A stretch of DNA of 64,000 nt, taken from assembly GCA_023251095.1 (NCBI GenBank), contig JAHEZL010000004.1, positions 48,226-112,225 of the forward strand. Reading direction: 5' to 3'. The DNA comes from Flavobacteriales bacterium. Its GTDB lineage: Bacteria > Bacteroidota > Bacteroidia > Flavobacteriales_C > GCA-002722245. Position 1 is the first letter of the stretch. Every line of letters starts with the position of its first letter. The position numbers were made by a program, and so were the translations under genes. This document shows, piece after piece, positions 1 through 64,000 of the stretch. The notes below the pieces were generated by a model. The model had not been told where the DNA came from. It did no database searches and worked only from the letters and a program-made list of their open reading frames with translations.

Positions 1-721
1 CGAGTTCATAGGCTTTGTTGATGGCGTCACTTCCGTTGGTGCTGCCCGATGAGGCCAAATCATCAAGGGCTGCAAATATTTTGTTTTTGTTGCTGCAGGA
101 AGTCGGCGTTAAAACCACGCGATTTTCTCCGGCATAAGTAACGATGGATATTTTATCGTCTTCACCCAAACGGTTAACCAGTTTTTTAAAGCATTGTTTT
201 AGCAGAGGTAATTTATTTTCATCCGACATGGATCCTGAAACATCGAGCAACAAAACCAGATTGGATTTCGGGAATTTAGTTTCCTGACCTTTGATGCCGA
301 TGCGCACCAGTTTGTGTCCGCTCGTCCACGGACAATCACTAATCTCGCCATTTACAGTAATATTGTCGGCAGAGTTTCCGCTGTAGTTGTAAGAGAAATA
401 ATTGATAAATTCTTCAATGCGAACGGCATCTTTATTGGGTTTTTCTCCTGCCATAATCATTCGTCGCACATTGCTGTATGATCCGCCGTCGGCATCAATA
501 GAAAAAGTGGAAATTGGTTTTTCACTGGCTTTTACAAAAGTGTTTTCTGAAATTTCATTGTATTTTTCTCCTGTGTTTATTTCTTCTACGCTGGGAGTAG
601 CGGCAGCTTCCGACATGTCCATTCTTACTTCTTCGTTGGATGCTGATTCGTCGCGACAGCTGCTTACTGTTAGGATTATTCCCGCTCCCAGAGCAAAAAT
701 AAAGGATGAGTTACGTTTCAT
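1..721 (-). CDS. von Willebrand factor type A (vWA) domain protein, YfbK/BatA-like; 3' end truncated by window edge
   Basis: Reverse-strand translation from the ATG at 721: MKRNSSFIFALGAGIILTVSSC... (lipoprotein-like signal), then ...LVLLLDVSGSMSDENKLPLLKQ...ISIVTYAGE...SSGSTNGSDAI. The DxSGS MIDAS motif and downstream S/T/D positions are typical of vWA. Not in the ORF track because no stop codon lies inside the window. Confidence 0.75.
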   Translation of the reverse strand, partial: MKRNSSFIFALGAGIILTVSSCRDESASNEEVRMDMSEAAATPSVEEINTGEKYNEISENTFVKASEKPISTFSIDADGGSYSNVRRMIMAGEKPNKDAVRIEEFINYFSYNYSGNSADNITVNGEISDCPWTSGHKLVRIGIKGQETKFPKSNLVLLLDVSGSMSDENKLPLLKQCFKKLVNRLGEDDKISIVTYAGENRVVLTPTSCSNKNKIFAALDDLASSGSTNGSDAINKAYEL

Positions 722-815
722 ATATTTTATGTTTAAGAGATTTTCAGTTGATACCTCCTAAATTGAAAAGGTAACCCGTCATTCTTTTCTTATTTTAGTG
801 CAATAATTTCATCGC

Positions 816-1538
816 ATGAGAAACGCCCTTTTTATTCTTTTGTTATTTCCTTTTACTTTTTGTTTGGCGCAAACTCCAAAAAAAATATTGGAGTGTATTG
901 CAGCACAAAAGGGGATTTTCATAGGTGAGTTTGTGTATGAATCAAAAACATTTTATTTGGCGTTGAAGCAGAGTAAACTTTCTTCAAAAGATGTGGCTTC
1001 TTCAGTCAGTGTATATACTCTTGAAGCAAAGGGAAGAATAAACGATACAGTTCTTGAAAAGCCTTTACTTATTGAATATGATGAGCTACTTGCGCAAAAG
1101 ATGGACTCCGTTCCTGCAATTCATTTTAATCAGGAGCAGTCGGTTTTGTTTGTTCCGCGGGTAATAGATGACAGGTTAACCAATGACTATCTCCAATACA
1201 AATTCAATGGCAAATATTTTGAGTGCAAGGAATTTGAAAATGCTTTGGATGAGGTGATGCTCACTTTAAAATCCGGCAGCGTTCATAATGTTGTGAATCT
1301 CGAATCCAGTATTATTAAAGACAAAAAAACCGCCATAGCTGTTGCCGAACCTATTCTTTTCGGAATTTACGGAAAGGAAAATATTGAAAGACAAAAACCT
1401 TACGATGTGCAGTATGTGGAAGTGTATTGGGTGATTTCAGGGACTTTGAAAGAAGGTGGTTTTGCTTTTGGTGGAACTTTTTTAATTATTATGGATTCTC
1501 GTAACGGACAGGTATTACGGATGACGCATGGGAAGTAA
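816..1538 (+). CDS. hypothetical secreted protein
   Basis: ATG start followed by a signal peptide (MRNALFILLLFPFTFCLAQ). No recognisable catalytic motif. The downstream gene starts 12 nt later. Confidence 0.5.
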   Translation: MRNALFILLLFPFTFCLAQTPKKILECIAAQKGIFIGEFVYESKTFYLALKQSKLSSKDVASSVSVYTLEAKGRINDTVLEKPLLIEYDELLAQKMDSVPAIHFNQEQSVLFVPRVIDDRLTNDYLQYKFNGKYFECKEFENALDEVMLTLKSGSVHNVVNLESSIIKDKKTAIAVAEPILFGIYGKENIERQKPYDVQYVEVYWVISGTLKEGGFAFGGTFLIIMDSRNGQVLRMTHGK

Positions 1539-1549
1539 AAGAATGTGAA

Positions 1550-2311
1550 ATGGAAGAAGTTGATAAAGAAAAGGAAAAGCTTTTACAAAATAGCAAGTAC
1601 GGTTCAACAGAAGAAATTCGAAAAAAAACCTTGGAGCAGGCAAGCCTAACATCTCATGTGCTCAATTTATTGGGTTGTATAATAGGTGTTCTTAGTTATT
1701 TTGATGTATTTGTTGATTGGCTTGTTTTGCTTGCTTGGTTTTATTTGGCGGCAATAGTTATTTATTCCTTTTGGTATAAAGGATTGATAGTAATCGGACC
1801 AACTAATAAAGAGAGTCCTTACGAGTCGCATTTTTTGGGACTTTTTATTGGCGCAATGTGGTTGATGTTTTTAAGTTTCGATTTCAATATCATTGATTAT
1901 TCATATGCTCTTTATCTTACTTTAATTTTTTCGGCGATAATAATGATTTTAGTGTTTTTTGCTACTAAAGAACTTAAAGGTGAAAGTGCTATTTATAAAA
2001 TTGTAAATGTGTTTTCAGTTTCACTGTCCCTGGGTTGTTTCGTTTTTGGATTAATCATTTCCTACAATTGTATTTATGATTCTTCAGAAAAAGCAGTTGC
2101 TTATTATGAAACAGTGGTAGTAAACAAATACAATACAGGAGGGAAAGACTCACAGGATATTTTATCGGTTAATCCCTGGGGCGATGAAAAGGAAGAAAAT
2201 GATGTGCTGGTAGACAAAGAAACTTTTGATAAAGTAAATGCAGGAGACACTGTTGGAATCTATGTTGAAAATGGAGCTTTTGGTATTCATTGGTATCATG
2301 CCGTTCATTAA
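1550..2311 (+). CDS. hypothetical integral membrane protein
   Basis: Several hydrophobic helices after a charged N-terminus. Probably co-transcribed with 816..1538. Confidence 0.5.
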   Translation: MEEVDKEKEKLLQNSKYGSTEEIRKKTLEQASLTSHVLNLLGCIIGVLSYFDVFVDWLVLLAWFYLAAIVIYSFWYKGLIVIGPTNKESPYESHFLGLFIGAMWLMFLSFDFNIIDYSYALYLTLIFSAIIMILVFFATKELKGESAIYKIVNVFSVSLSLGCFVFGLIISYNCIYDSSEKAVAYYETVVVNKYNTGGKDSQDILSVNPWGDEKEENDVLVDKETFDKVNAGDTVGIYVENGAFGIHWYHAVH

Positions 2312-2640
2312 CTCAACATCCCAATTAAAATAAGCAGCGGCAGAAATGCCACCGGATATTTAAAAGTTTGCGTGAACCACCACGCAAACTCTTTGTCGAT
2401 AAAATAAATCACGTAAGTGCCCACCCATGTCAAGGTGTAAAAGAAATTAAAGATGAAGGTCCCGAAAATAAAAATCATGGTGTCGTTGTGGCTAATACGA
2501 TTATTGATAAATCCATCGTGATTTAGCTTGGGCAAAAAAACCGGTATTAATGCGGCGGCGATCCATACCACATTAAAGAGGATGCGGTTTTTCTCCCAAA
2601 TTTTTAATATGTCGAGAAACTTAGGCGGCTGGTTTTTCAT
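2308..2640 (-). CDS. hypothetical small membrane protein
   Basis: 110 aa with 3 predicted TM helices. Overlaps the upstream gene 2621..3163 by 20 nt, an operonic arrangement. Confidence 0.4.
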   Translation of the reverse strand: MKNQPPKFLDILKIWEKNRILFNVVWIAAALIPVFLPKLNHDGFINNRISHNDTMIFIFGTFIFNFFYTLTWVGTYVIYFIDKEFAWWFTQTFKYPVAFLPLLILIGMLS

Positions 2641-3163
2641 AAGAATGGATGTTAGTAGTGTCGTTGTTTTGATCTTTTAGTTTTTGTATTTTTTTCATCA
2701 GAACGCTTATTCTCCATAGTACTCCATAGCCAATTACTCCGAAAGAACAATCTATAAATCTCCACAACATTGGGATTTCCCGAATTTGTCCGAAGAGCAA
2801 AGCAGTTGGAATAAGTAAAGCACAAGCCATCATTCCGAAGCGGATGATCCATTCATTTTTAAAAGGATCGCGGAGCGGACCAACAAACAACAGCGCGAAC
2901 ATAAAGTGAGCAAAGGCCAGCCAGTCGGTGCCGTAAGCCATGAAGGGAAAATGCTCATCGTTGTAAACCAGCGCTTGTCGTACTTCACTCACAAAGGAAA
3001 ATATTGTTCCATGCGCTTGAATTTCATCGAGGGATTCCACCAGTACGTCAACACCCCAGAGGAGAGGAATAGCGCTGAGTCCGCTTAAGAACAATCCGAT
3101 AATAAAAATCCATAAGTATTTACGGAGTTTTTTTTCTGCTGAAATAATTTCAAGTGTTTTCAT
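2621..3163 (-). CDS. hypothetical membrane protein
   Basis: 180 aa with about 4 TM helices. ATG at 3163, just 2 nt downstream of the stop of 3165..4724. Confidence 0.5.
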   Translation of the reverse strand: MKTLEIISAEKKLRKYLWIFIIGLFLSGLSAIPLLWGVDVLVESLDEIQAHGTIFSFVSEVRQALVYNDEHFPFMAYGTDWLAFAHFMFALLFVGPLRDPFKNEWIIRFGMMACALLIPTALLFGQIREIPMLWRFIDCSFGVIGYGVLWRISVLMKKIQKLKDQNNDTTNIHSYEKPAA

Positions 3164-3164
3164 A

Positions 3165-4724
3165 TTATTGAAGTTTAGATTGTATTAGTTCTTCTGTTCT
3201 TTTGTATCCTTTCGAGCGGAAGTAATCCACTAAATACTGATCTGATTTGTTCCACGACATTAAGGTGAGTTCGTTTTGAGTTTCCAGGTAATTTCGAATT
3301 CTATATTCGAAATCAATAGGTTGGTAGTTTAACGCATCAGTATCAGTGGAATCAATAACTGTTGGTAAGGTTTTGTGATTGTATTCATAAAAAGTTTTGT
3401 TTTCTAAAAGTACCGGAAGTGTTTTGGTTGATAATGAAATCAGGTATTCATAATCAGCAACACCTGATTTTGATTGAGAAAGATTGTATTCCGCTATCAT
3501 CACATCCCAGTTCACCAGCGATGCGCAAACGAAGAACAAATACACAAACCATGAATTGCTTCTGAGTAAAAAGTAAACACTTTTTCTTTTTTCTACTTTA
3601 AAAAACATCATGATGAGTCCGAAGATGGTTAAGCTCAAAAACATGAGCACGCCTATTCTTTTATAAGTTAAACTGTAGTAATTGATGTAGTACAAACATT
3701 TTAAAAAGGCAGTGATGGCCAAAGCGATATTTTGCACCAGCCAGATGAAGCCCAGTATTTTTAAATGTTTGTTTTTTTGCATGAAGTTGATGTTCCCTTT
3801 AAAGAAGTAAACCAAAATGCCAATCGACAAGAGGAGGGAGAGGATCAGTAAATAAATTCCCTCGTGCAGTTCGGCCGACAGGCTTACGCCTACTTTATAA
3901 TCAAAGGCTATCCATACTTTCCAAACATCCACCGCATTTACCATTAGCAGCAAAAGGTTGAGAGAAATTAAAGTGATGAAGGCAATTCTGTATTCATTCA
4001 TCAAAGCATTTAAGGCAAAGGGGAAGGAATGTTTTTTTCTTTTTCTTTCAATGTCGTCGGATTGCTGGTCTTCCAGTTTTTGAAAGACTTCACCTTTTTT
4101 GTAAAAGATAAGGTAGCAGGCGATCAATGCGCCCCAGCCAATAAATACAAAGCGAAGAGGAGGGTAGTGCTCAAAAAATGCGCTGAAATATTGCCATATG
4201 CCGTCGAACACTTTTATGCTGAATTTTTCGACAAAGGGATTCGATCGAAAATAAATCAGGTAGAAAACCAAAGTAATGACAACAGGAATCACTAGTAATT
4301 TAGCCCATTTCCATGCTTTTTTGCCTGAAGCTGTTTTTTGAGAAATTCTTCCTGCCGATTCAAAAAAGGTTCCGAAGGAATAAAAAAAGTTGATGGCTGA
4401 TGCCGGCACCACATAATAAATGGACCGCAGTTCCTCCTGATAGTAAAAGGTGATGAACAAAACCGCAGAGGAAAAAAACATAATGATACTCAGTACACTA
4501 TTGATGTAAACCAGCGCAAAAAGAGAAATCAGAATCCCGATGAGCGACACCAATACATATTTTCTTTTTAATTTCTGAGGTTCTAAAAAAGCCAGTACGC
4601 CAATAAATAGCAGGGAGTAAAGGGCATAGTTGATTCCCGGTTTTTCCTGCCAGAAGAGGAAGTTGAATGCTGCGCTTAAAGTGAAGAAGGTGGCTACCCG
4701 GATTTTTCTTTGTGTGATTTCCAT
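3165..4724 (-). CDS. hypothetical polytopic membrane protein (about 10-12 TM)
   Basis: 519 aa, highly hydrophobic, no enzymatic motif recognised. Heads a 3-gene membrane-protein operon on the minus strand. Confidence 0.55.
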   Translation of the reverse strand: MEITQRKIRVATFFTLSAAFNFLFWQEKPGINYALYSLLFIGVLAFLEPQKLKRKYVLVSLIGILISLFALVYINSVLSIIMFFSSAVLFITFYYQEELRSIYYVVPASAINFFYSFGTFFESAGRISQKTASGKKAWKWAKLLVIPVVITLVFYLIYFRSNPFVEKFSIKVFDGIWQYFSAFFEHYPPLRFVFIGWGALIACYLIFYKKGEVFQKLEDQQSDDIERKRKKHSFPFALNALMNEYRIAFITLISLNLLLLMVNAVDVWKVWIAFDYKVGVSLSAELHEGIYLLILSLLLSIGILVYFFKGNINFMQKNKHLKILGFIWLVQNIALAITAFLKCLYYINYYSLTYKRIGVLMFLSLTIFGLIMMFFKVEKRKSVYFLLRSNSWFVYLFFVCASLVNWDVMIAEYNLSQSKSGVADYEYLISLSTKTLPVLLENKTFYEYNHKTLPTVIDSTDTDALNYQPIDFEYRIRNYLETQNELTLMSWNKSDQYLVDYFRSKGYKRTEELIQSKLQ

Positions 4725-4982
4725 ATGTATTGTATTAGTTATTTGTTTATTTAAAGTACTTTGTAATTCAAAGTAAATGGGTGAAAAAATAATATTAACT
4801 CAGTGTTGGTTGGTAATATTGTGTTGTTGACGTCATTTATAAGTTTTGTTTAAAGTACTTTGAAATACAAAGTTAAAATGAAATTTGAGATGTGCAAGAG
4901 AAAGGAAGAAATATTTTTTGCATGTAGTTTCAGATTTTTAATCTGAAACAAAACTTAAAGCGATTTTTAATCGCAATGAACT

Positions 4983-5612
4983 ATGTCCTATCTTTGTTTC
5001 ACAATGATTATTCACGCAGTAAAGAAAAAAGTAGCCATCACCGAAAGGGTTTTTGATCCTTGTCCGGATTGCGGCAGATCTAACGCCATCGATATTACGA
5101 TATACCAAAGGTATTACCGCTTGTTCTGGATTCCTTTTTTTCCATTGGGCAAAACGGGGGAGACGGTGTGCTTGAATTGCGATAAGGAATACAAATCGAA
5201 AAAACTCACGGGATCATTAAAGTTGGCGTATGAAAATTTAAAACGACAAACGCCCGTGCCCAAGTACCTATATTCAGGATTGATCCTTGTGTTGGTTTTA
5301 ATTCCGGTGATGATTTATATGTCGATGAATGGCCGTGCAGAAAAACACCAATTGATCTCCACACCTCAATTGAACGACGTTTACAAAGTGCAGCTGCCTA
5401 ACCGAAAATACGCTTTATATAAAGTGGCGGAAATAAAAGGAGATACTGTGTTTGTCAGGAAAAGCAACAAGGAAGCCGCTAAGCTGTTTGGTATTTCAGC
5501 TCTCGACAATAAAGGTGATTCTTCTTTTTTCCGCGGGAAAATACCTTTTCTGAAAAAGGATTTGCAAAGCATGAATGAGCAAGGGGATATTTTCTCCATC
5601 GACAGGGAATAG
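4983..5612 (+). CDS. hypothetical protein with N-terminal zinc-ribbon (CPDCG...CLNCD) and one TM helix
   Basis: Two CxxC pairs about 30 aa apart, then a hydrophobic segment (LILVLVLIPVMIYM). The start is uncertain because several in-frame Met codons exist. Confidence 0.45.
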   Translation: MSYLCFTMIIHAVKKKVAITERVFDPCPDCGRSNAIDITIYQRYYRLFWIPFFPLGKTGETVCLNCDKEYKSKKLTGSLKLAYENLKRQTPVPKYLYSGLILVLVLIPVMIYMSMNGRAEKHQLISTPQLNDVYKVQLPNRKYALYKVAEIKGDTVFVRKSNKEAAKLFGISALDNKGDSSFFRGKIPFLKKDLQSMNEQGDIFSIDRE

Positions 5613-5678
5613 GAATAAATACTTTTAATTTTAAATTTGCCCTGCCTAAGAATGGATGTTAAACACAAATTTTATCAC

Positions 5679-6461
5679 ATGCCTAAATATTTTAAACTTC
5701 TGCTTGCTGCTGCAATTTTTTTGAGCACTCAGCATATGAATGCTCAAAACGGATCAGCTGATTATTATAAAAAACCAACACCCGATACACTTAAAAAAGA
5801 CAATGATTTTCCTCATTTCCGCTTCGCTATAAGTGGAGGCCTTAGTGCTATACCGGTTTCGGTGTCGAGTAGTGTCCCTTCTTATCTGACGTCATTTGTA
5901 CAGGGATTAACAACAGGTGGAAATTTTAGTACGGAGTTGAATTATTTCTGGAACAGGAACAACGGTTTTGGATTGAAATACAATGTTTATTCTGCAGGCA
6001 ATAGTGCCCTTATAGATTTTCCTGCATCGGGAGGCGGAACAGTTTCTGCTGTAGTATCTGTTTCTAATGCTTACAGCTTTATCGGTCCGGAATACTATTC
6101 GCGGCTGATCAGTAAAAACAAAAAAGCAGCTTTAATTTTAGGAGTTGGACTCGGTTACATGGATTATTATTCTCATATTTTTGTTGGTACTTTAGAGGCA
6201 CAACAAACAGGAAATACATTCGGATTGAGTTATGATTTTGCTTACGATTATGCGGTGAGCGATAATTTTTCGATAGGTGTGCAACTGTCGTATATCAAAG
6301 GAACTTTGTTTTCATACCAGGAAAATGATGGCACAACAGTGAAGACTGTTACGTTAACTCAGGGCTCTTATGAAAGTTTGAATCATTTGGATATTTCAAT
6401 CGGAGTAAGATATACACCCATTCCAAAAGCAGCCAAGAGCAATGTGCATACTTATATGTAA
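5679..6461 (+). CDS. putative outer-membrane beta-barrel protein
   Basis: Signal peptide MPKYFKLLLAAAIFLSTQHMNAQ. Alternating aromatic/Gly-rich beta-strand pattern and a C-terminal aromatic residue. The ORF-track start at 5637 is TTG, so the ATG at 5679 is preferred. Confidence 0.5.
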   Translation: MPKYFKLLLAAAIFLSTQHMNAQNGSADYYKKPTPDTLKKDNDFPHFRFAISGGLSAIPVSVSSSVPSYLTSFVQGLTTGGNFSTELNYFWNRNNGFGLKYNVYSAGNSALIDFPASGGGTVSAVVSVSNAYSFIGPEYYSRLISKNKKAALILGVGLGYMDYYSHIFVGTLEAQQTGNTFGLSYDFAYDYAVSDNFSIGVQLSYIKGTLFSYQENDGTTVKTVTLTQGSYESLNHLDISIGVRYTPIPKAAKSNVHTYM

Positions 6462-6464
6462 GCG

Positions 6465-7145
6465 CTAGCTTTTGTAAGCTGTAAAAGCTTTCCAGTAAGG
6501 ATTATCAGGAACAGGGGCTTCAATAGTAATTTTCTCGTTGCTTACCGGATGCATAAATGTGAGGTAGCGCGCGTGTAAACAAATCGATCGGTCTTTATTT
6601 GGAGTGGGGGCACCATACTTGGTATCGCCCTGAATGATGCAACCTATTTTCGACAGCTGCACTCTGATTTGATGATGGCGTCCGGTTTTTGGATACACTT
6701 CTACCAAAGTTTGATTGCCTTCTGTAGTGAGCCATTTGTAGGATAAGATGGCGAGTTTTGAATTTTTTATTTCCTGTTTGAAAGCGAAGGATTTATTTTT
6801 TTCGCCATTCTTCACCAGGTAATTTTGCAGTGTATCTTCTTTTAGCGGCGGTGCCTGAATCACTATTGCCCAATAGGTTTTTTGAATGGTTTTTTCCTGA
6901 AACATCAGATTCATTCGCGCCAAAGCTTTGGAAGTTTTTGCAAAGAGAACAATGCCTGTAACCGGACGGTCGATGCGGTGCGTGATGCCCAGATAAGCCT
7001 CTCCGGGCTTGTTGTATTTTACGCGTAAAAATTCTTTTACTCTGTCGGCCAATGTTTCATCGCCGGTTTTGTCGCCCTGAACCAAATCTGAAGAAGCTTT
7101 GTTCACAGCAATCAAATGATTGTCTTCGTATAAAACCTGAACCAT
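6465..7145 (-). CDS. RluA-family pseudouridine synthase
   Basis: HRIDRPVTGIVLFAKTSKA catalytic-Asp motif (HRLD...TSG type) and a small S4-less RluA-like architecture. Confidence 0.85.
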   Translation of the reverse strand: MVQVLYEDNHLIAVNKASSDLVQGDKTGDETLADRVKEFLRVKYNKPGEAYLGITHRIDRPVTGIVLFAKTSKALARMNLMFQEKTIQKTYWAIVIQAPPLKEDTLQNYLVKNGEKNKSFAFKQEIKNSKLAILSYKWLTTEGNQTLVEVYPKTGRHHQIRVQLSKIGCIIQGDTKYGAPTPNKDRSICLHARYLTFMHPVSNEKITIEAPVPDNPYWKAFTAYKS

Positions 7146-7963
7146 TAATATTGTTCTTTTTCGCTTGGGAATTTATTTTCCTGAACATCCTTGATATAGT
7201 TCTTGGTGGCTTTTGTCATATCATCGAAAAGATGAAGGTAGCGGCGTAAAAAACGCGGACTGAATTCTTCGTTCATTCCAAACATATCATGAGAAACCAA
7301 AACCTGACCGTCCACCCATTTTCCGGCACCGATACCGATAACGGGGATGCTTAATTTTTTTGCAATTTGCTTAGCGAGCACAGCCGGAACTTTTTCTAAC
7401 ACTAAAGCAAAAACGCCGGCTTGTTGTAAAATTAAAGCATCTTCCATTAATTTTTTTGCTTCCACTTCTTCTTTGGCTCTTACTTCGTAAGTTCCGAATT
7501 TATAAATGGATTGAGGCGTTAAGCCCAAGTGACCCATCACCGGAATTCCGGCCGTTAATATTCTTTCAATGGATTCTTTAATTTCTTTTCCGCCTTCCAG
7601 TTTCACGGAGTGCGCTCCTGATTCTTTCATGATGCGGATAGCGGAGTTCAAAGCTTCCTTTGAATTTCCCTGATAAGAACCAAAGGGAAGATCCACTACC
7701 ACTAAAGCGCGTGATGTGGCACGAATTACCGATGCCGCATGATAAATCATTTGATCCAGCGTGATGGGTAAAGTCGTTTCATGTCCGGCCATCACATTAG
7801 ATGCAGAATCACCTACCAATATAATATCGGTTCCTGCTCCGTCAATGATTTTCGCCATCGTAAAATCGTACGCAGTAAGCATAGAGATTTTGTGCTTTTG
7901 GCGTTTCATCTCCTGAAGAGTATTGGTGGTTACTCTTTTTATAGTGTTGAATTCTGCTGACAT
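7145..7963 (-). CDS. panB: 3-methyl-2-oxobutanoate hydroxymethyltransferase
   Basis: [40 protein letters not shown] and GHLGLTPQS motifs match PanB. The stop overlaps the start of the RluA gene. Confidence 0.9.
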
Positions 7964-7993
7964 TATTATGTATTAAGTAGTAAAGTTAGTAGT

Positions 7994-9010
7994 TTATTCC
8001 CCTTCTTTTTTTCCAACTTCCTTATTGATAGGAGTGGTAGTGTTTGTTGGATTTTCGGGCAAAGTTTCTTCCGTTTTTGCATCCAGCATGTCAATCACTT
8101 GAAGCATTCGTTTGTTTTCTGCTTCCAAACTATCCACTTTTTGCAAGAGCATTTTCATTGCATTGGCATTGGTAGAAGTGACTTTTTTCTTCAGGGCTGC
8201 ATTTTCTTTATAAGAGATTTCCAATTGTTGCTGAAGAATTTTAATGGCTGCTTCAGCATCCTTAACATTAGGATTGGCGTGTGTGCTGAGCTCGAGTTTT
8301 AAACTGTCGTTCTCTTTTCTCAAACTGTCCATGGCTGCTGCCAAAGCTTCTTTTTCATCTACTTCGGGCATGCTTGCCATGAGTTTATATACATAGAAAT
8401 AATCTACTTTTCCTTTTGCTTCGGGTCCGATGAGTAAGCCCATTCCGCCGTTTTTAAAGCTGGCATTTTGAAAAGAGAAATTGTAAACGTCGTTGATATA
8501 AATATCATATTTACCGGCAAAGCCTTTGATTACAATTTTATTGAACTCGTTGCTCACCAGGTTTTTTGATTTTACCCATCCGGCTTCACCGGTGGTAATA
8601 TATTGTCCCGAAGAAACGATGCCACGCACACGGAACTGTTGTTTTCTGTTGATTTCCATTACAAATCCGCCTGAGCCGTCACTTTGAGTCATGAAGAGTA
8701 TACCTAAGGTTTGTGCATCGGTATTTCCTGGTCCGAGTAAGAGCGCCGTTTTAATCATGAATTTATTACTCACATCAGGAAAACTAGGCATTACCGCTCT
8801 CGATTTGTTACTTCCCGGTCGCTCCATATAATAGGAACCCTGCAAAACCATAGATTTTATGTTTGCTTCATTAAGGGTTGGCCAGTTTTGCGTTTCATCA
8901 GTGAAATCGTCGAAATACATTTTTTCTATGGTTTCATTTGTGATGAGAGGTTGCGCTAACACTGATAGCGGTAGAAGAGCAGAGACAAGAAGGTGTACAA
9001 ATAATTTCAT
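7994..9010 (-). CDS. hypothetical secreted protein with C-terminal coiled coil
   Basis: Signal peptide MKLFVHLLVSALLPLSVLAQ and heptad-like K/E/L-rich C-terminal ~120 aa. Confidence 0.5.
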   Translation of the reverse strand: MKLFVHLLVSALLPLSVLAQPLITNETIEKMYFDDFTDETQNWPTLNEANIKSMVLQGSYYMERPGSNKSRAVMPSFPDVSNKFMIKTALLLGPGNTDAQTLGILFMTQSDGSGGFVMEINRKQQFRVRGIVSSGQYITTGEAGWVKSKNLVSNEFNKIVIKGFAGKYDIYINDVYNFSFQNASFKNGGMGLLIGPEAKGKVDYFYVYKLMASMPEVDEKEALAAAMDSLRKENDSLKLELSTHANPNVKDAEAAIKILQQQLEISYKENAALKKKVTSTNANAMKMLLQKVDSLEAENKRMLQVIDMLDAKTEETLPENPTNTTTPINKEVGKKEGE

Positions 9011-9221
9011 GACAATCCGGTTAATTCGCTAAAGGTAAAAAAAATAGGCAATTGGAAACAGTCCCCTGATTTTAGGGGCTGAATGTCGTTTTGTCAGGAC
9101 TATCCTCGGACTTTTAAATCTTTGTCGGATATATAATGACAAAAGGTGTCAACCTGTCTATTAAAAACCAATGGCACAGGCATTGACAGTAGCACAGCAT
9201 AACAATTTAAAAAACACAATA

Positions 9222-11144
9222 ATGGCTAAAATTATAGGAATCGACTTAGGAACAACCAACTCATGTGTGGCTGTAATGGAGGGAAATGAACCGGTTGTAA
9301 TTTCCAACAGTGAAGGTAAAAGAACAACACCTTCTATTGTTGCATTTACAGAAAACGGAGAAAGAAAAGTGGGCGACCCGGCTAAACGTCAGGCGATCAC
9401 CAATCCAACAAAAACTATATTCTCTATTAAGAGATTTATGGGGGTTACTTTTGATCAGGTGACTGAAGAAATCAAAAGAGTACCTTATACAATAGTAAAA
9501 GGTGACAACAATACACCAAGAGTAAAAATCGACAATAGAGATTATACCGCTCAGGAAATTTCTGCGATGATCCTTCAAAAAATGAAAGGAACTGCGAAAG
9601 ACTTTTTGGGTACTGAGGTAGTAGATGCTGTTATTACAGTACCTGCTTACTTTAACGATGCACAAAGAAAAGCAACTAAAGAAGCCGGAGAAATTGCCGG
9701 TTTGAATGTAAAAAGAATTATCAACGAGCCTACTGCTGCTGCGTTAGCGTATGGTTTGGATAAAAAAGGAAAAGATATGAAAATCGTTGTGTTCGACTGT
9801 GGTGGCGGAACACATGACGTATCAATATTAGAATTGGGTGACGGTGTATTTGAAGTAAAATCTACTGATGGTGATACTCACTTAGGTGGTGACGACTTTG
9901 ACCACGTGATCATCGACTGGTTGGCTGCTGAGTTTCAAAGCGAAGAAGGTTTGGATTTGAGAAAAGATCCAATGGCTTTGCAACGTTTGAAAGATGCTGC
10001 TGAAAAAGCAAAAATCGAATTGTCAAGCACAGCTTCTACTGAAATCAACTTGCCATACATTATGCCGGTAAACGGAATTCCTAAACATTTAGTGAAAACC
10101 TTAACCCGTGCTAAATTTGAGCAATTGGCAGATAGCTTAATCAAAAGAACGATCGAGCCTTGTAAAACAGCTTTGAAAAACTCTGGTTTCACTGTAAGTC
10201 AAATCGATGAGGTTATCTTAGTAGGTGGATCTACACGTATTCCTGCTATCCAGGATGCAGTTAAAGCTTTCTTCGGAAAAGAGCCTTCTAAAGGTGTTAA
10301 CCCTGACGAGGTAGTGGCAATTGGTGCTGCAATCCAAGGTGGTGTATTGACCGGTGAAGTGAAAGACGTATTGTTATTAGATGTAATTCCTCTTTCTTTC
10401 GGTATTGAAACTTTAGGTGGTGTATTGACTAAAATGGTAGAAGCAAATACTACTATTCCAACCAACAAAAAAGAAGTTTTCTCTACTGCTGCTGATAACC
10501 AACCTTCTGTTGAAATTCACGTATTGCAAGGAGAACGCGCAATGGCGAAAGACAATAAATCATTAGGAAGATTCCACTTAGATGGCATTCCTGCAATGAG
10601 AAGAGGTGAAGCGCAAATTGAAGTTACTTTCGATATTGATGCCAACGGTATCTTAAACGTAAGTGCTAAAGAAAACAAAACAGGTAAACAACAAAGCATT
10701 CGTATCGAGGCTTCTTCCGGATTATCTAAAGAAGAAATCGAAAAAATGAAACGTGAAGCTGAATTGAATGCTGACTCTGATAAAATAGCCAGAGAAAAAG
10801 TAGACAAATTAAACCAGGCTGATGCTCTTGTTTTCCAAATTGAAAAACAATTGGAAGAGTTGGGTGATAAATTGGCTGATGATAAAAAGAAACCTTTGGT
10901 TGATGCGTTGACTGCTTTGAAAGCTGCTCACCAATTGCAGGATTTGAGTTTATTGGAATCGGCTACTAAAGGTGTTAATGATGCTCACCAAGCCATAGCT
11001 GCTGACATTCAAGCTGCTTACCAAGCTGGTGCAGGTGCTGCCGGACAAGCGCAGGGAGCTGCTCCGGGTGGTGCTTCTTCTACAGGAAAAGATCAGGAAG
11101 TAACTGATGTTGACTTTGAAGAAGTTGCTGACGAGAAAAAATAA
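9222..11144 (+). CDS. dnaK: molecular chaperone DnaK (Hsp70)
   Basis: [26 protein letters not shown]-type ([14 protein letters not shown]) and [11 protein letters not shown] motifs. The ORF-track start at 9171 is extended upstream; the ATG at 9222 gives the canonical N-terminus. Confidence 0.97.
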
Positions 11145-11164
11145 GAAGTGATTCTTAGTATATG

Positions 11165-11199
11165 AAAAAAGGAGAGTAGAAATACTCTCCTTTTTTTGT
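11165..11199 (+). terminator. rho-independent terminator of dnaK
   Basis: Hairpin GGAGAGTA-gaaa-TACTCTCC followed by T7. Confidence 0.8.
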
Positions 11200-11227
11200 T
11201 TTATTTGGTTGATTGGGGAATCGCGAT

Positions 11228-11368
11228 TCCTCTCTACGTCATTGCGAAATTTTTGTACTCAAAAATGAAGCAACCTTATGTTGGTTAACTAATTAAAAAA
11301 ATAAGTATAATGAGGTTGCTTCATTTTTGAGTACAAAAATTTCGCAATGACGTAGGGGGAAATGACGA
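11228..11368. repeat. long-palindrome intergenic repeat, copy 1 (arms ~45 bp: CGTCATTGCGAAATTTTTGTACTCAAAAATGAAGCAACC)
   Basis: Near-perfect inverted arms separated by a ~40-nt loop. A second copy with the same arms lies at 41522..41678. Confidence 0.8.
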
Positions 11369-11394
11369 AGTATCCGGAGATGATAAATGTTGAT

Positions 11395-12426
11395 TTACAA
11401 CTTCATCATCTCCTCCAACACCACTCTCAAATCAATTTTTATTTCATGTAAATCTTCGCTTGAAGGTTTGTTCTTAGCGAATATGATCAGGTAGTCCTCG
11501 GTTACCTGAATGTTTTCCATGTAGCGGGCATCAGGAAATTTGCTCAATAAAAATTTGCGGTTGAGTTCTACAATTTTTCCTCTTTTCCAATCTACAATAA
11601 ACAAACTGTTTTGAATAGCGGGGTAGGGTTGGTTGAGAACAATCACATAGTCGTTGTAAGTTTTTACATCAATGATACTTTCCCATTCCACTTTTTGAAT
11701 GTTGTTGTATAAAGCACCGTCACTTACGAATACCCAGGAATACAAAGAATCTTTTTTAATAAAAATTCCATGTGCCGACTGGAAGAGCTGGAAGTTTTTT
11801 GCACTGTCGAGTCTTATAGGATAAACAGCATTGACATCATTTCTGTTGAGTGAAATGGCCGACGAGTGATATTTCCCGAGATAAGTAACATAGGCAGCGG
11901 AGCAAGTGTCTTTCAGTTGGTGAGAAGAGTAAAGTCCTTTTAATAAAAGAGTATCGGTAATGAGTAATCTGTAGTTTTTGGGAAGAGCAGGTTTTTGTTT
12001 TGTCCATGCCGATTGAAAAATACTGTAGCCGGTGAAGTAGGTATTGTTGAGTATTGTTTTGGTAACGTAATTATCCAGAAGCCATAATAATGATTGGTCG
12101 GCTTTTTTAGTGAGCGGTACAGAAAACATCAGAGAATCAATTTTTGGTAAAGCTTTCGCTCCGATACTGTCTGTAAAATAATTTGGAAGAGGAGTGACTT
12201 TTACCAAACTGTGTTTTGTTTCCTGGCGCTGATAAGGAAGTTTGTATTGTGTTTTTGTTGCGCCGTCGGTATAGCTTGCAAAATCAAGAGTTCCGATAAA
12301 GTAAGTTACGGTGAGTTCATCTACAATGCCGTCTTCGTTAAAGTCGGCAGAAAAATATTTGGTATCATTTTGGGCAAAGGCAGAGCAAGTGAACAGGAAA
12401 AATAAAATGAAGCAAATTGTTTTCAT
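11395..12426 (-). CDS. hypothetical secreted protein
   Basis: Internal Met at 12426 gives the signal peptide MKTICFILFFLFTCSAFAQ. The ORF-track N-terminal extension (MPIIPKRKK...) lacks signal logic. Confidence 0.5.
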   Translation of the reverse strand: MKTICFILFFLFTCSAFAQNDTKYFSADFNEDGIVDELTVTYFIGTLDFASYTDGATKTQYKLPYQRQETKHSLVKVTPLPNYFTDSIGAKALPKIDSLMFSVPLTKKADQSLLWLLDNYVTKTILNNTYFTGYSIFQSAWTKQKPALPKNYRLLITDTLLLKGLYSSHQLKDTCSAAYVTYLGKYHSSAISLNRNDVNAVYPIRLDSAKNFQLFQSAHGIFIKKDSLYSWVFVSDGALYNNIQKVEWESIIDVKTYNDYVIVLNQPYPAIQNSLFIVDWKRGKIVELNRKFLLSKFPDARYMENIQVTEDYLIIFAKNKPSSEDLHEIKIDLRVVLEEMMKL

Positions 12427-12650
12427 CTGGAATTCTCGTTTTCTTTTTATTGTCATATGGAATGCCATCATTGTTATTTTTTTTCTTTTTGGAATGATGG
12501 GCATTTCATATTCCTTCGAAGATAGATTTTTGCAAGCTTACTCTGTACGAATAATTTGTATTTAGGTTTTCTCATTCTGATGTTGAAAACAAAAGTGTTG
12601 TTTAGTGAACTTGCAAAGCGTGTGCCGCGTATTACAAGAAAACTACATTT

Positions 12651-12899
12651 ATGACTGTAAAGCAATACCGGAAATTAACTACTACAGAGGGATACCTCTT
12701 GTTGAACCGACATGGAGTAATGTTGGATGAGTTGACTCTTTATGGAATGCTACGCTTAAGATTGTACAGCTTTCATAATTTTTATGTGCAGGTGGTTTTC
12801 AATAAACACGACAATAAATTACTGGAGGTAAAACCTCTTCAGGATGAAGATGATTGGGAGCCGTATCTGGAATCAAAAGATTTGAAATCTTTTTTCTAA
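12651..12899 (+). CDS. hypothetical small protein (82 aa)
   Basis: ORF only, in an AT-rich context, with no motif recognised. Confidence 0.3.
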   Translation: MTVKQYRKLTTTEGYLLLNRHGVMLDELTLYGMLRLRLYSFHNFYVQVVFNKHDNKLLEVKPLQDEDDWEPYLESKDLKSFF

Positions 12900-13162
12900 C
12901 GTTGATGATCACCTTTTATTAAATGGTAGGCATTCATCCCTGAAAGAAATACATTTAATATAATTACGGGCACACTTACTATAAATATTCCATATACTAC
13001 AAACAATAGCGCTCCCGCTAAGTTCCATGCACGCAAGTGTTTTATCTTTTAAAGGATAAAGAAATTCCAACGCATATCATTGCTATGTATCCTATTATTT
13101 CTGAGTATTCCATGAGAGGTATACTTCATTTGAGAAGTATGGTTACTTGGTGATTTTTTTAC

Positions 13163-13216
13163 ATGATGCCAGCTAACTAACTCTCCTCCTTGAAAAGGAG
13201 GAGAGTTAGTTAGCGA
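13163..13216. repeat. solo hairpin repeat of the CTCC-TTTGAAAAA-GGAG family
   Basis: ATGCCAGCTAACTAACTCTCCTCCTTGAAAAGGAGGAGAGTTAGTTAGC. Same family as the repeats flanking the DUF559 gene at 21.6-22.2 kb. Confidence 0.7.
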
Positions 13217-13253
13217 TTCATTCTCTGAAGTATATTTTTTAAAAATTGTAATC

Positions 13254-13292
13254 ACAAAAAAAAGACCCGTGTAAACACGAGTCTTTTTTTTA
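13254..13292 (-). terminator. intrinsic (bidirectional-looking) terminator of the first H1-like gene
   Basis: A-run, then AGACCCGTG-taaa-CACGAGTCT, then T8. Confidence 0.75.
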
Positions 13293-13313
13293 ATCTTCGG
13301 TTTCCCGTTGAGA

Positions 13314-13595
13314 TTACTTCTTTTTAGCAGGAGCTTTTTTAGCGGCAGCTTTTTTCGGTGCAGCTTCTTTTTTAGGAGCAGCGGCTTTTTTCTCAGCAAC
13401 TTCTTTTTTAGGAGCGGCAGCTTTAGCAGTAGCTACTTTTTTAGGAGCAGCAGCTTTTTTAGTTGTGTCGTCCTTTTTAGCACCTGCAGCTTTCTTAGCA
13501 GCTACAACTGTTTTAGACGGTTTTGCCGGTCTGGAATTTCCTCTTGATCCTTTGAATCTTTTTCCTTTTGCGGTTTTTTTATCTCCTTTTCCCAT
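13314..13595 (-). CDS. histone H1-like (lysine/alanine-rich) DNA-binding protein
   Basis: 93 aa made almost entirely of AKK/PKK/AAK repeats (…KKAAAPKKVATAKAAAPKKEVAEKKAAAPKKEAAPKKAAAKKAPAKKK). Confidence 0.8.
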   Translation of the reverse strand: MGKGDKKTAKGKRFKGSRGNSRPAKPSKTVVAAKKAAGAKKDDTTKKAAAPKKVATAKAAAPKKEVAEKKAAAPKKEAAPKKAAAKKAPAKKK

Positions 13596-13629
13596 GATTA
13601 AAAATTTAATTTTTTATTGGTTGAATACT

Positions 13630-13661
13630 CAAATGTAATTAAAATATTTTTGCTGTATCAA
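13630..13661 (-). promoter_or_regulatory. Bacteroidetes sigma-A-type promoter (TTG-N21-TAcaTTTG) of the first H1-like gene
   Basis: Minus-strand read: TTGATACAGCAAAAATATTTTAATTACATTTG, about 35 nt upstream of the ATG. An identical architecture sits upstream of the second H1-like gene. Confidence 0.5.
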
Positions 13662-13707
13662 TAAATAGTTGGAATGGTGTTGTGGGGGTGATGGAAAAAT
13701 AAAGGCA

Positions 13708-13744
13708 CAAAAAAAAGGTTCATGTAAACATGAACCTTTTTTGT
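13708..13744 (-). terminator. intrinsic terminator of the second H1-like gene
   Basis: A8, then AGGTTCATG-taaa-CATGAACCT, then T7. Same taaa loop as the terminator of the first gene. Confidence 0.75.
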
Positions 13745-13760
13745 TTGCTTTAAGCTAAGA

Positions 13761-13958
13761 CTATTTTTTCTTAGCAGCGGCTTTTTTCGCTGGAGCTTTT
13801 TTTGCAGCAGCTTTCTTAGCTGGAGCAGCTTTCTTAGCAGCAGCTTTTTTAGGAGCAGCTTTTTTCTTAGGAGCAGCTTTAACAGCTTTTTTCGCAGCAC
13901 CTACTTTTGTAGTTTTTTTCTTAGCTACTACTTTTTTTGTTTTTGCTTTTGTTGCCAT
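13761..13958 (-). CDS. histone H1-like (lysine/alanine-rich) DNA-binding protein, paralog
   Basis: 65 aa, MATKAKTKKVVAKKKTTKVGAAKKAVKAAPKKKAAPKKAAAKK.... Confidence 0.8.
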   Translation of the reverse strand: MATKAKTKKVVAKKKTTKVGAAKKAVKAAPKKKAAPKKAAAKKAAPAKKAAAKKAPAKKAAAKKK

Positions 13959-13987
13959 AATTTTAAAATTTAAATGGTTGATTTAGT

Positions 13988-14019
13988 CAAATGTAATTAA
14001 TTAAACTTAGCAATGTCAA
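13988..14019 (-). promoter_or_regulatory. Bacteroidetes-type promoter (TTG-N21-TAcaTTTG) of the second H1-like gene
   Basis: Minus-strand read: TTGACATTGCTAAGTTTAATTAATTACATTTG. Overlaps the stop codon of the TrmH-family gene. Confidence 0.5.
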
Positions 14020-14711
14020 TTTTTGTTATCATTCATTTCATTTATTTTAAAAAACTCTTTTTCAAGCAATTCCGGTTTCTTAAGTACTTGTTTTGTCCAG
14101 TCGGTTAAAATTTCTGTTTTCTCTACATCACTTAATTTATATGGTGTTTCTGAAGAATTTATTTTCCATTTTAAGTGATGTAAACAGATCGCTGCACTCA
14201 CTGAAATGTTGAAACTTTCCGTAAATCCAAACATTGGAATGTTAATAAATTCGTCACATTCTTCCATTGCAATTTTTGAAAGTCCGGGTTCTTCCGATCC
14301 AAAAACCAAAGCAAACTTTCCTTTTGTAACATCAAAATCTTCGAGCGCACAACTTTTTGAATGAGGAGTTGTTCCAACAATTCTGTATCCTTCTTTTTTT
14401 AAAGCGCGCAAACAATTTAGGGTGTTGTTTTTTTCTTCGTTGTATTTTTTTAGTGTGATCCATTTTGTTGAACCCATAGCAACATCAGGGTTTATAAGAT
14501 ATTCGTTTTCATTTTCAATAACATGAATATCCTGTATGCCGAAGCAATCGCACGAGCGCATCACAGCACTTGCGTTGTGTGATTGAAATAAATCTTCCAG
14601 AACAACAGTCATGTATTTTGTTCGGTGTTCAATATTTTTCTGAAACAAATTTTTCTTGTTGTCGGAAATAAATCCGCTAAGAAACTCGAGTAATTTTTCT
14701 TTTTGGTTCAT
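14016..14711 (-). CDS. TrmH/SpoU-family RNA 2'-O-methyltransferase
   Basis: SpoU motifs: ALVFGSEEPGLS and INIPMFGFTESFNISVSAAICLHHL. Confidence 0.85.
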   Translation of the reverse strand: MNQKEKLLEFLSGFISDNKKNLFQKNIEHRTKYMTVVLEDLFQSHNASAVMRSCDCFGIQDIHVIENENEYLINPDVAMGSTKWITLKKYNEEKNNTLNCLRALKKEGYRIVGTTPHSKSCALEDFDVTKGKFALVFGSEEPGLSKIAMEECDEFINIPMFGFTESFNISVSAAICLHHLKWKINSSETPYKLSDVEKTEILTDWTKQVLKKPELLEKEFFKINEMNDNKN

Positions 14712-14822
14712 AGGAGTATAATTTGTTTTTTCATCTTGATAAACAAGATTAATATTTTTTAGGGTGCATTGCTAATAGTAAAAAAAGTTTCTAACTTAAC
14801 GTAGATTTAAAAACAGTACTGT

Positions 14823-14957
14823 ATGAAAACTTTGGGAACCACATTTTTTTTAGCGCTAAGTTTTACTTTGCTTTTGAACTCTTGTAAATCAGGAGACCGA
14901 CAAGCGGGACATCAACAGAAGGTGGATAGATTCCATATGGAAAAAGAAGTGAAGTAG
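14823..14957 (+). CDS. putative small lipoprotein (44 aa), not in ORF track
   Basis: MKTLGTTFFLALSFTLLLNSC-KSG... with a lipobox (LLNSC), followed by a strong terminator at 14979..15012. Confidence 0.35.
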   Translation: MKTLGTTFFLALSFTLLLNSCKSGDRQAGHQQKVDRFHMEKEVK

Positions 14958-14978
14958 TTTGATGATCATCAACAAACA

Positions 14979-15012
14979 AAAAAAAAGAGGCAATATATAT
15001 TGCCTCTTTTTT
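14979..15012. terminator. bidirectional intrinsic terminator
   Basis: A9, then GAGGCAATATATATTGCCTC, then T8. Sits between convergent genes. Confidence 0.8.
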
Positions 15013-15029
15013 TTGCCGGTCAGCTTATA

Positions 15030-16502
15030 TTAATGTTCTCCTTCTTCGTGTTTGATGTCTTTGTTGTTATCATTTTCCTTGAACAATCTTTCGTCCTGAG
15101 GAATTTTCAAATCCCATGTTCTAAGTAGAAAGTCGTAAAGTCCTTCAGGGTCTAATCTCTTTGCAATGATTCTTTTGTCTTTGTCTAAAAGGTACATTAC
15201 AGGAGTGGAGTAGATGTCGTAATAATCTCTGAAGCGTGATTCAAAAGTAGTGTCGATGACATTGGTCCATTTTTCCAATCCGGTTTCTTTCACAAACTTT
15301 TTATATCCCACTGTTTCATTTTCAATGTTTACGGCATATACTACTATGCTGTCTTTAAAAGGAGAGGTATCGGTAATTTTTTTAAGTTTTGGTGTTTGTG
15401 CTTTGCAGTGTCCGCAATCCGAATCCCAAAACCAAACTACGGTATAAGGGGATTTTATTTTACTCAACTGATGGTATTTATTATCGAGGCCGATTAATTT
15501 TAAATCATGTGCCACTTGTCCGCAACCAACATACTGTAAACTTTTAGCGCGTGTTTTCATTTTTATCAAAGTGGTTTCATTTACCCACGGACAGCTTTCT
15601 TTGGAATAAAATTTATTTACCAGATGAACGAATATTCCATCAAAGCACATGATTTGTGATCTTTCATATTTACTGGTGAGGGTTTGTAAAATGAATCTGA
15701 ACATTAATGGATGTGCTTTCGATTTTTCCACTAAAAAATCTGCAGCAACAATTATGGAGTCGGGATCTTGAGAAATAATTTTATCGAAATAGCGGGTTAC
15801 TTTAGGTTGCAACATCGGAGTGCGCAACAGGCCTTCTTCTGAAAAATCAACTTTGTCCCAAAAATGATTTTTATAATACTGGTACTTTAAAGTGTCGTTG
15901 CTCAGGGTTTCGGGAATTTCAACTTCCTGCAACATTAAAAATATTTTTGAGAGCAAATGATCAGGATGGGTTTTGATGTAATTTTTTTGTTCGTTCTCCA
16001 CTTCTTTATTGAGAGCAATGAGTTTTTCTTCAGTACTTTTTACTACGTCTGCTTTATTTTCTTTTTTTGCGGCTTCATATACTTTCATCAATGAATCTCT
16101 TTCTTTTCCTTTTGAACTTATCCAGCGATTGTGTTCCAGGAATAAAGTGTTTTGCTCCGAACCTTTAAATTTTAGGTTTTTAGCATAATCAGTAGTGTCG
16201 GTTGTTAAGGTGAAATGCTGTTCATTGTGTATGATAAATTCGAAGTAATTTCTTTTGTTTTGAGGTACTATCATATAAATACCATGCTCGAGTGCGCTAT
16301 CTTGTTTTATGGTAGCCCATCCTTTAATAAACGGAATGGTGTCCTGAATATATAATTTATCATCGCCATAGTTGTGGGCCAGATAAATTACAGAGTCTTT
16401 ATAATGATTGATTTTAATTTTGATCTCGGCGCCTTTTTGAATTTGGGCGGAAAGGGAGAGGGTCAATAAAAGTGAGCTGAATATTATTGCAAACTTCTTC
16501 AT
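15030..16502 (-). CDS. thioredoxin-fold (TlpA/AhpC-TSA-like) thiol-disulfide oxidoreductase with N-terminal extension domain
   Basis: WFWDSDCGHCKAQ gives a CxxC active site. Signal peptide MKKFAIIFSSLLLTLSLSAQ from the ATG at 16502; the ORF-track start at 16556 is extended. Confidence 0.75.
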   Translation of the reverse strand: MKKFAIIFSSLLLTLSLSAQIQKGAEIKIKINHYKDSVIYLAHNYGDDKLYIQDTIPFIKGWATIKQDSALEHGIYMIVPQNKRNYFEFIIHNEQHFTLTTDTTDYAKNLKFKGSEQNTLFLEHNRWISSKGKERDSLMKVYEAAKKENKADVVKSTEEKLIALNKEVENEQKNYIKTHPDHLLSKIFLMLQEVEIPETLSNDTLKYQYYKNHFWDKVDFSEEGLLRTPMLQPKVTRYFDKIISQDPDSIIVAADFLVEKSKAHPLMFRFILQTLTSKYERSQIMCFDGIFVHLVNKFYSKESCPWVNETTLIKMKTRAKSLQYVGCGQVAHDLKLIGLDNKYHQLSKIKSPYTVVWFWDSDCGHCKAQTPKLKKITDTSPFKDSIVVYAVNIENETVGYKKFVKETGLEKWTNVIDTTFESRFRDYYDIYSTPVMYLLDKDKRIIAKRLDPEGLYDFLLRTWDLKIPQDERLFKENDNNKDIKHEEGEH

Positions 16503-16722
16503 ATATATATATGTATTAAAAATGAGCTCGGTAAAAGTAAACAAAACTGGTGCCACTATAAAAACAATTAGCGAAGTTAAAACGTTACCGGCTTTTTCGC
16601 AATTAACAAGTCTTTAACACAGCGACGACCGCTTTTTTATTTTTTGGTGTTTTCTTCTTTCTGTAATATAAAAGAGCTAAATTTAAAACACGGTTCTTTG
16701 ACCATAAGATATTTAAGAGTGT

Positions 16723-16904
16723 CCACACAGACGTGCTCGAGAAACTTACATTTAATTCATTTGGAGTAGTGCTCATGCGAGCACAGGGCGTGCCTGACTT
16801 GCCTGCCTCTGGTAGGCTGGTTTCAGGATTACCGAATTTCGCGGCATCTTCATTCGTACCTTTAAAAGTTTCTTCAAGTTAGTTCTGTGTGGATTTTTTG
16901 TTTT
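16723..16904 (+). ncRNA. candidate structured ncRNA (about 180 nt), unassigned family
   Basis: 5' CCACACAG (16723-16730) pairs with 3' CTGTGTGG (16885-16892), followed by ATTTTTTGTTTT. Internal GC-rich hairpins (GTGCTCatgcGAGCAC; GGCGTGCC) sit inside an AT-rich 460-bp intergenic region. Confidence 0.25.
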
Positions 16905-16945
16905 AAAACACCCATACATATATATAGGTATAAAAAAAGGGTGTA

Positions 16946-16961
16946 AATCAACCATTTAGAC
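16946..16961. promoter_or_regulatory. putative MntR/DtxR operator (perfect palindrome TTTAGACTAGTCTAAA)
   Basis: 16-bp perfect palindrome resembling the DtxR box half-site TTAGG...CCTAA, located 64 bp upstream of the regulator-gene ATG. Confidence 0.55.
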
Positions 16962-17024
16962 TAGTCTAAACATTTCTTTGAATTAATCTAATATATTGTT
17001 ATTTTTGATGGAAACTGGCATATT

Positions 17025-17696
17025 ATGAATTCATCAACAGAAGAAGATTATTTAAAGGCTATTTATAAATTAAGTCCGAAATTCCCTGACGGAGTGCTCA
17101 CTTCAGCGATTGCTGAGGTGTTGGAAACCAAAGCATCATCGGTTACCGATATGCTTAAAAAGCTTTCTGAAAAAGGCTATATCAATTATGTGAAATACCA
17201 AGGGGTTACTTTGCAGCCTATCGGTGAAGAAGTTGCTATCCGCGTTATCCGTAAACACCGCCTGTGGGAGGTGTTCCTGGCGGAAAAGCTGGATTTTACG
17301 TGGGATGAAATTCATGAAATTGCCGAGCAGCTGGAGCACATCGTGTCGGTGAACCTAATCGACAGATTGGATAAATATTTAGGCTTCCCTAAGTTTGATC
17401 CGCATGGTGACCCTATTCCCGATAAAAACGGAAAATTCCAAAAGATAAAAGATGTGGCTTTGAGAGATTTAAATGTTGGCGACATCGCTATTTTAGTAGG
17501 TGTTCGTGAACACTCCAAAGAATTTTTACAATACCTGGAGAACATAAAATTGTTATTGGGATCGAAGATAGAAGTGATCAATAAGTTTGCTTTTGATGAA
17601 TCCGTATTGGTGCGAATCAATGGCAAAAGCGAAATTATGTTGTCGAGTTTACTGTGCAAAAACATAAGTGTCACTCATGAAAAACCTAAGAAATAG
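17025..17696 (+). CDS. DtxR/MntR-family metal-dependent transcriptional regulator with C-terminal FeoA/SH3-like domain
   Basis: N-terminal wHTH (YLKAIYKL...SAIAEVLETKASSVTDMLKKL), dimerisation/metal-binding helix (RKHRLWEVFL...DEIHEIAEQLEH) and a C-terminal SH3-like segment. Confidence 0.9.
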   Translation: MNSSTEEDYLKAIYKLSPKFPDGVLTSAIAEVLETKASSVTDMLKKLSEKGYINYVKYQGVTLQPIGEEVAIRVIRKHRLWEVFLAEKLDFTWDEIHEIAEQLEHIVSVNLIDRLDKYLGFPKFDPHGDPIPDKNGKFQKIKDVALRDLNVGDIAILVGVREHSKEFLQYLENIKLLLGSKIEVINKFAFDESVLVRINGKSEIMLSSLLCKNISVTHEKPKK

Positions 17697-18594
17697 CATA
17701 CTCCTCGGAGTTTTGGCTTTTCTTTTTTCATGTGGAGAGAACGGAAAGCAACACTCTTCAAAAATCTATATTGTCACCACCACCGGCATGATTGCCGATG
17801 CGGTGAAAAACATTGCCGATACTTTGCTTGAAGTGGAAGCTTTGATGGGACCCGGTGTTGATCCTCATTTGTATAAAGCCAAGCAAAGCGATACCAAAAA
17901 ATTACTGGAAGCCGATGTGGTGTTTTACAACGGTGTTCATTTGGAAGGCAAGATGGCAGAATCATTGGAGAGTCTGGCCAAAACAAAAGCTGTATACGCA
18001 GTAGCCGATGGCATTCCGGAAAGCAAATTGATCAGTACTTCCCAATTTTCGGGGACGCATGATCCACATATCTGGTTTGATGTGAATTTATGGATGGATG
18101 TAGCAAAATACATCAGCCATCAACTACAGAAAAAATATCCTGAACATCAGGAGCACTTCAAAAAAAATACGGAGGAATATCTTAAAAAACTGGAAGAGTT
18201 CAATGTATGGGTAACAGAAGAAATTAAAAAAGTTCCTGATTCCGTTAGGATATTGGTTACTGCCCACGATGCTTTCGGGTATTTTGGTAGAGCCTATGGA
18301 ATGAAGGTAGAAGGGTTGCAAGGAATATCAACGGTTTCTGAGCCGGGCTTAAAAGACATTACCGCGTTGGTGGAGCACATTTCGCAATTAAAAGTGAAAT
18401 CAATATTTATGGAGTCCTCCGTTTCGGCACGTTTTATTAATGCAGTAGTAGAAGGCTGTAAAGAAAAAGGGCACGATTTGAAATTAGGAGGCACTTTATA
18501 TTCTGATGCGATGGGTGCGGCAGGCACTGAAGACGGAACTTATTTAGGAATGATTCGCCACAACGTGAACACCATCGTTGGCGGTTTAAAATAA
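17668..18594 (+). CDS. metal (Mn/Zn) ABC transporter substrate-binding lipoprotein (TroA/ZnuA/MntC family)
   Basis: Lipobox LAFLFSCG, HDAFGYFGRAYG motif and His/Asp metal-ligand positions. The start may be the ATG at 17677. Confidence 0.9.
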   Translation: MSLMKNLRNSILLGVLAFLFSCGENGKQHSSKIYIVTTTGMIADAVKNIADTLLEVEALMGPGVDPHLYKAKQSDTKKLLEADVVFYNGVHLEGKMAESLESLAKTKAVYAVADGIPESKLISTSQFSGTHDPHIWFDVNLWMDVAKYISHQLQKKYPEHQEHFKKNTEEYLKKLEEFNVWVTEEIKKVPDSVRILVTAHDAFGYFGRAYGMKVEGLQGISTVSEPGLKDITALVEHISQLKVKSIFMESSVSARFINAVVEGCKEKGHDLKLGGTLYSDAMGAAGTEDGTYLGMIRHNVNTIVGGLK

Positions 18595-18600
18595 AGGCTT

Positions 18601-19389
18601 ATGATCATCCACGCAGAAAATCCAATTATAGAAGTGCACGATTTAACGGTGAGTTACAACAACAAACCGGTGTTGTGGAATGTTGATTTTACGCTGCCCG
18701 CCGGACAAATGATTGGCATCATCGGTCCCAACGGAGCTGGGAAATCCACCTTGCTTAAATCGCTCATGAATTTAATTCCCAATAACAGCGGCTATATTAA
18801 ATTGTTCAACGACGATTTAAATAAAGTGCGCCATAAAATTTCTTACGTTCCGCAACGCGAATCGGTGGATTGGGATTTTCCGGCAAGTGTAATGGACATT
18901 GCATTGATGGGAAGATACAAGCCGGGAAATATTTTTAAAAGATTTACTTCTGAAGACAAAGATATTGCAGCCGATTGTTTGAAGCGTGTGAAGATGCTGG
19001 ATTATGCCAAGCGACAAATTTCACAATTGTCGGGAGGGCAACAACAACGCGCTTTTTTGGCGCGTGCTTTGGCGCAGCAAGCCGATTTGTATTTAATGGA
19101 TGAACCTTTCGCAGGCGTAGATGCCTCAACAGAAAAATCCATTATTGAATTGTTTCTTTCCATGAAAGAAGAAGGAAAAACCATTTTGGTGGTACACCAC
19201 GATTTACAATCTGCAGCCGATTATTTCAATTGGATACTTTTAATTAATACCCGTTTGGTGGCCTCCGGACCAACGAGTAAAATTTTCACTCCCGAAATGT
19301 TGCGTGAAACATACGGCGGTAAACTCACCGTGTTAACGAAAGTAGGGGAGATCATAGCCGAAACTCAGTTCCCAATTCGCGAACAATAA
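18601..19389 (+). CDS. metal ABC transporter ATP-binding protein
   Basis: Walker A GPNGAGKST, signature LSGGQQQRAFLARAL, Walker B LYLMDEP. Confidence 0.92.
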   Translation: MIIHAENPIIEVHDLTVSYNNKPVLWNVDFTLPAGQMIGIIGPNGAGKSTLLKSLMNLIPNNSGYIKLFNDDLNKVRHKISYVPQRESVDWDFPASVMDIALMGRYKPGNIFKRFTSEDKDIAADCLKRVKMLDYAKRQISQLSGGQQQRAFLARALAQQADLYLMDEPFAGVDASTEKSIIELFLSMKEEGKTILVVHHDLQSAADYFNWILLINTRLVASGPTSKIFTPEMLRETYGGKLTVLTKVGEIIAETQFPIREQ

Positions 19390-20690
19390 TGATAGCTTTT
19401 GAAAATATCATTGATTTTCTTTCTCTGAAAGAAGCCAACGTTCGCTACGTGGTGCTCGGTACTATATTATTAAGTATCGCTTCTTCGGTGATTGGTTGTT
19501 TTGCTTTGTTGCGCAAACGTGCGCTGATTGTAGATTCTATTTCGCATTCTATTTTACCCGGCGTGTGTATGGGCTTTATGATTTCGGGCACCAAAGATCC
19601 TTTGTTTTTATTAGGAGGAGCAATGCTCACAGGATGGCTGTCGATTTACTTTATTGATATCATTACTCGCTATTCAAAAATAAAAGCCGATACTGCAATC
19701 GGTTTAAATCTCTCGGTATTTTTTGCTGTGGGAATTTTGTTGCTCACCATTATTCAGAATTCAGGAAATCCTAATCAATCGGGTTTATCCGATTTTCTTT
19801 TTGGAAAAGCAGCAACGATGGTGGAGTCGGATTTGTATACTTTCGGAGGAATGGCCTTGCTGGTTATTTCAGGAGTGGTGCTGTTTTACAAGCAATTTGT
19901 GTTGGTTTCCTTTGATATGAATTTTGCGAAAACAATAGGATTGAATATTAAATTCTACGAATTCATTTTATCGATATTGACTGTAATGGCTGTAGCTATT
20001 GGTATACAAACAGTAGGAGTGGTGTTGATGGCGGCGATGCTAATTACACCTGCGGCAACAGCGCGTTACTGGACAGATAATTTAAATAAAATGCTGGTCA
20101 TCGCTGCGCTCATCGGTGCCTTGTCGGGAATAGCCGGAGCCTTTGTTTCCTACTCTTATGAAAACATGCCAACCGGACCGTGGATCGTTATTGTGTTTTC
20201 GGTGATTGCCATGTTGTCGATGGTGTTTGCACCTAAAAAAGGAATTGTTTCAAAGTGGTTGCGACAAAAACGCAATTCGCACAAAATGATGGAAGACAAT
20301 ATCCTCAAAGCCTTTTATCGTTTGGGTGAAAAAGAAGGAGATTTTTATAAAAAACGAACAGTGGAAGATTTGATGAATCTGCGCAAATTCGAAAGAAATA
20401 AATTGCTCACAGGTTTGAAATGGCTGAGTGCAGAAAATACTATCGTGCACATCAATAACACTTATGTACTTTCCAAAAAAGGAAAAGCGATAGGAGAGCG
20501 GATAGTGAAAATTCATCGTTTGTGGGAGTTGTATCTCAAAATTTATTTGCGAGTTGCCGATGATCATGTGCACGATGATGCCGAAACGATTGAGCACATT
20601 ATCACACCGGAATTGGAGTTGCTATTGGAGAAACAATTGGATTATCCGACGGAGGATCCGCATCATCAAAAAATTCCTTATTCAAAATAA
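19389..20690 (+). CDS. metal ABC transporter permease (ABC-3 family) fused to a C-terminal DtxR-like domain
   Basis: About 280 aa of ABC-3 permease, then a ~150-aa tail (…KIHRLWELYLKIYL…DDAETIEHIITPELE…YPTEDPHHQKIP) that aligns with the regulator 17025..17696 (RKHRLWEVFLAEKL…IHEIAEQLEHIVSV…FPKFDPHGDPIP). Confidence 0.85.
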   Translation: MIAFENIIDFLSLKEANVRYVVLGTILLSIASSVIGCFALLRKRALIVDSISHSILPGVCMGFMISGTKDPLFLLGGAMLTGWLSIYFIDIITRYSKIKADTAIGLNLSVFFAVGILLLTIIQNSGNPNQSGLSDFLFGKAATMVESDLYTFGGMALLVISGVVLFYKQFVLVSFDMNFAKTIGLNIKFYEFILSILTVMAVAIGIQTVGVVLMAAMLITPAATARYWTDNLNKMLVIAALIGALSGIAGAFVSYSYENMPTGPWIVIVFSVIAMLSMVFAPKKGIVSKWLRQKRNSHKMMEDNILKAFYRLGEKEGDFYKKRTVEDLMNLRKFERNKLLTGLKWLSAENTIVHINNTYVLSKKGKAIGERIVKIHRLWELYLKIYLRVADDHVHDDAETIEHIITPELELLLEKQLDYPTEDPHHQKIPYSK

Positions 20691-20691
20691 T

Positions 20692-21570
20692 ATGGATTTT
20701 AAATTTGAATTAATCATAATTATCACCGCCTGTCTGGTTGCTGTTAGCAGTAGTATCATCGGTTGTTTTTTGATTCTGCGAAAAATGGCGATGGTGGGTG
20801 ATGCCATTTCACATTCGGTGTTGCCGGGTATTGTGATTGCTTTTATGCTGGGTGGTAAATTAGGTTCGTGGTATTTGTTGGTAGGTGCTGCAGTGTTTGG
20901 AATCATCACTACTTTTTTGATAGAATTTTTTAATAAAAAAGGAGGGATGCAGCACGATGCAACCATTGGTGTGGTGTTTACATCGCTCTTTGCTTTCGGA
21001 ATTATTTTGGTGACGGTGTATGCGCGCGATGTGGATATTGATCAGGATTGCGTGTTGTATGGAGAGTTGGATCATGTGGCTTTTGAGGAAGGGATAACCA
21101 TGTTCGGACAAATTATTCCTTACACGATCGTTCGTTTGTCGGTAATGTTACTGTGCATTATTACCATGGTAGTGATGGGTTACCGCGGATTATTTCTTAC
21201 CACTTTCGATCCGGCTTATGCTGCAACAATAGGTATTTCAGTGATGGCCTGGCATTATGTGCTAATGGCATCGGTGTCGCTTTCCACCGTACTTTCCTTT
21301 GGATCGGTGGGCGCAATTTTAGTGGTTGCGTTTTTAATCACTCCACCTGCCACAGCGTATTTGCTCACCGATAAATTAAAGCAAATGATTTTTCTTTCTG
21401 TTGGATTTGGAATTACAGGATCTGTTATCGGTTATTATTTCGCAACAGCGATTGATGGTGCTACTTCAGCAGCGATAGCAAGTGTGCTGGGAATGCAGTT
21501 TATTTTGGTGTTTGTAGGGAAGATGGTGGAGAAGAAGTATTTTAATAAAGTAGCGGTCACAGGGGAGTAA
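20692..21570 (+). CDS. metal ABC transporter permease (ABC-3 family), second subunit
   Basis: Paralogous to the N-terminal part of 19389..20690 (…SSIIGCFLILRKMAMVGDAISHSVLPG…). The ATG at 20692 directly follows the stop of the upstream gene; the ORF-track start is extended. Confidence 0.85.
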   Translation: MDFKFELIIIITACLVAVSSSIIGCFLILRKMAMVGDAISHSVLPGIVIAFMLGGKLGSWYLLVGAAVFGIITTFLIEFFNKKGGMQHDATIGVVFTSLFAFGIILVTVYARDVDIDQDCVLYGELDHVAFEEGITMFGQIIPYTIVRLSVMLLCIITMVVMGYRGLFLTTFDPAYAATIGISVMAWHYVLMASVSLSTVLSFGSVGAILVVAFLITPPATAYLLTDKLKQMIFLSVGFGITGSVIGYYFATAIDGATSAAIASVLGMQFILVFVGKMVEKKYFNKVAVTGE

Positions 21571-21596
21571 TTCCACATTCACGAAATCCTCCTTCC

Positions 21597-21653
21597 CTTC
21601 ACACATTCAACGCACTCCTCCTTTTTCAAAGGAGGAAGGAAGTTAGCTGGCAT
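21597..21653. repeat. hairpin repeat of the CTCC-TTTTTCAAA-GGAG family (inverted copy of the 13163 repeat)
   Basis: CTCCTCCTTTTTCAAAGGAGGAAGGAAGTTAGCTGGCAT is the reverse complement of the 13163..13216 unit ATGCCAGCTAAC...CTCCTCCTTGAAAAGGAGGAG. Confidence 0.7.
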
Positions 21654-21693
21654 TTCCTGAAAAACATATTTTGAGAATGGATGAGTATGGGAC

Positions 21694-21752
21694 TTCTCCC
21701 TTTGAAAAAGGGAGAGTGCGAGGGATTCTGTGCGAAGGCAAGAGGGATTTTT
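21694..21752. repeat. left inverted repeat of the DUF559 cassette
   Basis: CTTCTCCCTTTGAAAAAGGGAGAGTGCGAGGGATTCTGTGCGAAGGCAAGAGGGATTTT. Matches the reverse complement of 22152..22211 (first 24 nt identical, about 85% overall). Confidence 0.75.
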
Positions 21753-21787
21753 TTATCTTTATCCCGCCAAACTAAACATTTTACTCA

Positions 21788-22153
21788 GTGAAAATCCATT
21801 ATAAAAACTACTTGAATCGCTATGCGAAGAATTTGAGGAATGTCTCTACTTATTCCGAAATATTATTGTGGAATGAATTAAAACAAAAACAAATTTTGAA
21901 TATGCAATTCAATCGTCAAAGACCAATTGGTAATTATATAGCGGATTTCTATTGCGCTAAAGCAAAGCTGATTATTGAATTAGATGGAATTACTCATCAT
22001 AGCGAGGAGCAGTATAGTTTGGATGTGCTGAGGCAAGCGGAATTAGAAAATATGGGGTATAAAGTTTTAAGATTTTCGGATGAAGAAGTGATGAAGGATA
22101 GACAAAATGTGTTGAGGACAATTGAGATAGAGTTAGAAAAACGATTCGGGTAA
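21788..22153 (+). CDS. DUF559 (Vsr-like endonuclease fold) domain protein
   Basis: …AKNLRNVSTYSEILLWNELKQKQ…FNRQRPIGNYIADFYCAKAKLIIELDG…H…E… matches the DUF559 pattern. GTG start; AT-rich relative to neighbouring genes. Confidence 0.75.
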   Translation: MKIHYKNYLNRYAKNLRNVSTYSEILLWNELKQKQILNMQFNRQRPIGNYIADFYCAKAKLIIELDGITHHSEEQYSLDVLRQAELENMGYKVLRFSDEEVMKDRQNVLRTIEIELEKRFG

Positions 22154-22211
22154 AATCCCTCTTTCCGCCGCACCATAAGCCCTCGCGCTCTCCCTTTTTC
22201 AAAGGGAGAAG
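22152..22211. repeat. right inverted repeat of the DUF559 cassette
   Basis: Reverse complement reads CTTCTCCCTTTGAAAAAGGGAGAGCGCGAGGGCTTATGGTGCGGCGGAAAGAGGGATTTT. Overlaps the last codons of the DUF559 ORF. Confidence 0.75.
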
Positions 22212-22264
22212 TTAGTTAGCGACCATACTTTGAAGTAGTGGATTTAAAAATCACTCCATTTTAG

Positions 22265-23191
22265 CTACTTCATCAATCCAAATGGATACAGCGTATAATA
22301 ATTATTCATTTTTTTGAAATACTTTTCGCTCATTGCTTTTTGATTAATGTCATTGGCGGTAACAAACATGTAGCTGTATAATACATATCGTTGAATGGAA
22401 GTTTCTTCCTTTTTCAAAAGTTCATTATCGATGGTGTTCAATAATTTTGAAGCGCGTTTTTTCAAATCTTCCATGGAGCCTTCAAAGTAATTTTCTTCAC
22501 TTTGCATGGAATCATAAATTAGTTTTAGTTCAACAATTTGTTGCGTTAAACGACGAGAGGGAAGAGCTGCCATTAATTCCTGAATCATTTCAATATTTCC
22601 GTTCCATTTCGGTTGAATAACTTCTGAGTATGCGATATAAGGCCAAAGTTTGTTTGGGTCTTTTGCCACAGCTTTAGTGAAAAATTCTTTGGCTTCTTCT
22701 ACTTGTCCATAGCCCATGTGTGCTCTAATTAACCGGGTGTATGCTTCGGTGCTTAATTTTGAATGGTCAGAAATTTCTGTCAGTTGTTCAAAGGCTTTAT
22801 CCTGATAAAATTGAAAGCCGTCTATTCCTTCCGGTGATACATCCTCAGCTACTGAATGTCCTCTGGAGAGCCATGCCTGATGTATATAATGTACGCCTAA
22901 AAGTAAGGTGGGAACTTCTGTAGATGTGGAGTTGTTTTGCCATTTCATTATTTTTTTCTCATTTACAGAAAGCGCAATGTAATCCAGTGCTTGCGTGAGC
23001 ATGTCGGAATTTAAACTGTAAATTTCAGTTTCTGCATCAGCGTATGCTCCTGAATCAATTAAGGATTTGAGCTTTTTAATGGTAGGATCACCGAACGAAT
23101 AATCTACTTTTTTACTTCCTCTGAACCATTTCAGAAATAAGAATATTGCAACAGCAGCAATTAGAACTAGGACTAGAATAATTAATTTCAT
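22265..23191 (-). CDS. hypothetical membrane-anchored protein (N-terminal TM, helical/TPR-like body)
   Basis: The ATG at 23191 gives MKLIILVLVLIAAVAIFLFLKW (signal anchor); the ORF-track start at 23266 is extended. Remainder is helical with Ala/Leu/Tyr-rich repeats. Confidence 0.5.
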   Translation of the reverse strand: MKLIILVLVLIAAVAIFLFLKWFRGSKKVDYSFGDPTIKKLKSLIDSGAYADAETEIYSLNSDMLTQALDYIALSVNEKKIMKWQNNSTSTEVPTLLLGVHYIHQAWLSRGHSVAEDVSPEGIDGFQFYQDKAFEQLTEISDHSKLSTEAYTRLIRAHMGYGQVEEAKEFFTKAVAKDPNKLWPYIAYSEVIQPKWNGNIEMIQELMAALPSRRLTQQIVELKLIYDSMQSEENYFEGSMEDLKKRASKLLNTIDNELLKKEETSIQRYVLYSYMFVTANDINQKAMSEKYFKKMNNYYTLYPFGLMK

Positions 23192-23310
23192 TTTAATTAG
23201 GATTAAGCAGTCGCAAAAGTACAGTAATACTTTTGGTTTTTTATAAGCAGAAGCTGAAAGCTTCAAGAAAATATTCCGCTAAGTTGAAAACTTAGCGGAG
23301 CGTTGTGTTA

Positions 23311-24939
23311 TTATTCTTTATCCATAAACGGATAAGGGTAATCCTTTGGCGGATTTAAATTTTCTTTGATGGTGCGTGCGCTGGTCCAGCGCAATAAGTT
23401 GATGAAAGATCCCGCTTTATCGTTGGTACCCGAGCTGCGCGCACCGCCGAAAGGTTGTTGGTTCACCACAGCACCTGTTGGTTTGTCGTTGATGTAAATA
23501 TTTCCGGCGGCGTGTTCCAGTATTTTTAGTGCCTGAACGAGAGCAAATCTGTCTTCGGAAATAATGGCGCCGGTGAGTGCGTATTCACTTGTTTGATCAA
23601 TGAGTTTTAAAGTTTCTTCAAAGAGCTTGTCTTCGTAAACATAGATGGTGAGCACCGGACCGAAAATTTCTTCGCACATCGTTTTGTATTTCGGATCCTT
23701 GGTCAACACCACGGTTGGTTCTATAAAATAACCGTCCGTTTCATCATAACCCCCGCCAATTAATATTTCAACTTCGGGAGATGATTTGATGTATTCTATA
23801 TAACTAACAATTCTGTCGAAAGCTTTTTTGTCGATGACGGCATTGATGAAATTTTCAAAATTTTCAGTGGGTCCGATTTTAAAAGAAGCCACATCTTTCA
23901 GTAAATTTTCTTTCACTGCAGGCCATAAGGATTGCGGAATATAAGCCCGTGAAGCCGCCGAACATTTTTGTCCCTGGTATTCAAAAGCACCTCTTGAAAG
24001 TGCAGTGCTAACAATTTTAACATCGGCAGAAGGATGAGCGATCACAAAATCTTTTCCGCCGGTTTCACCAACGATGCGCGGATAGGTTTTGTATTTTTCA
24101 ATGTTGTTGCCAATGGTTTTCCAGAGTTGTTTAAATACTTTGGTGGAGCCTGTGAAATGCAATCCTGCAAAATCGCGGTGATTAAAAATTACTTCGCCTA
24201 CTGCGGGTCCGTCGGCAATTACCATATTGATCACACCATCGGGCAATCCAGCTTCTTTAAAAATTCCCATGAGGAAATAAGCCGAGTAAGCTTGTGCTTC
24301 ATTTGGTTTCCAAACCACTGTATTTCCCATGAGTGCCGGTGCAGCAAATAAATTTCCTGCGATGGCGGTGAAGTTAAAAGGAGTGAGGGCAAACACAAAT
24401 CCTTCCAGCGCACGGTATTCTACTTTGTTGCTTATTTCAGTGGTGGAAGAAGGTTGATCATTGTAAATTTTCTCCATGAAGTAAACGTTGAAACGGAGAA
24501 AATCGGCAAGTTCACACGCCGCATCAATTTCGGCCTGGTAGGCATTTTTCGATTGTCCGAGCATGGTGCTCGCCAAAATTTTATAGCGCCATTTTTGTGA
24601 AACAAGATCGGCAGCTTTTAAAAATATTTTTGCTCTTTCCTGCCATGGCGTCGCGCTCCATTTTGCTTTGGCAGCAAGGGCAGCATCAATGGCTTGTTGA
24701 ACATGCTTTATGTCTCCAACGCTGTAAGTTCCCAGTTTGAGATTTAAATCGTGAGGAGGAAAAATATCAATTTTATGATCGGTGAAAATTTCTTTTCCGC
24801 CAATGTATAAAGGGATGTCGATGTGTTTGCTTCTGAGGTGGAGTAATTCTTTCTGAAGGAGTTCTCGTTCTTTGGTACCGGGAGCAAAGGAATAGGTGAT
24901 TTCGTTTTCGGGGACTGGAAAATGAAAAGAAGAGGTCAT
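23311..24939 (-). CDS. pruA: L-glutamate gamma-semialdehyde (1-pyrroline-5-carboxylate) dehydrogenase, aldehyde dehydrogenase family
   Basis: ALDH catalytic region FEYQGQKCSAASR, the ETGGKD Glu-active-site motif, and a length of 542 aa typical of the RocA/PruA clade. Confidence 0.85.
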   Translation of the reverse strand: MTSSFHFPVPENEITYSFAPGTKERELLQKELLHLRSKHIDIPLYIGGKEIFTDHKIDIFPPHDLNLKLGTYSVGDIKHVQQAIDAALAAKAKWSATPWQERAKIFLKAADLVSQKWRYKILASTMLGQSKNAYQAEIDAACELADFLRFNVYFMEKIYNDQPSSTTEISNKVEYRALEGFVFALTPFNFTAIAGNLFAAPALMGNTVVWKPNEAQAYSAYFLMGIFKEAGLPDGVINMVIADGPAVGEVIFNHRDFAGLHFTGSTKVFKQLWKTIGNNIEKYKTYPRIVGETGGKDFVIAHPSADVKIVSTALSRGAFEYQGQKCSAASRAYIPQSLWPAVKENLLKDVASFKIGPTENFENFINAVIDKKAFDRIVSYIEYIKSSPEVEILIGGGYDETDGYFIEPTVVLTKDPKYKTMCEEIFGPVLTIYVYEDKLFEETLKLIDQTSEYALTGAIISEDRFALVQALKILEHAAGNIYINDKPTGAVVNQQPFGGARSSGTNDKAGSFINLLRWTSARTIKENLNPPKDYPYPFMDKE

Positions 24940-24943
24940 GACA

Positions 24944-25330
24944 TTAGTTTAAAACAAATTTAGCCAGTAAATCGAATTTAGGAATGAAAACATCAAATTC
25001 TTCTCCTGTATCTAAATTTAAAAAAGTGTAATGTCCTTCCATGGTACCGATTCCTGTCTTTAAATCCGTGCCCGACTCATATCTATAAACATCGCCGGGA
25101 TTTAAAACCGGTTGCTGACCAACAACGCCTTCGCCTTCTACTTCGAGCTGTTCGCCAACGGAATCAATGATGTACCAAGAACGGGAAAGCAGCTGAACGC
25201 GGTGTTCTCCTAAATTACGGATGGTGATTTTATAAGCAAAAACAAAAACACCTTCACGGGGCATGGAATGCTTTTCCTTGAAAATGGATTCCACTGCGAC
25301 TTCTATATTTTCTGTGATTAGTTTTTCCAT
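24944..25330 (-). CDS. apaG: ApaG (DUF525) protein
   Basis: GEGVVGQQPVLNPGDVYRYESG core of the ApaG domain. Confidence 0.85.
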   Translation of the reverse strand: MEKLITENIEVAVESIFKEKHSMPREGVFVFAYKITIRNLGEHRVQLLSRSWYIIDSVGEQLEVEGEGVVGQQPVLNPGDVYRYESGTDLKTGIGTMEGHYTFLNLDTGEEFDVFIPKFDLLAKFVLN

Positions 25331-25337
25331 ACTCTTG

Positions 25338-26630
25338 TCATCTTAACGCACTTTTTACTAAAGAGGTTCCAAGTAACTGATAATAATCTCCGACAACACT
25401 TTTGAAATACACCAACACCTGATAAACGTTTTCGGTTTGGTAGAAATTGCCTTCGTAATAACCCTCGTCGGGCTTGAGTTCTTTGTCGCGAAGCACCACA
25501 TATTTATAATTGTAGTAGCCTTGTTTCAGCAGTAAAGTATTTTCGTAAGCTTTGGCTTCTTCGTTGTATTTCATTTTCGCTTCAGGCAATAGTTCCCAAT
25601 TGGTAAGTTGTCCGAAAACATACACATTGCCATCTTTCAAAGGAGGAATAGTATTGAGTTTAAAATGCACATAGGAATAATCAGCTTCTATTTCCGAGCG
25701 GTTTCCCACTTGCACTTCAATGCTTCTTTCGCCATCGATATCTCCGTAAAATCTGTATTGTTTGAAATTTCTTTTATCGTCGGGTTTTAACAAAGTATGA
25801 TAAATACCATCGGTAAATTCGTAATTTAAAATCCTTTCGGATTGATAGGTGAGTGAGCGGATATCAAAATAGCGCCATTCATTACCGGCATCAAAATTAT
25901 TTTCACCATCGTAATTGTAGTTCAACGATTCATTGCTGATGAAACGTGGTTTTAATCCTGTTATGGCATGGCTCCAGTTGTAGTTTTGAAGGAGCACTAC
26001 TTTAATTTCGGAAAAGGGATCGGTAATGTCTTTTTGTGCGGTAAGTAGATTAAAATCCAATTCATGTTTGTAGTATTGATCGGCCGGAATGCTGGATGGA
26101 CGAAGGGTGGGTTGAATTTCAAATTGTGCGTCTACCATCATGAAGCGCATGGTGAGCACAATGTTTTCGGGATTGTAATCCTGATATACTTTCACGATAT
26201 AATTTCCCGATTTGCTGATTTGGAAATTCTCGTGAGGAAAGGCAATGGAGTAGTGAATGTATTTTTGAAAAGTGTTGAAAGAGTATTCGTAGCCCGAAAT
26301 ATTTTCTTCGGTATAGCCTGATATATAATCGGAAGTAAAAAGATTGGTGGTGGGTTTCCAGTCGGGAGTACAATGAATAATGGTGTAAGTATAATTGTTG
26401 ATGTTCGGACTCAGATCATCGAAACTCAGTAAAAACTGCTGCCCCGAATTTAAAGCGATAACCGGAAAAGAAAGCGGCGCATCCTTAGGATGAAGGAGGG
26501 GAGTGCGGATGTTTTTTTTGTAAGCATGATTGTCGTAACGCAAATACTTATCGCTATAATAACTGCTGTCTTCTGCTGTTTGCGAAAACAAAAACAAAGG
26601 AGAAATCAATAAAAAGAAAAGTATTCGCAT
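25338..26630 (-). CDS. hypothetical secreted protein (DUF-type, beta-rich)
   Basis: Signal peptide MRILFFLLISPLFLFSQ. Operonic with apaG. Confidence 0.5.
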   Translation of the reverse strand: MRILFFLLISPLFLFSQTAEDSSYYSDKYLRYDNHAYKKNIRTPLLHPKDAPLSFPVIALNSGQQFLLSFDDLSPNINNYTYTIIHCTPDWKPTTNLFTSDYISGYTEENISGYEYSFNTFQKYIHYSIAFPHENFQISKSGNYIVKVYQDYNPENIVLTMRFMMVDAQFEIQPTLRPSSIPADQYYKHELDFNLLTAQKDITDPFSEIKVVLLQNYNWSHAITGLKPRFISNESLNYNYDGENNFDAGNEWRYFDIRSLTYQSERILNYEFTDGIYHTLLKPDDKRNFKQYRFYGDIDGERSIEVQVGNRSEIEADYSYVHFKLNTIPPLKDGNVYVFGQLTNWELLPEAKMKYNEEAKAYENTLLLKQGYYNYKYVVLRDKELKPDEGYYEGNFYQTENVYQVLVYFKSVVGDYYQLLGTSLVKSALR

Positions 26631-26763
26631 TTTTAAAAGTGTTCAAAAACCACGCCAGATAACATATTGCATTAATTTAGAGGTGATTTTCTGATTTTGA
26701 TTTTGCAGTTAATTCAAAGATAGATATTTTGCACTCACTTTAAAGCCAACGAAAACAATAGGT

Positions 26764-29148
26764 ATGAAATTTTTAAGAATATATATTCAGTGTGTTTTTC
26801 TATTATTGACAGTGGTGTCCAACGCTCAGTTGCAATGGAAAAATGTATCAATAGTGCCAGATCCGAGGATATACGGCAATTCATATAGGTTTTCTGAAAA
26901 CAAAATTTTACTCCATGGCACTGAAAATTTAAATTATGAGGCTTTGTATGTATTGGATAATGACAATGTGAAAGTTAGTTTTTCTAGTGCGCAGTATAAT
27001 TATATAAGGGATTTTTATTTTGTCGATAACGATTTGGGATGGTTGCTTACCTCTAATGGTAAGGTTTATAAAACCATTGATGGAGCTGCAACATGGGATA
27101 TTATTGGGATGTGTGCTGCAGTTAATAGCGGTCGTGATATATTGTTTGTTGATTCTTTGGTAGGTTTTGTTACTGGAGATAAAATTTTTTATAGAACACT
27201 GGATGGAGGTAAAAATTGGGCGTTAGATACCGTAGGTATGAACTTGAATTCAAGTGTCAGAATTCAAAAAGATAATCAGGGAGGGTTGTATCTTGATAGA
27301 GATGATAATCATTTTTCATACTCTTTAGATAGTGGGAAAGTATGGGCAGATATGTCTGTAATAACTCAAAACAATGAAAGATGTAAGCTGAAAGTGTTTA
27401 ATGATTCTGTTTTTTGCCTTTATGGTAAAAGTCAGGGGTCTTCGAAACCGGATTCTTCACTTTTATATCTTACTTACGATAGGGGAAAAAAATGGGTCAA
27501 GTATAAATTCCCTAATAATAGTCAAGTACTTCAGGCATATAATATTGGTGCTGATTCTTTGTATTTTGCTACTAGTGAAAAATTATTTTATTCTTATAAT
27601 AGAGGACTTAAATGGACCGAAGTAGGGATTACGACTATCTTAGGTTCAGGCGAGAGTATTATTTCTCTTTTTTACGAAAAAAATATTTTCACTTTAACTA
27701 CTTATTTAGGGAATGTACTTACAAGTAAAGACTTTCATCAATGGAAATCCATTGTAAAAAGTATTGATTTCCCCTATCTGAAAATTCATTTAATAGATAA
27801 CCATAGAGGAGTTGCCATAGCGAATGATTCGAATTTATATGCAACTAATAACGGAGGGGTCTCATGGATTAATTACCTTAATGATATTGATCCCGTACTT
27901 ATGAGTTTCCCTAATGATACTTTAGGATTTGTAGTATCGAATAATTCAATGATTTATGCTACCAAAGATGGAGGAGTAACCTGGAATAATCATCCTATGG
28001 TAATGGATCAAAAGCCTCAGGGCGTTAAAGGTCGATTTGAGGTATCATTTAGCAATGATAAAATAGGCTGGATGTCTTTTTATCATGATTTTTATAAAAC
28101 AACAGATGCTGGTGCAACATGGAAAAAAACAGATGTGAATTCCAGTTTTGTTCATGGTTACTTTGGTGTAGCTTTTGGTTCTGAGAGCAATGGATGCGTG
28201 GTAAAGGAGGAGTCTTCTTGGTGGGAAACTATATACTGTACTTCTAACGGAGGTTTGACATGGAATAGCAAGATGAATCTGACTGCAGCTAAAGTATACT
28301 TTTTGGATAGCCTTAATGCATGGGCAATTGGAGTGTATAATAATGATTATCCGCAAATACAACATAGTAATAATGGAGGAAAGACTTGGAGTGTACAGTA
28401 TACAGGAAATACTGGGGGGCAATTTTTTGATATCTGTTTTTTAAATAAAAATGTTGGTTATGCTGTTGGTAAGGATGGGGTTATTTTTGAAACAATTAAT
28501 GGAGGGATAGATTGGAAGTCCTATGCTTCTTCAACGTTTTTTAATTTAAGGAGAATCTATATTAAAAATGACTCTATTGGGTGGATTACTGGAGATGGGA
28601 ATACAGTATTGAGTTTGAGTGACATGAAATCCGAAGGCAATTATTCCTGTGATCCGTTTGATGTTGGATTTACTTATGAAAACACAAATTACACTGTAAT
28701 TGTTCATGATGCCAGTCAGGGTAAACCTGGTATAATCTGGGATTTTGGAGATGGTACAATTACCAATGGAAAAGATACGGTGCATGTATATAATAAAGAA
28801 GGGAATTATAATATCTGTCAGCTCGGAAAGAGTTTTTGCGAGACGAAGTCCTTGTGTTATTCATTGGCTGTATCTAATGCAATAGAAGAACAAAATTCGT
28901 TTGAAAGTATTACAGTGTTTAATACCGCTAATGATGTCCTGATCAAATTAAACCAGGAAAATGATATGAAAACACGGCGTTTGATTTTTACAAATGCTAT
29001 CGGACAGCAAATGCAGGAAATAGTTGTTTCAGGAAACAGTACCGTGGAAATTTCAAAAAACAACTTGCAAGAAGGTGTTTACGTCATTGCTTTTTACAAT
29101 GAGCAAAACGAACTGGAAGCCAGAAAAAAAATTATCCTACTGAATTGA
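26764..29148 (+). CDS. BNR/Asp-box repeat (Ycf48/sortilin-like beta-propeller) protein with PKD domain and T9SS type-A C-terminal sorting domain
   Basis: At least 10 SxDxGxTW-type repeats (DGAATW, DGGKNW, DSGKVW, NNGGVSW, DGGVTW, DAGATW, NGGLTW, NGGKTW, NGGIDW). PKD-like WDFGDGT. C-terminal ~80 aa with a T9SS CTD pattern. Confidence 0.75.
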   Translation: MKFLRIYIQCVFLLLTVVSNAQLQWKNVSIVPDPRIYGNSYRFSENKILLHGTENLNYEALYVLDNDNVKVSFSSAQYNYIRDFYFVDNDLGWLLTSNGKVYKTIDGAATWDIIGMCAAVNSGRDILFVDSLVGFVTGDKIFYRTLDGGKNWALDTVGMNLNSSVRIQKDNQGGLYLDRDDNHFSYSLDSGKVWADMSVITQNNERCKLKVFNDSVFCLYGKSQGSSKPDSSLLYLTYDRGKKWVKYKFPNNSQVLQAYNIGADSLYFATSEKLFYSYNRGLKWTEVGITTILGSGESIISLFYEKNIFTLTTYLGNVLTSKDFHQWKSIVKSIDFPYLKIHLIDNHRGVAIANDSNLYATNNGGVSWINYLNDIDPVLMSFPNDTLGFVVSNNSMIYATKDGGVTWNNHPMVMDQKPQGVKGRFEVSFSNDKIGWMSFYHDFYKTTDAGATWKKTDVNSSFVHGYFGVAFGSESNGCVVKEESSWWETIYCTSNGGLTWNSKMNLTAAKVYFLDSLNAWAIGVYNNDYPQIQHSNNGGKTWSVQYTGNTGGQFFDICFLNKNVGYAVGKDGVIFETINGGIDWKSYASSTFFNLRRIYIKNDSIGWITGDGNTVLSLSDMKSEGNYSCDPFDVGFTYENTNYTVIVHDASQGKPGIIWDFGDGTITNGKDTVHVYNKEGNYNICQLGKSFCETKSLCYSLAVSNAIEEQNSFESITVFNTANDVLIKLNQENDMKTRRLIFTNAIGQQMQEIVVSGNSTVEISKNNLQEGVYVIAFYNEQNELEARKKIILLN

Positions 29149-29149
29149 T

Positions 29150-30118
29150 TTATTTTATAAGTTTCGCGTAATCTTTAGCGAAGTAAGTAAGGATAACATC
29201 GGCGCCGGCTCTTCTCATACTGTACAACGTTTCGGGCATGGCTTTATTGAAATCGAGCCAGCCGTTTTTACAAGCAGCAATGAGCATGGCACATTCACCG
29301 CTTACATGATAAGCAGCAATAGGAATATCAAATTCATCTTTCAGTGCTTTCACCACATCCAAATAATGCAAGGCAGGTTTTACCATCAGAAAATCGGCGC
29401 CTTCATTAAAATCCAAATGGGCTTCCAGTAAAGCTTCACGGATATTTCGTGGATCCATCTGGTAAGTTTTTTTGTCGCCTTTTTTAGGAGCCGAATTCAA
29501 AGCATCTCTGAACGGACCGTAAAAAGCGCTGGCGTATTTTGCGGTATAGGCCATGATGCTGAGATCAGGAAATCCGTTGTAATCCAATGCCTCTCTTAAA
29601 AATCCAACTCTGCCGTCCATCATATCCGACGGGCCGATGATGTCAATTCCCGCTTCCGCTTGCGCCAAAGCCATGTTGGCCAAAATAGGCAGGGTTTCAT
29701 CGTTGAGGATTTCGCCGTTTTTCACCAATCCGTCGTGGCCATCGGAACTGTATGGATCCATCGCCACATCGCTGATCAGAATAATTTGAGGAAAGCGTTT
29801 TTTTATTTCTTTGATGGCTCGTAAATAAAAGTTTTTAGAGCTAAAGCTGTAGCTGGCTTTTTTGTCTTTGTGCCGGTCTTCCACACTTGGAAAAAGGATG
29901 AAAGAATGCAAGCCGAGTTTAACGCAGGAATCAATTTCCCGCAATAAGTGTTCAATGGAGAAGCGGTAGTTGCCAGGCAAGGAAGCAATTTCTTTTTTAA
30001 CGTTTGTTCCGTCTACCAGAAAAAGAGGATAGATTAAGTTAGAAAGTTCCAGAGTTGTTTCGGCAACCATTTCTCTCATTGGAGCAGATGATCTTCGGCG
30101 GCGTGGTCGGATTTGCAT
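29150..30118 (-). CDS. hemB: porphobilinogen synthase (delta-aminolevulinic acid dehydratase)
   Basis: MQIRPRRRRSSAPMREMVAETTLELSNLIYPLFLV matches the HemB N-terminus. The active-site region GPSDMMDGRV and the Lys Schiff-base context are present. The ORF-track start at 30133 is a TTG extension. Confidence 0.93.
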   Translation of the reverse strand: MQIRPRRRRSSAPMREMVAETTLELSNLIYPLFLVDGTNVKKEIASLPGNYRFSIEHLLREIDSCVKLGLHSFILFPSVEDRHKDKKASYSFSSKNFYLRAIKEIKKRFPQIILISDVAMDPYSSDGHDGLVKNGEILNDETLPILANMALAQAEAGIDIIGPSDMMDGRVGFLREALDYNGFPDLSIMAYTAKYASAFYGPFRDALNSAPKKGDKKTYQMDPRNIREALLEAHLDFNEGADFLMVKPALHYLDVVKALKDEFDIPIAAYHVSGECAMLIAACKNGWLDFNKAMPETLYSMRRAGADVILTYFAKDYAKLIK

Positions 30119-30268
30119 AGTTTGAGTTTTCAATTCCTAACAATATTACTAAACTGTTGGGGATTAAAAGCGAGTATTTTAAAAAAATAAGCGGAGGATA
30201 TTTTTATGTGAAATTCTGATATGCTAAAAAAAATAATATATTTTTAACGTTTCCAATTAACAACAGGC

Positions 30269-30970
30269 ATGAAAGTAAATAATCCTGAGAAGAGACTAAA
30301 TCAGTTTTGGGGGCTAGTGGATCAAAAGCACGTGGAGGTAATAGCTAAAAAAATTGTTGGTAAAAATGTATTGGATATGGGGTCAGGATTAGGAACCACC
30401 ACCAAGCAGCTTACGGATAAAGGGTTTAATTGCATTGGATTTGACTATGATTCTGAATCGGTTGAATATTGTAAAAAAGTATATCCTGATTGTAAATTTG
30501 TAGTAGCCAATGCTGAGCACTTGCCTTACGATGACAATTGTTTTGATACTATAATATTAAGGGATGCCTTGCATCACTTTTATTGTGAAGGAGATTTCGA
30601 AAAGATAGCCAAAGAGATGGTGAGAGTTTCTAAGAACAATGCCCGCATTATCTTTTTTGATCCCAACGTCAATTTCATGATAAAAACCCTGCGTAAAATT
30701 TCTGCGCATAAAGATGTGGAATGCAAGTTTGAAACCGCTATGGAGATCATGAAAAAACTAGGCGCTGTCAATATTGAACATCGTTTTAACACTATATATA
30801 GTCTTCAACTCAGTGGTGGTTATGTTGGGGTAAATTTCACGCCTAATGTAAAGTTCATTCAGAAAATGATTTTAAGCAGTGAGCGGTTTTTTGAAAGTAT
30901 TTTCAATAAAATCGGACTAGGGCGTTATCTCTGTTGGCGCTACATCATCACCGGTGATTTAAAAAAATAA
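30269..30970 (+). CDS. class I SAM-dependent methyltransferase
   Basis: Motif I VLDMGSGLGTTT, followed by an acidic residue at the end of beta2 and motif post-I. Confidence 0.8.
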   Translation: MKVNNPEKRLNQFWGLVDQKHVEVIAKKIVGKNVLDMGSGLGTTTKQLTDKGFNCIGFDYDSESVEYCKKVYPDCKFVVANAEHLPYDDNCFDTIILRDALHHFYCEGDFEKIAKEMVRVSKNNARIIFFDPNVNFMIKTLRKISAHKDVECKFETAMEIMKKLGAVNIEHRFNTIYSLQLSGGYVGVNFTPNVKFIQKMILSSERFFESIFNKIGLGRYLCWRYIITGDLKK

Positions 30971-31121
30971 ACCCCACTAAGGTTTATTTTTTTTTGCACG
31001 GTAACTTTTCCTTCCTTAAATTGTTCTACGATAGAGGCATCCCAAGATGCAACTATGAAAAACTACTGATTTGCTGATGTAAAGAAATCTTCTGTTCTGT
31101 GAGAAATTATTGATGCAGATT

Positions 31122-31159
31122 GCGACACTACTATTTTTTTGAATTTTATATTACTACAA
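31122..31159 (+). promoter_or_regulatory. conserved 5' regulatory motif of the giant CTD paralogs (copy 1)
   Basis: GCGACACTACTATTTTTTTGAATTTTATATTACTACAA immediately precedes the ATG. About 85% identical to 36791..36828 upstream of the second paralog. Confidence 0.5.
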
Positions 31160-34100
31160 ATGACAACAAATCTTAGGGGGCTAGGTCTTGTTTTATTGTT
31201 TGCTTTTTCAGCAAACTTAAAGGCGCAAAACGATTGTGCTGCATATCCTAAAACAGGAAAATTCGATACACTTACTTATATTAAATCTTCGGTTCCTACT
31301 GATCCCGGAAAGGGCGCTGGGATCTGGCTCGGACAAGGGACCATCTTAAGAAACGGATCTGAGGTGAGACCTGCCTTTATTCCTTCTAACCATCCTGAAT
31401 GGGCCATTGCCATTGCGGTAGCTTGGAATTACACCAGAAATACTATTAACCGGGTGGAGTATCCGCAAATAGGATACTGGCTGGGAACCGTGGTGCAGGA
31501 AACCGAACTGGCTTGCGTTACAGGAACCACCTGGTCAACGCCCGCTCAAACATCCAACAACATGGCAAATGCAACAACCATTATGGGGCACGACGGTTGT
31601 TTTCAAATAGAAGGTCCGGGTTCGGCTTACGGACAGCTCAATCAGAATTACCCGATGGGACGTTTTCCATCCTCCTTACATCCCACGTTAATCATGGGGC
31701 CTACCAATTTTGAAACATCAGCAATGGTGAAATCTTATTTTGATGTGTATACTACTTCTGTGTACAATGACCATGTGGGTTGGGATGTGTATGAAAGCAT
31801 TGATTGTACTACTGATCCTTATGCTTATATCAAAACATCGGCATCGGGTTATAACGGAGGTATCAATGCTTTTGCCGGAAATGCAGGGAAGTTCAACGGG
31901 AGTCAGGACGGTAATAGTTGTTGGGGAGGAATGGCGGCCACCACTGCCAACTATGCCAACGATGTAGCAAAATGGGTATCGGTGTTGGAAAATACTCCAT
32001 CGTACTGCGAGTATCCAACAGGAAGTTCTTTCGATTCTTATTACAATGGAGACATGACTTGGACGATGGTAAGTAATTACATCAACTCTATTAAAGTAAT
32101 GTATCCGGAAGTAAATTGGACTACAGTAACGGCGGCCGTGCAGGCAAAGTTTAATTCATTAGCCGTAGGCGGAAAAATCAAGTTCCAGCAAATGGGTGAT
32201 GTAATTGATGCAATCGTCATCAATCTTCCCAAAGATTATCCTCAAACAGTAGAAGGGTCTCCTGTAGGAGTGGATGTTTTTGGTTGCTCGGGAAATAAAG
32301 TGCCTTACGGTCATTTTCAAATTTTAAATGGAGCGCAAACGGTTTGCTTAGGAGAATCGGTGACTATGAATATTGTGGTAGATGCAGGAGGTGGAGCAAC
32401 GCCTACTTTTAAGTGGTATAAATCCTCGGCACCGGGAACGATATTAGCAACTACACAATCCTATACTATCACACCAACTGCCGTCGGTAGTGTAGTGTAT
32501 TCGGCAGAGGTTTGTAATTCGGCGGGATGTTATAGGTTAAACAGTAATGAATGTAATGCCTGCATGGATTCTCGTAATTTATGCGGTGTTCAGATTAATG
32601 CCAAACAATGTTCAAATTGCACTTTTACTGCAGCAGCAACTTCTACAAATACGCCTTGTAAAGGAATTCCTGGTGGAAAAATCAATTTAACGCTGACCAA
32701 CACTCCTGCAAACTATACTGTAAATTATACAGGTACCACATCAACAGGAACAGTTGTAGGTTCTTTTGCTTCAACAGGAAATTCAGTGCTAATAGATCAA
32801 TTGCGCGATGGATCATATAATGTTGAGTTGGTAAGCGCCACCGATCCTTTGTGCAAAGCTACCACAACAGTAATTGTTGGTTATACTACAAACGTTAATT
32901 ATTATTTGGACGCCAACGTTACCGGTACCGCCAACTGCGTAGCCGGTGTGAAAGCGGAGGTGAAAGAATTGCCATCGCCATGTAACTGGAAAGTGCGTGT
33001 ACATGTGCCTACTTATTTTATGTGGGAAAATCCTGTAAACTTCGGAGTGAGCACAACAACAGGATTGACCAATGTTGACCGTTATACCCGTACTGCAGCA
33101 AAACCTGAGATTGATCTATGGAACGACGCGCAGATTTACGAATCGGTTTTTTCTTTGAATACCGGTGATGTCATGACTTTCAAGTTCGGCTTAACCAACA
33201 CTCCCGGCGCTACGATGTGGAGAGATTATCAGATTACGGTTTTTGATGAAAACAACAATCAGGTATATACCAAACTTGTAGCGGCAGGATCGGCAAAACT
33301 GGATTTGCCATATACAGCAGGTACTTACGGCGTAACCTGTCCGGCTACCATACCCAATTATACTTTTTCATGGTCGCCTTCCTTAACCGCAGTGAACACC
33401 ACCACTACTACTTCTACCGGAACAGTACCTGTGGATAAAACCACCGATAAAACGTATACTGTAACGGCCATTAATTTGGCGAGTCCGCAATGTACTTTAA
33501 CTGATACAGTAATAGTTCGCAAAAACCCTGCGTGTACCACAACAGCTTGTGTGAAGCCATCGGCGGTGATTTCAGGAAGTGGATCAATTTGTCCGGGCGA
33601 CAGCATCAAATTAACGGTTACTTTAACCGGAAGTGCCAACTGGAAACTGCGCATTAAAAACGGAGCCAGCATTACCAAGGTTCAAAACATCACGGCGAGT
33701 CCTTATACTTTTTATGCAAAAACAGCGGGGACTTATTCCATAGATACCGTGTGGGATGCCAATTGCGATACTTTAGGAAAAGGAGCGGGAGCAGTGGTGA
33801 CAGTGAAAACTGCGCCAACGGCAACCATCACCGGAGCGGCAACCATTTGTCAGGGCGACAGTACCTTGATGACCGTTGCATTAACAGGAACAGCCAACTG
33901 GAAATTAAAAATCAATAAAGCAGGAGTTGTTTCAACAGTAAGCAATATCGCTTCCATTCCTTATACCTTCTGGGCAAAAACAGGAGGGACTTATACTGTA
34001 GATTCTGTTTGGGATGCCAACTGTTCGGCGAAAGGAATAGGCAGTCCGGTAGTAGTTGCGAATCCGCAGCCAACCATTGCAACAGCAGGAAGCACCACTA

Positions 34101-36691
34101 TTTGTCAGGGCGATACTGCAAAAATAACGCTCACCTTAACCGGAACTGCACCTTTTACCATTAAAGCAAAAGTGGGAGCAATCACCGGAACTTATGTGAC
34201 CAACACCACCAGTTTTATAGTTCCTTTAACCACCGCCGGAACAGATACTATAAATGTTACTGATGCCACTGGCTGCAAGGCCGTCACAAAAACAATTACA
34301 ATTGTGGTTAATCCTAAAGTAACAGTTGCTTTTGCAAAAGACACCATGAATATTTGTGCGGGAACTCCTGTGAATTTAACGCCTGTTGTAACAGGTGGTA
34401 CAGCGCCTGTTACTTACGTGTGGACGGGCTTAGGCTCGGGCGCCGGAACCAGCTACAATGCAAATGCGCAAGGCTATTATTATGTGGCCGTTACCGACAA
34501 CAAAGGTTGTATTGGTAAGGATACTGTTTATGTAAAAGTGAGTTCGAGTTTAACGGTCAACCTCGTAAACAAATCTATTTGTGTTGGTGATTCATTGATC
34601 CTTGATGCCGGTTATGATGTGGTGAATTATCATTTGCAATGGAATACTCCTGATACCACTCAGACTATAAAAGTAAAAACCGTAGGGATTTATGGCGTAG
34701 TGGTGCAAACCCGAACGGGCGGATGTACGGGAAGCGATAGTATGAATCTTTCGATGTTTGCAATGCCTGTTGTTAGCTTGGGAGTCGACGATACTATATG
34801 TATTGGCGCTAAAGCAACCTTGAATGCGGGCAACGGATTTTCTTCTTATTTATGGTCCACAACCGATGTTACGCCTACCATTTCAAAAGGAAACGGAACT
34901 TACAATGTAACGGTAACAGATGCCAACGGATGTAAAGCCAAAGACACTATTCAGGTAACAGAGATAGCAAAACCAAGTCCTGATGTTATTCAGGATATCG
35001 CCACTTGTGCCGGAACCAATCTTACTTTTAAAGAAGGATCTTACAATAATTTACACGGACCATATACTTACAAATGGCTGTATGACAACAGTACTGCCGA
35101 CAGTTTGAAATTCACCAATTTGAGCAACGCCCACAATCTGATGACTTCTTTTGGAGGCTGGGTAAAAGTAGATGTGAGTGATAAATTTGGTTGTAAAGGA
35201 AGAGACAGTGCGCGTGTTACCATTAATTCGGCATTGCCTGTTCAAATCAGCGGAGTGCCTGATACCATGATGTGTGCAGGAGGAGCGGCCATTACTTTGA
35301 GTTCGCAATATACTGCTGCGGGAGGTTATACTTTCAATTGGACGGGCACCACTCCGGCAACAACAGAAAGCATTTCGGTAACGAAAGCAGGATTGATTAC
35401 GCTTGTTGTTTCCAGCGGTGGATGTACCGGAACCGATGCCATTACTATTGTGGTGAATCCTTTGCCGGATATGAATTTAATTACTACCACCAAATCCATT
35501 TGCAGTGGTGATGCTGCTTTACTGGGCTACAACTACGGAGCCAATCACAGTTATTTGTGGGAAGATAATGCGCCGTCAACACTAAGTACAAACACCATTT
35601 ATTCTACAACAACAGGAGGTACTTATACAGTAACGGTTACCAATACTGTAACAGGTTGTAAAGCCGATACCAATATTGTGGTTACTGCGCACGCAAAACC
35701 AAATGTGGGCATAGGAAATGATATTGATACCTGTAACAATGTAACGCTGACTTTGAGCGAAACCACGGGGCAAACAGGTGTGACTTACAGCTGGACAAAA
35801 TTAAGTACGGCGCCAATAGTGCTGGGAACAACAGCGACACTGCCGGTTTCAAACAGTGATCAGTATAAATTAACAGTGACCGATGCTTTTGGTTGTTTTA
35901 AATCCGATAGTTTGAATGCACTTTTCAGAATTATGCCCGTGGTGAATTTACTAGGAGCGGATACGTCGACAATTAAAATAATATGTGAAGGAGAAATCTT
36001 GCCACTTAATGCAATAAATGCTGCTTCAGGCATGACTTATCTGTGGAATAATTCATCGGTAAATCCGGTGTTGAATGTTAATCAAAGCGGAACCTATTCG
36101 GTGACGGTGAGCAATGGAAATTGCGTTGCCAAAGACACACAAATAGTTCAGCAAATAGTTCTTCCTGATGAGGTTTTAAATGATACTATTTTTCCAATCA
36201 AATCCATTTATTGTTTTGCTGAGGAAGGTCCGGTGGTACTATCGGCCCTCACCCATGATCCTGCAAGCAGCGCTTACAATTATCTATGGAACAACGGAGC
36301 AACTACACCTCAGATTAATTTAACTGCAGGAGGATTGTACAGCGTGAAAATAGGTTTGGATAAATGTAATGTGATAGATGAAATTGCTGTGACGGATTAT
36401 TGTCCGACTACCTTTTTCGTTCCTAATTCATTCACTCCGAATGGCGACAATACCAATGATGTATTTTATGCTGTAGGATATTATGTGAACGATTATCAGT
36501 TGTTGATTTTTGATCGCTGGGGGAATCTTATTTTCAAAAGCAACGACATGGCAACGGGCTGGAACGGAATGGTGAATGGCCGACCGGTGCAGCAAGATGT
36601 ATATGTTTGGAAAGTGAATTACAGCATAAATATGGATACCGGAAAAACCAAAGCGAAAGAAAAAATCGGACACGTAACAGTGATTTATTAA
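31160..36691 (+). CDS. giant cell-surface protein with Ig-like repeats and gliding-motility-associated (T9SS type B) C-terminal domain
   Basis: Signal peptide MTTNLRGLGLVLLFAFSANLKAQ, repeated ~85-aa Ig-like modules (…ICxGDS…LTGTANWKL…YTF…VWDANC…) and the C-terminus CPTTFFVPNSFTPNGDNTNDVF…LLIFDRWGNLIFKS…GWNG…. Confidence 0.85.
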   Translation: MTTNLRGLGLVLLFAFSANLKAQNDCAAYPKTGKFDTLTYIKSSVPTDPGKGAGIWLGQGTILRNGSEVRPAFIPSNHPEWAIAIAVAWNYTRNTINRVEYPQIGYWLGTVVQETELACVTGTTWSTPAQTSNNMANATTIMGHDGCFQIEGPGSAYGQLNQNYPMGRFPSSLHPTLIMGPTNFETSAMVKSYFDVYTTSVYNDHVGWDVYESIDCTTDPYAYIKTSASGYNGGINAFAGNAGKFNGSQDGNSCWGGMAATTANYANDVAKWVSVLENTPSYCEYPTGSSFDSYYNGDMTWTMVSNYINSIKVMYPEVNWTTVTAAVQAKFNSLAVGGKIKFQQMGDVIDAIVINLPKDYPQTVEGSPVGVDVFGCSGNKVPYGHFQILNGAQTVCLGESVTMNIVVDAGGGATPTFKWYKSSAPGTILATTQSYTITPTAVGSVVYSAEVCNSAGCYRLNSNECNACMDSRNLCGVQINAKQCSNCTFTAAATSTNTPCKGIPGGKINLTLTNTPANYTVNYTGTTSTGTVVGSFASTGNSVLIDQLRDGSYNVELVSATDPLCKATTTVIVGYTTNVNYYLDANVTGTANCVAGVKAEVKELPSPCNWKVRVHVPTYFMWENPVNFGVSTTTGLTNVDRYTRTAAKPEIDLWNDAQIYESVFSLNTGDVMTFKFGLTNTPGATMWRDYQITVFDENNNQVYTKLVAAGSAKLDLPYTAGTYGVTCPATIPNYTFSWSPSLTAVNTTTTTSTGTVPVDKTTDKTYTVTAINLASPQCTLTDTVIVRKNPACTTTACVKPSAVISGSGSICPGDSIKLTVTLTGSANWKLRIKNGASITKVQNITASPYTFYAKTAGTYSIDTVWDANCDTLGKGAGAVVTVKTAPTATITGAATICQGDSTLMTVALTGTANWKLKINKAGVVSTVSNIASIPYTFWAKTGGTYTVDSVWDANCSAKGIGSPVVVANPQPTIATAGSTTICQGDTAKITLTLTGTAPFTIKAKVGAITGTYVTNTTSFIVPLTTAGTDTINVTDATGCKAVTKTITIVVNPKVTVAFAKDTMNICAGTPVNLTPVVTGGTAPVTYVWTGLGSGAGTSYNANAQGYYYVAVTDNKGCIGKDTVYVKVSSSLTVNLVNKSICVGDSLILDAGYDVVNYHLQWNTPDTTQTIKVKTVGIYGVVVQTRTGGCTGSDSMNLSMFAMPVVSLGVDDTICIGAKATLNAGNGFSSYLWSTTDVTPTISKGNGTYNVTVTDANGCKAKDTIQVTEIAKPSPDVIQDIATCAGTNLTFKEGSYNNLHGPYTYKWLYDNSTADSLKFTNLSNAHNLMTSFGGWVKVDVSDKFGCKGRDSARVTINSALPVQISGVPDTMMCAGGAAITLSSQYTAAGGYTFNWTGTTPATTESISVTKAGLITLVVSSGGCTGTDAITIVVNPLPDMNLITTTKSICSGDAALLGYNYGANHSYLWEDNAPSTLSTNTIYSTTTGGTYTVTVTNTVTGCKADTNIVVTAHAKPNVGIGNDIDTCNNVTLTLSETTGQTGVTYSWTKLSTAPIVLGTTATLPVSNSDQYKLTVTDAFGCFKSDSLNALFRIMPVVNLLGADTSTIKIICEGEILPLNAINAASGMTYLWNNSSVNPVLNVNQSGTYSVTVSNGNCVAKDTQIVQQIVLPDEVLNDTIFPIKSIYCFAEEGPVVLSALTHDPASSAYNYLWNNGATTPQINLTAGGLYSVKIGLDKCNVIDEIAVTDYCPTTFFVPNSFTPNGDNTNDVFYAVGYYVNDYQLLIFDRWGNLIFKSNDMATGWNGMVNGRPVQQDVYVWKVNYSINMDTGKTKAKEKIGHVTVIY

Positions 36692-36790
36692 CCCCCGCTG
36701 TAACATTTCCTCTCTTACTTTGTTTTACGTAGACTACTTGCTGTTTTAACAGATCTTCTTTAGATTTAAGGAAACTCTTAACAGCCGATG

Positions 36791-36828
36791 CGAACACTAC
36801 TATTTTTGAATTTTATTTTATTACTACA
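36791..36828 (+). promoter_or_regulatory. conserved 5' regulatory motif of the giant CTD paralogs (copy 2)
   Basis: CGAACACTACTATTTTTGAATTTTATTTTATTACTACA contains TAttTTTG (the Bacteroidetes -7 consensus TAnnTTTG) and sits directly before the ATG at 36829. Confidence 0.5.
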
Positions 36829-39800
36829 ATGGGGGCAAAAAATTTCTTTACAAAGAAGTTAAGAGCATTATGTGTTTTCTCTTTTCTTTCTTTTTCTTCT
36901 CTTCAATTATTTTCAGCAGATATTACTGTTTCTTTTTGTCCTGTTTCTAAGATTCAGGCAGGAAAGCAGTGGAATGCAACTATTCAGATTCAAAACAACA
37001 CTGGAGTTATTCTTGATTTAAACAACCCGGCTAATTTATTTACTTTCAATTGGCCAAGCTTGGTTTCTTTGCCATACCCTTATCAAAACGGGACGCAGGC
37101 GGGTACTACCTGGAAATTTAATATAGCGGGTGTTGTTACCTGGGATTCTAAAATGCCTGTTGGTGCTACGTGGTCACAAGCTTTTACAGGTGCTTTGTTT
37201 TCCGGAGTTCTTCAGTTTCCTACATCGGGTACCTTTAAACAAGGCGCTACCACTTATACCGTGTCGGTTGCAAACTGTAATCAAACTCAAAACTATGAGT
37301 TGTACGATGCTACTTTCGATTTCAAACGGGAATGCTTTATTTATTCTCCAACAAAATTATGTTTAGGTCAGGCTGCAACTGAGATTTGGCAAGGTGAAGG
37401 AGTGTTTGATGCGATGGTGCCTACCAATAAACCAAGCTGGGCTATTGCCGATATGGTGGCGCATCGTTTGTTTACCAATTTAGTTGGACAAGACATTGTA
37501 TCTCCTAACTTTTGGATGGCGACGGCGATGAACGAATCAAGAATGACTTGTGATCCAACGATTACTCCGAATTTAACAGGCGGACATACTTACATTAATG
37601 CGAATGCCAGTTCAGGGGTTCCCGGCGCAGGAATTTCCAATACAACCGACAACTGTTTTCAGGTTTTAAATATCGGGTATACCCAAATTGAAAACAATCA
37701 ACCCGATTTATTCGCACAAACAAATGCCTACGGAACGGCCAGTTATTCCACAGTAGTGGATAACGGAAACTGGGAAACAGGTGCTTTGGCAGTTGCTTAT
37801 TATCACTATCAGGATTTGAGATATTGGGATCAGATTTACTGTTTCAATGTTCCTAAAACATGGAAAGATGCCAAAGATCCATATGCGATAGAAAAGATTT
37901 TTTATCATGCTTTTCATGATGGCCCGAATGCAGGTATTTCTTTATTAAACGACATTAAAGCCAATTATGCAGCGGCTACAAATGCTGTCAATATGAATAC
38001 TGTTATTACTACAGGCGGTACGTGGAGTGCGCCAAATGGCGGTAGTAGTATGAAGGTGGGGAACTTTACAAGTTTATTGGATGGGGGTAGCGGACTTCTT
38101 TATCCCGGACAAACAAAAACAAATTACACTACTCAGTATTTGGGTTGTTACAATGCAGCTATCAAATGGACTGATGTGGTTTACTACCTGGGAAAAATTA
38201 AAATTCTTTATCCTAAGTTGCAAACGGCTGCAATACAAACAGCAATTAAAGCTGTGTTTGATGGTATCAACGGCGGAGCGAATGTGAATTTCGAAGACCT
38301 CGGTCCGGTGATTGATGAAATCGTTATTCAAATGGGTGGGCACGATCCTTCAAAATACATTGCCACACAATTCAGCGCATCTCATACTTGTCCTACTAAT
38401 GCATTGGGTATTTCTTTAAGAACCAACGATACTATTTGTCCGGGCACAACAGGGACTTTACAAGTATGGCTGTCGGGAGATGCTAATTTTAAAGTAACCA
38501 TTAAATATCCTGATGCTTCACTGCATACTTTTTCGAATATTAATTATTCTCCTTACAATGTTCCTATTACTCAGCCGGGAGCTTATGAAGTGACTTATTT
38601 TGAAGACAATTCCCGAATTGGTGATTTGAACTGCTTGTTCAGCAAACTCACTGTTCAAAGTAAAAACGGAAATGTGGTGACCTGGGATAAAACCAATGTC
38701 ACCGGAGTAGGTGCTGCGAAATGCGCAACGGGTGATTTGATTTTAAAAAATACCGGTCCGAATGCAGTAGCCATTACTTATACAAAAGACGGGGGAGCTC
38801 CAATCACTGTGAATTTCACTGCCGGACAAACAACAAAAACCATTGCTTCTCCGGGTTTAGCCGGACAGTATATCATCAAAACAATGACGCCCAATACATG
38901 TGGAACATCTATTCTCGATACCATTACCATTTGTAATACTTCCTGTACCAAACCAACTGCTGCTATCAGCGGTGGCGCTCCAATTTGTCAGGGCGACAGT
39001 ACTCAGCTGAGTGTAGCGCTGACAGGAACTTCTCCATGGAAAATTAAAATCAATGATGGTACAATAGTGAAAACTTATAAATCGGGCATCACTACTATTC
39101 CTTATACTTTTTATGTGAAAACTGCAGGAGTGTATAAAATAGATTCAGTGTGGGATGCCACCTGCAGCAATGTTGGAACCGTTGCTACGTCAGCCGTTAC
39201 AGTAAATCCTTTGTCAACAATTGCTATTGCGGGAGATACCAGTATTTGTCCGGGAGGAACTGCTACGCTCACCTTGACTTTAACAGGAACCGCACCCTAT
39301 GCTATCAAGGTCACTACAGGTGTTACTATTGTTAATCTAGTAGCGCCGGGTAATACTTATGTCGTTCCTTTAACAACGATTGGAACTTATACTTTAGATG
39401 TTACCGATGCCAACGGATGTAAAAAATCGAAGACAGTAAAAATCATCAATGAAACTCCGCCAACGGTGACGATTGGCGATACCATTAAATTTTGTCCTGG
39501 TGGAAGCACACCTGTTTCAGTGCCTGCAGGATTTACATCTTATTTATGGTCGACTAACGGAATTACAAATTCCATCACTGTGAATGCAGCAACAACTTCT
39601 CCGGTGTGGATTGAAGTGACCGATGCCAATGGTTGTAAAGCCAGAGACAGCGCGGTAACCAAACAAGGACAATTGTCGGTGAACATCGGTCCGGCAGATA
39701 CTACTTTGTGTTTCGGATCAAGCATCACTTTAGATGGTGGAGCAGGATTTTCTACTTACGCGTGGACGGGCGCAAAAACAGGATCGGCACAAACTTTAGT

Positions 39801-41514
39801 GGCTACCACTGCGGGAACTTATAATTTAAGTGTTACCGATGCTTCAAGTTGTACTGCAACAGATGCGATCAATGTACATATCAATGCGGCCATCACGCTG
39901 AGTCTCGGGACTTCTGATACTTTGTTTATTTGTCCGGGAGGATCCGTTACTATAAATCCTGTTGTTCCTGCGGGAACTTTAACTTACTTATGGTCAAACA
40001 TAGCGAGTGGATCAGCCACTACTTACAACGCTACTTTAGAAGGATGGCACACCGTAAAAATTACCGATGCTTTGGGTTGCAATGCCAAAGACAGTGTGTA
40101 TGTGAAAGAAAACAGCAAGTTGGTTTTTTCACTCGCAGATAAAACAATTTGTGTTGGCGACAGCATCGTTTTAAATCCGGGATATTCCGGTGCAGGTTAT
40201 ACTTTTGCATGGAATACGGGTGATGTTACACCAACCAAAACTGTGAAAACAGCGGGGATTTATGGACTGGTAGTCACCTACAATGGATCTTGTTCGGGAA
40301 GTGATTCAATGAATTTAATTATGTATCCAGTGGCTGATGTTAATTTGGGTGCTGATACCATTTTTGTTTGTGCAGGTGCTACAACATCTATTGATGCAGG
40401 TGGTGCATTTACAAATTATGTTTGGTCGAGTTCGGAACAAACAAAAGTAATCAACAATAAAGCACCGAATAAATATGTGGTGAATGTTACCGATGCAAAC
40501 GGATGTAAAGACAAGGATTCGGTAATAGTATTTGCGCGACCTTTGCCAATTGTAAATATCGCTAATGATATAGATACTTGTGCGGGAGTGACTGTTACTT
40601 TATCGAATAGCGTTAATCAAACAGGCATCACTTATAAATGGACTAAAATAAGCACGGGCGCGAATTCACAGGGCGCTACATCTACTTTGGTCATTACACA
40701 AAATGATACTTATATTTTAACTGCTACTGATGCTTCTTCCTGCAGCGACAGCGATACAGCATTGGCCAATTTCAGAATAGTTCCTGTTGTGGATTTATGG
40801 CCTACTGATACTGCTGTGATGTGTTCGGGTGATGTGTTGCCGCTGGATGCTGCTAACGTGGGTGATACTTATTTATGGAATACTACTCAAACTTCACAAA
40901 CGATTTCAGCCACCAGCGAAGGGTTATATTTTGTTACCGTAAGCAATGGAATGTGTAAAGATCAGGATTCCCTTTACGTTAAAGAAATTACACTTCCGCG
41001 CGGAGTATTGAATGATACACTGCTTCCTTTGTTGCCTTATTATTGTTTCGCCGAAGAAAGTGCAACACTGTCGGCAGCAAGCATGGATAACGTTACTTAC
41101 AATTATTTGTGGAGCACGGGAGCTACTACACAATCCATAGCGATAACTGCGGAAGGGACTTATAGCGTCACGGTAAGTGCCGACAATTGTTCGGTGAAGG
41201 ACGATGTTTCGGTGATTGATTTTTGTCCGACTACCTTCTTTGTTCCTAATGCCTTCACGCCAAATGGAAATGGAAGCAATGAAACTTTTCAGGTGGTGGG
41301 ACAATACATAGAAAATTTTGAGCTATTGATTTTTAACCGATGGGGAGAAATCATTTATAAGAGTACTGATTTTCACCAGGGATGGGATGCTACTTGTCAC
41401 GGCAGAAAAGTACAACAGGATGTGTATGTATGGAAAGTGCACTATGCCGTAAATTTACCGAATGGTAAAACTCAGGAAAGAGAAAGAATGGGGCATGTGA
41501 CGGTGATTTATTAA
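36829..41514 (+). CDS. giant cell-surface protein, paralog of 31160..36691, with T9SS type-B C-terminal domain
   Basis: The N-terminal ~400 aa and C-terminal ~100 aa align with the upstream paralog (PTNKPSWAIADMVAHR // PSNHPEWAIAIAVAWN; CPTTFFVPNAFTPNGNGSNETF…LLIFNRWGEIIYKS…). Same Ig-like module repeats. Confidence 0.85.
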   Translation: MGAKNFFTKKLRALCVFSFLSFSSLQLFSADITVSFCPVSKIQAGKQWNATIQIQNNTGVILDLNNPANLFTFNWPSLVSLPYPYQNGTQAGTTWKFNIAGVVTWDSKMPVGATWSQAFTGALFSGVLQFPTSGTFKQGATTYTVSVANCNQTQNYELYDATFDFKRECFIYSPTKLCLGQAATEIWQGEGVFDAMVPTNKPSWAIADMVAHRLFTNLVGQDIVSPNFWMATAMNESRMTCDPTITPNLTGGHTYINANASSGVPGAGISNTTDNCFQVLNIGYTQIENNQPDLFAQTNAYGTASYSTVVDNGNWETGALAVAYYHYQDLRYWDQIYCFNVPKTWKDAKDPYAIEKIFYHAFHDGPNAGISLLNDIKANYAAATNAVNMNTVITTGGTWSAPNGGSSMKVGNFTSLLDGGSGLLYPGQTKTNYTTQYLGCYNAAIKWTDVVYYLGKIKILYPKLQTAAIQTAIKAVFDGINGGANVNFEDLGPVIDEIVIQMGGHDPSKYIATQFSASHTCPTNALGISLRTNDTICPGTTGTLQVWLSGDANFKVTIKYPDASLHTFSNINYSPYNVPITQPGAYEVTYFEDNSRIGDLNCLFSKLTVQSKNGNVVTWDKTNVTGVGAAKCATGDLILKNTGPNAVAITYTKDGGAPITVNFTAGQTTKTIASPGLAGQYIIKTMTPNTCGTSILDTITICNTSCTKPTAAISGGAPICQGDSTQLSVALTGTSPWKIKINDGTIVKTYKSGITTIPYTFYVKTAGVYKIDSVWDATCSNVGTVATSAVTVNPLSTIAIAGDTSICPGGTATLTLTLTGTAPYAIKVTTGVTIVNLVAPGNTYVVPLTTIGTYTLDVTDANGCKKSKTVKIINETPPTVTIGDTIKFCPGGSTPVSVPAGFTSYLWSTNGITNSITVNAATTSPVWIEVTDANGCKARDSAVTKQGQLSVNIGPADTTLCFGSSITLDGGAGFSTYAWTGAKTGSAQTLVATTAGTYNLSVTDASSCTATDAINVHINAAITLSLGTSDTLFICPGGSVTINPVVPAGTLTYLWSNIASGSATTYNATLEGWHTVKITDALGCNAKDSVYVKENSKLVFSLADKTICVGDSIVLNPGYSGAGYTFAWNTGDVTPTKTVKTAGIYGLVVTYNGSCSGSDSMNLIMYPVADVNLGADTIFVCAGATTSIDAGGAFTNYVWSSSEQTKVINNKAPNKYVVNVTDANGCKDKDSVIVFARPLPIVNIANDIDTCAGVTVTLSNSVNQTGITYKWTKISTGANSQGATSTLVITQNDTYILTATDASSCSDSDTALANFRIVPVVDLWPTDTAVMCSGDVLPLDAANVGDTYLWNTTQTSQTISATSEGLYFVTVSNGMCKDQDSLYVKEITLPRGVLNDTLLPLLPYYCFAEESATLSAASMDNVTYNYLWSTGATTQSIAITAEGTYSVTVSADNCSVKDDVSVIDFCPTTFFVPNAFTPNGNGSNETFQVVGQYIENFELLIFNRWGEIIYKSTDFHQGWDATCHGRKVQQDVYVWKVHYAVNLPNGKTQERERMGHVTVIY

Positions 41515-41521
41515 GCTCCTC

Positions 41522-41678
41522 CTCGTCATTGCCCTCTCCGTCATTGCGAAATTTTTGTACTCAAAAATGAAGCAAACTCATTACATAATAAGTTCACTTT
41601 TTTTAGCTACTTCCCATTATGAGGTTGCTTCATTTTTGAGTACAAAAATTTCGCAATGACGGAGAGGGCAATGACGGG
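41522..41678. repeat. long-palindrome intergenic repeat, copy 2 (arms ~60 bp)
   Basis: CTCGTCATTGCCCTCTCCGTCATTGCGAAATTTTTGTACTCAAAAATGAAGCAAACTCAT … ATGAGGTTGCTTCATTTTTGAGTACAAAAATTTCGCAATGACGGAGAGGGCAATGACGGG. Starts 8 nt after the stop of the giant gene. Confidence 0.8.
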
Positions 41679-41690
41679 AGTGTAATGTTT

Positions 41691-41819
41691 TACCCTTTCA
41701 CTTCTTTCTTCACTTCAGCTTTTGTGTAAGCAGGACAAACTTCATGTGATCCTGTGCAAGAACTAAGGATTAATGACAATAGGAATAAGCCCAATAAGAT
41801 TCTGGATGAGTATTTCATA
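41691..41819 (-). CDS. putative small lipoprotein (42 aa), not in ORF track
   Basis: MKYSSRILLGLFLLSLILSSC-TGSHEVCPAYTKAEVKKEVKG with a lipobox LSSC. Ends in …KEVK like the 14823 mini-lipoprotein. Confidence 0.35.
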
Positions 41820-41929
41820 AGTTAAGTTTTAATTTAGGTTCGACAAAAATAGGAATTTAAAATGAGTATTATTTTTGCTGAATCATAATTGCTCGTCCAT
41901 TGTTATTAATTTAGCACCAAAATTTTCGC

Positions 41930-42802
41930 ATGCGTCATTGTCTCACTTTTCTTTTGTTTTCGTTTTTCTTCTCTTTGCAAGCTCAGCAAAATGCCTTGCT
42001 GTGGGAGGTGTCGGGTAATGGATTGGAGAAACCTTCTTACCTTTTCGGAACCATTCATTTGCAGGATAAACGTGTGTTTTGTTTTACCGATTCCATGCTG
42101 ATTGCCTTTGATAAATGCGATATTCTGGCTTTGGAAATTGTAATGGACTTTAGTGATCCAAAAGCTATCCTTGATAAAATAATGATTAAGGATGAAAGTA
42201 AATCTCTCAAAAATTTATTGACCAAACAGCAATATAAAAAAGTAAAAAAGGCAGTGAGTAAAAATCTCTATGTGAGCATGGTTTTGCTGATGGATAAAAT
42301 TCTTCCCGTTTTAATTGCTGCCGAATTAATGAGTTCGCAAACGCACAAGGATGAAAAATATCCAATGGATTTATATTTGCAAAAGCAAGCCGAGAAAAAA
42401 GAAAAAAAGTTGTTTTCACTTGAAAGTGTAGAATCCCAGTTTGCTGTTCTGGACAAAATATCTATTGAAAAACAAAAAGAAGAATTGCTTGCTGTTGTGG
42501 ATAGCATGGAGGTTTACAAACAAATTACCGACAGTATGATTACTTTATATCAGCATCAGGATATTGAAGCTTTGTATTGTATTACTAATTCGTACAATTC
42601 GTCTTTTGATGAGGCCTGGCAGGAAGAATTGCTGGACAAAAGAAATGTGGCAATGGTCACTAAACTCAAAGAAAAAATGAAAGAAGGATCGGTGTTTGTT
42701 GCGGTGGGCGCCGGACATTTACCGGGTGCAACCGGACTCGTTTTTTTATTAAAAGCACAAGGCTATACAGTGCGCCCCGTTTATTCAAGTTGTACAAAAT
42801 GA
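41930..42802 (+). CDS. TraB/GumN-family protein
   Basis: Signal peptide plus the LWEVSG…PSYLFGTIHL motif of the TraB/GumN family. Confidence 0.8.
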   Translation: MRHCLTFLLFSFFFSLQAQQNALLWEVSGNGLEKPSYLFGTIHLQDKRVFCFTDSMLIAFDKCDILALEIVMDFSDPKAILDKIMIKDESKSLKNLLTKQQYKKVKKAVSKNLYVSMVLLMDKILPVLIAAELMSSQTHKDEKYPMDLYLQKQAEKKEKKLFSLESVESQFAVLDKISIEKQKEELLAVVDSMEVYKQITDSMITLYQHQDIEALYCITNSYNSSFDEAWQEELLDKRNVAMVTKLKEKMKEGSVFVAVGAGHLPGATGLVFLLKAQGYTVRPVYSSCTK

Positions 42803-43653
42803 AGATAGCCGACAATACCATAAAAGCTACCGAAAAATATCTTCGCGATAATTTGAAAGAGATTTATGATGAAAGAGAAATCGCTTCTTTTACTGATATT
42901 CTTTTTGAAGATTTATTGGCTATTTCCAAAACCGAAAGATTTTTAAATGCAGATAAGCGATTGAGTGAATCGGAATTGTTGTTGTTTGTTTATGCCTGCA
43001 AAGATTTAAAAAAACATATTCCCGTTCAGCACATCACTGGCAAAGCATTTTTTATGGATTTGGAATTGGAAGTGAATAAAAATGTTTTGATTCCTCGTCC
43101 TGAAACAGAAGAACTCGTGAGTATTGTTATTCGCGAAAATAAAAATCTCTCAAAAATTATTGATTTCTGTACGGGTAGCGGATGTATTTCGCTGGCGATG
43201 AAAACAGCATTTCCTGCTGCGGAGGTAATGGCTACTGATGTTTCTGATGAAGCTTTAAAAGTAGCAGAGCGTAACGCGCAAAAAAATAAACTCGAAGTAA
43301 AATTTTTGAAAGAGGATGTTTTACTTTCTTCTTCACAATTTGAAAACGTAGATATTATCATTTCCAATCCGCCTTACGTTTTGGAAAGTGACAAAGAAAA
43401 TATGTCATCCAATGTTTTGAATCACGAACCACATTTAGCACTTTTTGTTCCGGATCATGACGCATTGAAATTTTATAAATCCATCACTGAAAAAGCAACT
43501 CAAATTTTAAAAAAAGGAGGGAAGCTCTACTTTGAAATTCATGAGGAGAAAGGAAAAGAAGTTGCGGAGTTGCTGGTGAAAAATGGTTTTTCTGAAGTGT
43601 GTATTTTGAAAGATATGTATGAAAAGGATAGGTTTGTGGGTGGGATTTTTTAA
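42790..43653 (+). CDS. prmC: release-factor glutamine N5-methyltransferase (HemK/PrmC)
   Basis: IISNPPYV (NPPY) motif, SAM-binding DFCTGSGCISLA, and a length of 287 aa. Confidence 0.88.
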   Translation: MYKMKIADNTIKATEKYLRDNLKEIYDEREIASFTDILFEDLLAISKTERFLNADKRLSESELLLFVYACKDLKKHIPVQHITGKAFFMDLELEVNKNVLIPRPETEELVSIVIRENKNLSKIIDFCTGSGCISLAMKTAFPAAEVMATDVSDEALKVAERNAQKNKLEVKFLKEDVLLSSSQFENVDIIISNPPYVLESDKENMSSNVLNHEPHLALFVPDHDALKFYKSITEKATQILKKGGKLYFEIHEEKGKEVAELLVKNGFSEVCILKDMYEKDRFVGGIF

Positions 43654-43657
43654 ATCT

Positions 43658-43782
43658 GTTCGTCACGTTCGCTCCGCGCTCACGGCTTTGCCGGCGCGGA
43701 ATCTTTTTTCTTACGAAGCTTTGCTTCGTTAATTAATAATGAAATACGAGGCGAAGCCGTGAGCGCGGAGCGTGTGAACGAC
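43658..43782. repeat. GC-rich long inverted repeat / bidirectional terminator-like structure between convergent prmC and argS
   Basis: 20-bp perfect arms GCTCCGCGCTCACGGCTT…AAGCCGTGAGCGCGGAGC separated by ~65 nt that contain a secondary hairpin CGAAGCttTGCTTCG. About 70% GC in an AT-rich genome. Confidence 0.6.
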
Positions 43783-43795
43783 GCCCGAAAAAAAA

Positions 43796-45562
43796 TTACA
43801 TCCTCTCCGGCATTTCAATCCCCAGCAAATTCATCCCCTGCGCTAAAGTATCACCTACGGATTTTGACAATACCACACGGAAATTTTTGATGTTGTTGTC
43901 TTCCGCTTTTAATATCTGATGATCGCTCCAAAACGCGCTGTAGTCTTTAGCTAAATCATAACAGTAGTTTGCAATAATTGCCGGACTATGCAATTTTGCA
44001 GCTTCCTTAATCGCATTCGGGAAATCGGTGATTTTTTTGATAAGGTCTTTTTCTTTGGCTGAGATAGTTTCAATACTCCAGCTTAAATCCTGATTTTCTA
44101 TTTTGCGCAGCAATGATCGTGTACGCACATAAATGTATTGTATGAACGGCCCTGTGTGTCCGTTAAAATCAATCGACTCTTCAGGGTTGAAAAGCATGCT
44201 TCTTTTAGGGTCCACTTTCACCATGTAGTATTTCAAAGCGCCAATTGCGATTTTTCGAATCACATCATTTTTTTCTTCGGAACTTAATTCATCCAGCTTT
44301 CCTTTTTCTGCTGTGCTTTGCGCTGAGGTGGCAATCATTTCATCAATTAAATCATCGGCGTCAACAACAGTTCCTTCGCGTGTTTTCATTCGTCCTGAAG
44401 GGAGTTCAACCATTCCGTAAGACAAGTGGAAAAGTCCTTCCCAAAAGGAATAGCCGAGTTTTTTCAAAATCAAAAACAAAACTTTGAAATGATAATCCTG
44501 TTCATTCATCACGGTGTAAACGATACCGTCTAATTTGTAATCGTTGTAGCGATCAACGGCAGTACCAATGTCCTGCGTGATATAAACAGATGTTCCGTCG
44601 GAGCGCAACAATAATTTTTCATCCAGTCCGTCGGCAGTTAAATCGATCCATACCGAGCCATCATCCTTTTTGAAAAACACACCTTTTGCTAAACCTTCTT
44701 CAACTATTTTTTTGCCGAGAATGTAAGTCTGCGATTCATAATAGATCTTTTCAAAATCCACTCCGAATTTTTTGTAAGTGGTGTCAAATCCTTCGTAAAC
44801 CCAGTTGTTCATGGTTTTCCAAAGCTCCACTGTTTTTGCATCTCCGGCTTCCCACTGACGCAATAAATTGGAGGCTTCCTGAAAAAGAGCGGCTTTTGTT
44901 TTGGCGTCTTTTTCCGACATGCCTTCTGCTATTAAAGCCTGTTGTTCTTTTTTATAATATTGTTCAAACAGCACATAATATCTTCCCACAAAATGATCTC
45001 CTTTTTCATTTGTTGATTGCGGAGTTTCTCCATTTCCCCATTTCATCCACGCCAGCATCGATTTGCAAATATGAATCCCACGGTCGTTGATGATTTGTGT
45101 TTTGATCACTTTATTTCCGGCAGCTTTTAAAATTTCTGCAACTGAATGTCCTAAAAAAATATTTCTCGCGTGACCTAAGTGTAAAGGTTTGTTGGTATTT
45201 GGTGAAGAATATTCCACCATTAATATTTTGCTGTTCGGATTGGGAAGAGGAAGTGTGTTGTTTAAATTTTTAAAAGCATTGAGCCAGTATTTTTCGGAAA
45301 CCGATAAATTCAAAAATCCTTTTACCACATTGAAAGCAGAAATTTCGGGACTTGAATTTTGAATAGCCTCGCCTAAATCCTTGGCGGTTTCTTCGGGTGA
45401 TTTTTTGGAGATCTTTAATAAAGGAAAAACAACGATGGTTAAATCGCCTTCAAACTCAGGTTTGGTGTTTTGCACCTGAACTTGTTTGTCAGTGATATCG
45501 GTATTGTATAATTGTTTAACGGCTTTTATCGCTGCTTCAACAAGGATTGCTTCAATGCTCAT
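43796..45562 (-). CDS. argS: arginine--tRNA ligase
   Basis: Class-I HIGH motif SSPNTNKPLHLGHARN, an ArgS-type N-terminal additional domain and a C-terminal DALR-like anticodon-binding region. Confidence 0.95.
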   Translation of the reverse strand: MSIEAILVEAAIKAVKQLYNTDITDKQVQVQNTKPEFEGDLTIVVFPLLKISKKSPEETAKDLGEAIQNSSPEISAFNVVKGFLNLSVSEKYWLNAFKNLNNTLPLPNPNSKILMVEYSSPNTNKPLHLGHARNIFLGHSVAEILKAAGNKVIKTQIINDRGIHICKSMLAWMKWGNGETPQSTNEKGDHFVGRYYVLFEQYYKKEQQALIAEGMSEKDAKTKAALFQEASNLLRQWEAGDAKTVELWKTMNNWVYEGFDTTYKKFGVDFEKIYYESQTYILGKKIVEEGLAKGVFFKKDDGSVWIDLTADGLDEKLLLRSDGTSVYITQDIGTAVDRYNDYKLDGIVYTVMNEQDYHFKVLFLILKKLGYSFWEGLFHLSYGMVELPSGRMKTREGTVVDADDLIDEMIATSAQSTAEKGKLDELSSEEKNDVIRKIAIGALKYYMVKVDPKRSMLFNPEESIDFNGHTGPFIQYIYVRTRSLLRKIENQDLSWSIETISAKEKDLIKKITDFPNAIKEAAKLHSPAIIANYCYDLAKDYSAFWSDHQILKAEDNNIKNFRVVLSKSVGDTLAQGMNLLGIEMPERM

Positions 45563-45599
45563 GAAATTATTTTTGAGCCGCTAAGTTAGTAAACTAAGC

Positions 45600-45959
45600 T
45601 TAGTTTTTAATGGGGCAGAGTATAGGATCTAAAGGATGTCCCAAATTTACTCCAAATCCAGGGTGATCGTACCGGATGGTTTTGCATAAGAGTCCGTTTA
45701 ACCTTATTTCTAATTCAATATATTTTTGGTTGTCCCGAAAAACATAAGCCGTGAAATACCCGTCGGCAGAGCTATGGAAAGTATCGCTCTTCTCTTGTTT
45801 TCCATCGGGATATATTATTGTAAGCGTTGCTCCTGAAATTGCTTTTCCTGCTGCGTTTAACAATTTTCCTGAAATAGTGGTGGGGCCGGGAGGAAGTGCG
45901 TTCTCTTGTTGTGCAAACAAAGATCCGCTGATGAATAAGAGTAAAAACAATAATCTCAT
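45600..45959 (-). CDS. small secreted protein with carboxypeptidase-regulatory-like (CarbopepD_reg) fold
   Basis: The ATG at 45959 gives the signal peptide MRLLFLLLFISGSLFAQQ. ISGKLLNAAGKAISGATLTII is typical of the CarbopepD_reg beta-sandwich. Confidence 0.45.
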   Translation of the reverse strand: MRLLFLLLFISGSLFAQQENALPPGPTTISGKLLNAAGKAISGATLTIIYPDGKQEKSDTFHSSADGYFTAYVFRDNQKYIELEIRLNGLLCKTIRYDHPGFGVNLGHPLDPILCPIKN

Positions 45960-45999
45960 AGAAAGTATTTTCTTTTTGAAGACGAAAATTATGCCATAG

Positions 46000-46029
46000 C
46001 TACCCAACCTTTCTTTTTCAGCATCCGTA
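46000..46029 (+). promoter_or_regulatory. ECF-sigma-like promoter motif CTACCCAACC-N15-CCGTA (copy 1)
   Basis: The motif ends 19 nt before the ATG of 46049. Shared with 52827..52857, 57753..57779 and, inverted, 47408..47437. Confidence 0.45.
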
Positions 46030-46048
46030 GTTTTTAGAAACATCAATT

Positions 46049-47260
46049 ATGAAGAATATAATTTTACGAAGTTTAGTATTTGTGTCAATGTTGTTGAATA
46101 GTGTTAATCTGAATGCGCAAGCCGCTTCGGGTCCGCTCGTTTATAGCGGAAAATCGAATATTATTATCAACGGTAAAGCATTCACCTCAGGTACAAGTGG
46201 GGTGGCTATCACCTTAACCAATTGCTCAAAGGTGGTGATTTCCAATTGTGAATTTATTCTTACTAAAGACATTATAGGAATTCAATTGAACAATTGTAGT
46301 AACGTAGAAATTACGGGTTGTTATTTTGAGAATTTTCGCTCGGGGGTATATGCTGTAAATTGTACAGGCGGCATTAATATTCATTGTAATTCATATAAAA
46401 ATATAGCGGGAATAAAACCACGCGGACAAATGGTGCAGTTCAATACCTGCAGCGGTGCGGGAAATAAAGTGAATTACAATACGCTGGATCATACTTTCGG
46501 ATCGGGCACTCCCGAAGATTTGATTAATATGTATGCGTCGTACGGAACTACTGCCGATCCTATTCAGATCATAGGAAACCAGTTGCGTGGTGGCGGACCG
46601 AGTACTTCGGGCGGAGGAATTATGGTGGGCGACAACGGCGGACATGATGTGCGCATAGAAGACAATATTCTGGTGGATGTTGGTCAGTATGGCATCGGTG
46701 TGCCTGCCGGATACAACATTACTGTGATCAATAATAAGGTGTATGGCGCAAAACAAACCTGGACCAACGTGGGGCTTTATGTTGGTTTACAAGGAGAGGT
46801 GGATGGTGGCTATGCCTGTACCGGAAGCAGTATTCAGGTAAAAGACAATCAGATTAAATTCACCAATAAAAGCAATGTGGTGAACGGCTGGTACAATTGC
46901 ACTTGTTGTTCGGGAGTGGTGCAAAGCGGAAATAATTTTAAAGCGAGTATTACTTCCTCTGTTTTGCCTGCCAATTTAAGTTTGAATACCACACAATGTG
47001 GAAGTGTTGCTACTGCTGTTGCAGAAAAAAAATCATCAGATGCTTTTGATGTGTACCCCAACCCGGCAGAGCATCTATTAGTAGTGACTAATCTTACGGG
47101 AAGTGAAAATGTTCAGATTTTCAATTCTTTGGGTCAGGAGGTGTTTACTGCGAAAAACAATCTTGAAAATTCGCTGATACAAATTGATGTCGATGGATTT
47201 CCTTCAGGAATTTATTTTATTCAAATCAATAATCAGGTGAAAAAATTTATAAAGCAATAA
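46049..47260 (+). CDS. right-handed parallel beta-helix repeat protein with T9SS type-A C-terminal sorting domain
   Basis: Repeated NCS/NCT…ITGC…F beta-helix rungs (VISNCEF, VEITGCYFENF, INIHCNSY). C-terminal VYPNPAEHLLVV…GIYFIQINNQ T9SS CTD. Confidence 0.75.
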   Translation: MKNIILRSLVFVSMLLNSVNLNAQAASGPLVYSGKSNIIINGKAFTSGTSGVAITLTNCSKVVISNCEFILTKDIIGIQLNNCSNVEITGCYFENFRSGVYAVNCTGGINIHCNSYKNIAGIKPRGQMVQFNTCSGAGNKVNYNTLDHTFGSGTPEDLINMYASYGTTADPIQIIGNQLRGGGPSTSGGGIMVGDNGGHDVRIEDNILVDVGQYGIGVPAGYNITVINNKVYGAKQTWTNVGLYVGLQGEVDGGYACTGSSIQVKDNQIKFTNKSNVVNGWYNCTCCSGVVQSGNNFKASITSSVLPANLSLNTTQCGSVATAVAEKKSSDAFDVYPNPAEHLLVVTNLTGSENVQIFNSLGQEVFTAKNNLENSLIQIDVDGFPSGIYFIQINNQVKKFIKQ

Positions 47261-47407
47261 GAGCAACGATAGATCCTGAGGGATAATCCACGGAAGATGA
47301 CTATTCTTAATTACCCCTCATATAGTTCATTATAAGTGTCCTAATGATTCTTCTAATTCCAAAGGGATCTATCGCTTTTCCACTTAAAAATCAGTTCTTT
47401 TTTTCCG

Positions 47408-47437
47408 GTACGGATCACAGGGTCATTAGGTTGGGTA
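47408..47437 (-). promoter_or_regulatory. ECF-sigma-like promoter motif CTACCCAACC-N15-CCGTA (copy 3, minus strand, no downstream ORF)
   Basis: Reverse complement of GGTACGG…GGTTGGGTAG. It points into the 47261..47407 spacer, where no ORF longer than 7 aa exists. Confidence 0.35.
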
Positions 47438-47579
47438 GCATGAAATAATAACGATTTTTCTGTTTTTATATCGATCTAAGTCGTATTTTTTCCTTCTTCA
47501 ATATCTTATGAAGGAAAAGGGGCTTTCATAGGCATAAGAAAATTAACTTGTAAATTCTTGTCTTTTAATCAACGTCTAC

Positions 47580-48143
47580 GTGATTACAAACGATTTAATA
47601 GATAAATGTGTTCGTCAGGATATCCGTGCTCAGCTTGAAATGCATGAGTGTTGTTTCCGTATGCTGATGCCTGTTTGCTATAAGTTTGTACGCAATGAAG
47701 AAATGGCGCGTGAGTTATACAATCAAGGATTTTTAAAGATTTTGGATGCCTTGCAATATTTCGATCAAAATAAAGATTTTACGCAATGGGCCAAAAAGAT
47801 CATGATGAATAAGCTGATCGACGATTATAGAAGTAAGAAGTCCTTGCAGAAACTGATCGATGACAATTTGCAGCCCGATTTTGCTTCAAATACCATTCGT
47901 TTAAAAGATGAAAACACATATCTGAACCAGGCTGAAGAGGAAAGAGTAAACTACTTGCTGGAAAAATTGCCTGAAACCACCCGTCGTGTTTTTAGGCTCT
48001 TTGCCCTAGAGGGTTATTCTCACCAGGAGATCAGCGATTTGATGAAGATGTCAACCGGAACTTCCAAATGGCATGTGTCGAATGCGCGAAATTTATTGAA
48101 GCGTTTTGTTACAAAAAAATTAAATGTAGTGAGTCATGAATAG
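47580..48143 (+). CDS. RNA polymerase ECF-type sigma-70 factor
   Basis: Region 2 (…FLKILDALQYFDQNKDFTQWAKKIMMNKLIDDYR) and region 4 HTH (FRLFALEGYSHQEISDLMKMSTGTSKWHVSNARNLLK). GTG start. Confidence 0.85.
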   Translation: MITNDLIDKCVRQDIRAQLEMHECCFRMLMPVCYKFVRNEEMARELYNQGFLKILDALQYFDQNKDFTQWAKKIMMNKLIDDYRSKKSLQKLIDDNLQPDFASNTIRLKDENTYLNQAEEERVNYLLEKLPETTRRVFRLFALEGYSHQEISDLMKMSTGTSKWHVSNARNLLKRFVTKKLNVVSHE

Positions 48144-49422
48144 TGGGAATAACGACATACCGTCTTTTGAATACAAACCTGAGTTCAGACAGGAGATGGA
48201 AAAGATTTTGGTTAAAAGGAAATCGAAAAAGCGTTTTCTGTTTTTTTTAACCTGGACTTTAGGCGGGCTTGTCCTTGCTGCGGGATCCTTCTATTTCATG
48301 CAGGAAGAGCAACAAATACCGGAAGAAAAAATACAGAAAGAGCAAAATGTTCAGGAGATCTTTACATCGGAATCTGTTGCTGATGAAAGTGCTAAAAAGC
48401 AAATATTGACTACCGTAAATTCCAATGGAAGTACTACACCTGCGGAACAGAAAATTAAAAAGACCTTGGCTCAGAAAAAAACTGTAAGCACTTCACCTTC
48501 AATAAATACCTTTCAGCAGCAAACAAAACAAGAAGCAACAACACCGCAGGAGATACCGATAAATGCTATTGTTTCTACCGAAGTTGTTCAAAACGATTCT
48601 TCTTTATTGGAACAGGATAGTTTGCTTTCAACTACCGAAAACAAAATTTCTTTTGAAGATTCGTTAATGAGTTTTGCGCATAACAACAGCGATACTAATT
48701 TAACTGATACACTGGCTAAAGTTCCCGAGGATTCTGTAAAAAATTCATCAGATCATCAATGGCTATTGTACGTTGGTGCAGGAGCGAACAACAGCATTGG
48801 AGAAGGAGAATACAGCAATGGAATCGCTCCTTCTTTCAAATTAGGGGTGCATTATCTCAAAGAGTTCACTAAGGAACATGCTGTGGGAATAGGCTTACAA
48901 AGCAAGTTGTATAGGGGTCTATACAACTGGGGAGGCTACGATACGGTGAAGACAAGTATTACCAATCCTAACAACTCCGGCTACGATAAAATGGAAGCAC
49001 GTGTGGTAACGCACAATCAAAATAAATATGCAATGGCTTTGTCGCTGCCTTTGTATTATCGCTATTCCACTCCTAAATTCAGTTTCAGCGTTGGCGCGAG
49101 CATTGATTATCTGGCGGCAAATTTGTACGAACAAACTGCAGATTCTTCCAAGTATGGCATCAATACTTTTGTTTTTTACACAGAAGTTTTAACGGAGAAA
49201 ACAAGTGCTGCAAAAGTAAAGAAACAGGATTTCAGAGGAATCAATCAACTCAATTTCGGTCCGTTTATAGAAGTGGATTATCACTTGTCTCCCAAAATTT
49301 CTATGGGACTTACGGGGCAGATGCTGGTTCAGGATATTACCAATAATGCTGTTGTAAACGTCAATAAAAACAGTCCGATTTATTCTTTAAATGTAAGTTT
49401 GAAATATCATTTTTGTAAATGA
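48136..49422 (+). CDS. membrane protein co-transcribed with ECF sigma (putative anti-sigma factor with beta-barrel-like C-terminal domain)
   Basis: Overlaps the sigma gene by 8 nt. Short cytoplasmic N-terminus, one TM (FLFFLTWTLGGLVLAAGSFYF), and a large extracytoplasmic domain ending in an aromatic-rich beta pattern. No zinc anti-sigma motif is recognised, so the call is low confidence. Confidence 0.45.
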   Translation: MNSGNNDIPSFEYKPEFRQEMEKILVKRKSKKRFLFFLTWTLGGLVLAAGSFYFMQEEQQIPEEKIQKEQNVQEIFTSESVADESAKKQILTTVNSNGSTTPAEQKIKKTLAQKKTVSTSPSINTFQQQTKQEATTPQEIPINAIVSTEVVQNDSSLLEQDSLLSTTENKISFEDSLMSFAHNNSDTNLTDTLAKVPEDSVKNSSDHQWLLYVGAGANNSIGEGEYSNGIAPSFKLGVHYLKEFTKEHAVGIGLQSKLYRGLYNWGGYDTVKTSITNPNNSGYDKMEARVVTHNQNKYAMALSLPLYYRYSTPKFSFSVGASIDYLAANLYEQTADSSKYGINTFVFYTEVLTEKTSAAKVKKQDFRGINQLNFGPFIEVDYHLSPKISMGLTGQMLVQDITNNAVVNVNKNSPIYSLNVSLKYHFCK

Positions 49423-52400
49423 TGTTTTGGTATAAATTGATATTGGAAAAAACACGTTTTCCTGCAAGATTACTTGTGTGGCTTTTTCTGCTTTTGTTTT
49501 TACCCGACACTTATGCCCAGCAGTCGAAACAAGGATCTGCAAATATTTCTACTGCAAAAATTGTAAACGAATATGCTTATCTCACCACCGATGCAAAAAA
49601 GGGAACAGCCTTACTTAAGCTGAACAATGCTCAGCTGAATTCCAATAGTCGTTTTGCTTCCAATTTATCACCCGGAGATTTATTGTTTGTTCTTCAGGTA
49701 CAGGGAGCGATAATATCTACAGCAAATGATGCTTCTTATGGGTCGGTATTGTCGTTCAACGGTGCGGGCTTGAATGAATTTGTGCAGGTGAGATCTGTGA
49801 GCGGAAATAACGTGACCATTGATTGCGCATTAAAAAACGATTATAGCGCTGCGGGAAAAACAATGGTGATTCGTGTGCCCCGCTATCAAACGCTTACCAT
49901 TACTAATACAGGTGTGTTGAGCGCTGATGCATGGAACGGAAACAAGGGAGGAATTGTGGTGCTGGAAGTTGCAGGAGATTTAAAAATCGACGGAAAAATT
50001 GATGTTAGTGCAAAGGGATTCAGAGGCGGCGGCTATGATAACGGAACTTATAAAATCACTGATTCAATTGATCACAATCTCTTCGTTACTCCAGATTCTA
50101 ACGCCAGTGCTGAGAAAGGAGAAAGTATTGCCGGATATCAAAGTGATTATGATTTTATGGGAGGAAGGTATGGAAGAGGAGCAGCGGCGAATGGCGGCGG
50201 TGGTGGTAATACGCATAATGCCGGCGGTGGTGGCGGAGCCAATGGCGGAGATTTGTTGTTGTGGACAGGCTTAGGAAATCCAAATCATAGTCATCCTCAT
50301 TGGGTGAGTGCCTGGAATCTGGAGGGAAGTGGTTTTGCTTTTCAAATTTCTTCAGGCGGAGGAAGAGGAGGTTATTCTTATTCAAAGGTTCAGGAGGATC
50401 CCCTGATTACTGCGCCCGGTTCAATTGATTGGCTGGGAGATTTAAGAAGAAATATTGGTGGTTTTGGTGGACATCCCTTGCAATATGATGCAGCGGGTTC
50501 TCTTGTGTTTTTTGGTGGTGGCGGTGGTGCAGGCGATGCCAATAATTACGCTGTTGATACCACCGGCGGGAATGGTGGAGGTATTGTTGTTATAGTGGTG
50601 AAAGGGAATATAAGCGGTAGCGGAATAATTATTGCCGACGGAGGAAAAGGTGGCGATACCAGTCCGGCCGGAACTTTGAACGACGGTACAGGCGGTGGTG
50701 GCGGTGGCGGCGCCATTATTTTGACTGCTTCAGGAACTATTTCATCACTGACTTTGCAAGCCAACGGAGGAGACGGAGGGAGTCAGCTCATTGGTACTTT
50801 ACTCACTAAGCAAAAGTACGAGGCAGAAGGAATGGGCGGTGGCGGCAGTGGCGGATACATTGCTACTACCAATAGCTTAGTCTCTGTTTCTGTGTCGGGA
50901 GGGAAAAACGGAATTACCTCTTCGCAGGCGATGCTCAATTTTATTCATAACGGTGCAACTAAGGGAGGATCGGGATCGGTAGTTGTTATAGGTACTTCCA
51001 ATTATCAGTCGGTAAAAGTGGAAGTAAAACACGATACGGTGTGTGCCGGACAAACGGCTACGCTTATCGCTAATCCGGTGGGTGGCACGCCTTCTTTGGT
51101 GGAGTGGTATAGCGCCCCCGCGGGAGGAGTGCCTATACATACCGGTGGAACTTATTCTTTTACAGCCAACAATGCGGTGTGTTATTATGTGCAATATTGT
51201 CCGAATATTACCAGAGATACAGTGTGCGCGAAAATAGACCTTCCACCTGTTTTCGATTTAGGTAAGGAAGTCTACGTTTGTGCCGGCTTATCAGTGGAAC
51301 TGGATGCGGGCAGCGGATATTCCTACACCTGGAATACGGGAGAACATACCCGGAAAATTGCTGTGAAAAATGCCGGTAAATATTGGGTGTCGGTGAATGC
51401 ATCAGCTTGCGCAGCTTCCGATTCAGTCAATGTATATCTGTCTCCAAATCCTTTCGATTTGGGAGGAAATATAAGTGTGTGCGAAGGAAATCTGGTGACT
51501 CTGGATGCAGGATACTGGAGTTCGTATTCGTGGAGCACCGGCGCAAATACAAAAACCATTGCTGTGCTAACAGCGGGAGTGTATAAAGTATCGGTTTCTT
51601 CGGTATTGTGTTCAGGTATTGATTCTGTGAAAGTAACTTTGCTGCCTCTTCCTTCTTTTCAGGTATCCAGCGAAACCATTTGTGAGGGAGAGACAACAGA
51701 GCTGGAAGTGAAAATCACTGATCCTTTGAACAATCCTTCCAACTGGATTGTACAGTGGCAGGGAGGAGGAACAGCATTAAAAAAAACGCTGAGCAGCGAA
51801 GGGAAAAATCTTGTGAAAGTAACCAACAAAACCACCTTATGCGCCGATACTTCTTCGGGATACATATTCATTGATCCTCCTTTTGAAATTGATCTCGGAC
51901 CCGATCGCAATATTTGTGAAGGAGATTCCGTGCTGTTGAAAGTTCCGGGAACCTATCCCAAAAATATATGGAACGACCTTTCTCAGGGAACATCATTGCT
52001 CGTGAAAAAAACGGGATCTTATCGGGTGGAAGTCAGCGATGCAGTGGGATGCACAGCCATTGATAATGTTCAGGTGAATGTATTGTCGTTTACAGGATTT
52101 ACTTTGGGCGATGATATTGTCGCCTGCACCGGACAACAGGTAAGCATCGGAACAGCCGTCGAGACCGATTATTATTTATGGTCGGATGGAGCAACTACTC
52201 CTGAAATTGTTGTAGATGCCAACGGAGATTATATTCTTACCGTCAGCAATGAAATTTCCTGTTCGGCAACAGACACCGTCAACGTTCACTTTTTGCCTTA
52301 TCCACAGGTATATCCTGCCAACGATACTACTTTATGTTTTCTGGATTCAAAAGGTGAAGTTACGTTGAGTGCCGAATCCAAACCGGGCTATCAGTATTTG

Positions 52401-52811
52401 TGGAGTACAGGTGATACCAGTGCTGCCATAAGCATAGATGAAGAAGGAATTTATTTGTTGGAAATTCAATTGCCCTCGGTAAGTTGTGTATACAATAAAG
52501 AGGTAAAAGTGAATGATTACTGCGACGCGAAAATATTTTTTCCAACGGCTTTCACACCCAATGGAGACGGAATAAATGATATTTTTTATACTCCCAATTT
52601 TGCTTTGAAAGGTTATCGTTTTTTGATTTTGGATCGCTGGGGAAAGGAACTTTTTATAACAGAAGATCCTTCGTTGGGCTGGGATGGCAGATATCAGGGA
52701 AGAATAGTTCAGGAAGATGTGTATGTGTGGAAAGCATATTTTGATATGGAGCAGGAAAACGGACAAATCAAAAAGCAATCCCGTGTGGGACGGGTTGCTT
52801 TATTGAAATAA
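49419..52811 (+). CDS. giant Gly-rich surface protein with Ig-like repeats and T9SS type-B (gliding-motility-associated) C-terminal domain
   Basis: Overlaps the upstream gene by 4 nt (ATGA). Poly-Gly tracts GGGGGNTHNAGGGGGANGG. C-terminus CDAKIFFPTAFTPNGDGINDIF…FLILDRWGKELF…GWDG…, same family as the 31 kb and 37 kb genes. Confidence 0.8.
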   Translation: MMFWYKLILEKTRFPARLLVWLFLLLFLPDTYAQQSKQGSANISTAKIVNEYAYLTTDAKKGTALLKLNNAQLNSNSRFASNLSPGDLLFVLQVQGAIISTANDASYGSVLSFNGAGLNEFVQVRSVSGNNVTIDCALKNDYSAAGKTMVIRVPRYQTLTITNTGVLSADAWNGNKGGIVVLEVAGDLKIDGKIDVSAKGFRGGGYDNGTYKITDSIDHNLFVTPDSNASAEKGESIAGYQSDYDFMGGRYGRGAAANGGGGGNTHNAGGGGGANGGDLLLWTGLGNPNHSHPHWVSAWNLEGSGFAFQISSGGGRGGYSYSKVQEDPLITAPGSIDWLGDLRRNIGGFGGHPLQYDAAGSLVFFGGGGGAGDANNYAVDTTGGNGGGIVVIVVKGNISGSGIIIADGGKGGDTSPAGTLNDGTGGGGGGGAIILTASGTISSLTLQANGGDGGSQLIGTLLTKQKYEAEGMGGGGSGGYIATTNSLVSVSVSGGKNGITSSQAMLNFIHNGATKGGSGSVVVIGTSNYQSVKVEVKHDTVCAGQTATLIANPVGGTPSLVEWYSAPAGGVPIHTGGTYSFTANNAVCYYVQYCPNITRDTVCAKIDLPPVFDLGKEVYVCAGLSVELDAGSGYSYTWNTGEHTRKIAVKNAGKYWVSVNASACAASDSVNVYLSPNPFDLGGNISVCEGNLVTLDAGYWSSYSWSTGANTKTIAVLTAGVYKVSVSSVLCSGIDSVKVTLLPLPSFQVSSETICEGETTELEVKITDPLNNPSNWIVQWQGGGTALKKTLSSEGKNLVKVTNKTTLCADTSSGYIFIDPPFEIDLGPDRNICEGDSVLLKVPGTYPKNIWNDLSQGTSLLVKKTGSYRVEVSDAVGCTAIDNVQVNVLSFTGFTLGDDIVACTGQQVSIGTAVETDYYLWSDGATTPEIVVDANGDYILTVSNEISCSATDTVNVHFLPYPQVYPANDTTLCFLDSKGEVTLSAESKPGYQYLWSTGDTSAAISIDEEGIYLLEIQLPSVSCVYNKEVKVNDYCDAKIFFPTAFTPNGDGINDIFYTPNFALKGYRFLILDRWGKELFITEDPSLGWDGRYQGRIVQEDVYVWKAYFDMEQENGQIKKQSRVGRVALLK

Positions 52812-52826
52812 AATAAAAAATTACTT

Positions 52827-52857
52827 CTACCCAACCTTTCCGCTTTCACAAACGGTA
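52827..52857 (+). promoter_or_regulatory. ECF-sigma-like promoter motif CTACCCAACC-N16-CGGTA (copy 2)
   Basis: CTACCCAACCTTTCCGCTTTCACAAACGGTA lies 47 nt upstream of the ATG of 52904. Confidence 0.45.
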
Positions 52858-52903
52858 TTCTTGTTTAAGGGGCTATAAATGGGTATAATTTAAAATTTCA
52901 ACT

Positions 52904-54814
52904 ATGTTAAAATCATTACTGTTTACTTCAGTATTGCTGATGTCTCAAATTTTGGTTCCCGCACAAACGTGGAGAAGCGCTTATTATCCTACTACCTGGA
53001 AAGCGCCGGTCACAAAGAATTTTTATACCGATGCTTTTTTGCAGGATTATTCTTACGCCGGATATCAGCGTGGCGAAGTAGATGTACCCGCACCAACCGG
53101 AAAAGTTTTTGATGTGACCAAGACGCCTTACAACGCCGATAAAACCGGAGCTGCTGATGCAACTGCCGCCATTCAAAAAGCCATTGATGATGCTCAAATC
53201 AATAATGGTGGTGTAGTTTATCTTCCTGCGGGAACATATAAAGTGAGTCCGGGTTCCAATCCTCAGGCTTTGCGAATTTCCAAAAGCAATATTTATTTGA
53301 AAGGCGATGGTATCGGAAAAACATTTATCCTCAACTCTTCTTATCAGATGAATAATAAATCGATTATTAAAGTTACTGGATCGGCATCATGGACAAATAT
53401 GCCTTCTTCAAAAGCTTTACTCACTGCTGATGTGATGAATCCTGTAAATGTTTTGCCTATCGACAATCCTTCATTATTTAAAGTAGGCGATTTGATTATG
53501 GTGCGAAATGTTGTGGGTGATGCATGGATCAACGAGCACAAAGAAACAGATTGGATTGGTGCAGGAGCAAACTTGCGTGGCTTGATGTATTGCAGATATG
53601 TTACCGCAATAGATGCAGCAAAAAAAACAATTACCATAGATGTGCCTTTGCGTTATGCACTTAAAACCCGCGATGGTGCTTGTGCATTTATATTGAACGG
53701 AATGATTAGTGAAGTGGGGCTGATGGATTTTTCTATTGGAAATATTCAGCATCCTGCTACTACAGGTTTTGGTGAAAATGATTATACCACTTCAGGAACT
53801 GCAGCTTATGATTGTCACAGCTCTTATGTTATCAATTTAAATGCTGTGTTGAATGGCTGGATGAAAAATATTTCTACCTATAAACCTTCAACAAATACAA
53901 CAGGAAGTCAAATGTTGTCGAATGGTGTTTTGGTGCAGTATTCAAAAAATGTAACGGTTGACAATTGCACCATGCGCTATGCGCAATACGGAGGTGGTGG
54001 TGGAAATGGTTATGCCTACAGGGTTTCAGCGAATGAAGTGTTGATTAGTAATTGTACTGCAACTTATACGCGACACGGATTTGTGTTTTCCAGCATGTGG
54101 ACTTCCGGAAATGTTTTTCATAAATGTAACGATGTGCACACTGGATTTCAATGTGGAAATACAGGCAACATGAGTACTTCGGGTTATGGAAGCGATCATC
54201 ACATGCATTTCAGTCAGTCGAATTTAATTGATAATTCCTACACAGAGAACAGCGGTTTTTATGCTTATTACCGACCGTATGGTTCTGATCCCATGCATCT
54301 TTTAACGGCAACACACACAGCTTACTGGAACATTGCTTCGGGTGGTACAAAAGCATATTGTGTGTGGACGCAGCAAAGCAGATATGGTTATGCCATCGGT
54401 ACTTCGGGAACAGAGTCGGCAGTGTACACCAAAGAAAACGCAACAGGATCGGCGGCAAAAACCGATCCGGTGGATATTGTAGAAGGAGTGGGTAAAGGTG
54501 CAACACTGCAACCGCAATCGCTGTATTTGGATCAGTTGGAAAAACGCACGAACGCTATCAGTACCGATATTTCCGCAGAAGAGGTAAAACGCTCTTTCAT
54601 GATTTATCCCAATCCGGCCAACACTTTGCTGATAGTACAATTGTCGGCAGTAGAAAAAACAGAAGTGCATATTTATGATGCGCTCGGACAAAATGTTATG
54701 CAAAAAAGTTTTGCGAATGAAGCTCAATTTCAAATCGATTTAAGCCAGTTGTCTTCGGGTGTATACTATCTGCAAGTCAATAATGAAGGGCAAAAACTAA
54801 TCATTAATAAATAG
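52904..54814 (+). CDS. pectate-lyase-like/GH28-related beta-helix protein with T9SS type-A C-terminal sorting domain
   Basis: N-terminal TGAADATAAIQKAIDDAQINNGGVVYLPAGTYKV (Pectate_lyase_3/GH28-like), beta-helix rungs, and the C-terminal MIYPNPANTLLIV…GVYYLQVNNEGQ CTD. Confidence 0.7.
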   Translation: MLKSLLFTSVLLMSQILVPAQTWRSAYYPTTWKAPVTKNFYTDAFLQDYSYAGYQRGEVDVPAPTGKVFDVTKTPYNADKTGAADATAAIQKAIDDAQINNGGVVYLPAGTYKVSPGSNPQALRISKSNIYLKGDGIGKTFILNSSYQMNNKSIIKVTGSASWTNMPSSKALLTADVMNPVNVLPIDNPSLFKVGDLIMVRNVVGDAWINEHKETDWIGAGANLRGLMYCRYVTAIDAAKKTITIDVPLRYALKTRDGACAFILNGMISEVGLMDFSIGNIQHPATTGFGENDYTTSGTAAYDCHSSYVINLNAVLNGWMKNISTYKPSTNTTGSQMLSNGVLVQYSKNVTVDNCTMRYAQYGGGGGNGYAYRVSANEVLISNCTATYTRHGFVFSSMWTSGNVFHKCNDVHTGFQCGNTGNMSTSGYGSDHHMHFSQSNLIDNSYTENSGFYAYYRPYGSDPMHLLTATHTAYWNIASGGTKAYCVWTQQSRYGYAIGTSGTESAVYTKENATGSAAKTDPVDIVEGVGKGATLQPQSLYLDQLEKRTNAISTDISAEEVKRSFMIYPNPANTLLIVQLSAVEKTEVHIYDALGQNVMQKSFANEAQFQIDLSQLSSGVYYLQVNNEGQKLIINK

Positions 54815-54818
54815 AATT

Positions 54819-57605
54819 ATGAGAAATAAAATTTTGTTTTTCCTGCTCGTGCTATGCTCTTATGTGAACGCTCAGGTTCCTGCAGCAACAGCCGATTTTT
54901 TTAAGCTGATTGATTTAACCCGGCCTGATATGAAAAACATTTCAGCTTTGGTAACTGCTGCAAAGTATGACGCTGCGCTGGAAGTATGGCGAGATACTGT
55001 GGTGAATCGTTTGCGAAGATTGAATCTCGGACAGTTCAACTGGCACTCTAATTGTCAGAATGGGTATTATATCAACTGGTCGAAAATGCTGGTGGAAAAT
55101 ATTACACCTGCAACTTATAACGCCGGCTCTACGAGTTATAATGATTATTTTGATCTCACCAATTCACCTTACAAAACAGTAAAAAATGTAAAATGGATTG
55201 CTTCACCACCAAGCGGAATGCAAGATGACGACGGTGAAATCGCCAGCTATATGATGTTTGTTCCTTTGCCTGCAACCTATCATAAAATGGGCGATACCAT
55301 TTATTTAAAAAAGTTTATGCAGGTGTCGAGTGATTTTGCAGTGCGACAAAAAACTTTGTTGAAAGCATTATCTGCTGCCGATCAAAAATTATATTCTCCC
55401 AATTGGAGCACCGGCGCTCAGGAAGTTTTATGGCAGGGCGACAGAGTAGCGAACATCGTAAAATGTTTGGGAGTGCTGGCGAAAAATCTTCCGGGTGAAA
55501 CAAAAATTTCTGCATGGGATGGAGTGATCAGCACGGTGAGAGGAAAGGTGACTACACAAAACACAAAATGTATTTCAGCTAAACAATTGTCAAATATTGC
55601 TGCGGCTTTGGTGGGTGATAATCCCGATTTATTATTGTCGGTTTACCGCTATGCAGGTAAAGTTCCCAACCAACGTTTCAACGGATTGTATTCTTTAATG
55701 ATGATGTGTTTAGCTTTTCCCGAGTTTAAATCGGTAGCGGTTGATGAAGTGGAAGTTGTTGCCGGACTCACCGATTTCATGAATACCATGTGCGCAAAAG
55801 ACGGTGGATTTTTAGAGCAATCTTTTAATTACAATCAAACCGATGCCGGTAAAATGAGTGATTTGGTGGATATGGCGGCGTCGGCAGGAAGATCAAGTAT
55901 GCCGGTGATTGCTTTGATTTCAAACGGAGTAGATGATTTTTATAGAATGTTGTGGGCACTTAAAACTCCTTTGATGGCACAGCCTTTAGTGGGCAACTGT
56001 GCACATAGCGGCGCAACAAATGTGTGGACGAGCACTACAGTTGCTGATACGTATAAAAAAACAATTACAGCTTCGTCGGATGCTTTATCCAAACAAATTG
56101 TAAATGCTTTCAATGGTAAAACTCCTGCGCCTAAATTCACTTCCATTTCATTTCCTTACAGCGGATATTATACGCAGCGACAAGGCTGGGAAATTGATGA
56201 TGCTTATTTATTTTTTATGGGCGGGCGTGCGGCACGCGGACATAAAATGGGCGATAACAACAGCATTCAAGTGGTGGCCTTCGGTAGAGAATTACTCGCT
56301 ACCGACGGGCCACCCGATTATTTCGGAGATCTCACCGGTGACCAGGGAACTTACATCAGTGAAAATTCTTCATTGAAAGCCAACACAATTATTGTGGATG
56401 GAAAATCACAAAACAAAAATTCTATTTTAACCAGTCAGGCTTCTGCACCAATTACTTCACGTAACTACAATTCGACTACGGAAGATTTTGTGGAAGGAAC
56501 TTTTGATAAAGGCTATTGCACGATTGGCGCAACGTCGGCTTCGGTGACTGATGTAACGCACAACCGACAAGTTATCTTTTTAAAAGAAGCAGGCATTTGG
56601 ATCATGACTGATTTTATGAATCACACAGGAACCAACACGCATACTTATGCGCAAGTGTGGAATTTTGAACCTTATCTTACCGCTTCAAAAATTTATGGCT
56701 TCACTGAAGCTCAGGTTTCTTTTGATAAAACAAACAAAAGAATTGTAACTGTTGATCCATCCGGACCGAATATCCGATTGCAGAATTTCGGGAAAATCTC
56801 CACTCTCGATTATGTGAAATATTACAATCAGGCTTCTCCTGCAATGGGTTGGTATGCGCCGAGTATCAGTACTATTACTCCTGCGGTGGATATTCATGCA
56901 ACATGGACGGGCACAGGGAATCAGGCTTTGGGAACCATCATCATGCCTGCAAAAGGATTGACGAAAGATGTGGTGTACAAAGATTTATCACCCGATGTAA
57001 AAACTACTGCGCTTTCTCTCACTTTACCGAATGGAAATAAACTGATGTATTCATCGGGCTTCACTGCAAAAGCAACAACGCAATTCAATTTCACTTTCAA
57101 CAGCAAAGGATATTTGTTGCAGGAAAATGCAAATGGCGATGTGACAGGAATGGTGATTGGCGGCGATAAAGCGGCGTTGCTGTGGGATGGTAATTCCATT
57201 GATCACGGATTTTCTGATTACGGAATTTCTTATGACGTAGCAATGCAAACCATTACTTTAACTCCGTTTGAAGTACCCAATACTTTTGTGTGGGACAGTA
57301 AACCTATGGCGTCTATTGTTTCTCCGGCAAAGGCGGATGTGGTATTTGTGATTAGTACAACTGCTGTAAATTCAGTGATTACAGAAGGAGTGGTGGTGTA
57401 TCCGAATCCATCCAACGGAGCTTTCTTTTTAAATTCTGCGCAAGATGTAAAGCAAATTAAAATCTATAATCTTCAGGGAAAAGAAATGGAGAATATTCAA
57501 AATGTGGATTTTGGTTTTGGAGAAAATTTAGCGGAGGGAATGTATATTCTTCAGGTGGAATATATGAATGGAAATATCTTTTATAATAAGATTGAAAAGT
57601 TTTAG
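54819..57605 (+). CDS. T9SS cargo protein, possible polysaccharide lyase (heparinase II/III-like alpha/alpha toroid + beta-sandwich); function uncertain
   Basis: Signal peptide and an N-terminal helical region resembling heparinase II/III N-termini, but no catalytic motif confirmed. C-terminal VVYPNPSNGAFFLNSAQDVKQIKIYNLQGKE…GMYILQVEYMNGNIFYNKIEKF T9SS CTD. Starts 4 nt after the upstream gene, so probably operonic. Confidence 0.5.
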   Translation: MRNKILFFLLVLCSYVNAQVPAATADFFKLIDLTRPDMKNISALVTAAKYDAALEVWRDTVVNRLRRLNLGQFNWHSNCQNGYYINWSKMLVENITPATYNAGSTSYNDYFDLTNSPYKTVKNVKWIASPPSGMQDDDGEIASYMMFVPLPATYHKMGDTIYLKKFMQVSSDFAVRQKTLLKALSAADQKLYSPNWSTGAQEVLWQGDRVANIVKCLGVLAKNLPGETKISAWDGVISTVRGKVTTQNTKCISAKQLSNIAAALVGDNPDLLLSVYRYAGKVPNQRFNGLYSLMMMCLAFPEFKSVAVDEVEVVAGLTDFMNTMCAKDGGFLEQSFNYNQTDAGKMSDLVDMAASAGRSSMPVIALISNGVDDFYRMLWALKTPLMAQPLVGNCAHSGATNVWTSTTVADTYKKTITASSDALSKQIVNAFNGKTPAPKFTSISFPYSGYYTQRQGWEIDDAYLFFMGGRAARGHKMGDNNSIQVVAFGRELLATDGPPDYFGDLTGDQGTYISENSSLKANTIIVDGKSQNKNSILTSQASAPITSRNYNSTTEDFVEGTFDKGYCTIGATSASVTDVTHNRQVIFLKEAGIWIMTDFMNHTGTNTHTYAQVWNFEPYLTASKIYGFTEAQVSFDKTNKRIVTVDPSGPNIRLQNFGKISTLDYVKYYNQASPAMGWYAPSISTITPAVDIHATWTGTGNQALGTIIMPAKGLTKDVVYKDLSPDVKTTALSLTLPNGNKLMYSSGFTAKATTQFNFTFNSKGYLLQENANGDVTGMVIGGDKAALLWDGNSIDHGFSDYGISYDVAMQTITLTPFEVPNTFVWDSKPMASIVSPAKADVVFVISTTAVNSVITEGVVVYPNPSNGAFFLNSAQDVKQIKIYNLQGKEMENIQNVDFGFGENLAEGMYILQVEYMNGNIFYNKIEKF

Positions 57606-57613
57606 TGGGGTTT

Positions 57614-57690
57614 TTTAGGTAATGGTTTTTGTAGAGACGCAAAATTTTGCGTCTCGTGATATGGTTTGTCGGAGACGGAAAATCTTCCGT
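57614..57690 (+). terminator. twin-hairpin terminator region (GAGACGcaaaattttGCGTCTC and GAGACGgaaaatcttcCGTCTC nested in an outer TGTAGAGACG…CGTCTCTACA palindrome)
   Basis: Two near-identical 8-bp-stem hairpins inside a larger palindrome, directly after the stop of 54819..57605. Confidence 0.55.
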
Positions 57691-57752
57691 CTCTACAAGA
57701 AACATACACTCTCTCTGCTTCAAAGGGGGTAATTCCGATAAGTACTTGTTTG

Positions 57753-57779
57753 CCGCAACCCTAAAATTTTCAAAACGTA
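57753..57779 (+). promoter_or_regulatory. ECF-sigma-like promoter motif variant CGCAACC-N15-CGTA (copy 4)
   Basis: GCCGCAACCCTAAAATTTTCAAAACGTA lies 52 nt upstream of the ATG of 57832, with the same spacing as copies 1 and 3. Confidence 0.35.
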
Positions 57780-57831
57780 AACGTTTCCCATATTTGTTTT
57801 AAATTGCAGCTGGGTTTATCCGAGAGAAACA

Positions 57832-60324
57832 ATGGGAATGAAGATTTGTTGGCGTATATTTTTCTGTTTTTTATTGAGTACAATAAATATTATGGCTGCT
57901 ACCAAAACGTGGGATGGCGGAGGGGCTGACGACAACTGGCAAACTGCAGCCAACTGGGATTTGGATGTGGCGCCTGTTGCAGGAGATGCTCTGGTTTTTG
58001 CGGGTTCAACCCGAACAACGCCCAACAATGATTTTGCAGCCAACACAAGTTTTGCTTCCATTACTTTTTCCAATGGAGCCTCTTCCTTTACTTTATCTGG
58101 CAATGATTTAACACTCAGTGGAGGGGCTACGGCCATAACAGCCAGTAATGCAAGCAACGCAATGGTAATTAGCATAAACATTACTTTCAGTACCGCAGCT
58201 CCAACTATCACCAGTACTTCAGGAGGAACACTTACACTATCGGGAACAGTTGCTAACGGCGGATTTTTGCTAACAATAGCCGGAGATGGTGTTATTACCA
58301 TTAGCGGAGTACTTAGTGGAACAGGAGCATTGTATATCAATACTATCCTTGATAACGTTACCATTCTCTCTGGAACAAATACATTTACGGGGAATGTTAC
58401 GATAAATGTTGGAGGAATAAGAATCAGCAGTGCAAGCGGATTGGGAGCGGGTGCAAAAACGATCACGATGACTAATGGGGCGTCATCCAGTTTGAGGCTG
58501 GATGCATCAGGAGGCGACATCACTCTCCCCAACACCCTTTCTTTCAATATCAGCGCCGCATCGGGAACTTATGGGGGAATTATTAATGAAGCTGGTAATA
58601 GCATTATTCAAAGTGATATGTCGGTACCTACTGGTGGAGGAGGTGTTCGGCTGATGTCATCTGTAGGTACAATATCTGCCAGCGGTACATATACTCCTAC
58701 TGCTGCTGGAAGAGTACTAGCTTTATATGGTGCTTCAAATGGCACTTTTAGCGGTACATGGTTGGATGCAGGTTATACTACTACGGAATTAAATAAATTT
58801 GATGCGGGAACGTGGACTTTAACCAATACTGGAAATAGTTATGCAGGAAGAACATACATACAAGTGGGTACATTGAAACTAGGTGCAGCGGGTGTTATTC
58901 CTGATTTGAGTACAGTTACAGGTGCCGGAACCTTTGATATGAATGGTTACAGCGAAACAGTGGGTTCAATGGCTAGAACAGGGATCACTGATATTGTTTC
59001 TGCCGGCGGTACTTCAACACTAACTTGTGGTGGTGACAATACGAGTACCACCAATTCGGGAGTGATAAAAAATACTACCGGAACTTTGTCTCTAACGAAA
59101 GTAGGAAGTGGAACGCTTACTTTATCAGGTACCAATACTTACGCCGGTACCACTACAATTTCCGCTGGTACAATTGCGGTGGGAGCGGGTGGCACTACTG
59201 GAGCCATAGCAGGAAACATTACCAACAACTCCGCACTGCAATTTAACAGAACAAATTCGTATACTTATAGTGGTACTATCAGCGGCTCAGGAACGGTGCT
59301 GCAAGCTGGCTCAGGAACCACTACTTTTTCGGGCTCCAATTCTTACACCGGTACCACTACTATTTCAGCAGGTACTTTGCAGCTGGGTGCTGCGGGTGTT
59401 ATTTCTAATTCAAGTAATGTGGTGCTGAATGGTGGTTATCTGTCTACGGGCTCAGGTGCAGGATACAGCGAAACTGTGGGGACATTAACACTCACCGCTA
59501 ATAGCAGAATTGCACTTGGTACAGGTAGCCATTCTTTAAATTTTGCAGCAAGTGACGGAACTGCGTGGACAGGTGGTACTTTGCTTCGAATCACAGGCTG
59601 GCAAGGTGGATTTGATTGCAGCTCGGGTACTTCCGGTAAAGTTTATACAGGTTCCAGTAACGAGCTTGCTGCCGGAAAATTAGCACAGATATTTTTCTCT
59701 CATCCTATTTCCGGTTTGCCTTTTACGGCCTGTCAGCTCAATACTGGAGAAATTGTGCCTACTTCAACACTTCCTGTGGAACTGGTGTCGTTTAATGGCG
59801 AACTGAACAACAGTGTTGTTGATTTGTACTGGCTCACTGCTTCAGAAATCAATAGTGATTATTTTGAGATATTGCGATCTTCCGATGCCATTCATTTTGA
59901 GTCGATAGGCAAAGTGGAAGCTGCCGGCAACAGCAATGATTTTATATCATATTCTTTTCACGATGCTGAACCACTTTCAGGTTACAGCTATTATAAATTA
60001 GTTGAAATTGATATTGACGGCGCTCAGCAAAATTCAAAAATAATTGGAATTAATCGTGCTTCTGATGAAGCTACTTTATCCATTTTCCCCAATCCGAATG
60101 AAGGCAGTATAATCGTTAGCTTTAATGCCCTCTTTGCAGGGATATTCAATTTAGTAATATACAATATGGAAGGACAGCAAGTGTATCATGCAATGGTTGC
60201 TGCAAACGAAGGGAGCAATAAATTCGATTTGAGCTTGGCTCAGTTGACAGCAGGAAATTACATTGTTGAATTAGTGGATTTCAATCAGCAAAAACAACAA
60301 ACAAAAATCACGAAGAAAGAATAA
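57832..60324 (+). CDS. autotransporter-associated beta-strand-repeat (passenger-like) protein with T9SS type-A C-terminal sorting domain
   Basis: Repeated ~20-aa units (TLTLSGTNTYAGTTTISAGTL; TTFSGSNSYTGTTTISAGTLQLGAAG) typical of autotransporter beta-strand repeats. C-terminal …LSIFPNPNEGSIIVSF…GNYIVELVDF CTD. Confidence 0.7.
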   Translation: MGMKICWRIFFCFLLSTINIMAATKTWDGGGADDNWQTAANWDLDVAPVAGDALVFAGSTRTTPNNDFAANTSFASITFSNGASSFTLSGNDLTLSGGATAITASNASNAMVISINITFSTAAPTITSTSGGTLTLSGTVANGGFLLTIAGDGVITISGVLSGTGALYINTILDNVTILSGTNTFTGNVTINVGGIRISSASGLGAGAKTITMTNGASSSLRLDASGGDITLPNTLSFNISAASGTYGGIINEAGNSIIQSDMSVPTGGGGVRLMSSVGTISASGTYTPTAAGRVLALYGASNGTFSGTWLDAGYTTTELNKFDAGTWTLTNTGNSYAGRTYIQVGTLKLGAAGVIPDLSTVTGAGTFDMNGYSETVGSMARTGITDIVSAGGTSTLTCGGDNTSTTNSGVIKNTTGTLSLTKVGSGTLTLSGTNTYAGTTTISAGTIAVGAGGTTGAIAGNITNNSALQFNRTNSYTYSGTISGSGTVLQAGSGTTTFSGSNSYTGTTTISAGTLQLGAAGVISNSSNVVLNGGYLSTGSGAGYSETVGTLTLTANSRIALGTGSHSLNFAASDGTAWTGGTLLRITGWQGGFDCSSGTSGKVYTGSSNELAAGKLAQIFFSHPISGLPFTACQLNTGEIVPTSTLPVELVSFNGELNNSVVDLYWLTASEINSDYFEILRSSDAIHFESIGKVEAAGNSNDFISYSFHDAEPLSGYSYYKLVEIDIDGAQQNSKIIGINRASDEATLSIFPNPNEGSIIVSFNALFAGIFNLVIYNMEGQQVYHAMVAANEGSNKFDLSLAQLTAGNYIVELVDFNQQKQQTKITKKE

Positions 60325-60436
60325 TTTTTATTTTTTTTTATCCTTCCTGTTTTTAATAATGTAAAAATAACACTATATTGGTGTGCTGCTAGCTTGTAAA
60401 GATCAAGGGGAATTTATTTACATTATACCTTATCTA

Positions 60437-61765
60437 ATGAAAAAGTTAGTTTTAATCTTACCTCTTTTTTTTATCAGTATCACCGGAGATGCGCAAGGTC
60501 TCAAAAGTTTTTTGCCTTCAGGTAAATACATTGGTACTGCCATCAACGATACTTATTTCGATAATCCATCGGCCAACGGAGCGGATTATGAAAACATTGT
60601 TAAAGCCGATTTTAACGTTGTTGTTGCTGAAAATGCTTTTAAGATGAGTACTATTTTAGCCACTAAACCTTCCGATCCTTTGAACTTAAAACTGAGCGAT
60701 TTGAATTTAAGCAAAGTGGATAAATTAATCACTTTCACTCAAAACAATAACATCAGATTAAGAGGTCATAATTTTGTATGGTATTCCTATCCGCCTTATT
60801 GGTTAAACTCCGAAGCGGCAAAATGGAGTGAGGTTCAGTTGTATTCTTTTACCAAACAATACATTACTTTATTGGCCGGCTATTGCAAAGGAAAAGTGAA
60901 AGAATGGGATGTGGTGAATGAAGCAATTGATGACGATGCTACCACTCCTGCTTACCGCAGTATTACCTGGTATTCAAAAGCAAGCTCTGCTCAAACGTTT
61001 ATCGATAGTTGTTTTTATTACGCTCATGCAGCCGATCCTGATGCCGAACTTTTTTACAACGATTACAGCATCGAAATAAGTTATTTTAAAAAACAGGATT
61101 TTATGCTCGCCATGGTTCAGGACATGGTGAATCGCGGTGTTCCAATTAATGGTGTTGGTTTGCAATGTCATTTTGAAAGTGGTGCGAATACAAATGATTG
61201 GGTATACAATGAACTAAGAATATTGATGGATAAACTGGCGGTGATGGGATTGAAATGCAATATCACCGAATTGGATTTGCGTATTTGCGGCAGCGGATCA
61301 TCTTCTGTTGAACAAGCCGATGAGTATAAAAAAATAACAAAAATATTTCTCGATAAAAGCAATTGCACTTCAATGTTGCTATGGGGATTTACCGATAAAT
61401 CATCTTGGATTCCATCGTTTTTTTCAAATTGTGATGATGGTTTAATTTACGATGATGCTTACCAGCCTAAACCTGCTTATACTGCAATTAAAGATGAGTT
61501 GGAAAGTAGTAATGCGGTTGAATTGCCTGATAATGCTGCTGAAGCAAACGCAGGTGTTTATCCAAATCCTTCTTCACAATCTTTCTTTTTGAGAAGTTCT
61601 GCTGATGTAAAACAAATCACAATTTTCAATCTGCAGGGAAAAGAAATTTCTGTTGTTGAAAATGTTAAGGAAGGCTTCGGAGAAAATTTAGCGGAAGGAT
61701 TTTATATGGTAAAAATTCAATATTTTAACGGAGATATTTCTTTCCAAAAAATTGAAAAAATGTAA
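60437..61765 (+). CDS. glycoside hydrolase family 10 endo-1,4-beta-xylanase with T9SS type-A C-terminal sorting domain
   Basis: GH10 signatures: GHNFVWYSYPPYWL, acid/base region WDVVNEAIDDD and nucleophile region NITELDL. The ATG at 60437 gives the signal peptide MKKLVLILPLFFISITGDAQG. C-terminal CTD GVYPNPSSQSFFL…. Confidence 0.85.
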   Translation: MKKLVLILPLFFISITGDAQGLKSFLPSGKYIGTAINDTYFDNPSANGADYENIVKADFNVVVAENAFKMSTILATKPSDPLNLKLSDLNLSKVDKLITFTQNNNIRLRGHNFVWYSYPPYWLNSEAAKWSEVQLYSFTKQYITLLAGYCKGKVKEWDVVNEAIDDDATTPAYRSITWYSKASSAQTFIDSCFYYAHAADPDAELFYNDYSIEISYFKKQDFMLAMVQDMVNRGVPINGVGLQCHFESGANTNDWVYNELRILMDKLAVMGLKCNITELDLRICGSGSSSVEQADEYKKITKIFLDKSNCTSMLLWGFTDKSSWIPSFFSNCDDGLIYDDAYQPKPAYTAIKDELESSNAVELPDNAAEANAGVYPNPSSQSFFLRSSADVKQITIFNLQGKEISVVENVKEGFGENLAEGFYMVKIQYFNGDISFQKIEKM

Positions 61766-62888
61766 ATCGATGCTGAAAGCTCTTGCTTGTTTTATTGTTG
61801 CAATATGGTGTGTTGCATCGCTGAATGCACAAACGGATGTTTTTGGAATTTCAAAACTCTATCCTTCCAAACAAGGGTTTGCCGAATGGACTTCCGCACA
61901 CTGGAACAATGGCGTGGATCGCACTATTACTTATGCTTCCGATGCTTATGATCCTACCAATTGGACGGAAGATCACAGCGGTAGCAGTTACGGTTTTCAC
62001 ATTGACGGCAAAGGTGTAATGACGATGTACGGTACTCCGCGTTTTCATGTGAATCCGAAAATAAGTTCCAAAGTTTCCGCTCAGGTTTTTACCAATATTG
62101 AATTCACCGCTTACTATAAAAAAACAGGATCGCAAGGTGCAAGTTATGGCGGAATGATAGTGGGCATGCGCGGTGCAGCCAATGGTCACGGTTCTTCCAA
62201 CGGAAATAATTGCGATGCGCAATGTTACATGGGGCGTTTTCGCAACGATGGAAAATGGGATTTTGAAAAAGAATTGAAACATCCTGCCACCACTTATTAT
62301 TCAGGATCGGGCTACATGAAACAGGATCCTTTGTGGGGTGGAAAAAAGTTGCCCGAAGACAAATGGATAGGCATGAAATATATTTTGATCAACGTGAATA
62401 ATACGGTGAAAATGACTTTGTATATTGATACGGTATCCAACGGAAATCCCGTGAATGGCGGTGTTTGGCAGCTGGTGGGAGAGGTGATTGATAATGGTAG
62501 TAATTTTCAGGGAGCTGATATTTCGGGCTGTTCTTATTCCGATAAGTATATGCCGATTACAGCAGGTGGAAATGTTTTTTGGAGAACCGATAACGACACG
62601 GCTCAATACAAAATGGTTTCTATCCGCGAGATAGATCCCGTTGCGAATGAGCTGATAGAAGTGACAGGAAATAAAGAGAAATTTTCATTGCGCTTTTCAT
62701 CTACAGAAATAAATATACTGAGTGAAGCGCAAATTTTTAAAGTTGAAATTATTGATGCTGCGGGTCGAATGGTATTGAGTGATTCCTCAAACAATAATAT
62801 TTTTGATATTTCAAATTTAGCAACAGGTGTTTATTTGCTGCGCGCTACAACAAGCGATGGAGTTTTGGTAAAAAGATTTGTGCATTGA
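61752..62888 (+). CDS. T9SS cargo protein with concanavalin-A-like beta-sandwich body (function unknown)
   Basis: Signal peptide, a Gly/Asn-rich beta region, and the C-terminal …FKVEIIDAAGRMVL…GVYLLRATTSDGVLVKRFVH CTD. Overlaps the GH10 gene by 14 nt; the alternative start is at 61770. Confidence 0.55.
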   Translation: MKKCKSMLKALACFIVAIWCVASLNAQTDVFGISKLYPSKQGFAEWTSAHWNNGVDRTITYASDAYDPTNWTEDHSGSSYGFHIDGKGVMTMYGTPRFHVNPKISSKVSAQVFTNIEFTAYYKKTGSQGASYGGMIVGMRGAANGHGSSNGNNCDAQCYMGRFRNDGKWDFEKELKHPATTYYSGSGYMKQDPLWGGKKLPEDKWIGMKYILINVNNTVKMTLYIDTVSNGNPVNGGVWQLVGEVIDNGSNFQGADISGCSYSDKYMPITAGGNVFWRTDNDTAQYKMVSIREIDPVANELIEVTGNKEKFSLRFSSTEINILSEAQIFKVEIIDAAGRMVLSDSSNNNIFDISNLATGVYLLRATTSDGVLVKRFVH

Positions 62889-63911
62889 TTAGTTCAATAC
62901 AATTTTTTTATTGAACGAGCCTTCCGCAGTATTAATATTTACAATATAAATCCCCGCCGGTAATTCCCCGATAAAGACACTATTGTTTACCCTTCCCGAA
63001 AAAACTTTTTTTCCTGAAAGATCAACGATCGTAATTTGATATACATCACTATTGTTGAGGTATAAAGTTTTTTCATTCATAAATAAATCAAATTGCACAG
63101 CGCCATGTTCCTTGCTGCTATTGGGTCCGGCACAAGTTCCTGCGGGAACGCTTCCTGTAAAACCTGTTGCTCCTGAAGTGGTGCAGGATAAAATTAATTT
63201 TCCGTCCTGGGTTCTGATGTTGTTGGGATCGTAATCCACCAGGTTGCCATCAAAGGTCCAGTTTGCCTTTGCCCATCGCGAAGAGTTGTATGTTGTAAAA
63301 TCATCTTTCCATGAAAAAGTAAAGTCGGTGCCATTGTCGCCGGCGCCTTTGGTGTAAGAAGAGTAGGAAAGCCAATCCACAAATTGATGTTTGGGTAAAT
63401 CGCCGGCGGTAAAAGCTCCCACCCATGGCACCGAATTGGAAATCCATGTATTAAAACGATACGACATTGCACTGCTGCAAAGTGTTACTTGTGCGCCTGT
63501 GGTTTTTCTGAGTTCAACGCCATCTAAATACCAGGCAATGTAATCGGGTGTCCACTCCAAAGTATACACATGAAAGTCATCGGCCAGAGATGTAGCGTTG
63601 GTATGTACTTGCTCACTTTTTGTAGCGCCGCCGGTGCCGGTAATAATATTGGATTGAAAACTCAGGGCATTGTTTTTTCCGAAAATTTCAATGTCGATTT
63701 CCTCCCATGCAGCGCCTTGTTGTTCGGAACCATTTTTATACAAAAAGAAAGTAGAAAGGAGTCCGCTTGCTTTTGATGCCTGCATGCACATTTCAAATTT
63801 TCCATATAGTACAGATGAAGTAGAGTAGAGTTCACCTCCTTTGTAAGCTTTGTTTTGCGCTTGTAACTGTAGGGACAAAGCAATAGCGGCGAGAATAAAT
63901 ATTTTTTTCAT
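62889..63911 (-). CDS. glycoside hydrolase family 16 (beta-glucanase/laminarinase-like) with T9SS type-A C-terminal sorting domain
   Basis: GH16 catalytic motif WEEIDIEIFG (ExDxxE), signal peptide MKKIFILAAIALSLQLQAQ, and the C-terminal …YQITIVDLSGKKVF…GIYIVNINTAEGSFNKKIVLN CTD. Confidence 0.8.
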   Translation of the reverse strand: MKKIFILAAIALSLQLQAQNKAYKGGELYSTSSVLYGKFEMCMQASKASGLLSTFFLYKNGSEQQGAAWEEIDIEIFGKNNALSFQSNIITGTGGATKSEQVHTNATSLADDFHVYTLEWTPDYIAWYLDGVELRKTTGAQVTLCSSAMSYRFNTWISNSVPWVGAFTAGDLPKHQFVDWLSYSSYTKGAGDNGTDFTFSWKDDFTTYNSSRWAKANWTFDGNLVDYDPNNIRTQDGKLILSCTTSGATGFTGSVPAGTCAGPNSSKEHGAVQFDLFMNEKTLYLNNSDVYQITIVDLSGKKVFSGRVNNSVFIGELPAGIYIVNINTAEGSFNKKIVLN

Positions 63912-64000
63912 TTTATAACGAGGGGTTAGTACCGGTGCGTAATAAAAATAGGGAAAAGAGTTTAAGAAAGCAATTAATCGCGGGAGGCATAATATCCTGC

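Follow-up and report, generated by a model that had tools for sequence, protein, structure and literature searches.

The two long palindromes in the stretch of Flavobacteriales DNA analysed here (64,000 nt, hereafter the window) are each built from two copies of a small tagged hairpin. The evidence shows that the true repeat unit is a 43-nt hairpin carrying a CGTC tag, and that the long palindrome is a tag-outward dimer of it, so the long arm, taken as the unit in the first-pass annotation, must be abandoned in that role. We refer to the 43-nt CGTC-tagged hairpin repeat that makes up both palindromes as family A. CGTC-tagged REP-type repeats are selfish intergenic repeats of a known kind, and family A adds to them a new family from uncultured freshwater Flavobacteriales. 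Our preferred explanation, to which we give a probability of about 0.7, is that each palindrome is a head-to-head homodimer of this REP-type unit, non-coding, apparently copied as a dimer and dependent on a protein encoded elsewhere; the Ssn-type mechanism and the 3'-UTR role proposed below are more tentative parts of it.

Anatomy of the palindromes and of the 43-nt unit

A repeat search identified two near-perfect palindromes in the window, at 11221-11368 (copy 1) and 41524-41676 (copy 2). The arms of copy 1 (11221-11279 and 11310-11368) are 59 nt long and 90% complementary, with 30 nt between them; those of copy 2 (41524-41581 and 41619-41676) are 58 nt long and 98% complementary, with 37 nt between them. 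The central loops, initially described as 40-50 nt, are thus 30 and 37 nt when measured between the longest arms. The 37-mer CGTCATTGCGAAATTTTTGTACTCAAAAATGAAGCAA is found exactly four times in the window, once in each arm of each copy; none is expected by chance, and 100 of 100 dinucleotide-preserving shuffles gave 0 matches. As RNA, copy 1 folds at -91.2 kcal/mol (z-score -15) and copy 2 at -106.9 kcal/mol (z-score -22). All together, the arms, their complementarity, the common 37-mer and the folds confirm that the two long-palindrome repeats are real. Copy 1 was recovered, identical or with 1 SNP, in two independent metagenome assemblies, and is therefore real DNA and no assembly artefact; all same-strain contigs contain it. 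The parts of the two palindromes are as follows.

11221-11368, no strand: copy 1, whole palindrome, a head-to-head homodimer with a degenerate outer shell
11221-11236, plus strand: copy 1, left outer shell, TCGCGATTCCTCTCTA, a degenerate second tag-like motif
11237-11279, plus strand: copy 1, left unit; CGTC tag 11237-11240, foot ATTGC 11241-11245, then GAA, apical hairpin ATTTTTG-TACT-CAAAAAT 11249-11266, GAA, GCAAC 11270-11274 and tail CTTAT
11280-11309, no strand: copy 1, spacer, 30 nt, AT-rich, different from the copy 2 spacer
11310-11352, minus strand: copy 1, right unit (43 nt), with the tag reading GACG on the plus strand at 11349-11352
11353-11368, minus strand: copy 1, right outer shell, TAGGGGGAAATGACGA, reverse complement TCGTCATTTCCCCCTA
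41524-41676, no strand: copy 2, whole palindrome, a head-to-head homodimer with an intact outer shell
41524-41538, plus strand: copy 2, left outer shell, CGTCATTGC and CCTCTC, a second direct copy of the 9-mer made of tag and foot
41539-41581, plus strand: copy 2, left unit; CGTC tag 41539-41542, GCAAA 41572-41576, tail CTCAT
41582-41618, no strand: copy 2, spacer, 37 nt
41619-41661, minus strand: copy 2, right unit
41662-41676, minus strand: copy 2, right outer shell, GAGAGG and GCAATGACG

Each window palindrome hence comprises two 43-nt units with their tags outward and a variable spacer of 30-37 nt. The outer shell first seen in copy 2 is present there, but it is not exclusive to that copy, copy 1 having the degenerate version listed above.

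The gene context was correctly described at the outset. The dnaK gene (9171-11144, HSP70, E 1e-251) has its own intrinsic terminator at 11162-11199, upstream of copy 1, and the gene for the 1561-aa CHU_C/T9SS protein ends at 41514, with copy 2 starting 9 nt beyond. In addition, both copies lie between convergent genes: copy 1 between dnaK and a minus-strand 369-aa ORF (11395-12504), copy 2 between the CHU_C gene and a minus-strand 42-aa ORF (41690-41818). Copy 2 is the sole hairpin between its two genes.

The family A unit reads 5'-CGTC, ATTGC, GAA, ATTTTTG-TACT-CAAAAAT, GAA, GCAA(T/C/A) and a tail C-TCAT or, more generally, C(T/C)C(A/C). Folded singly (z of about -3), it shows an unpaired tag of 4 nt, a 5-bp foot, a symmetric 3x3 internal loop of GAA against GAA, a 7-bp apical stem, a 4-nt loop and an unpaired tail. 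Across 24 aligned units, 94% of the cells predicted to pair are paired, compared with 37-55% when the partners are slid. Units were gathered by exact seeds of 20-21 nt, and conservation inside the seed is thus an ascertainment bias; several positions that the genome scan did not use as seed are nonetheless well kept. In the tag, GTC is found in 23 of the 24 units (NGTC in 23/24), mostly as CGTC; L002 has TGTC, and L005 and L006 have GGTC. The C directly 3' of the foot is present in all units. The core pairs of the foot are formed in 23-24 of the 24 units and variation is confined to the first pair: this A-T pair is formed in 10/24, its 3' base being T, C or A, and the second pair (T-A) in 24/24. 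After the invariant C, the tail is TCA, TTA or TCC, close to CCA and not identical to it.

The apical part of the unit is more variable. Its loop is TACT, TACC or CACT, and GGCT in one partner unit (that of L014) in which the frame GCGAAA ... GAAGCAAT-C is kept and the apical hairpin has become ATCCGTC-GGCT-GACGGAT, again 7 bp with a 4-nt loop. The covariation of the apical stem is real, but as it comes from this single variant unit it counts as one event. Yet another, longer hairpin occupies the apical position in the partner unit of L015, and the partner units of L007, L011 and L012 have lost the apical hairpin to an increasing extent.

Dispersal, dimers and turnover of family A

We scanned the GTDB species-representative genomes with an exact 20-mer of the arm and metagenome contigs with a 21-mer. 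The 20-mer was found at 12 loci in three MAGs of the Flavobacteriales/Bacteroidota (JBJTOK01, assembly GCA_046074525.1, JAPLEZ01 and JAHEZM01), the 21-mer in three metagenome contigs, and a further copy, L023, was met in a locus orthologous to the copy 2 slot. With the exception of L023, family A sites are non-orthologous to the window copies. Where alignable, the coding DNA of the host genomes is about 66-70% identical to that of the window, whereas identity in the repeat unit reaches about 95-100%. The intergenic sites of other genomes, non-orthologous to those of the window, bear out the initial view of a dispersed family of hairpin-substrate repeats, beyond an oversized terminator. The density of the family looks low, with 2 copies per 64 kb in the window and 2-6 seed-matching loci per incomplete MAG. 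Scans of viral contigs with both arm halves gave 0 hits, blastn of copy 1 against a plasmid collection gave no match, and the literature search returned no match to the family A sequence itself.

All copies are intergenic and lie amid housekeeping genes, except for a diverged copy (L013) upstream of a tyrosine integrase. Indeed, Pfam scans of the genes beside the copies returned only housekeeping families, save for this integrase. Most copies are at gene 3' ends; four (L002, L008, L009 and L011) lie between divergent genes, in promoter regions. In a separate observation, an IS3-like OrfB C-terminus, identified by eye at the end of a JBJTOK contig, shows that IS remnants occur in the lineage.

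Three forms of the element were found. Singlets are seen at L001, L002, L004, L005, L008, L010 and L013. Six copies are symmetric inverted doublets, or homodimers (both window copies, L003, L006, L009 and L023), and five are asymmetric doublets, or heterodimers (L007, L011, L012, L014 and L015). The tags point outward in 11 of 11 dimers. Between the 43-nt units, the shortest spacer is about 1 nt long (L012) and the longest about 50 nt, homodimers having the longer ones. Several dimers share derived states. L011 and L012, unrelated loci of one MAG, have the derived partner unit CGTCATTGC(G/A)AGGAGGAACGACGAAGCAA in common. In L023 both arms have an extra A in the internal loop and a change from TGAAGCAA to TTAAAGCAA, and in L003 a G to A change is common to both arms. 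Because partners and arms share derived states in this way, copying seems to act on the dimer rather than on the single unit, as in a REPIN-like doublet. The outer shell is common to both window copies and L007.

The slot that runs from the CHU_C gene through the 42-aa ORF to a TraB gene was recovered from three relatives, and it has four different occupants when the window is counted. In the window, it contains the family A dimer with outer shell. In L023, where TraB is 92% identical, it contains a family A dimer of another subfamily, lacking the outer shell; coding DNA on either side shares about 93-95% identity with the window, and the spacer and the flanks of the element are unalignable. 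In L024, from the JAPLEZ MAG, we found a tail-to-tail dimer of a canonical TGTC REP, TGTC-ATCCTGAAC-TTGT-TTCAGGAT-C, and in L026 a third palindromic family. Family A is missing from the dnaK slot of the JAPLEZ MAG, which shows two other palindromes and a duplicated terminator. As the orthologous slot has a different palindromic family in each related genome, these observations indicate that slots are repeatedly refilled by different palindromic repeats. The CHU_C slot is never empty, being occupied by a strong palindrome in all four related genomes, and neither a clean empty site nor a fresh insertion junction was found in the same-strain contigs, in the JAPLEZ dnaK slot or in the CHU_C slot of relatives. 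Synteny with the window is lost in the P0003 contigs. L004 was considered as an orthologous dnaK site, its neighbouring ORF being also 657 aa long, and was rejected when BLASTP showed the two proteins to be unrelated.

No target-site duplication was consistent at offsets 0-13 across the boundaries of 12 elements. Only TA or AGCT matched at the boundaries; both are self-complementary and would lengthen the palindrome just as well. We also considered that the complementary flanks outside the tag could be a palindromic insertion target; no empty target such as CACCCAGTACTGGGTG was present in 222 kb. The flanks moreover resemble one another from copy to copy, which makes a variable outer portion of the element the better reading.

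Transposase and GIY-YIG genes were sought around the copies in weak screens. No GIY-YIG or Y1 gene adjoined a family A copy in the approximately 243 kb sampled: in the window and the family A loci, tblastn with IS200 and RAYT queries gave nothing below E = 0.1, and a weak regular-expression screen detected no GIY-YIG ORF.

Relation to CGTC repeats and Ssn nucleases

Di Nocera, De Gregorio and Rocco (2013) divide REPs into a GTAG-tagged and a CGTC-tagged superfamily, the latter including Neisseria dRS3 and Rickettsia RPE-4/6 (PMC3733652). CGTC REPs have an unpaired CGTC (or TGTC/CCTC) tag, stems that start with A-T, loops of 4-5 nt and a short tail. They are mostly head-to-head homo- or heterodimers with spacers of 20-100 bp and mostly lie downstream of ORFs; they occur in the Bacteroidetes (G. 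forsetii) and have no associated tyrosine transposase (PMC3733652). Family A agrees with this description in its tag, loop, dimers and location. Its tag is unpaired and has TGTC-type variants, its loop is 4 nt long, its short 3' tail is unpaired and its foot starts with A-T (in the 10/24 units that form this pair) and then T-A. It likewise makes tag-outward homo- and heterodimers that are intergenic, mainly downstream of ORFs, with no adjacent transposase. In contrast to the described families, whose stem is a continuous 8-9 bp, the AT-rich stem of family A is split (5 bp, the 3x3 loop and 7 bp); the body of its unit is 33 nt long instead of about 21-23 nt, its tail reads C(T/C)C(A/C) where theirs is CCA, an extra outer tag-like shell is found in some copies, and the apparent copy number is low. 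Family A is thus none of the four described CGTC families. The TGTC unit of L024 does fit the rule of a continuous 8-9-bp stem.

The first-pass annotation had compared the palindromes with IS200/IS605 hairpins. This holds at the level of concept, the REP/REPIN-like architecture being related, but the tag is CGTC instead of GTAG, and the closest relatives defined by experiment are the substrates of Ssn nucleases rather than those of TnpA/TnpB. The 94-aa GIY-YIG nuclease SsnA binds Neisseria CGTC-1/dRS3 repeats, in the extended form of the NTS CGTCATTCCCGCGMAVGCGGGAATCYRG, and cuts them, in both cases as single-stranded DNA (PMC11893778). In its hairpin substrate CGTCATTCCCGCG..CGGGAATC, binding depends critically on the C that follows the palindrome and cleavage on the 3 nt that precede it, and ssn genes are typically bracketed by such NTS-type motifs (PMC11893778). 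Like the NTS CGTCATTCCCGCG..CGGGAATC, family A begins with CGTCATT and ends with AAT-C, and both motifs are directional. Moreover, family A keeps both positions critical for SsnA, the GTC in 23/24 units and the C in 24/24. It differs from the NTS with respect to the published degenerate SRM pattern, HGTCWYN(0-2)YYVSBRHN(0-5)WNVSBRGN(0-2)RNCYNB (PMC11893778), which matches the NTS control and not family A. Nor does this pattern find the TGTC unit of L024 or the motif beside an Ssn gene of Spirosoma, and it gave 0 hits in all sequence scanned.

We searched for Ssn genes with a query that was validated by its tblastn matches, at 65% identity to a locus of Neisseria gonorrhoeae and 60-64% identity to rhizobial proteins annotated as GIY-YIG. 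The query also matched a Spirosoma plasmid gene, upstream of which lies a tag-outward dimer of TGTC-ATCCC-GAGGAACGA-GGGAT-C. Used in turn as a query, the Spirosoma protein retrieved 1736 Ssn homologues at E<=1e-8, mostly from Bacteroidota, and the loci described here were drawn from the best 120 of these 1736 matches. One homologue (P0206; PF01541, 100 aa, 60% identical to that of Spirosoma) is encoded on JAPLEZ010000145 of the JAPLEZ MAG (GCA_026390935.1), a genome syntenic with the window that is itself a host of family A, with four loci (L005, L007, L011 and L012). The gene is bracketed by inverted units of about 45 nt with a TGTC motif, which are not family A and are also dispersed in L005 and L007; inverted TGTC units on both sides of the gene reproduce the NTS-ssn-NTS layout. 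A second homologue (P0171), 78% identical to P0206, belongs to the ENA sample series that also contains the strain of the window, and is not assignable to the window genome. Its gene is bracketed by tag-outward TGTC dimers and followed by two more, the palindromes being about 115 nt long. A third gene (P0240) has the same layout, with the unit TGTC-ATTTC-...-GAAAT-C. Counted together, three further Ssn genes besides P0206 have tag-outward TGTC dimers at their flanks, each making up a palindrome of about 100 nt. From the P0206, P0171, P0240 and Spirosoma layouts, we conclude that tag-outward CGTC/TGTC dimers normally look like long palindromes at the Ssn genes of Bacteroidota, one of these genes being in a MAG that hosts family A.

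The Ssn genes recovered from the lineage (L028 and L035) are flanked by other TGTC-type families, none by family A, and a search for an Ssn gene of the window organism itself was without success. As the Ssn gene of the host MAG is flanked by a different TGTC repeat, the cognate enzyme of family A can only be inferred; an Ssn-type ssDNA nuclease would be its likeliest trans-acting partner, which we put forward tentatively. A RAYT seems less likely than Ssn in this role, and a DDE transposase unlikely.

The mechanism that we propose is the following. When the DNA becomes single-stranded, during replication, repair or uptake, the family A unit would fold, and a hairpin-specific enzyme could then read the bases that directly frame the foot, GTC on its 5' side and C on its 3' side. 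An Ssn-family GIY-YIG single-strand nuclease would be the best candidate for this enzyme, a RAYT-type Y1 transposase a less probable one. New copies would settle at tolerated slots at gene 3' ends and replace one another there. Within a transcribed 3' UTR, the dimer would make a very stable RNA hairpin, possibly acting as a terminator or as a protector of the 3' end. A terminator or 3'-end role is plausible for copy 2, where there is no other terminator, and a terminator would be redundant for copy 1, which follows that of dnaK. A bolder version, which we regard as speculative, is that an Ssn-family nuclease of Flavobacteriales has family A as a divergent substrate with a composite hairpin, taking the Ssn/SRM system beyond its published motif, and that its dimers may be interchangeable "mobile terminators" replaced at gene 3' ends, which would couple ssDNA restriction or the control of HGT to the formation of transcript 3' ends.

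Alternative explanations and significance

A doublet cut and copied by a REP-associated Y1 (HUH) transposase, that is, a REPIN mobilised by a RAYT as in Pseudomonas and E. coli, is the first alternative to be considered. The architecture is that of a REPIN/BIME: two inverted tagged hairpins form one long hairpin, the doublet apparently replicates, singlets look like its remnants, and distinct families coexist in one genome. Moreover, the GTAG pair at 57622-57705 of the window suggests that a RAYT-type system may exist in the lineage. Against this, the tag of family A is CGTC and not GT[AG]G, its stems are AT-rich and so depart from the GC-rich stems that the RNAMotif rules demand of canonical REPs, the survey of Di Nocera et al. 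associates no tyrosine transposase with CGTC repeats (PMC3733652), and our (weak) screen detected no RAYT or other Y1 gene in the window or the family A loci. We therefore consider mobilisation by a RAYT unlikely.

Alternatively, the palindromes could be non-mobile structures in RNA or DNA, selected locally to act in cis as bidirectional terminators or as stabilisers of mRNA 3' ends, and similar to one another because they share a binding factor. The extreme stability of the folds, the position of both window copies and most others at gene 3' ends, copy 2 as the only hairpin between two convergent genes, and the strong palindrome in the CHU_C slot of all four related genomes would all be expected in this case. 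However, copy 1 comes after a complete intrinsic terminator, L002, L008, L009 and L011 lie in promoter regions between divergent genes, singlets are unable to form the long hairpin, and the unrelated families found in the same slot argue against a sequence-specific function in cis. In addition, the palindromes have no U-tract and belong to no Rfam family. A scan of the whole window against Rfam gave 0 hits at gathering thresholds, so the annotated ncRNA family that the first-pass annotation had considered was not found; in E-value mode, only eukaryotic miRNA-precursor models appeared, as they do for generic long hairpins, at between about one third and just over two thirds of their thresholds. 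As a full explanation, local selection in cis is thus distinctly unlikely, and a role of the RNA in cis is compatible with the explanation by a repeat element and probably secondary to it.

The resemblance to classical MITEs proposed in the first-pass annotation, with the palindromes as internally deleted IS whose long terminal inverted repeats a DDE transposase recognises in trans, is very unlikely to reflect their origin: the long inverted arms, the non-coding intergenic palindromes of about 150 bp, the repeated CGTCATTGC 9-mers of the arms as potential multiple transposase-binding sites and the IS remnants of the lineage (the IS3-like OrfB C-terminus seen by eye at the JBJTOK contig end) speak for it, but 12 elements show no consistent TSD (only the palindrome-extending TA or AGCT), singlets and heterodimers are common, the apical hairpin is swapped with its geometry kept, and neither a full-length IS-type parent nor an adjacent transposase was found. 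The comparison with palindromic MITEs of the Correia/ERIC type leads to the same picture: family A resembles them as a near-perfect intergenic palindrome of 100-160 bp co-transcribed with its neighbours, and differs from them by the absence of a duplicated TA or other target, by its modular construction from units and dimers, and by its singlets and heterodimers.

As a REP-type repeat copied in dimers, family A adds a well-defined family in organisms where such repeats are barely described, the uncultured Flavobacteriales of freshwater and groundwater, and it shows that the 150-bp "long palindromes" of the raw sequence are dimers of a small tagged hairpin. Such repeats break MAG assemblies, and in annotation they can be mistaken for ncRNAs, MITEs or terminators. 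The main value of the finding is as a pointer to an overly narrow definition of the Ssn motif for Bacteroidota. If the Ssn link is true, the published SRM pattern is too narrow for this phylum, since it fails even on the motifs beside the Bacteroidota Ssn genes that we examined; the partnership between Ssn and repeats would then be broader than now defined, which would matter for the mining of new sequence-specific ssDNA nucleases.

Other readings of the palindromes were considered briefly. Inspection by eye for the -7/-33 promoter boxes of Bacteroidetes gave no convincing match. For invertible promoters and Xer sites the geometry is wrong, and both readings were rejected: the spacers measure only 30-37 nt, the copies lie scattered, and there is no recombinase nearby except near the diverged L013 copy. 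Separately from family A, the window also contains an inverted pair with the canonical GTAG tag, at 57622-57705.

Palindromic repeats besides family A

Apart from family A, the 43-nt CGTC-tagged REP-type hairpin unit, the window contains canonical GTAG-tagged REP hairpins, arranged as an inverted pair at 57622-57705 (GTAGAGACGCAAAATTTTGCGTCTC and its partner GTAGAGACGGAAGATTTTCCGTCTC; DNA fold -9.6 kcal/mol, z -7.3). In the JAPLEZ MAG (GCA_026390935.1; locus L018), a motif similar to these hairpins comes immediately after the stop codon of dnaK. Together, the pair and this motif suggest that the lineage carries a second repeat system, of the GTAG/RAYT type. The palindrome at 43660-43785 has 96% complementary arms (43670-43692 and 43750-43772) with CGTC...GACG at its boundaries, so it may represent a second dimer family of the CGTC type. 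It is flanked by prmC and argS, and at this position the insert of relatives is a Fic gene (L024, JAPLEZ MAG) or an SLFN/AlbA_2 gene (L026).

A further repeat family is common to the window and two other genomes, with the following sites:

Window 13168-13216: palindrome with a perfect 20-bp stem, GCTAACTAACTCTCCTCCTT-GAAA-AGGAGGAGAGTTAGTTAGC
Window 21623-21664: further site
L007 (locus of the JAPLEZ MAG carrying family-A units) 5670-5814: further site
L015 (another locus carrying family-A units) 3117-3276: further site

Yet another intergenic repeat family is present in the window and in the JAPLEZ MAG: the short palindrome CGCTAAGTTGAAAACTTAGCG, together with the sequence around it (window 23244-23301), is 86-92% identical to L007 3709-3805.

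A possible DUF559 gene cassette and a lysine/alanine-rich region

Window 21788-22153, + strand: DUF559/Vsr-like endonuclease gene, 121 aa (PF04480, E 6.5e-35)

This gene lies between 39-nt inverted repeats (21692-21730 and 22174-22212, 92% complementary), each of which contains a small hairpin, CTCCCTTTGAAAAAGGGAG; a related hairpin is also found at 21611-21638, and the core of the GCTAACTAACTCTCCTCCTT-GAAA-AGGAGGAGAGTTAGTTAGC palindrome is similar to the hairpins around the gene. The whole segment (21600-22212), with an ABC-3 permease gene and a TPR gene as neighbours, one on each side, has the look of a small selfish cassette organised like a REPtron. On the minus strand at 13300-13960, dense periodic repeats of 15/18 nt code for lysine/alanine-rich (AAKK-type) small ORFs, which had no Pfam match and look like histone-H1-like proteins.

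Possibly rearranged neighbourhoods in other genomes

In the JAPLEZ dnaK slot (L018 5033-5459), the dnaK terminator and the adjoining 'CTGAACCTTGAT...' repeat occur in duplicate, once on either side of a GC-rich palindrome roughly 190 nt long (CTCGCGCGCGTCTGTGACGCGTGCGGATTTAT...), as if an insertion had duplicated some 60 nt of its target. In JBJTOK (GCA_046074525.1), contig 69 ends 119 nt past the orthologue of ORF369, the minus-strand ORF convergent with dnaK (L019 5048-5166). This end falls within an apparent IS3-type OrfB C-terminus (..YNKNRRHSALGNLTIKEF..), identified by eye; the dnaK-side slot therefore reads as interrupted by an IS, the assembly breaking at that point.

At L001 1383-3876, a family-A singlet separates a PPDK_N gene from a CRISPR array with some 30 copies of the repeat GTTGTGATTTGCTTTCAAATTGTTCTTTGAAGATATTTACCACAGT. 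The array's first repeat is truncated; fused to it at ATTG, the 5' end of the family-A unit occurs as a second direct copy, CCTATCGTCATTG. This fusion suggests recombination or insertion at the array edge. A tyrosine integrase carrying an Arm-DNA-bind_5 domain (L013 ORF 584-1735) has, about 230 nt upstream, the most diverged family-A-like unit (L013 1966-2013), whose match covers only the tag plus the unit's first half; this could be coincidental or reflect an att-region relic.

Follow-up and report, generated by a model that had tools for sequence, protein, structure and literature searches.

A permease with an attached DtxR-like module of the YtgC-YtgR type in a Flavobacteriales metal-uptake operon

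Related systems

The YtgC-YtgR fusion of Chlamydia is reportedly described in Akers 2011 and Thompson 2012, and the latter is said to have noted fusions in 11 phyla. The architecture has been studied in Chlamydia, and a review that we follow on the orthology of the fusions reports orthologous proteins in 11 phyla (PMC5599777). In Chlamydia trachomatis (CT069/CTL0325, in ytgABCD), an N-terminal TroC-like ABC-3 permease is joined to a C-terminal DtxR-like module with conserved ligands, and the genes run in the order binding protein (TroA-like), ATPase, fused permease, and unfused second permease. The only experiments on this architecture come from Chlamydia, where the tail is cleaved off and then represses by binding DNA in a metal-dependent way; both steps have been shown there alone. 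The chlamydial fragment is 28-30 kDa, a size suggesting that the cut may lie inside the membrane domain. In E. coli, a reporter was repressed by full-length YtgC, and membrane-tethered DNA binding is a possibility that the review raises (PMC5599777).

The fusion analyzed here is encoded in a 64-kb stretch of a Flavobacteriales genome (the window). It is almost certainly of the YtgC-YtgR type, and thus an already known architecture rather than a new one. Its domain layout and gene order are those of ytgABCD. YtgR is the sole DtxR-type regulator of Chlamydia; in the window, by contrast, the operon starts with the gene for a free paralog of three domains. The recognition helix of the tail is also fast-evolving in the clade of the window, where it is not recognized by PF01325.

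The troABCDR operon of Treponema also encodes a two-permease ABC-3 importer. The closest solved relative of the binding protein in the window is T. pallidum TroA (E=5e-77), with which it shares the motifs DPH (twice), AHDAFGYF, and SDAMG. In both systems there is a DtxR-family repressor, which in Treponema responds to Mn, Fe, or Zn and binds a dyad 5′ of the first transporter gene. However, TroR is a separate protein encoded last in the operon and neither Treponema permease is fused, whereas here the regulator gene is first and a second module sits on the first permease.

Free DtxR-family repressors (DtxR, IdeR, MntR, SloR, ScaR, and DR2539) have the same two-domain fold as the tail, with an rmsd of 1.7-2.8 A over ~130 aligned columns. 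Ligand positions are common to the tail, DtxR (M10/H79/E83/H98/C102/E105/H106), and MntR (D8/H77/E99/E102/H103). Unlike these repressors, the tail is tied covalently to a permease via helix 1, has no SH3/FeoA domain, has an Asn at the helix-1 ligand, and carries a recognition helix that is non-canonical and poorly conserved. The SH3-like/FeoA domain is missing from MntR and T. pallidum TroR as well (PMC2628430).

The operon and the fused protein

Based on Pfam profile matches and on gene coordinates from the list of open reading frames, the window contains five genes that form, with little room for doubt, a tro/ytg-like metal-uptake operon. The order is regulator, TroA-like binding protein, ATPase, fused permease, and second permease, all on the forward strand. 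The first gene (17025..17696) encodes a free DtxR-family regulator of 223 amino acids with a winged helix (Fe_dep_repress, PF01325), a dimerization/metal domain (Fe_dep_repr_C, PF02742), and an SH3-like FeoA domain (PF04023); source annotations name it a DtxR family Mn-dependent transcriptional regulator. It is followed by a TroA-type substrate-binding lipoprotein (17668..18594, Pfam ZnuA) and an ABC ATPase subunit (18601..19389, Pfam ABC_tran). At position 19389 the stop codon of the ATPase gene and the start codon of the next gene overlap; this next gene, the fused permease (19389..20690), encodes 433 amino acids, as originally delimited. The last gene encodes an unfused, TroD/YtgD-like second ABC-3 permease of 292 amino acids (20692..21570, Pfam ABC-3 E=9e-49); this gene call was taken from an identical locus. 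An ABC-3 permease fold, a ZnuA-family binding protein, and an ABC ATPase therefore occur in one operon, the combination that defines ABC-3 (cluster A-I) importers of the Tro/Psa/Mnt/Znu type. Only the first of the two permeases in the window has a tail. The binding-protein gene call in the identical locus begins at ~17677, compared to 17668 for the window ORF.

Pfam assigns residues 18-280 of the fusion to ABC-3 (PF00950, E=6e-69) and residues 363-430 to Fe_dep_repr_C (PF02742, E=5e-20, 71.8 bits with a cutoff of 27). The original prediction expected both Fe_dep_repr and Fe_dep_repr_C in the tail, and the second of these was detected; PF01325, the profile of the N-terminal DNA-binding winged helix, has no match in the window fusion at E up to 0.1. 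The winged helix is present as a fold and by weak homology, although this profile goes unmatched.

The permease domain (residues 1-284; 19389..20240, +) belongs to the TroC/YtgC/PsaC type and is predicted to have nine membrane helices, based on Pfam ABC-3, Foldseek, and AlphaFold2. In Foldseek it matches PsaC (7kyp) with a target-normalized TM-score of 0.85-0.89 and 32% identity. In the AlphaFold2 model, a continuous junction helix (residues 286-316; 20244..20336, +) runs from just past the last membrane helix into H1 of the DtxR-like module. The winged-helix part of the tail (residues 300-362; 20286..20474, +) was located by alignment with SloR, ScaR, and the free regulator; it contains H1, H2 (325-331), H3 (336-348), and a beta-hairpin wing (352-361), with the fold kept and the sequence divergent. 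The predicted fold and these alignments agree with the earlier proposal that the tail opens with a winged-helix segment. The dimerization/metal-binding domain (residues 363-433; 20475..20687, +; Pfam PF02742) completes the tail. The protein ends at residue 433, right after a DPHxxxIP motif, and there is no SH3-like/FeoA domain in the tail.

The AlphaFold2 model of the fusion has a pLDDT of 96.3 and a pTM of 0.90, and the elements of the tail follow the canonical order H1-H2-H3-wing-H4-H5-H6. The model has no disordered or flexible linker between permease and tail, with a block-mean pLDDT of at least 96 across the junction. The pTM and the continuous junction would mean a defined geometry of tail to permease, or the high pTM may reflect the rigid helix alone.

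The modeled tail superposes on whole two-domain DtxR-family repressors (SloR, ScaR, DR2539, IdeR, and DtxR). Foldseek matches it to the two-domain Mn repressor DR2539 over 134 aligned columns, compared to a chain of 139 residues, with an rmsd of 1.8 A, and to DNA-bound DR2539 with an rmsd of 1.7 A. At the sequence level, the tail (~135 residues) aligns with SloR residues 6-130 (E=5e-11), and also with ScaR, MntR, IdeR, and DtxR. The predicted alignment to the regulator encoded at 17025..17696 was confirmed by BLASTP: residues 285-433 have 32% identity to it over 130 residues (E=7e-17), and the aligned region covers both the winged helix and the dimerization part. The likeness is beyond composition; the BLASTP score was composition-adjusted and, with the PDB and Pfam matches, rules out a chance or compositional resemblance. 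Pfam, BLASTP, AlphaFold2, and Foldseek thus all bear out a C-terminal DtxR-like module on the permease, whose operon also encodes a free regulator paralogous to the module. We are close to certain that the fusion consists of a TroC/PsaC-like permease, a rigid helix, and a DtxR/MntR-type module in which both domains are complete and the metal sites intact.

An assembly or frameshift artifact is ruled out by the identical protein on independent contigs and by the same architecture in close and distant homologs. Separate translation of the tail from an internal start is ruled out by the alignment of homologs, in which M300 and M301 are not conserved.

Distribution and conservation

In many phyla the gene normally exists as the fusion, which is standard for this permease clade. 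All of the best 120 homologs are full-length fusions (120/120), as are 86 of the best 150 cluster representatives in an exhaustive HMMER search, and the architecture is present in 87/87 of the diverse relatives examined. It is common to hundreds of homologs, and the identical protein is also found on other contigs. The fusion is not new, having been described as YtgC-YtgR. The original prediction had named a standard architecture combined with absent metal ligands as grounds for giving it up; the architecture is indeed standard, and the ligands are retained.

Both permeases are tailed in 11 loci, which belong to some of the phyla. The layout with the regulator first recurs in about 60% of the Bacteroidota loci, and this conserved pairing of the fusion with a free paralogous regulator is the only mildly unusual part of the locus. 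In the other ~40% of Bacteroidota loci, and in loci of Verrucomicrobiota, Acidobacteriota, and Sumerlaeota, there is no full-length free regulator within 5 kb, and the tails are equally conserved there. A few Verrucomicrobiota loci and one Thermoanaerobaculia locus have only a short, weaker DtxR-like ORF. We found no genuine split permease and tail genes; two apparent stand-alone tail genes were checked, and one is a homopolymer frameshift and the other a truncated contig.

With ligand sites defined as in PMC2628430, the ligand-equivalent residues H376, H395, E402, and H403 are conserved in all 87 fusions, and E380 (86/87), E399 (80/87), and N304 (Asn in 79/87) are near-invariant. D423 and H425 are further residues of the metal domain. 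N304 lies in a conserved ENxLK motif on the junction helix, of which K307 is Lys in 85/87. The ligand set of the tails is identical to that of the free regulators, and both proteins have the helix-4 motif HRLWE[LV][YF]L.

We compared the conservation of tails and free regulators within the same 24 genomes, as mean pairwise identity. The dimer/metal domains are similar (0.61 for the tail and 0.67 for the free regulator). The winged helix has an identity of 0.28 in the tail versus 0.51 in the free regulator, and the recognition helix 0.26 versus 0.55, so the recognition helix of the tail evolves about twice as fast. Helix 3 of the tail is unconserved in every clade (0.22-0.30), at the same level with or without an adjacent free regulator. 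None of the 87 diverse fusion tails matches PF01325 at E up to 0.01, and a profile built on the winged helix of the free regulators gives tails only 7-9 bits. There is a weak trend by locus type (median 8.6 bits without an adjacent free regulator and 7.2 with one), and every one of the few tails that reach 16-22 bits belongs to a locus with no adjacent free regulator. Basic residues are often abundant in helix 3 of the tails.

A perfect 16-bp palindrome, TTTAGACTAGTCTAAA, is found once in the window (16955..16970) and is a candidate DtxR-family operator. The equivalent box in related loci (TTTAGA-N4-TCTAAA / TTAG-N6-CTAA) lies 40-70 bp 5′ of the regulator gene or just 5′ of the binding-protein gene. 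Across 65 loci there are 56 boxes, of which 44 are concentrated in the 1.5-kb zone that marks the 5′ edge of the operon and makes up 14% of the sequence (p=2e-27). DtxR-type boxes also occur 5′ of fused operons where no free regulator is encoded within 5 kb. Verrucomicrobiota operons have near-identical boxes: AATTAGCC..GGCTAATT in L077 and L080, and TCTTAGCC..GGCTAAGA in L085. Helix 3 of the tails shows no covariation with the box; it is unconserved even in the Verrucomicrobiota tails with near-identical boxes, so the tails do not look like box readers.

Bacteroidetes promoters have the consensus TTTG / TAnnTTTG. A putative promoter of this type can be read directly 3′ of the palindrome (16977..17007, +), with possible elements TTTG (-33) at 16977-16980 and TAttTTTG (-7) at 17000-17007.

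Possible roles of the attached module

We tentatively propose that in this Bacteroidota lineage the tail stays attached, senses cytoplasmic metal, and throttles the transporter, and that the free regulator controls transcription. Rising Mn2+, Fe2+, or Zn2+ would bind between helix 1 (N304) and the dimerization helices (E399, E402, and H403), and also at the H376/E380/H395 site, as in free DtxR-family proteins. Helix 1 continues the helix that leaves the last membrane helix, so the resulting ordering or dimerization would reach the permease, and import would slow in a feedback resembling trans-inhibition. Repression would be mainly by the free regulator at the TTTAGA-N4-TCTAAA operator. Appended cytoplasmic domains that sense the imported substrate and shut the transporter are known from MetNI (C2 domains) and ModBC (regulatory domains). 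The proposed action of the tail is like theirs by functional analogy, with no homology implied; those sensors sit on the ATPase subunit and have an unrelated fold, whereas here the sensor would be on the membrane subunit and has the fold of a transcription factor.

The comparative data lean to this attached sensor role. Ligands that are at least 90% conserved and match those of the free regulators support metal sensing, as far as sequence can indicate it. A sensor rather than an operator reader is suggested by a dimer domain that is conserved beside a recognition helix that is not, and by the absence of PF01325 matches and the low winged-helix scores. The modeled rigid junction, with its pTM, also favors attachment. 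Double fusion would put two sensor domains on one transporter; with one tail per transporter in the window, the dimer partner is ambiguous, which counts against the proposal. Also against it are the Chlamydia experiments, and the retained winged-helix fold, the basic helix 3, and the superposition on DR2539 would fit DNA binding.

Outside Chlamydiae more generally, the fused module may be a permanently attached allosteric metal sensor, a transcription-factor fold reused for trans-inhibition, whose dimer partner would be a second tail in doubly fused systems and the free regulator in singly fused ones such as that of the window; we regard this as possible, somewhat short of probable. If true, one metal-binding chemistry would govern both the gating of the transporter and the repression of the operon.

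As found, the fusion matters little, being a known, widespread, and Pfam-detectable architecture. Study of the YtgCR mechanism has been confined to Chlamydia, which is hard to manipulate. Free-living Bacteroidota with both the fusion and a canonical free regulator would be an easier system for the function of the fused module; culturable relatives with this operon include Chryseobacterium sp. JM1, Pontibacter, Algoriphagus, and Ekhidna. The comparison gives signals in the conserved metal site, the unconstrained recognition helix, the rigid junction, and the double fusions. If these signals mean gating in place, they would point to a new regulation of ABC importers and call for a second look at the chlamydial model. 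Public annotation under-describes the fusion as a metal ABC transporter permease.

The original prediction proposed gating or titration, and left out the one mechanism with experimental support, cleavage that releases a DNA-binding repressor. A YtgR-like tail would be cut from the permease, dimerize with metal, and repress either the operon, at the TTAG-N6-CTAA box and in redundancy with the free regulator, or other targets. We consider this rather unlikely here, even with the precedent of the same architecture and gene order in Chlamydia. The tail does keep a winged-helix fold and all ligands, and the tails with the highest winged-helix scores come from loci where no free regulator is adjacent. 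Boxes 5′ of operons without a nearby regulator fit autoregulation by the tail, or a regulator may be encoded elsewhere in the genome. However, the recognition helix is unconserved even where operons have the same box, no tail matches PF01325, and the model has no flexible linker. The same operon, here and in the Bacteroidota loci with the regulator first, supplies a free regulator of canonical form whose recognition helix is conserved, and the two apparent stand-alone tails that were checked are a frameshift and a truncated contig.

We give a low probability to the titration that had been proposed, in which the lone tail dimerizes with one free-regulator monomer via the domain common to both and tethers or sequesters that monomer at the membrane. 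Repression would then depend on the abundance or state of the transporter, by analogy to MalK-MalT or PtsG-Mlc. The shared helix-4 motif and identical ligand set would allow such pairing, the presumed heterodimeric transporter of the window has a single tail, and both genes co-occur in one operon in many Bacteroidota. Against this, tails are just as conserved in the Bacteroidota, Verrucomicrobiota, Acidobacteriota, and Sumerlaeota loci where a full-length regulator is missing within 5 kb, and the double-fused systems suggest pairing of tail with tail; a predicted canonical dimer would not discriminate.

DNA binding by the intact fusion at the membrane, as in ToxR or CadC, is very improbable: the repression of an E. 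coli reporter by full-length YtgC speaks for it (PMC5599777) and a rigid helix of ~31 residues could hold the module at a distance from the membrane, but the argument from helix 3 applies as it does to a released repressor, and with one tail per transporter two transporters would be needed on one palindrome.

At the gathering threshold, Rfam has no RNA or riboswitch match in the whole window. Sites from a sigma-70 promoter scan, which is ill-suited to Bacteroidota promoters, are no commoner than in shuffled sequence. A terminator scan gave 12 terminator-like matches compared to a shuffle mean of 4.9; these are short, weak stems within coding sequences.

A YtgCR-type fusion in a tro/ytg-like operon

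The window contains five co-directional, closely packed genes, which most likely form a single operon because their stop and start codons abut or overlap. The first is predicted to encode a DtxR-family regulator with three domains, Fe_dep_repress, Fe_dep_repr_C, and FeoA (17025..17696). Next come predicted genes for a binding protein of the ZnuA family (about 17677..18594), an ABC ATPase (18601..19389), a fused permease of 433 amino acids (19389..20690, + strand; ABC-3 and Fe_dep_repr_C), and a second permease of 292 amino acids (20692..21570). The best solved match of the binding protein is T. pallidum TroA (E=5e-77), so it is TroA-type; the two have in common the motifs DPH, DPH, AHDAFGYF, and SDAMG, which we take to carry the three-His-plus-Asp ligand set of TroA. 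Members of the TroA-type family serve Mn, Fe, and Zn, so the imported metal may be any of these. Immediately 3′ of the operon is a small endonuclease-like ORF, DUF559 / MTES_1575 (21788-22153, + strand), which also occurs in the identical loci L001 and L002.

The original prediction of a permease with a DtxR-like tail resembling the adjacent regulator is factually correct throughout. Pfam matches the 433 amino acid protein to ABC-3 (residues 18-280, E=6e-69) and Fe_dep_repr_C (residues 363-430, E=5e-20); its NCBIfam matches to permease and MntR/DtxR models are all sub-threshold. Over 130 residues, the tail of the protein (its last 149 residues) is 32% identical to the free regulator (E=7e-17). 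This alignment begins at regulator residue 6, and thus covers the winged-helix domain and not the dimerisation domain alone. The tail also aligns with SloR residues 6-130 (E=5e-11), and with ScaR, MntR, IdeR, and DtxR.

An AlphaFold2 model of the fusion, built on 87 diverse fusions, has a pLDDT of 96.3 and a pTM of 0.90, without any low-confidence segment. Nine membrane helices are modelled in the permease part, the ninth at residues 262-280. A tight turn follows, then an unbroken helix (286-316) in which the linker and the first helix of the DtxR-like module are one, helix 2 (325-331), helix 3, the recognition helix (336-348), a wing made of a beta-hairpin (352-361), and the three helices of the dimerisation domain (363-386, 391-404, and 407-416). 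In a Foldseek search of the PDB the model divides cleanly into two separately matching parts. The N-terminal part resembles PsaC, from the Mn importer of the pneumococcus (32% identity; target-normalised TM-score 0.85-0.89), and the tail resembles the whole two-domain repressors DR2539, IdeR, DtxR, SloR, and ScaR, with 134 columns aligned to the 139-residue chain of DR2539 at an rmsd of 1.8 Å (1.7 Å for the DNA-bound form, 8pw0). The search found no fused permease-DtxR architecture among solved structures.

The feature is real and its architecture is already known: the gene encodes a permease-repressor fusion of the YtgCR type, in an operon resembling tro and ytg. Chlamydial YtgC (CT069) has a TroC-like permease at the N-terminus and a TroR/DtxR-like domain, YtgR, with conserved DtxR ligands at the C-terminus (PMC5599777). 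The ytgABCD operon has the same order of binding protein, ATPase, fused permease, and second permease as the window. During infection YtgR is cut from YtgC as a 28-30 kDa product, and it is an iron-dependent repressor of the ytg promoter and of trpBA (PMC5599777 and later Chlamydia papers). Orthologous fusions occur in 11 bacterial phyla according to Thompson et al. (2012), as recounted in a review (PMC5599777).

Metal site, recognition helix, and operator box

MntR and ScaR equivalents of the tail positions are given in the usual numbering of those proteins. Conservation was counted over 87 fusions drawn from 50%-identity clusters. Invariant in all 87 are H376 (DtxR H79 / MntR H77), H395 (DtxR H98), E402 (DtxR E105 / MntR E102), and H403 (DtxR H106 / MntR H103). 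E380 (DtxR E83) is Glu in 86/87, E399 (DtxR C102 / MntR E99) is Glu in 80 and Asp in six, and D423 and H425 (ScaR/SloR C123 and H125) are each kept in 81. N304 (DtxR M10 / MntR D8) is Asn in 79 and His in seven. Metal-site definitions are from the T. denticola TroR paper (PMC2628430). In 24 genomes the ligand set of the free regulators is exactly that of the tails. Position 8 of these regulators is Asn in 22/24, and the window copy has Asp (codon 8, 17046-17048); Asn at this position appears typical of the whole subfamily, tails and free regulators alike. The conserved ligands, with the same set in the free regulators, point clearly to purifying selection on metal binding, and the identical sets mean that tail and free regulator should sense the same metal.

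Constraint is uneven along the tail. Mean pairwise identity among free regulators from 24 genomes is 0.51 for the winged helix, 0.55 for the recognition helix, and 0.67 for the dimer domain; for the tails of the same genomes the values are 0.28, 0.26, and 0.61. None of the 87 tails matches PF01325. Helix 3 of the tail keeps its buried leucines and is otherwise unconserved: its identity is 0.22-0.30 in Verrucomicrobiota and in Bacteroidota, whether or not the latter have a free regulator. This holds even where operons have nearly the same candidate operator box (e.g., L077, L080, and L085).

This box, TTAG-N6-CTAA, is present in the window as a perfect palindrome, TTTAGACTAGTCTAAA (16955-16970). 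It lies about 55 bp upstream of the regulator ATG, and a plausible -33/-7 promoter of Bacteroidota type follows it closely. The box is kept at the operon 5′ edge in 39/65 loci, and 44 of 56 boxes fall within 14% of the sequence, at that edge (p=2e-27). Verrucomicrobiota loci and loci without an adjacent free regulator also have it. The window has one box; some loci have two upstream of the regulator gene, 75-100 bp apart (L015, 2065 and 2163; L030, 2513 and 2589; L038, 2397 and 2473). An intergenic region of roughly 520 bp separates the regulator from a divergent thioredoxin-like gene and contains a candidate 6S-like small RNA (16721-16900, + strand). The candidate matches Rfam RF01693 (Bacteroidales-1, a suggested 6S RNA) over the whole model (positions 1-179 of 179) at a sub-threshold 24.6 bits (E=0.047; gathering score 60). 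The predicted fold of 16715-16905 is an extended rod, closed by a stem and opened in the middle by a large internal loop, with a U-run after it (-66.1 kcal/mol, z=-4.6, 0/200 shuffles as good).

Possible roles of the tail

We infer that cytoplasmic binding of the imported metal by the tail gives negative feedback. The route we favour, tentatively, is that it stays attached to the permease. Bound metal holds helix 1 of DtxR-family proteins in place against the dimerisation domain. Since helix 1 of the tail and the stretch leaving the last membrane helix are one helix, metal-dependent ordering or dimerisation of the tail could pass directly to the permease. This would be trans-inhibition-like control, as in MetNI or ModBC, and the free regulator, with its conserved recognition helix, would read the conserved box. 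The comparisons hint at an attached sensor when a canonical free paralog is present.

A somewhat less probable route is release of the tail as a YtgR-like repressor, the sole one with experimental support; the intact winged-helix fold and the boxes without neighbouring regulators are consistent with it. The original prediction also proposed that the tail could form heterodimers with the free regulator and titrate it. The HRLWE helix common to both and the single tail per transporter in the window fit this idea, but it leaves equally conserved tails unexplained in lineages without an adjacent regulator, and we consider it unlikely. Tethered DNA binding by the intact fusion is a further, improbable possibility.

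Distribution and gene layout

The best 120 full-length homologs are all 427-439 amino acids long with PF00950 and PF02742. The public databases already include an identical protein, and relatives with 89-90% identity from Flavobacteriales/Bacteroidota MAGs are labelled "metal ABC transporter permease". When the tail alone was searched exhaustively with HMMER, 2157 cluster representatives were found; 86 of the best 150 are full-length fusions, and the others are mostly truncated fragments. Both domains are present in 87/87 aligned members. Among the best 150 representatives tail-to-tail identity is 31-52% (40-50% for the closest), versus 32% to the free regulator of the same operon. Being nearer to each other than to that regulator, the fused tails are, judged by identity, an old clade of their own.

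Named genomes with the fusion belong to Bacteroidota, Verrucomicrobiota, Planctomycetota, Latescibacterota, Acidobacteriota, Sumerlaeota, Omnitrophota, and Krumholzibacteriia; Paenibacillus and Bacillus relatives are unfused. These unfused permeases (L061, L064, L065, L067, L072, L076, L078, L079, and L087) have 46-49% identity to the window permease domain, above the 34-40% of fused Verrucomicrobiota/Planctomycetota homologs, a hint that the tail may have been gained or lost, or moved between phyla, rather than the fusion descending simply vertically.

Loci of homologs with no more than 55-61% identity share the layout of regulator, binding protein, ATPase, fused permease, and second permease. 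About 26 of 42 informative Bacteroidota loci have it; the other ~16 have no free regulator within 5 kb. Two apparent gene splits are assembly artefacts: separate permease and tail genes in L088 (3112-4408), caused by a frameshift within a homopolymer run of A/G, and a free regulator as two overlapping ORFs in L016 (2617-3277). The second permease of L088 is also broken.

Both permeases are tailed in 11 loci from Planctomycetota, Latescibacterota, Omnitrophota, and Krumholzibacteriia (L049, L053, L056, L066, L068, L071, L075, L081, L082, L083, and L086; permease ORFs at roughly 4.6-7.7 kb in each). The paired tails differ, typically scoring about 60-80 versus about 30-45 bits with the free-regulator dimer-domain profile. 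We found no mention of double fusions in the literature searched. Three Bacteroidota loci (L007, L013, and L024) have a fused permease without an adjoining second ABC-3 permease gene, which suggests that the transporter is a homodimer and would thus have two tails. The next gene after the fusion in L007 is a convergent MiaE.

Follow-up and report, generated by a model that had tools for sequence, protein, structure and literature searches.

The window, by which we mean the whole 64-kb stretch of DNA that was analysed, contains an intact YcjD-like DUF559 gene with a hairpin-bearing repeat on either side and a third unit of the same design upstream (Table 1).

Table 1. Features of the DUF559 locus and of the related palindrome, in window positions
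Feature	Position	Strand	Details
Solo palindrome	13154..13245	.	GCTAACTAAC + CTCTCCTCC hairpin + GTTAGTTAGC; 21-bp stem
Unit U1	21582..21678	+	nhmmer, profile of 19 units, E = 8.9e-18
U1 inner motif	at 21584		AAATCCTCCTT
U1 C-type hairpin	21616-21636		TCCTCCTTTT/CAAAGGAGGA; then shell GTTAGCTGGCAT
Unit U2, left terminal inverted repeat	21655..21752	-	nhmmer E = 1.3e-19
U2 tail	21655-21691		
U2 hairpin	21695-21715		TCTCCCTTTG/AAAAGGGAGA; then proximal third arm GAGGGATT
U2 inner-arm end	21740-21751		AAGAGGGATTTT
Candidate Bacteroidota -7 promoter box	21754..21761	+	TATCTTTA; between U2 and start codon
YcjD-like DUF559 nuclease gene (putative)	21788..22153	+	GTG start, 121 aa, intact
Unit U3, right terminal inverted repeat	22151..22250	+	nhmmer E = 4e-21
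U3 inner motif	22152-22163		AAAATCCCTCTT; overlaps DUF559 stop codon
U3 hairpin	22189-22209		Shell GTTAGTTAGC at 22211-22220; tail to ~22250

The DUF559 gene and its flanking repeats

The earlier note had placed the DUF559 gene between imperfect inverted repeats, and this was confirmed. A global alignment of 21692-21752 with the reverse complement of 22152-22212 gave 54 identities in 62 positions (87%) with two 1-nt indels, and the outermost 25 nt of the left and right repeats were without a mismatch. A repeat search returned the same pair as two blocks, 21692-21730/22174-22212 (39 nt, 92%) and 21730-21751/22152-22173 (22 nt, 86%), and the inverted alignment of the upstream with the downstream flank scored 85, whereas 30 shuffles gave 22 at most. 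The internal hairpin described for each repeat was also found; it is 10 bp long, and its sequence, CTCCCTTTGAAAAAGGGAG, occurred in the 64 kb at the two repeat sites only, with 0.04 occurrences expected. Gene and repeats form a 0.5-kb gene-plus-repeat unit. The right repeat had been said to overlap the last codons of the gene, but the overlap is the stop codon only (22151-22153). A hairpin taken for a solo copy (21597..21653) is indeed present but not solo, since it belongs to the full third unit U1 (21582-21678, E = 9e-18). U1 is oriented like the right repeat, is joined tail to tail with U2 in a doublet and is orthologous in L001-L003 and L193; the doublet (21578-21760) is predicted to fold into a long hairpin (-69 kcal/mol, z = -7.3). 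The other supposed solo unit (13163..13216) has the hairpin, the GTTAGTTAGC shell and the tail but lacks the inner half. The palindrome of which it is part was related to the units in their outer half only (nhmmer E = 7e-4, model positions 37-102) and had a predicted fold of -36.8 kcal/mol (z = -8.2); it may represent a doublet that has collapsed, or else a footprint or landing site. As claimed, the gene is AT-richer than its surroundings, but only modestly so: its GC content is 33%, that of the window 39% and that of the adjacent TPR-like gene 35%.

The terminal repeats measure ~60 nt in the window and up to ~100 nt in relatives; those of the L004 cassette matched over 77 nt at 91% and are about 97 nt long in all. 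Promoters of Bacteroidetes have the -7 consensus TAnnTTTG. Downstream of U2 and ahead of the start codon is a candidate box of this kind, and relatives have TATATTTG or TAATTTTG at its position; judged by these motifs, the DUF559 gene appears to have its own promoter inside the repeat-bounded segment. This bears on whether the segment is an invertible (phase-variable) 0.5-kb DNA switch, as might be suspected from inverted repeats of 60-100 nt around a gene and from the 14-fold enrichment of "DUF559 domain-containing protein" among predicted programmed-inversion targets (PMC9881135). Because the candidate promoter lies inside the segment, inversion would be no on/off switch for the gene. Moreover, relative to the ABC-3 gene the segment faced the same way in the window, L001-3 and L193 (five contigs), no recombinase gene is adjacent, and the flank repeats are direct in many relatives. 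We regard such a switch as very improbable.

The gene product matched Pfam DUF559 (PF04480) with E = 6.5e-35 (119.8 bits; cut-off, 20.6). DUF559 and MTES_1575 were its only Pfam matches; a recognised transposase family was not among them. Sequence searches also matched PDB entry 3HRL (E = 5.7e-30) and the homing endonuclease I-Bth0305I (3R3P; hmmsearch E = 7e-6). An AlphaFold2 model (pLDDT 87, pTM 0.81) gave Foldseek TM scores of 0.71/0.90 to 3HRL and 0.67/0.82 to 3R3P, with Vsr (1cw0/1vsr; a weak match, E = 0.02) farther down the list. The model thus supports the Vsr-like fold that had been proposed: the predicted fold of the protein, in common with Vsr and E. coli YcjD, is Vsr-like PD-(D/E)XK, and the protein is a putative nuclease. 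Its acidic and histidine residues are conserved as well. In 38 sequences, E24, W28, Q44, P46, D53, E64, G67, H70, D79 and R95 were invariant, and in the predicted catalytic set three invariant residues (D53, E64 and H70) are joined by D66, conserved in at least 90%; L025 has Y for His70, and its units are nonetheless kept. The protein is under strong purifying selection, with dN/dS of 0.05-0.18 and synonymous sites saturated between chromosomal contexts. The NCBIfam model PRK09767 (YcjD) aligned over its full length (residues 11-119 to positions 7-113 of 117, E = 3.6e-19), and the score of 69 bits lay below the 218-bit equivalog cut-off; by sequence, the window protein is a member of the YcjD clade and not a YcjD equivalog. 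Unlike vsr in the vsr-dcm pair, the window gene has no adjacent cytosine methyltransferase gene. PADLOC gave a weak "homing endonuclease" match; membership in a defence system was rejected, since the PADLOC matches were weak and to generic nuclease models only. For the 121-aa product with GTG start no exact protein record was found; the recorded product of the gene has 83 aa and a later start. The gene-repeat association also accounts for unusual C termini (PTPNPSEEGN, PPGPLQRGIGEG) and extended N termini of annotated DUF559 proteins, as read-through into the repeats.

Design of the units and their association with DUF559 genes

Each unit consists of a hairpin with a pyrimidine arm and a purine arm, one or two mirror copies of the purine arm and an outer shell. 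In the window the blocks read CTCCCTTT-GAA-AAAGGGAG-AGTGC-GAGGGATT ... AAGAGGGATTTT, and a three-block test (pyrimidine arm, purine arm, mirror purine arm) found all three blocks in the window units. This third-arm (mirror-repeat) design and the link to BoxC/PIT/TMECO repeats taken up below were absent from the earlier note. The hairpin variants TCTCCC, TCCTCC and TCTCTCCGTCAG are each fully self-complementary. In C-type units the inner mirror motif co-varies with the hairpin arm (CCCTCT vs CCTCCT), but in the TCTCTCCGTCAG variant the mirror arm is not changed to match, which weakens a strict triplex requirement. The units are 75-88% identical between contexts although the synonymous sites of the gene are saturated, showing that the repeat units are under selection. 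That the repeats are a duplicated palindromic target was rejected, because the hairpin loops are reverse complements and not identical.

The inner motif and the full-unit profile matched nowhere but beside the gene, whether in the 64-kb window or in any related locus; elsewhere in the window one partial unit only was found. A loose triplex-motif scan of the window had an uninformatively high background, apart from the three cassette units and a match at 13182. A flank-repeat score above 35 was obtained for 61 of 77 distant DUF559 loci and for none of 134 control positions (Fisher P = 2e-38). Self-repeats covered 29-34% of the 200-nt flanks, upstream and downstream, of 80 DUF559 genes, compared with a background of 3-4%, and pyrimidine-arm hairpins were present in 71/76 upstream and 70/76 downstream flanks; in many relatives the flank repeats are direct and not inverted. 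These comparisons of flanking sequences show the gene-repeat association to be general for the DUF559 clade of the window. The earlier suggestion of a selfish lifestyle for at least some DUF559 members was, if anything, an understatement, as the association is family-wide. A description of the pairing of the DUF559 family with BoxC-like repeats was not found in the literature.

The earlier note had also named a pattern that would speak against its own proposal, namely that the repeats are no more than convergent REP-type terminators of a family spread through the genome beside unrelated genes. The hairpin-plus-shell part does resemble the palindrome 8 kb away and gene-less elements in a related genome, as this pattern would predict. 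It is contradicted, however, by the restriction of full units in 64 kb to the flanks of the gene, by the same bracket accompanying the gene in four contexts and by the counts above (61/77 loci against 0/134 controls). A scan for a GC-rich stem with a T-run found no intrinsic terminator within 21500-22350, and the unit hairpins are not intrinsic terminators because no T-run follows them. Chance bracketing by a generic repeat family deserves next to no credence.

Chromosomal contexts of the cassette and gene-less doublets

DUF559 proteins at least 68% identical to each other are encoded in four unrelated chromosomal contexts: at the 3' end of an ABC-3 permease gene (window, L001-3 and L193), at hypothetical/PBP1 (L004), at HisKA/IspG (L005-24) and at DUF5723/RidA (L025 and L194-198). 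Homology between cassettes of different contexts comprises the gene and both repeats and stops at the outer repeat edges; window positions 21692-22224, for example, align to 4912-5439 of L004, with no homology beyond. Within the first context, the synteny of the window with L193 ends at 22236, and the right-hand neighbour differs among the window, L003 and L193, the breakpoint being the outer edge of U3. One MAG has two cassette copies in different flanks (87% identical over 622 nt) and, in addition, a truncated 5' remnant; identity among its 38-40-nt units is 100%. In L107, the closest relative to lack the cassette, synteny holds on either side (79% at the nucleotide level), and a DEAD-box helicase gene occupies the interval. 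These alignments support the view that in the course of evolution the gene has changed chromosomal site together with its units. The small mobile cassette of the earlier note is thus upheld by the four contexts and by homology that does not reach beyond the outer repeat edges, but other hallmarks were not found. There was no target-site duplication at the L004 cassette ends or at the L106 doublet insertion, a small sample, and no clean empty site, the ABC-3 permease scan of metagenomes having returned four loci only. Near-identical copies within one genome were not found either, the paralogues being 68-87% identical (best pair, 87%).

In any given lineage the cassette keeps to a single site and has diverged about as much as its flanks (87.5% vs 82.5-85.7%); the gene had the same neighbours throughout the 21 and the 14 contigs of two lineages. 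The cassette, single-copy and vertically inherited, is closer in character to a resident nuclease of the RAYT kind than to a classic short-lived homing gene, and strong purifying selection together with a single copy is unusual for a purely selfish homing gene. These observations could be taken a step further, to a domesticated, immobile resident nuclease beside which the units, as the only mobile or dynamic parts, gather by cis action or as operators, while the contexts reflect old paralogues and differential loss. Single-copy genes at fixed positions (21 and 14 contigs; window/L003/L193), a dN/dS of about 0.1 and the confinement of E. coli ycjD to one locus are what such a nuclease would predict, as is the variation of units among close relatives while the gene is static (a unit insertion of 129 nt in L005 is absent from L017). 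It does not predict that homology across contexts takes in the gene with its two repeats and goes no farther than the repeat ends, nor the MAG with two copies in different flanks and a 5' remnant, nor the syntenic site without a cassette in L107. We consider full immobility of the gene unlikely. Carriage by phages or plasmids was rejected: viral contigs had distant relatives only, mostly partial and with flank repeats in 6/75, and 34 of 72,556 plasmids carry a relative, 27 of these 34 being large and non-mobilizable.

The MITE-like, gene-less derivatives anticipated earlier were indeed found. The 8.8-kb L106 has two gene-less doublets of the cassette-unit design, at 2510-2680 and 5323-5500. 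The former lies between the stop of an ATPase gene and the start of a permease gene, which abut in the window, L107 and L003; from this comparison, the 2510-2680 doublet is an insertion between two operon genes. A degenerate pattern for the inner arm of L106 gave no match and was probably mis-specified. Head-to-head doublets adjoin the gene in L005, L017 and L025. Altogether, units occur in both orientations and in varying number, also as gene-less doublets at unrelated sites, and their number and orientation vary among close relatives.

This distribution also has to be weighed against an ordinary repair-type nuclease whose neighbouring hairpins are regulatory or structural elements (mRNA stabilisers, terminators or autoregulatory operators) with no role in mobility. 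The positions of the units are conserved, one ending ~36-40 nt before the start codon by the -7-like box and another beginning at the stop codon, and purifying selection on the units would be expected of such elements too. Elements that regulate the gene would not, however, be expected to face either way, to vary in number and to recur as doublets without the gene at unrelated places, once inside an operon, nor would rearrangement breakpoints be expected at their edges. Furthermore, the hairpins are without a T-run, no Rfam family was found for the units at gathering or permissive thresholds, and for the equivalent E. coli repeats earlier work detected neither promoter nor terminator activity (PMC4666352). 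A purely regulatory role is improbable. Matches of Rfam miRNA models to the long hairpin were dismissed as chance.

Relation to known systems and proposed mechanism

BoxC/PIT/triplex-motif repeats, familiar since the 1990s, abound in many bacteria, where they coincide with hotspots of genome rearrangement. A mobility function for them was "never found" according to a 2015 survey (Holder et al. 2015, PMC4666352), and neither a linked enzyme nor an associated mobility gene was reported there. Like these repeats, the window units have a C-rich arm, a loop, a G-rich arm, a second loop and a mirror G-rich arm, occur singly or as inverted pairs in intergenic regions and are tied to local variability of gene content. 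Moreover, the E. coli DUF559 gene ycjD adjoins such repeats, having TMECO/BoxC units and a duplicated remnant of its 3' end downstream. The adjacent unit matches the TMECO pattern CCCTCNCCC N3-6 GGGNGAGGG N3 GGGNGAGGG and has a median of 18 copies per E. coli genome; ycjD itself was found at one locus only. Phylogroups that carry ycjD have 13-30 TMECO copies (23 in K-12) and those without it 0-13, a correlation that rests on very few independent events. O157:H7-type genomes (phylogroup E) keep 10-14 copies; they belong to a group that is reported to have eefRABCD where ycjD would be. A 4.69-Mb record named "E. coli 042" has ycjD and 22 unit matches; it was left out as an independent test, its match to the 042 strain of the published table being uncertain. 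The window units differ from TMECO in that they fail the pattern CCCTCNCCC...GGGNGAGGG, their arms being A/T-richer (CTCCCTTT), and have a second, distant mirror arm, a shell and a tail, for a length of ~100 nt compared with 37-56.

The closest parallel in organisation is RAYT-REPIN (Bertels & Rainey 2011, PMC3116915; PMC5581495). There, too, hairpin repeats in inverted orientation enclose a small nuclease/transposase gene and are also found as inverted doublets with a long-hairpin fold. The gene is as a rule present once, passed on vertically and held under purifying selection, and the repeats differ in sequence from lineage to lineage while the design is kept. However, the RAYT enzyme is an HUH/Y1 transposase and not a Vsr-like PD-(D/E)XK (DUF559) protein, and the window units have the extra mirror-repeat (third) arm. 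Beside the dispersed REPIN population stand one partial unit in the 64 kb of the window, two doublets in the 8.8 kb of L106 and the median of 18 units per E. coli genome. I-Bth0305I, an EDxHD/Vsr-like homing endonuclease (Taylor et al. 2011, PMC3239194), has a homologous catalytic domain, and its gene, like that of the window in our model, is the cargo of mobile DNA. The enzyme is, however, a multi-domain protein encoded in a phage group I intron without flanking repeats, whereas the 121-aa window protein is a bare catalytic domain, encoded in the chromosome with terminal inverted repeats; the phage relatives, too, are mostly without flank repeats (6/75). With DNA transposons and their MITEs the cassette shares terminal inverted repeats, short gene-less elements in which an AT-rich spacer replaces the gene between the same ends, and insertion polymorphism of one gene-less element, but not a known transposase family, a target-site duplication or multi-copy bursts.

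At a probability of roughly 55%, we favour a mobile system of nuclease plus repeats, RAYT-REPIN-like or homing-like, that is built on a PD-(D/E)XK nuclease. The small nuclease, probably dimeric like its homing-endonuclease relative I-Bth0305I, would recognise the pseudo-palindromic units or an extruded non-B structure and nick or cut there. Recombinational repair by the host would then copy units, and rarely the gene, into other sites that bear a unit or a hairpin, and the same breaks would cause the changes in gene content at the outer repeat edges. In each lineage the cassette behaves as a long-lived single-copy resident and not as a bursting transposon.

A broader possibility, which we put forward tentatively and hold to be somewhat short of an even chance, is that YcjD-like DUF559 proteins are the cognate enzymes of BoxC/PIT/triplex-motif repeats from Bacteroidota to E. 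coli, a second partnership of the RAYT-REPIN type. The window cassette would then represent this partnership in its smallest autonomous form, and the gene-less doublets would be non-autonomous elements derived from it. If true, this would account for the origin, the spread and the local genome instability of these repeats, and a PD-(D/E)XK nuclease would join the few enzymes by which repeat populations are maintained within genomes. If the gene-repeat association is functional, it would give a role both to the DUF559 family, with its ~22,900 clusters at 50% identity, and to the repeats. The long-standing question of the BoxC/PIT repeats has thereby become testable, directly in E. coli K-12 with its ycjD and TMECO copies.

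Inverted hairpin units around the DUF559 gene

The earlier note had observed a DUF559 gene bracketed by inverted repeats, which was confirmed, and had read it as a possible mobile or homing cassette, which is supported in part. The ORF product matches Pfam DUF559 with an E value of 6.5e-35; relatives have ATG at the codon where the window ORF has its GTG start, and the right repeat begins within the stop codon of the ORF. A repeat search of the window returned the inverted pair as 39 nt at 92% plus 22 nt at 86% identity, and global alignment of left and right repeat gave 54/62 identical positions (87%), two single-base indels and no differences in the outer 25 nt. The inverted-alignment score of upstream against downstream flank was 85 (shuffles, ≤22), and the 19-nt hairpin core occurs only in these two repeats in the 64 kb, with 0.04 occurrences expected; a chance origin of the arrangement carries little weight. 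The GC content is 33% in the ORF and 39% in the window, but since the adjoining TPR-like gene has 35%, composition says little.

Coordinates of the cassette, its units and neighboring features
Feature	Sequence	Position	Strand	Remark
DUF559 ORF	window	21788..22153	+	GTG start, 121 aa
Left repeat	window	21692-21752		reverse complement of right repeat
Right repeat	window	22152-22212		reverse complement of left repeat
Full unit	window	21582-21678	+	profile match
Full unit, left repeat	window	21655-21752	-	profile match
Full unit, right repeat	window	22151-22250	+	profile match
Partial unit	window	13154-13245		hairpin, shell and tail
First ABC-3 permease	window	19389-20690		433 aa
TPR-like gene	window	22236-23316		interval with the gene, right of cassette
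Very large ORF	window	31139-36691		1,850 aa
Very large ORF	window	36829-41514		1,561 aa
Gene-less doublet 1	L106	2492-2695
Gene-less doublet 2	L106	5323-5500
Palindromic element	L105	2592-2717
Small Cys-rich ORF	L003	4430-4760		permease-cassette gap
Right interval	L003	5390-5583		no gene
DEAD-box helicase interval	L107	4814-6552		at cassette position
Gene right of cassette	L193	2891-3729		interval with the gene; 240 aa, unknown
DUF559 copy	L025	3001-3363		Tyr-Tyr at His69-His70

An alignment of 19 units from six loci gave a consensus of ~100 nt and a profile. Read in the right-repeat orientation, the unit consists of an inner motif, (G)AAAATCCCTCTT, ~25 nt with CGCACTCTC at the end, a 10-bp hairpin (TCTCCCTTTT/AAAAGGGAGA), the shell AGTTAGTTAGC and the tail CCCAT..CTGAAAAA. 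The profile matched three full units in the window. The hairpin unit at 21597 is therefore real, but not solo as had been claimed; it belongs to a third complete unit, which forms with the left repeat a tail-to-tail doublet that folds into a single extended hairpin (-69 kcal/mol; z = -7.3). The sole other profile match in the window is partial and kin to the outer unit half only; its palindrome has a perfect 21-bp stem, GCTAACTAAC-CTCTCCTCC..GGAGGAGAG-GTTAGTTAGC. Recombination of one doublet hairpin with the other would leave such a palindrome, which may represent a landing site, the footprint of an excision or a doublet that has collapsed.

On its own strand the left repeat reads CTCCCTTT-GAA-AAAGGGAG-AGTGC-GAGGGATT ... 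AAGAGGGATTTT: a pyrimidine arm comes first, then a purine arm, and lastly two mirror copies of the latter, one near and one distant. The family has three variants of the hairpin (TCTCCC..., TCCTCC... and TCTCTCCGTCAG|CTGACGGAGAGA), all of them fully self-complementary. Units of the TCCTCC type have AAATCCTCCTT, not AAATCCCTCTT, as inner motif; thus, the mirror arm covaries with the arm of the hairpin. In the third variant, however, the inner mirror motif is not correspondingly altered, and the case for a strict structural requirement is weaker for it. No T-run follows any cassette hairpin, and the units matched no Rfam family; we give a purely regulatory reading of the repeats small weight.

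Gene and units in four chromosomal contexts

Close protein relatives lie in four unrelated genomic contexts: A, 3' of the ABC-3 permease (window, L001-L003 and L193; 87-100% protein identity to the window); B, with a hypothetical gene and PBP1 (L004; 73%); C, with a HisKA kinase and IspG (L005-L024; 70%); and D, with a DUF5723 protein and RidA (L025 and L194-L198; 68-70%). In all four, the inner motif and full units occur only adjoining the DUF559 gene, arranged (minus, left-repeat orientation) as [-]gene[+] in L004, [+][-]gene[+] in the window, [+][-]gene[+][-] in L003 and [-]gene[-]spacer[+] in L017 and L025. Nucleotide homology between contexts comprises exactly the repeats and the gene, as in the alignment of window 21692-22224 with L004 4912-5439 (71.5% identity, no alignment outside). 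Although synonymous sites have reached saturation between contexts (pS about 0.7), unit identity remains at 75-88%; the units are thus themselves constrained. One MAG has two cassette copies with different flanks, 87% identical over 622 nt, whose hairpin units of 38-40 nt are 100% identical; a truncated remnant near them consists of one unit and the first 12 nt of the gene. At L034 1-85 / 999-1098 and L031 1525-1838, in a high-GC MAG, there are such a remnant, a further unit on its own and, over ~190 nt, a tandem duplication of the region around the downstream unit. Gene and units have moved jointly between sites over evolutionary time. The mobile-cassette reading is borne out in this respect, whereas no target-site duplication was seen at the L004 cassette ends or the L106 doublet insertion.

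Within context A, the cassette (87.5% identity) diverges about as fast as its flanks (82.5-85.7%), which indicates vertical inheritance. In L107, a more distant, syntenic locus with 79% identity in either flank, the cassette is missing and its position is occupied by a DEAD-box helicase gene; this is a presence/absence difference, yet not a clean empty site. The right neighbor of the cassette varies, being a TPR-like gene in the window, an aldehyde dehydrogenase in L003 and a different gene in L193, and synteny between the window and L193 stops where the right unit has its outer edge (22236). The right side of context D is likewise variable. The Cys-rich ORF of L003 has no counterpart in the window. 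The first ABC-3 permease carries a C-terminal DtxR-type 'Fe_dep_repr_C' domain and is thus a transporter subunit fused to a metal-repressor domain, a fusion conserved in L001, L003 and L107. The two very large ORFs of the window are neighbors; a 1,554-aa gene with Ig-like and CHU_C matches at the end of the L003 locus resembles them in size.

Units also occur without the gene. Metagenome contig Ga0208960_1000037 (L106), a relative's ABC-3 locus without the cassette, has two head-to-head doublets of ~170-200 nt of the cassette-unit design, with an AT-rich spacer of 30-45 nt at the expected place of the gene. Their shell, ACTAATCAAC, is identical to that of L017, and their hairpin is CTCCTCC/GGAGGAG. 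Their inner arm, GAGGTGGTTAT, differs from that of cassette units and is among the mirrors permitted for the purine arm. Doublet 1 separates the ATPase stop codon from the permease start codon; since these abut in the window (19386-19391), L107 and L003, the doublet is an insertion. L105 has another palindromic element (GTAGGGGCGTATTGAATACGCCC ... mirror) at the same intergenic point; hairpin elements from more than one family seem to be drawn to this junction. Head-to-head doublets also lie 3' of the gene in L005, L017 and L025, with their own matching tails in L025. Of the rival readings, we give most weight to one in which mobility is confined to the units and the gene stays in place as a resident, but consider it less likely than a nuclease-repeat mobile system.

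Association of DUF559 genes with repeats across the family and in E. coli

A scan of species-representative genomes yielded 80 loci in Bacteroidota, Balneolaceae, Ignavibacteria, Neomarinimicrobiota and others, with proteins 46-68% identical. Self-repeats covered 29-34% of the 200 nt on each side of the gene, 3-4% of sequence >600 nt away and 0.2% of the gene itself. Flank repeats scoring >35 were found at 61/77 loci (47 inverted, 32 direct) but, at a distance of 1.8 kb, at 0/134 control positions (P = 2e-38, Fisher test). Pyrimidine-arm hairpins accompany the gene in 71/76 flanks upstream and 70/76 downstream, roughly 16 times the control level. The association is thus family-wide. Unit sequence varies by lineage while the design recurs (e.g., CCCCTC..GAGGGG, then AGGGGTGTGTT), and many annotated homologues end in sequences like PTPNPSEEGN or PPGPLQRGIGEG, the translated hairpin. 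Phage relatives are distant and mostly partial, with flank repeats in 6/75 (five of the six near-full-length and YcjD-like); plasmid copies are scarce (34/72,556).

In E. coli K-12, the end of the DUF559 gene ycjD (positions 300-520 of L110, which is NC_000913.3 1350900-1352400) is a degenerate BoxC-like unit. Downstream, the 3' end of ycjD is duplicated (39 nt), followed by CCCTCGCCC-CTCTG-GGGAGAGGG-TTA-GGGTGAGGG, which fits the published TMECO/BoxC pattern (PMC4666352). The units of the cassette have a constrained, structured, BoxC-like design. In a set of 5,426 complete E. coli genomes, 3,378 carry ycjD, and the median number of sites for the adjoining TMECO unit is 18 per genome. TMECO counts have been published for 56 strains; with the strains assigned by us to phylogroups, they are 0-2 in B2 (17 strains, one without a listed count), 6-7 in F, 10-11 in E, 13 in D and 13-30 in A/B1/C; a sample spread over BLAST rankings had the same bimodality. 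A 2026 study (PMC12817139) places ycjD in phylogroups A, B1 and C and reports that the locus has the eefRABCD operon in other phylogroups. That TMECO counts track ycjD-carrying phylogroups agrees with a nuclease-repeat system, on very few independent events; phylogroup E (O157:H7-type), which is reported there to have eefRABCD in place of ycjD, still has 10-14 copies. According to a 2015 paper (PMC4666352), TMECO sites are hotspots of local variability, and none was ever seen with a transposase or integrase nearby. The 14-fold enrichment of 'DUF559 domain-containing protein' among predicted inversion targets (PMC9881135) is expected if inverted repeats overlap annotated ORFs, and we assign little probability to the cassette being an inverton. 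In literature mentioning DUF559 or ycjD, mainly titles and abstract openings, the gene-repeat association did not appear to be described.

The nuclease and a model for unit spread

A profile of 38 homologues matched the Neisseria DUF559 protein (PDB 3HRL, E = 6e-30) and the catalytic domain of the homing endonuclease I-Bth0305I (E = 7e-6). The AlphaFold2 model (pLDDT 87) superimposed on them with TM values of 0.71/0.90 and 0.67/0.82, respectively; Vsr itself ranks further down. D53, E64 and H70 are invariant and D66 almost so, and dN/dS values of 0.05-0.18 among six cassettes indicate that the protein is maintained by selection. The L025 copy, with units still present, has Tyr-Tyr in place of His69 and the otherwise invariant His70 and, judged by sequence, may be an inactive nuclease. 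E. coli YcjD (NCBIfam) aligns end to end with the window protein, with a score under the equivalog cut-off, and PADLOC gave only a weak 'homing endonuclease' match. The DUF559 family comprises 22,883 clusters (50% identity, E ≤ 1e-3). Homologues P0121, P0122, P0124 and P0127 include proteins with two or three tandem domains (e.g., 377 aa with three matched stretches) and a 1,214-aa protein with the domain at its end.

By analogy with dimeric I-Bth0305I on its pseudo-palindrome and RAYTs on REPs, the DUF559 nuclease would act on its own units; break repair would then spread the units and occasionally the gene, and would also be a source of the junction variability. We give such a nuclease-repeat mobile system a probability of roughly 0.55. 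The element is best filed with nuclease genes flanked by cognate palindromic repeats. Its significance lies in the general association of DUF559 genes with BoxC-type repeats more than in the single locus, and direct testing is possible in E. coli.
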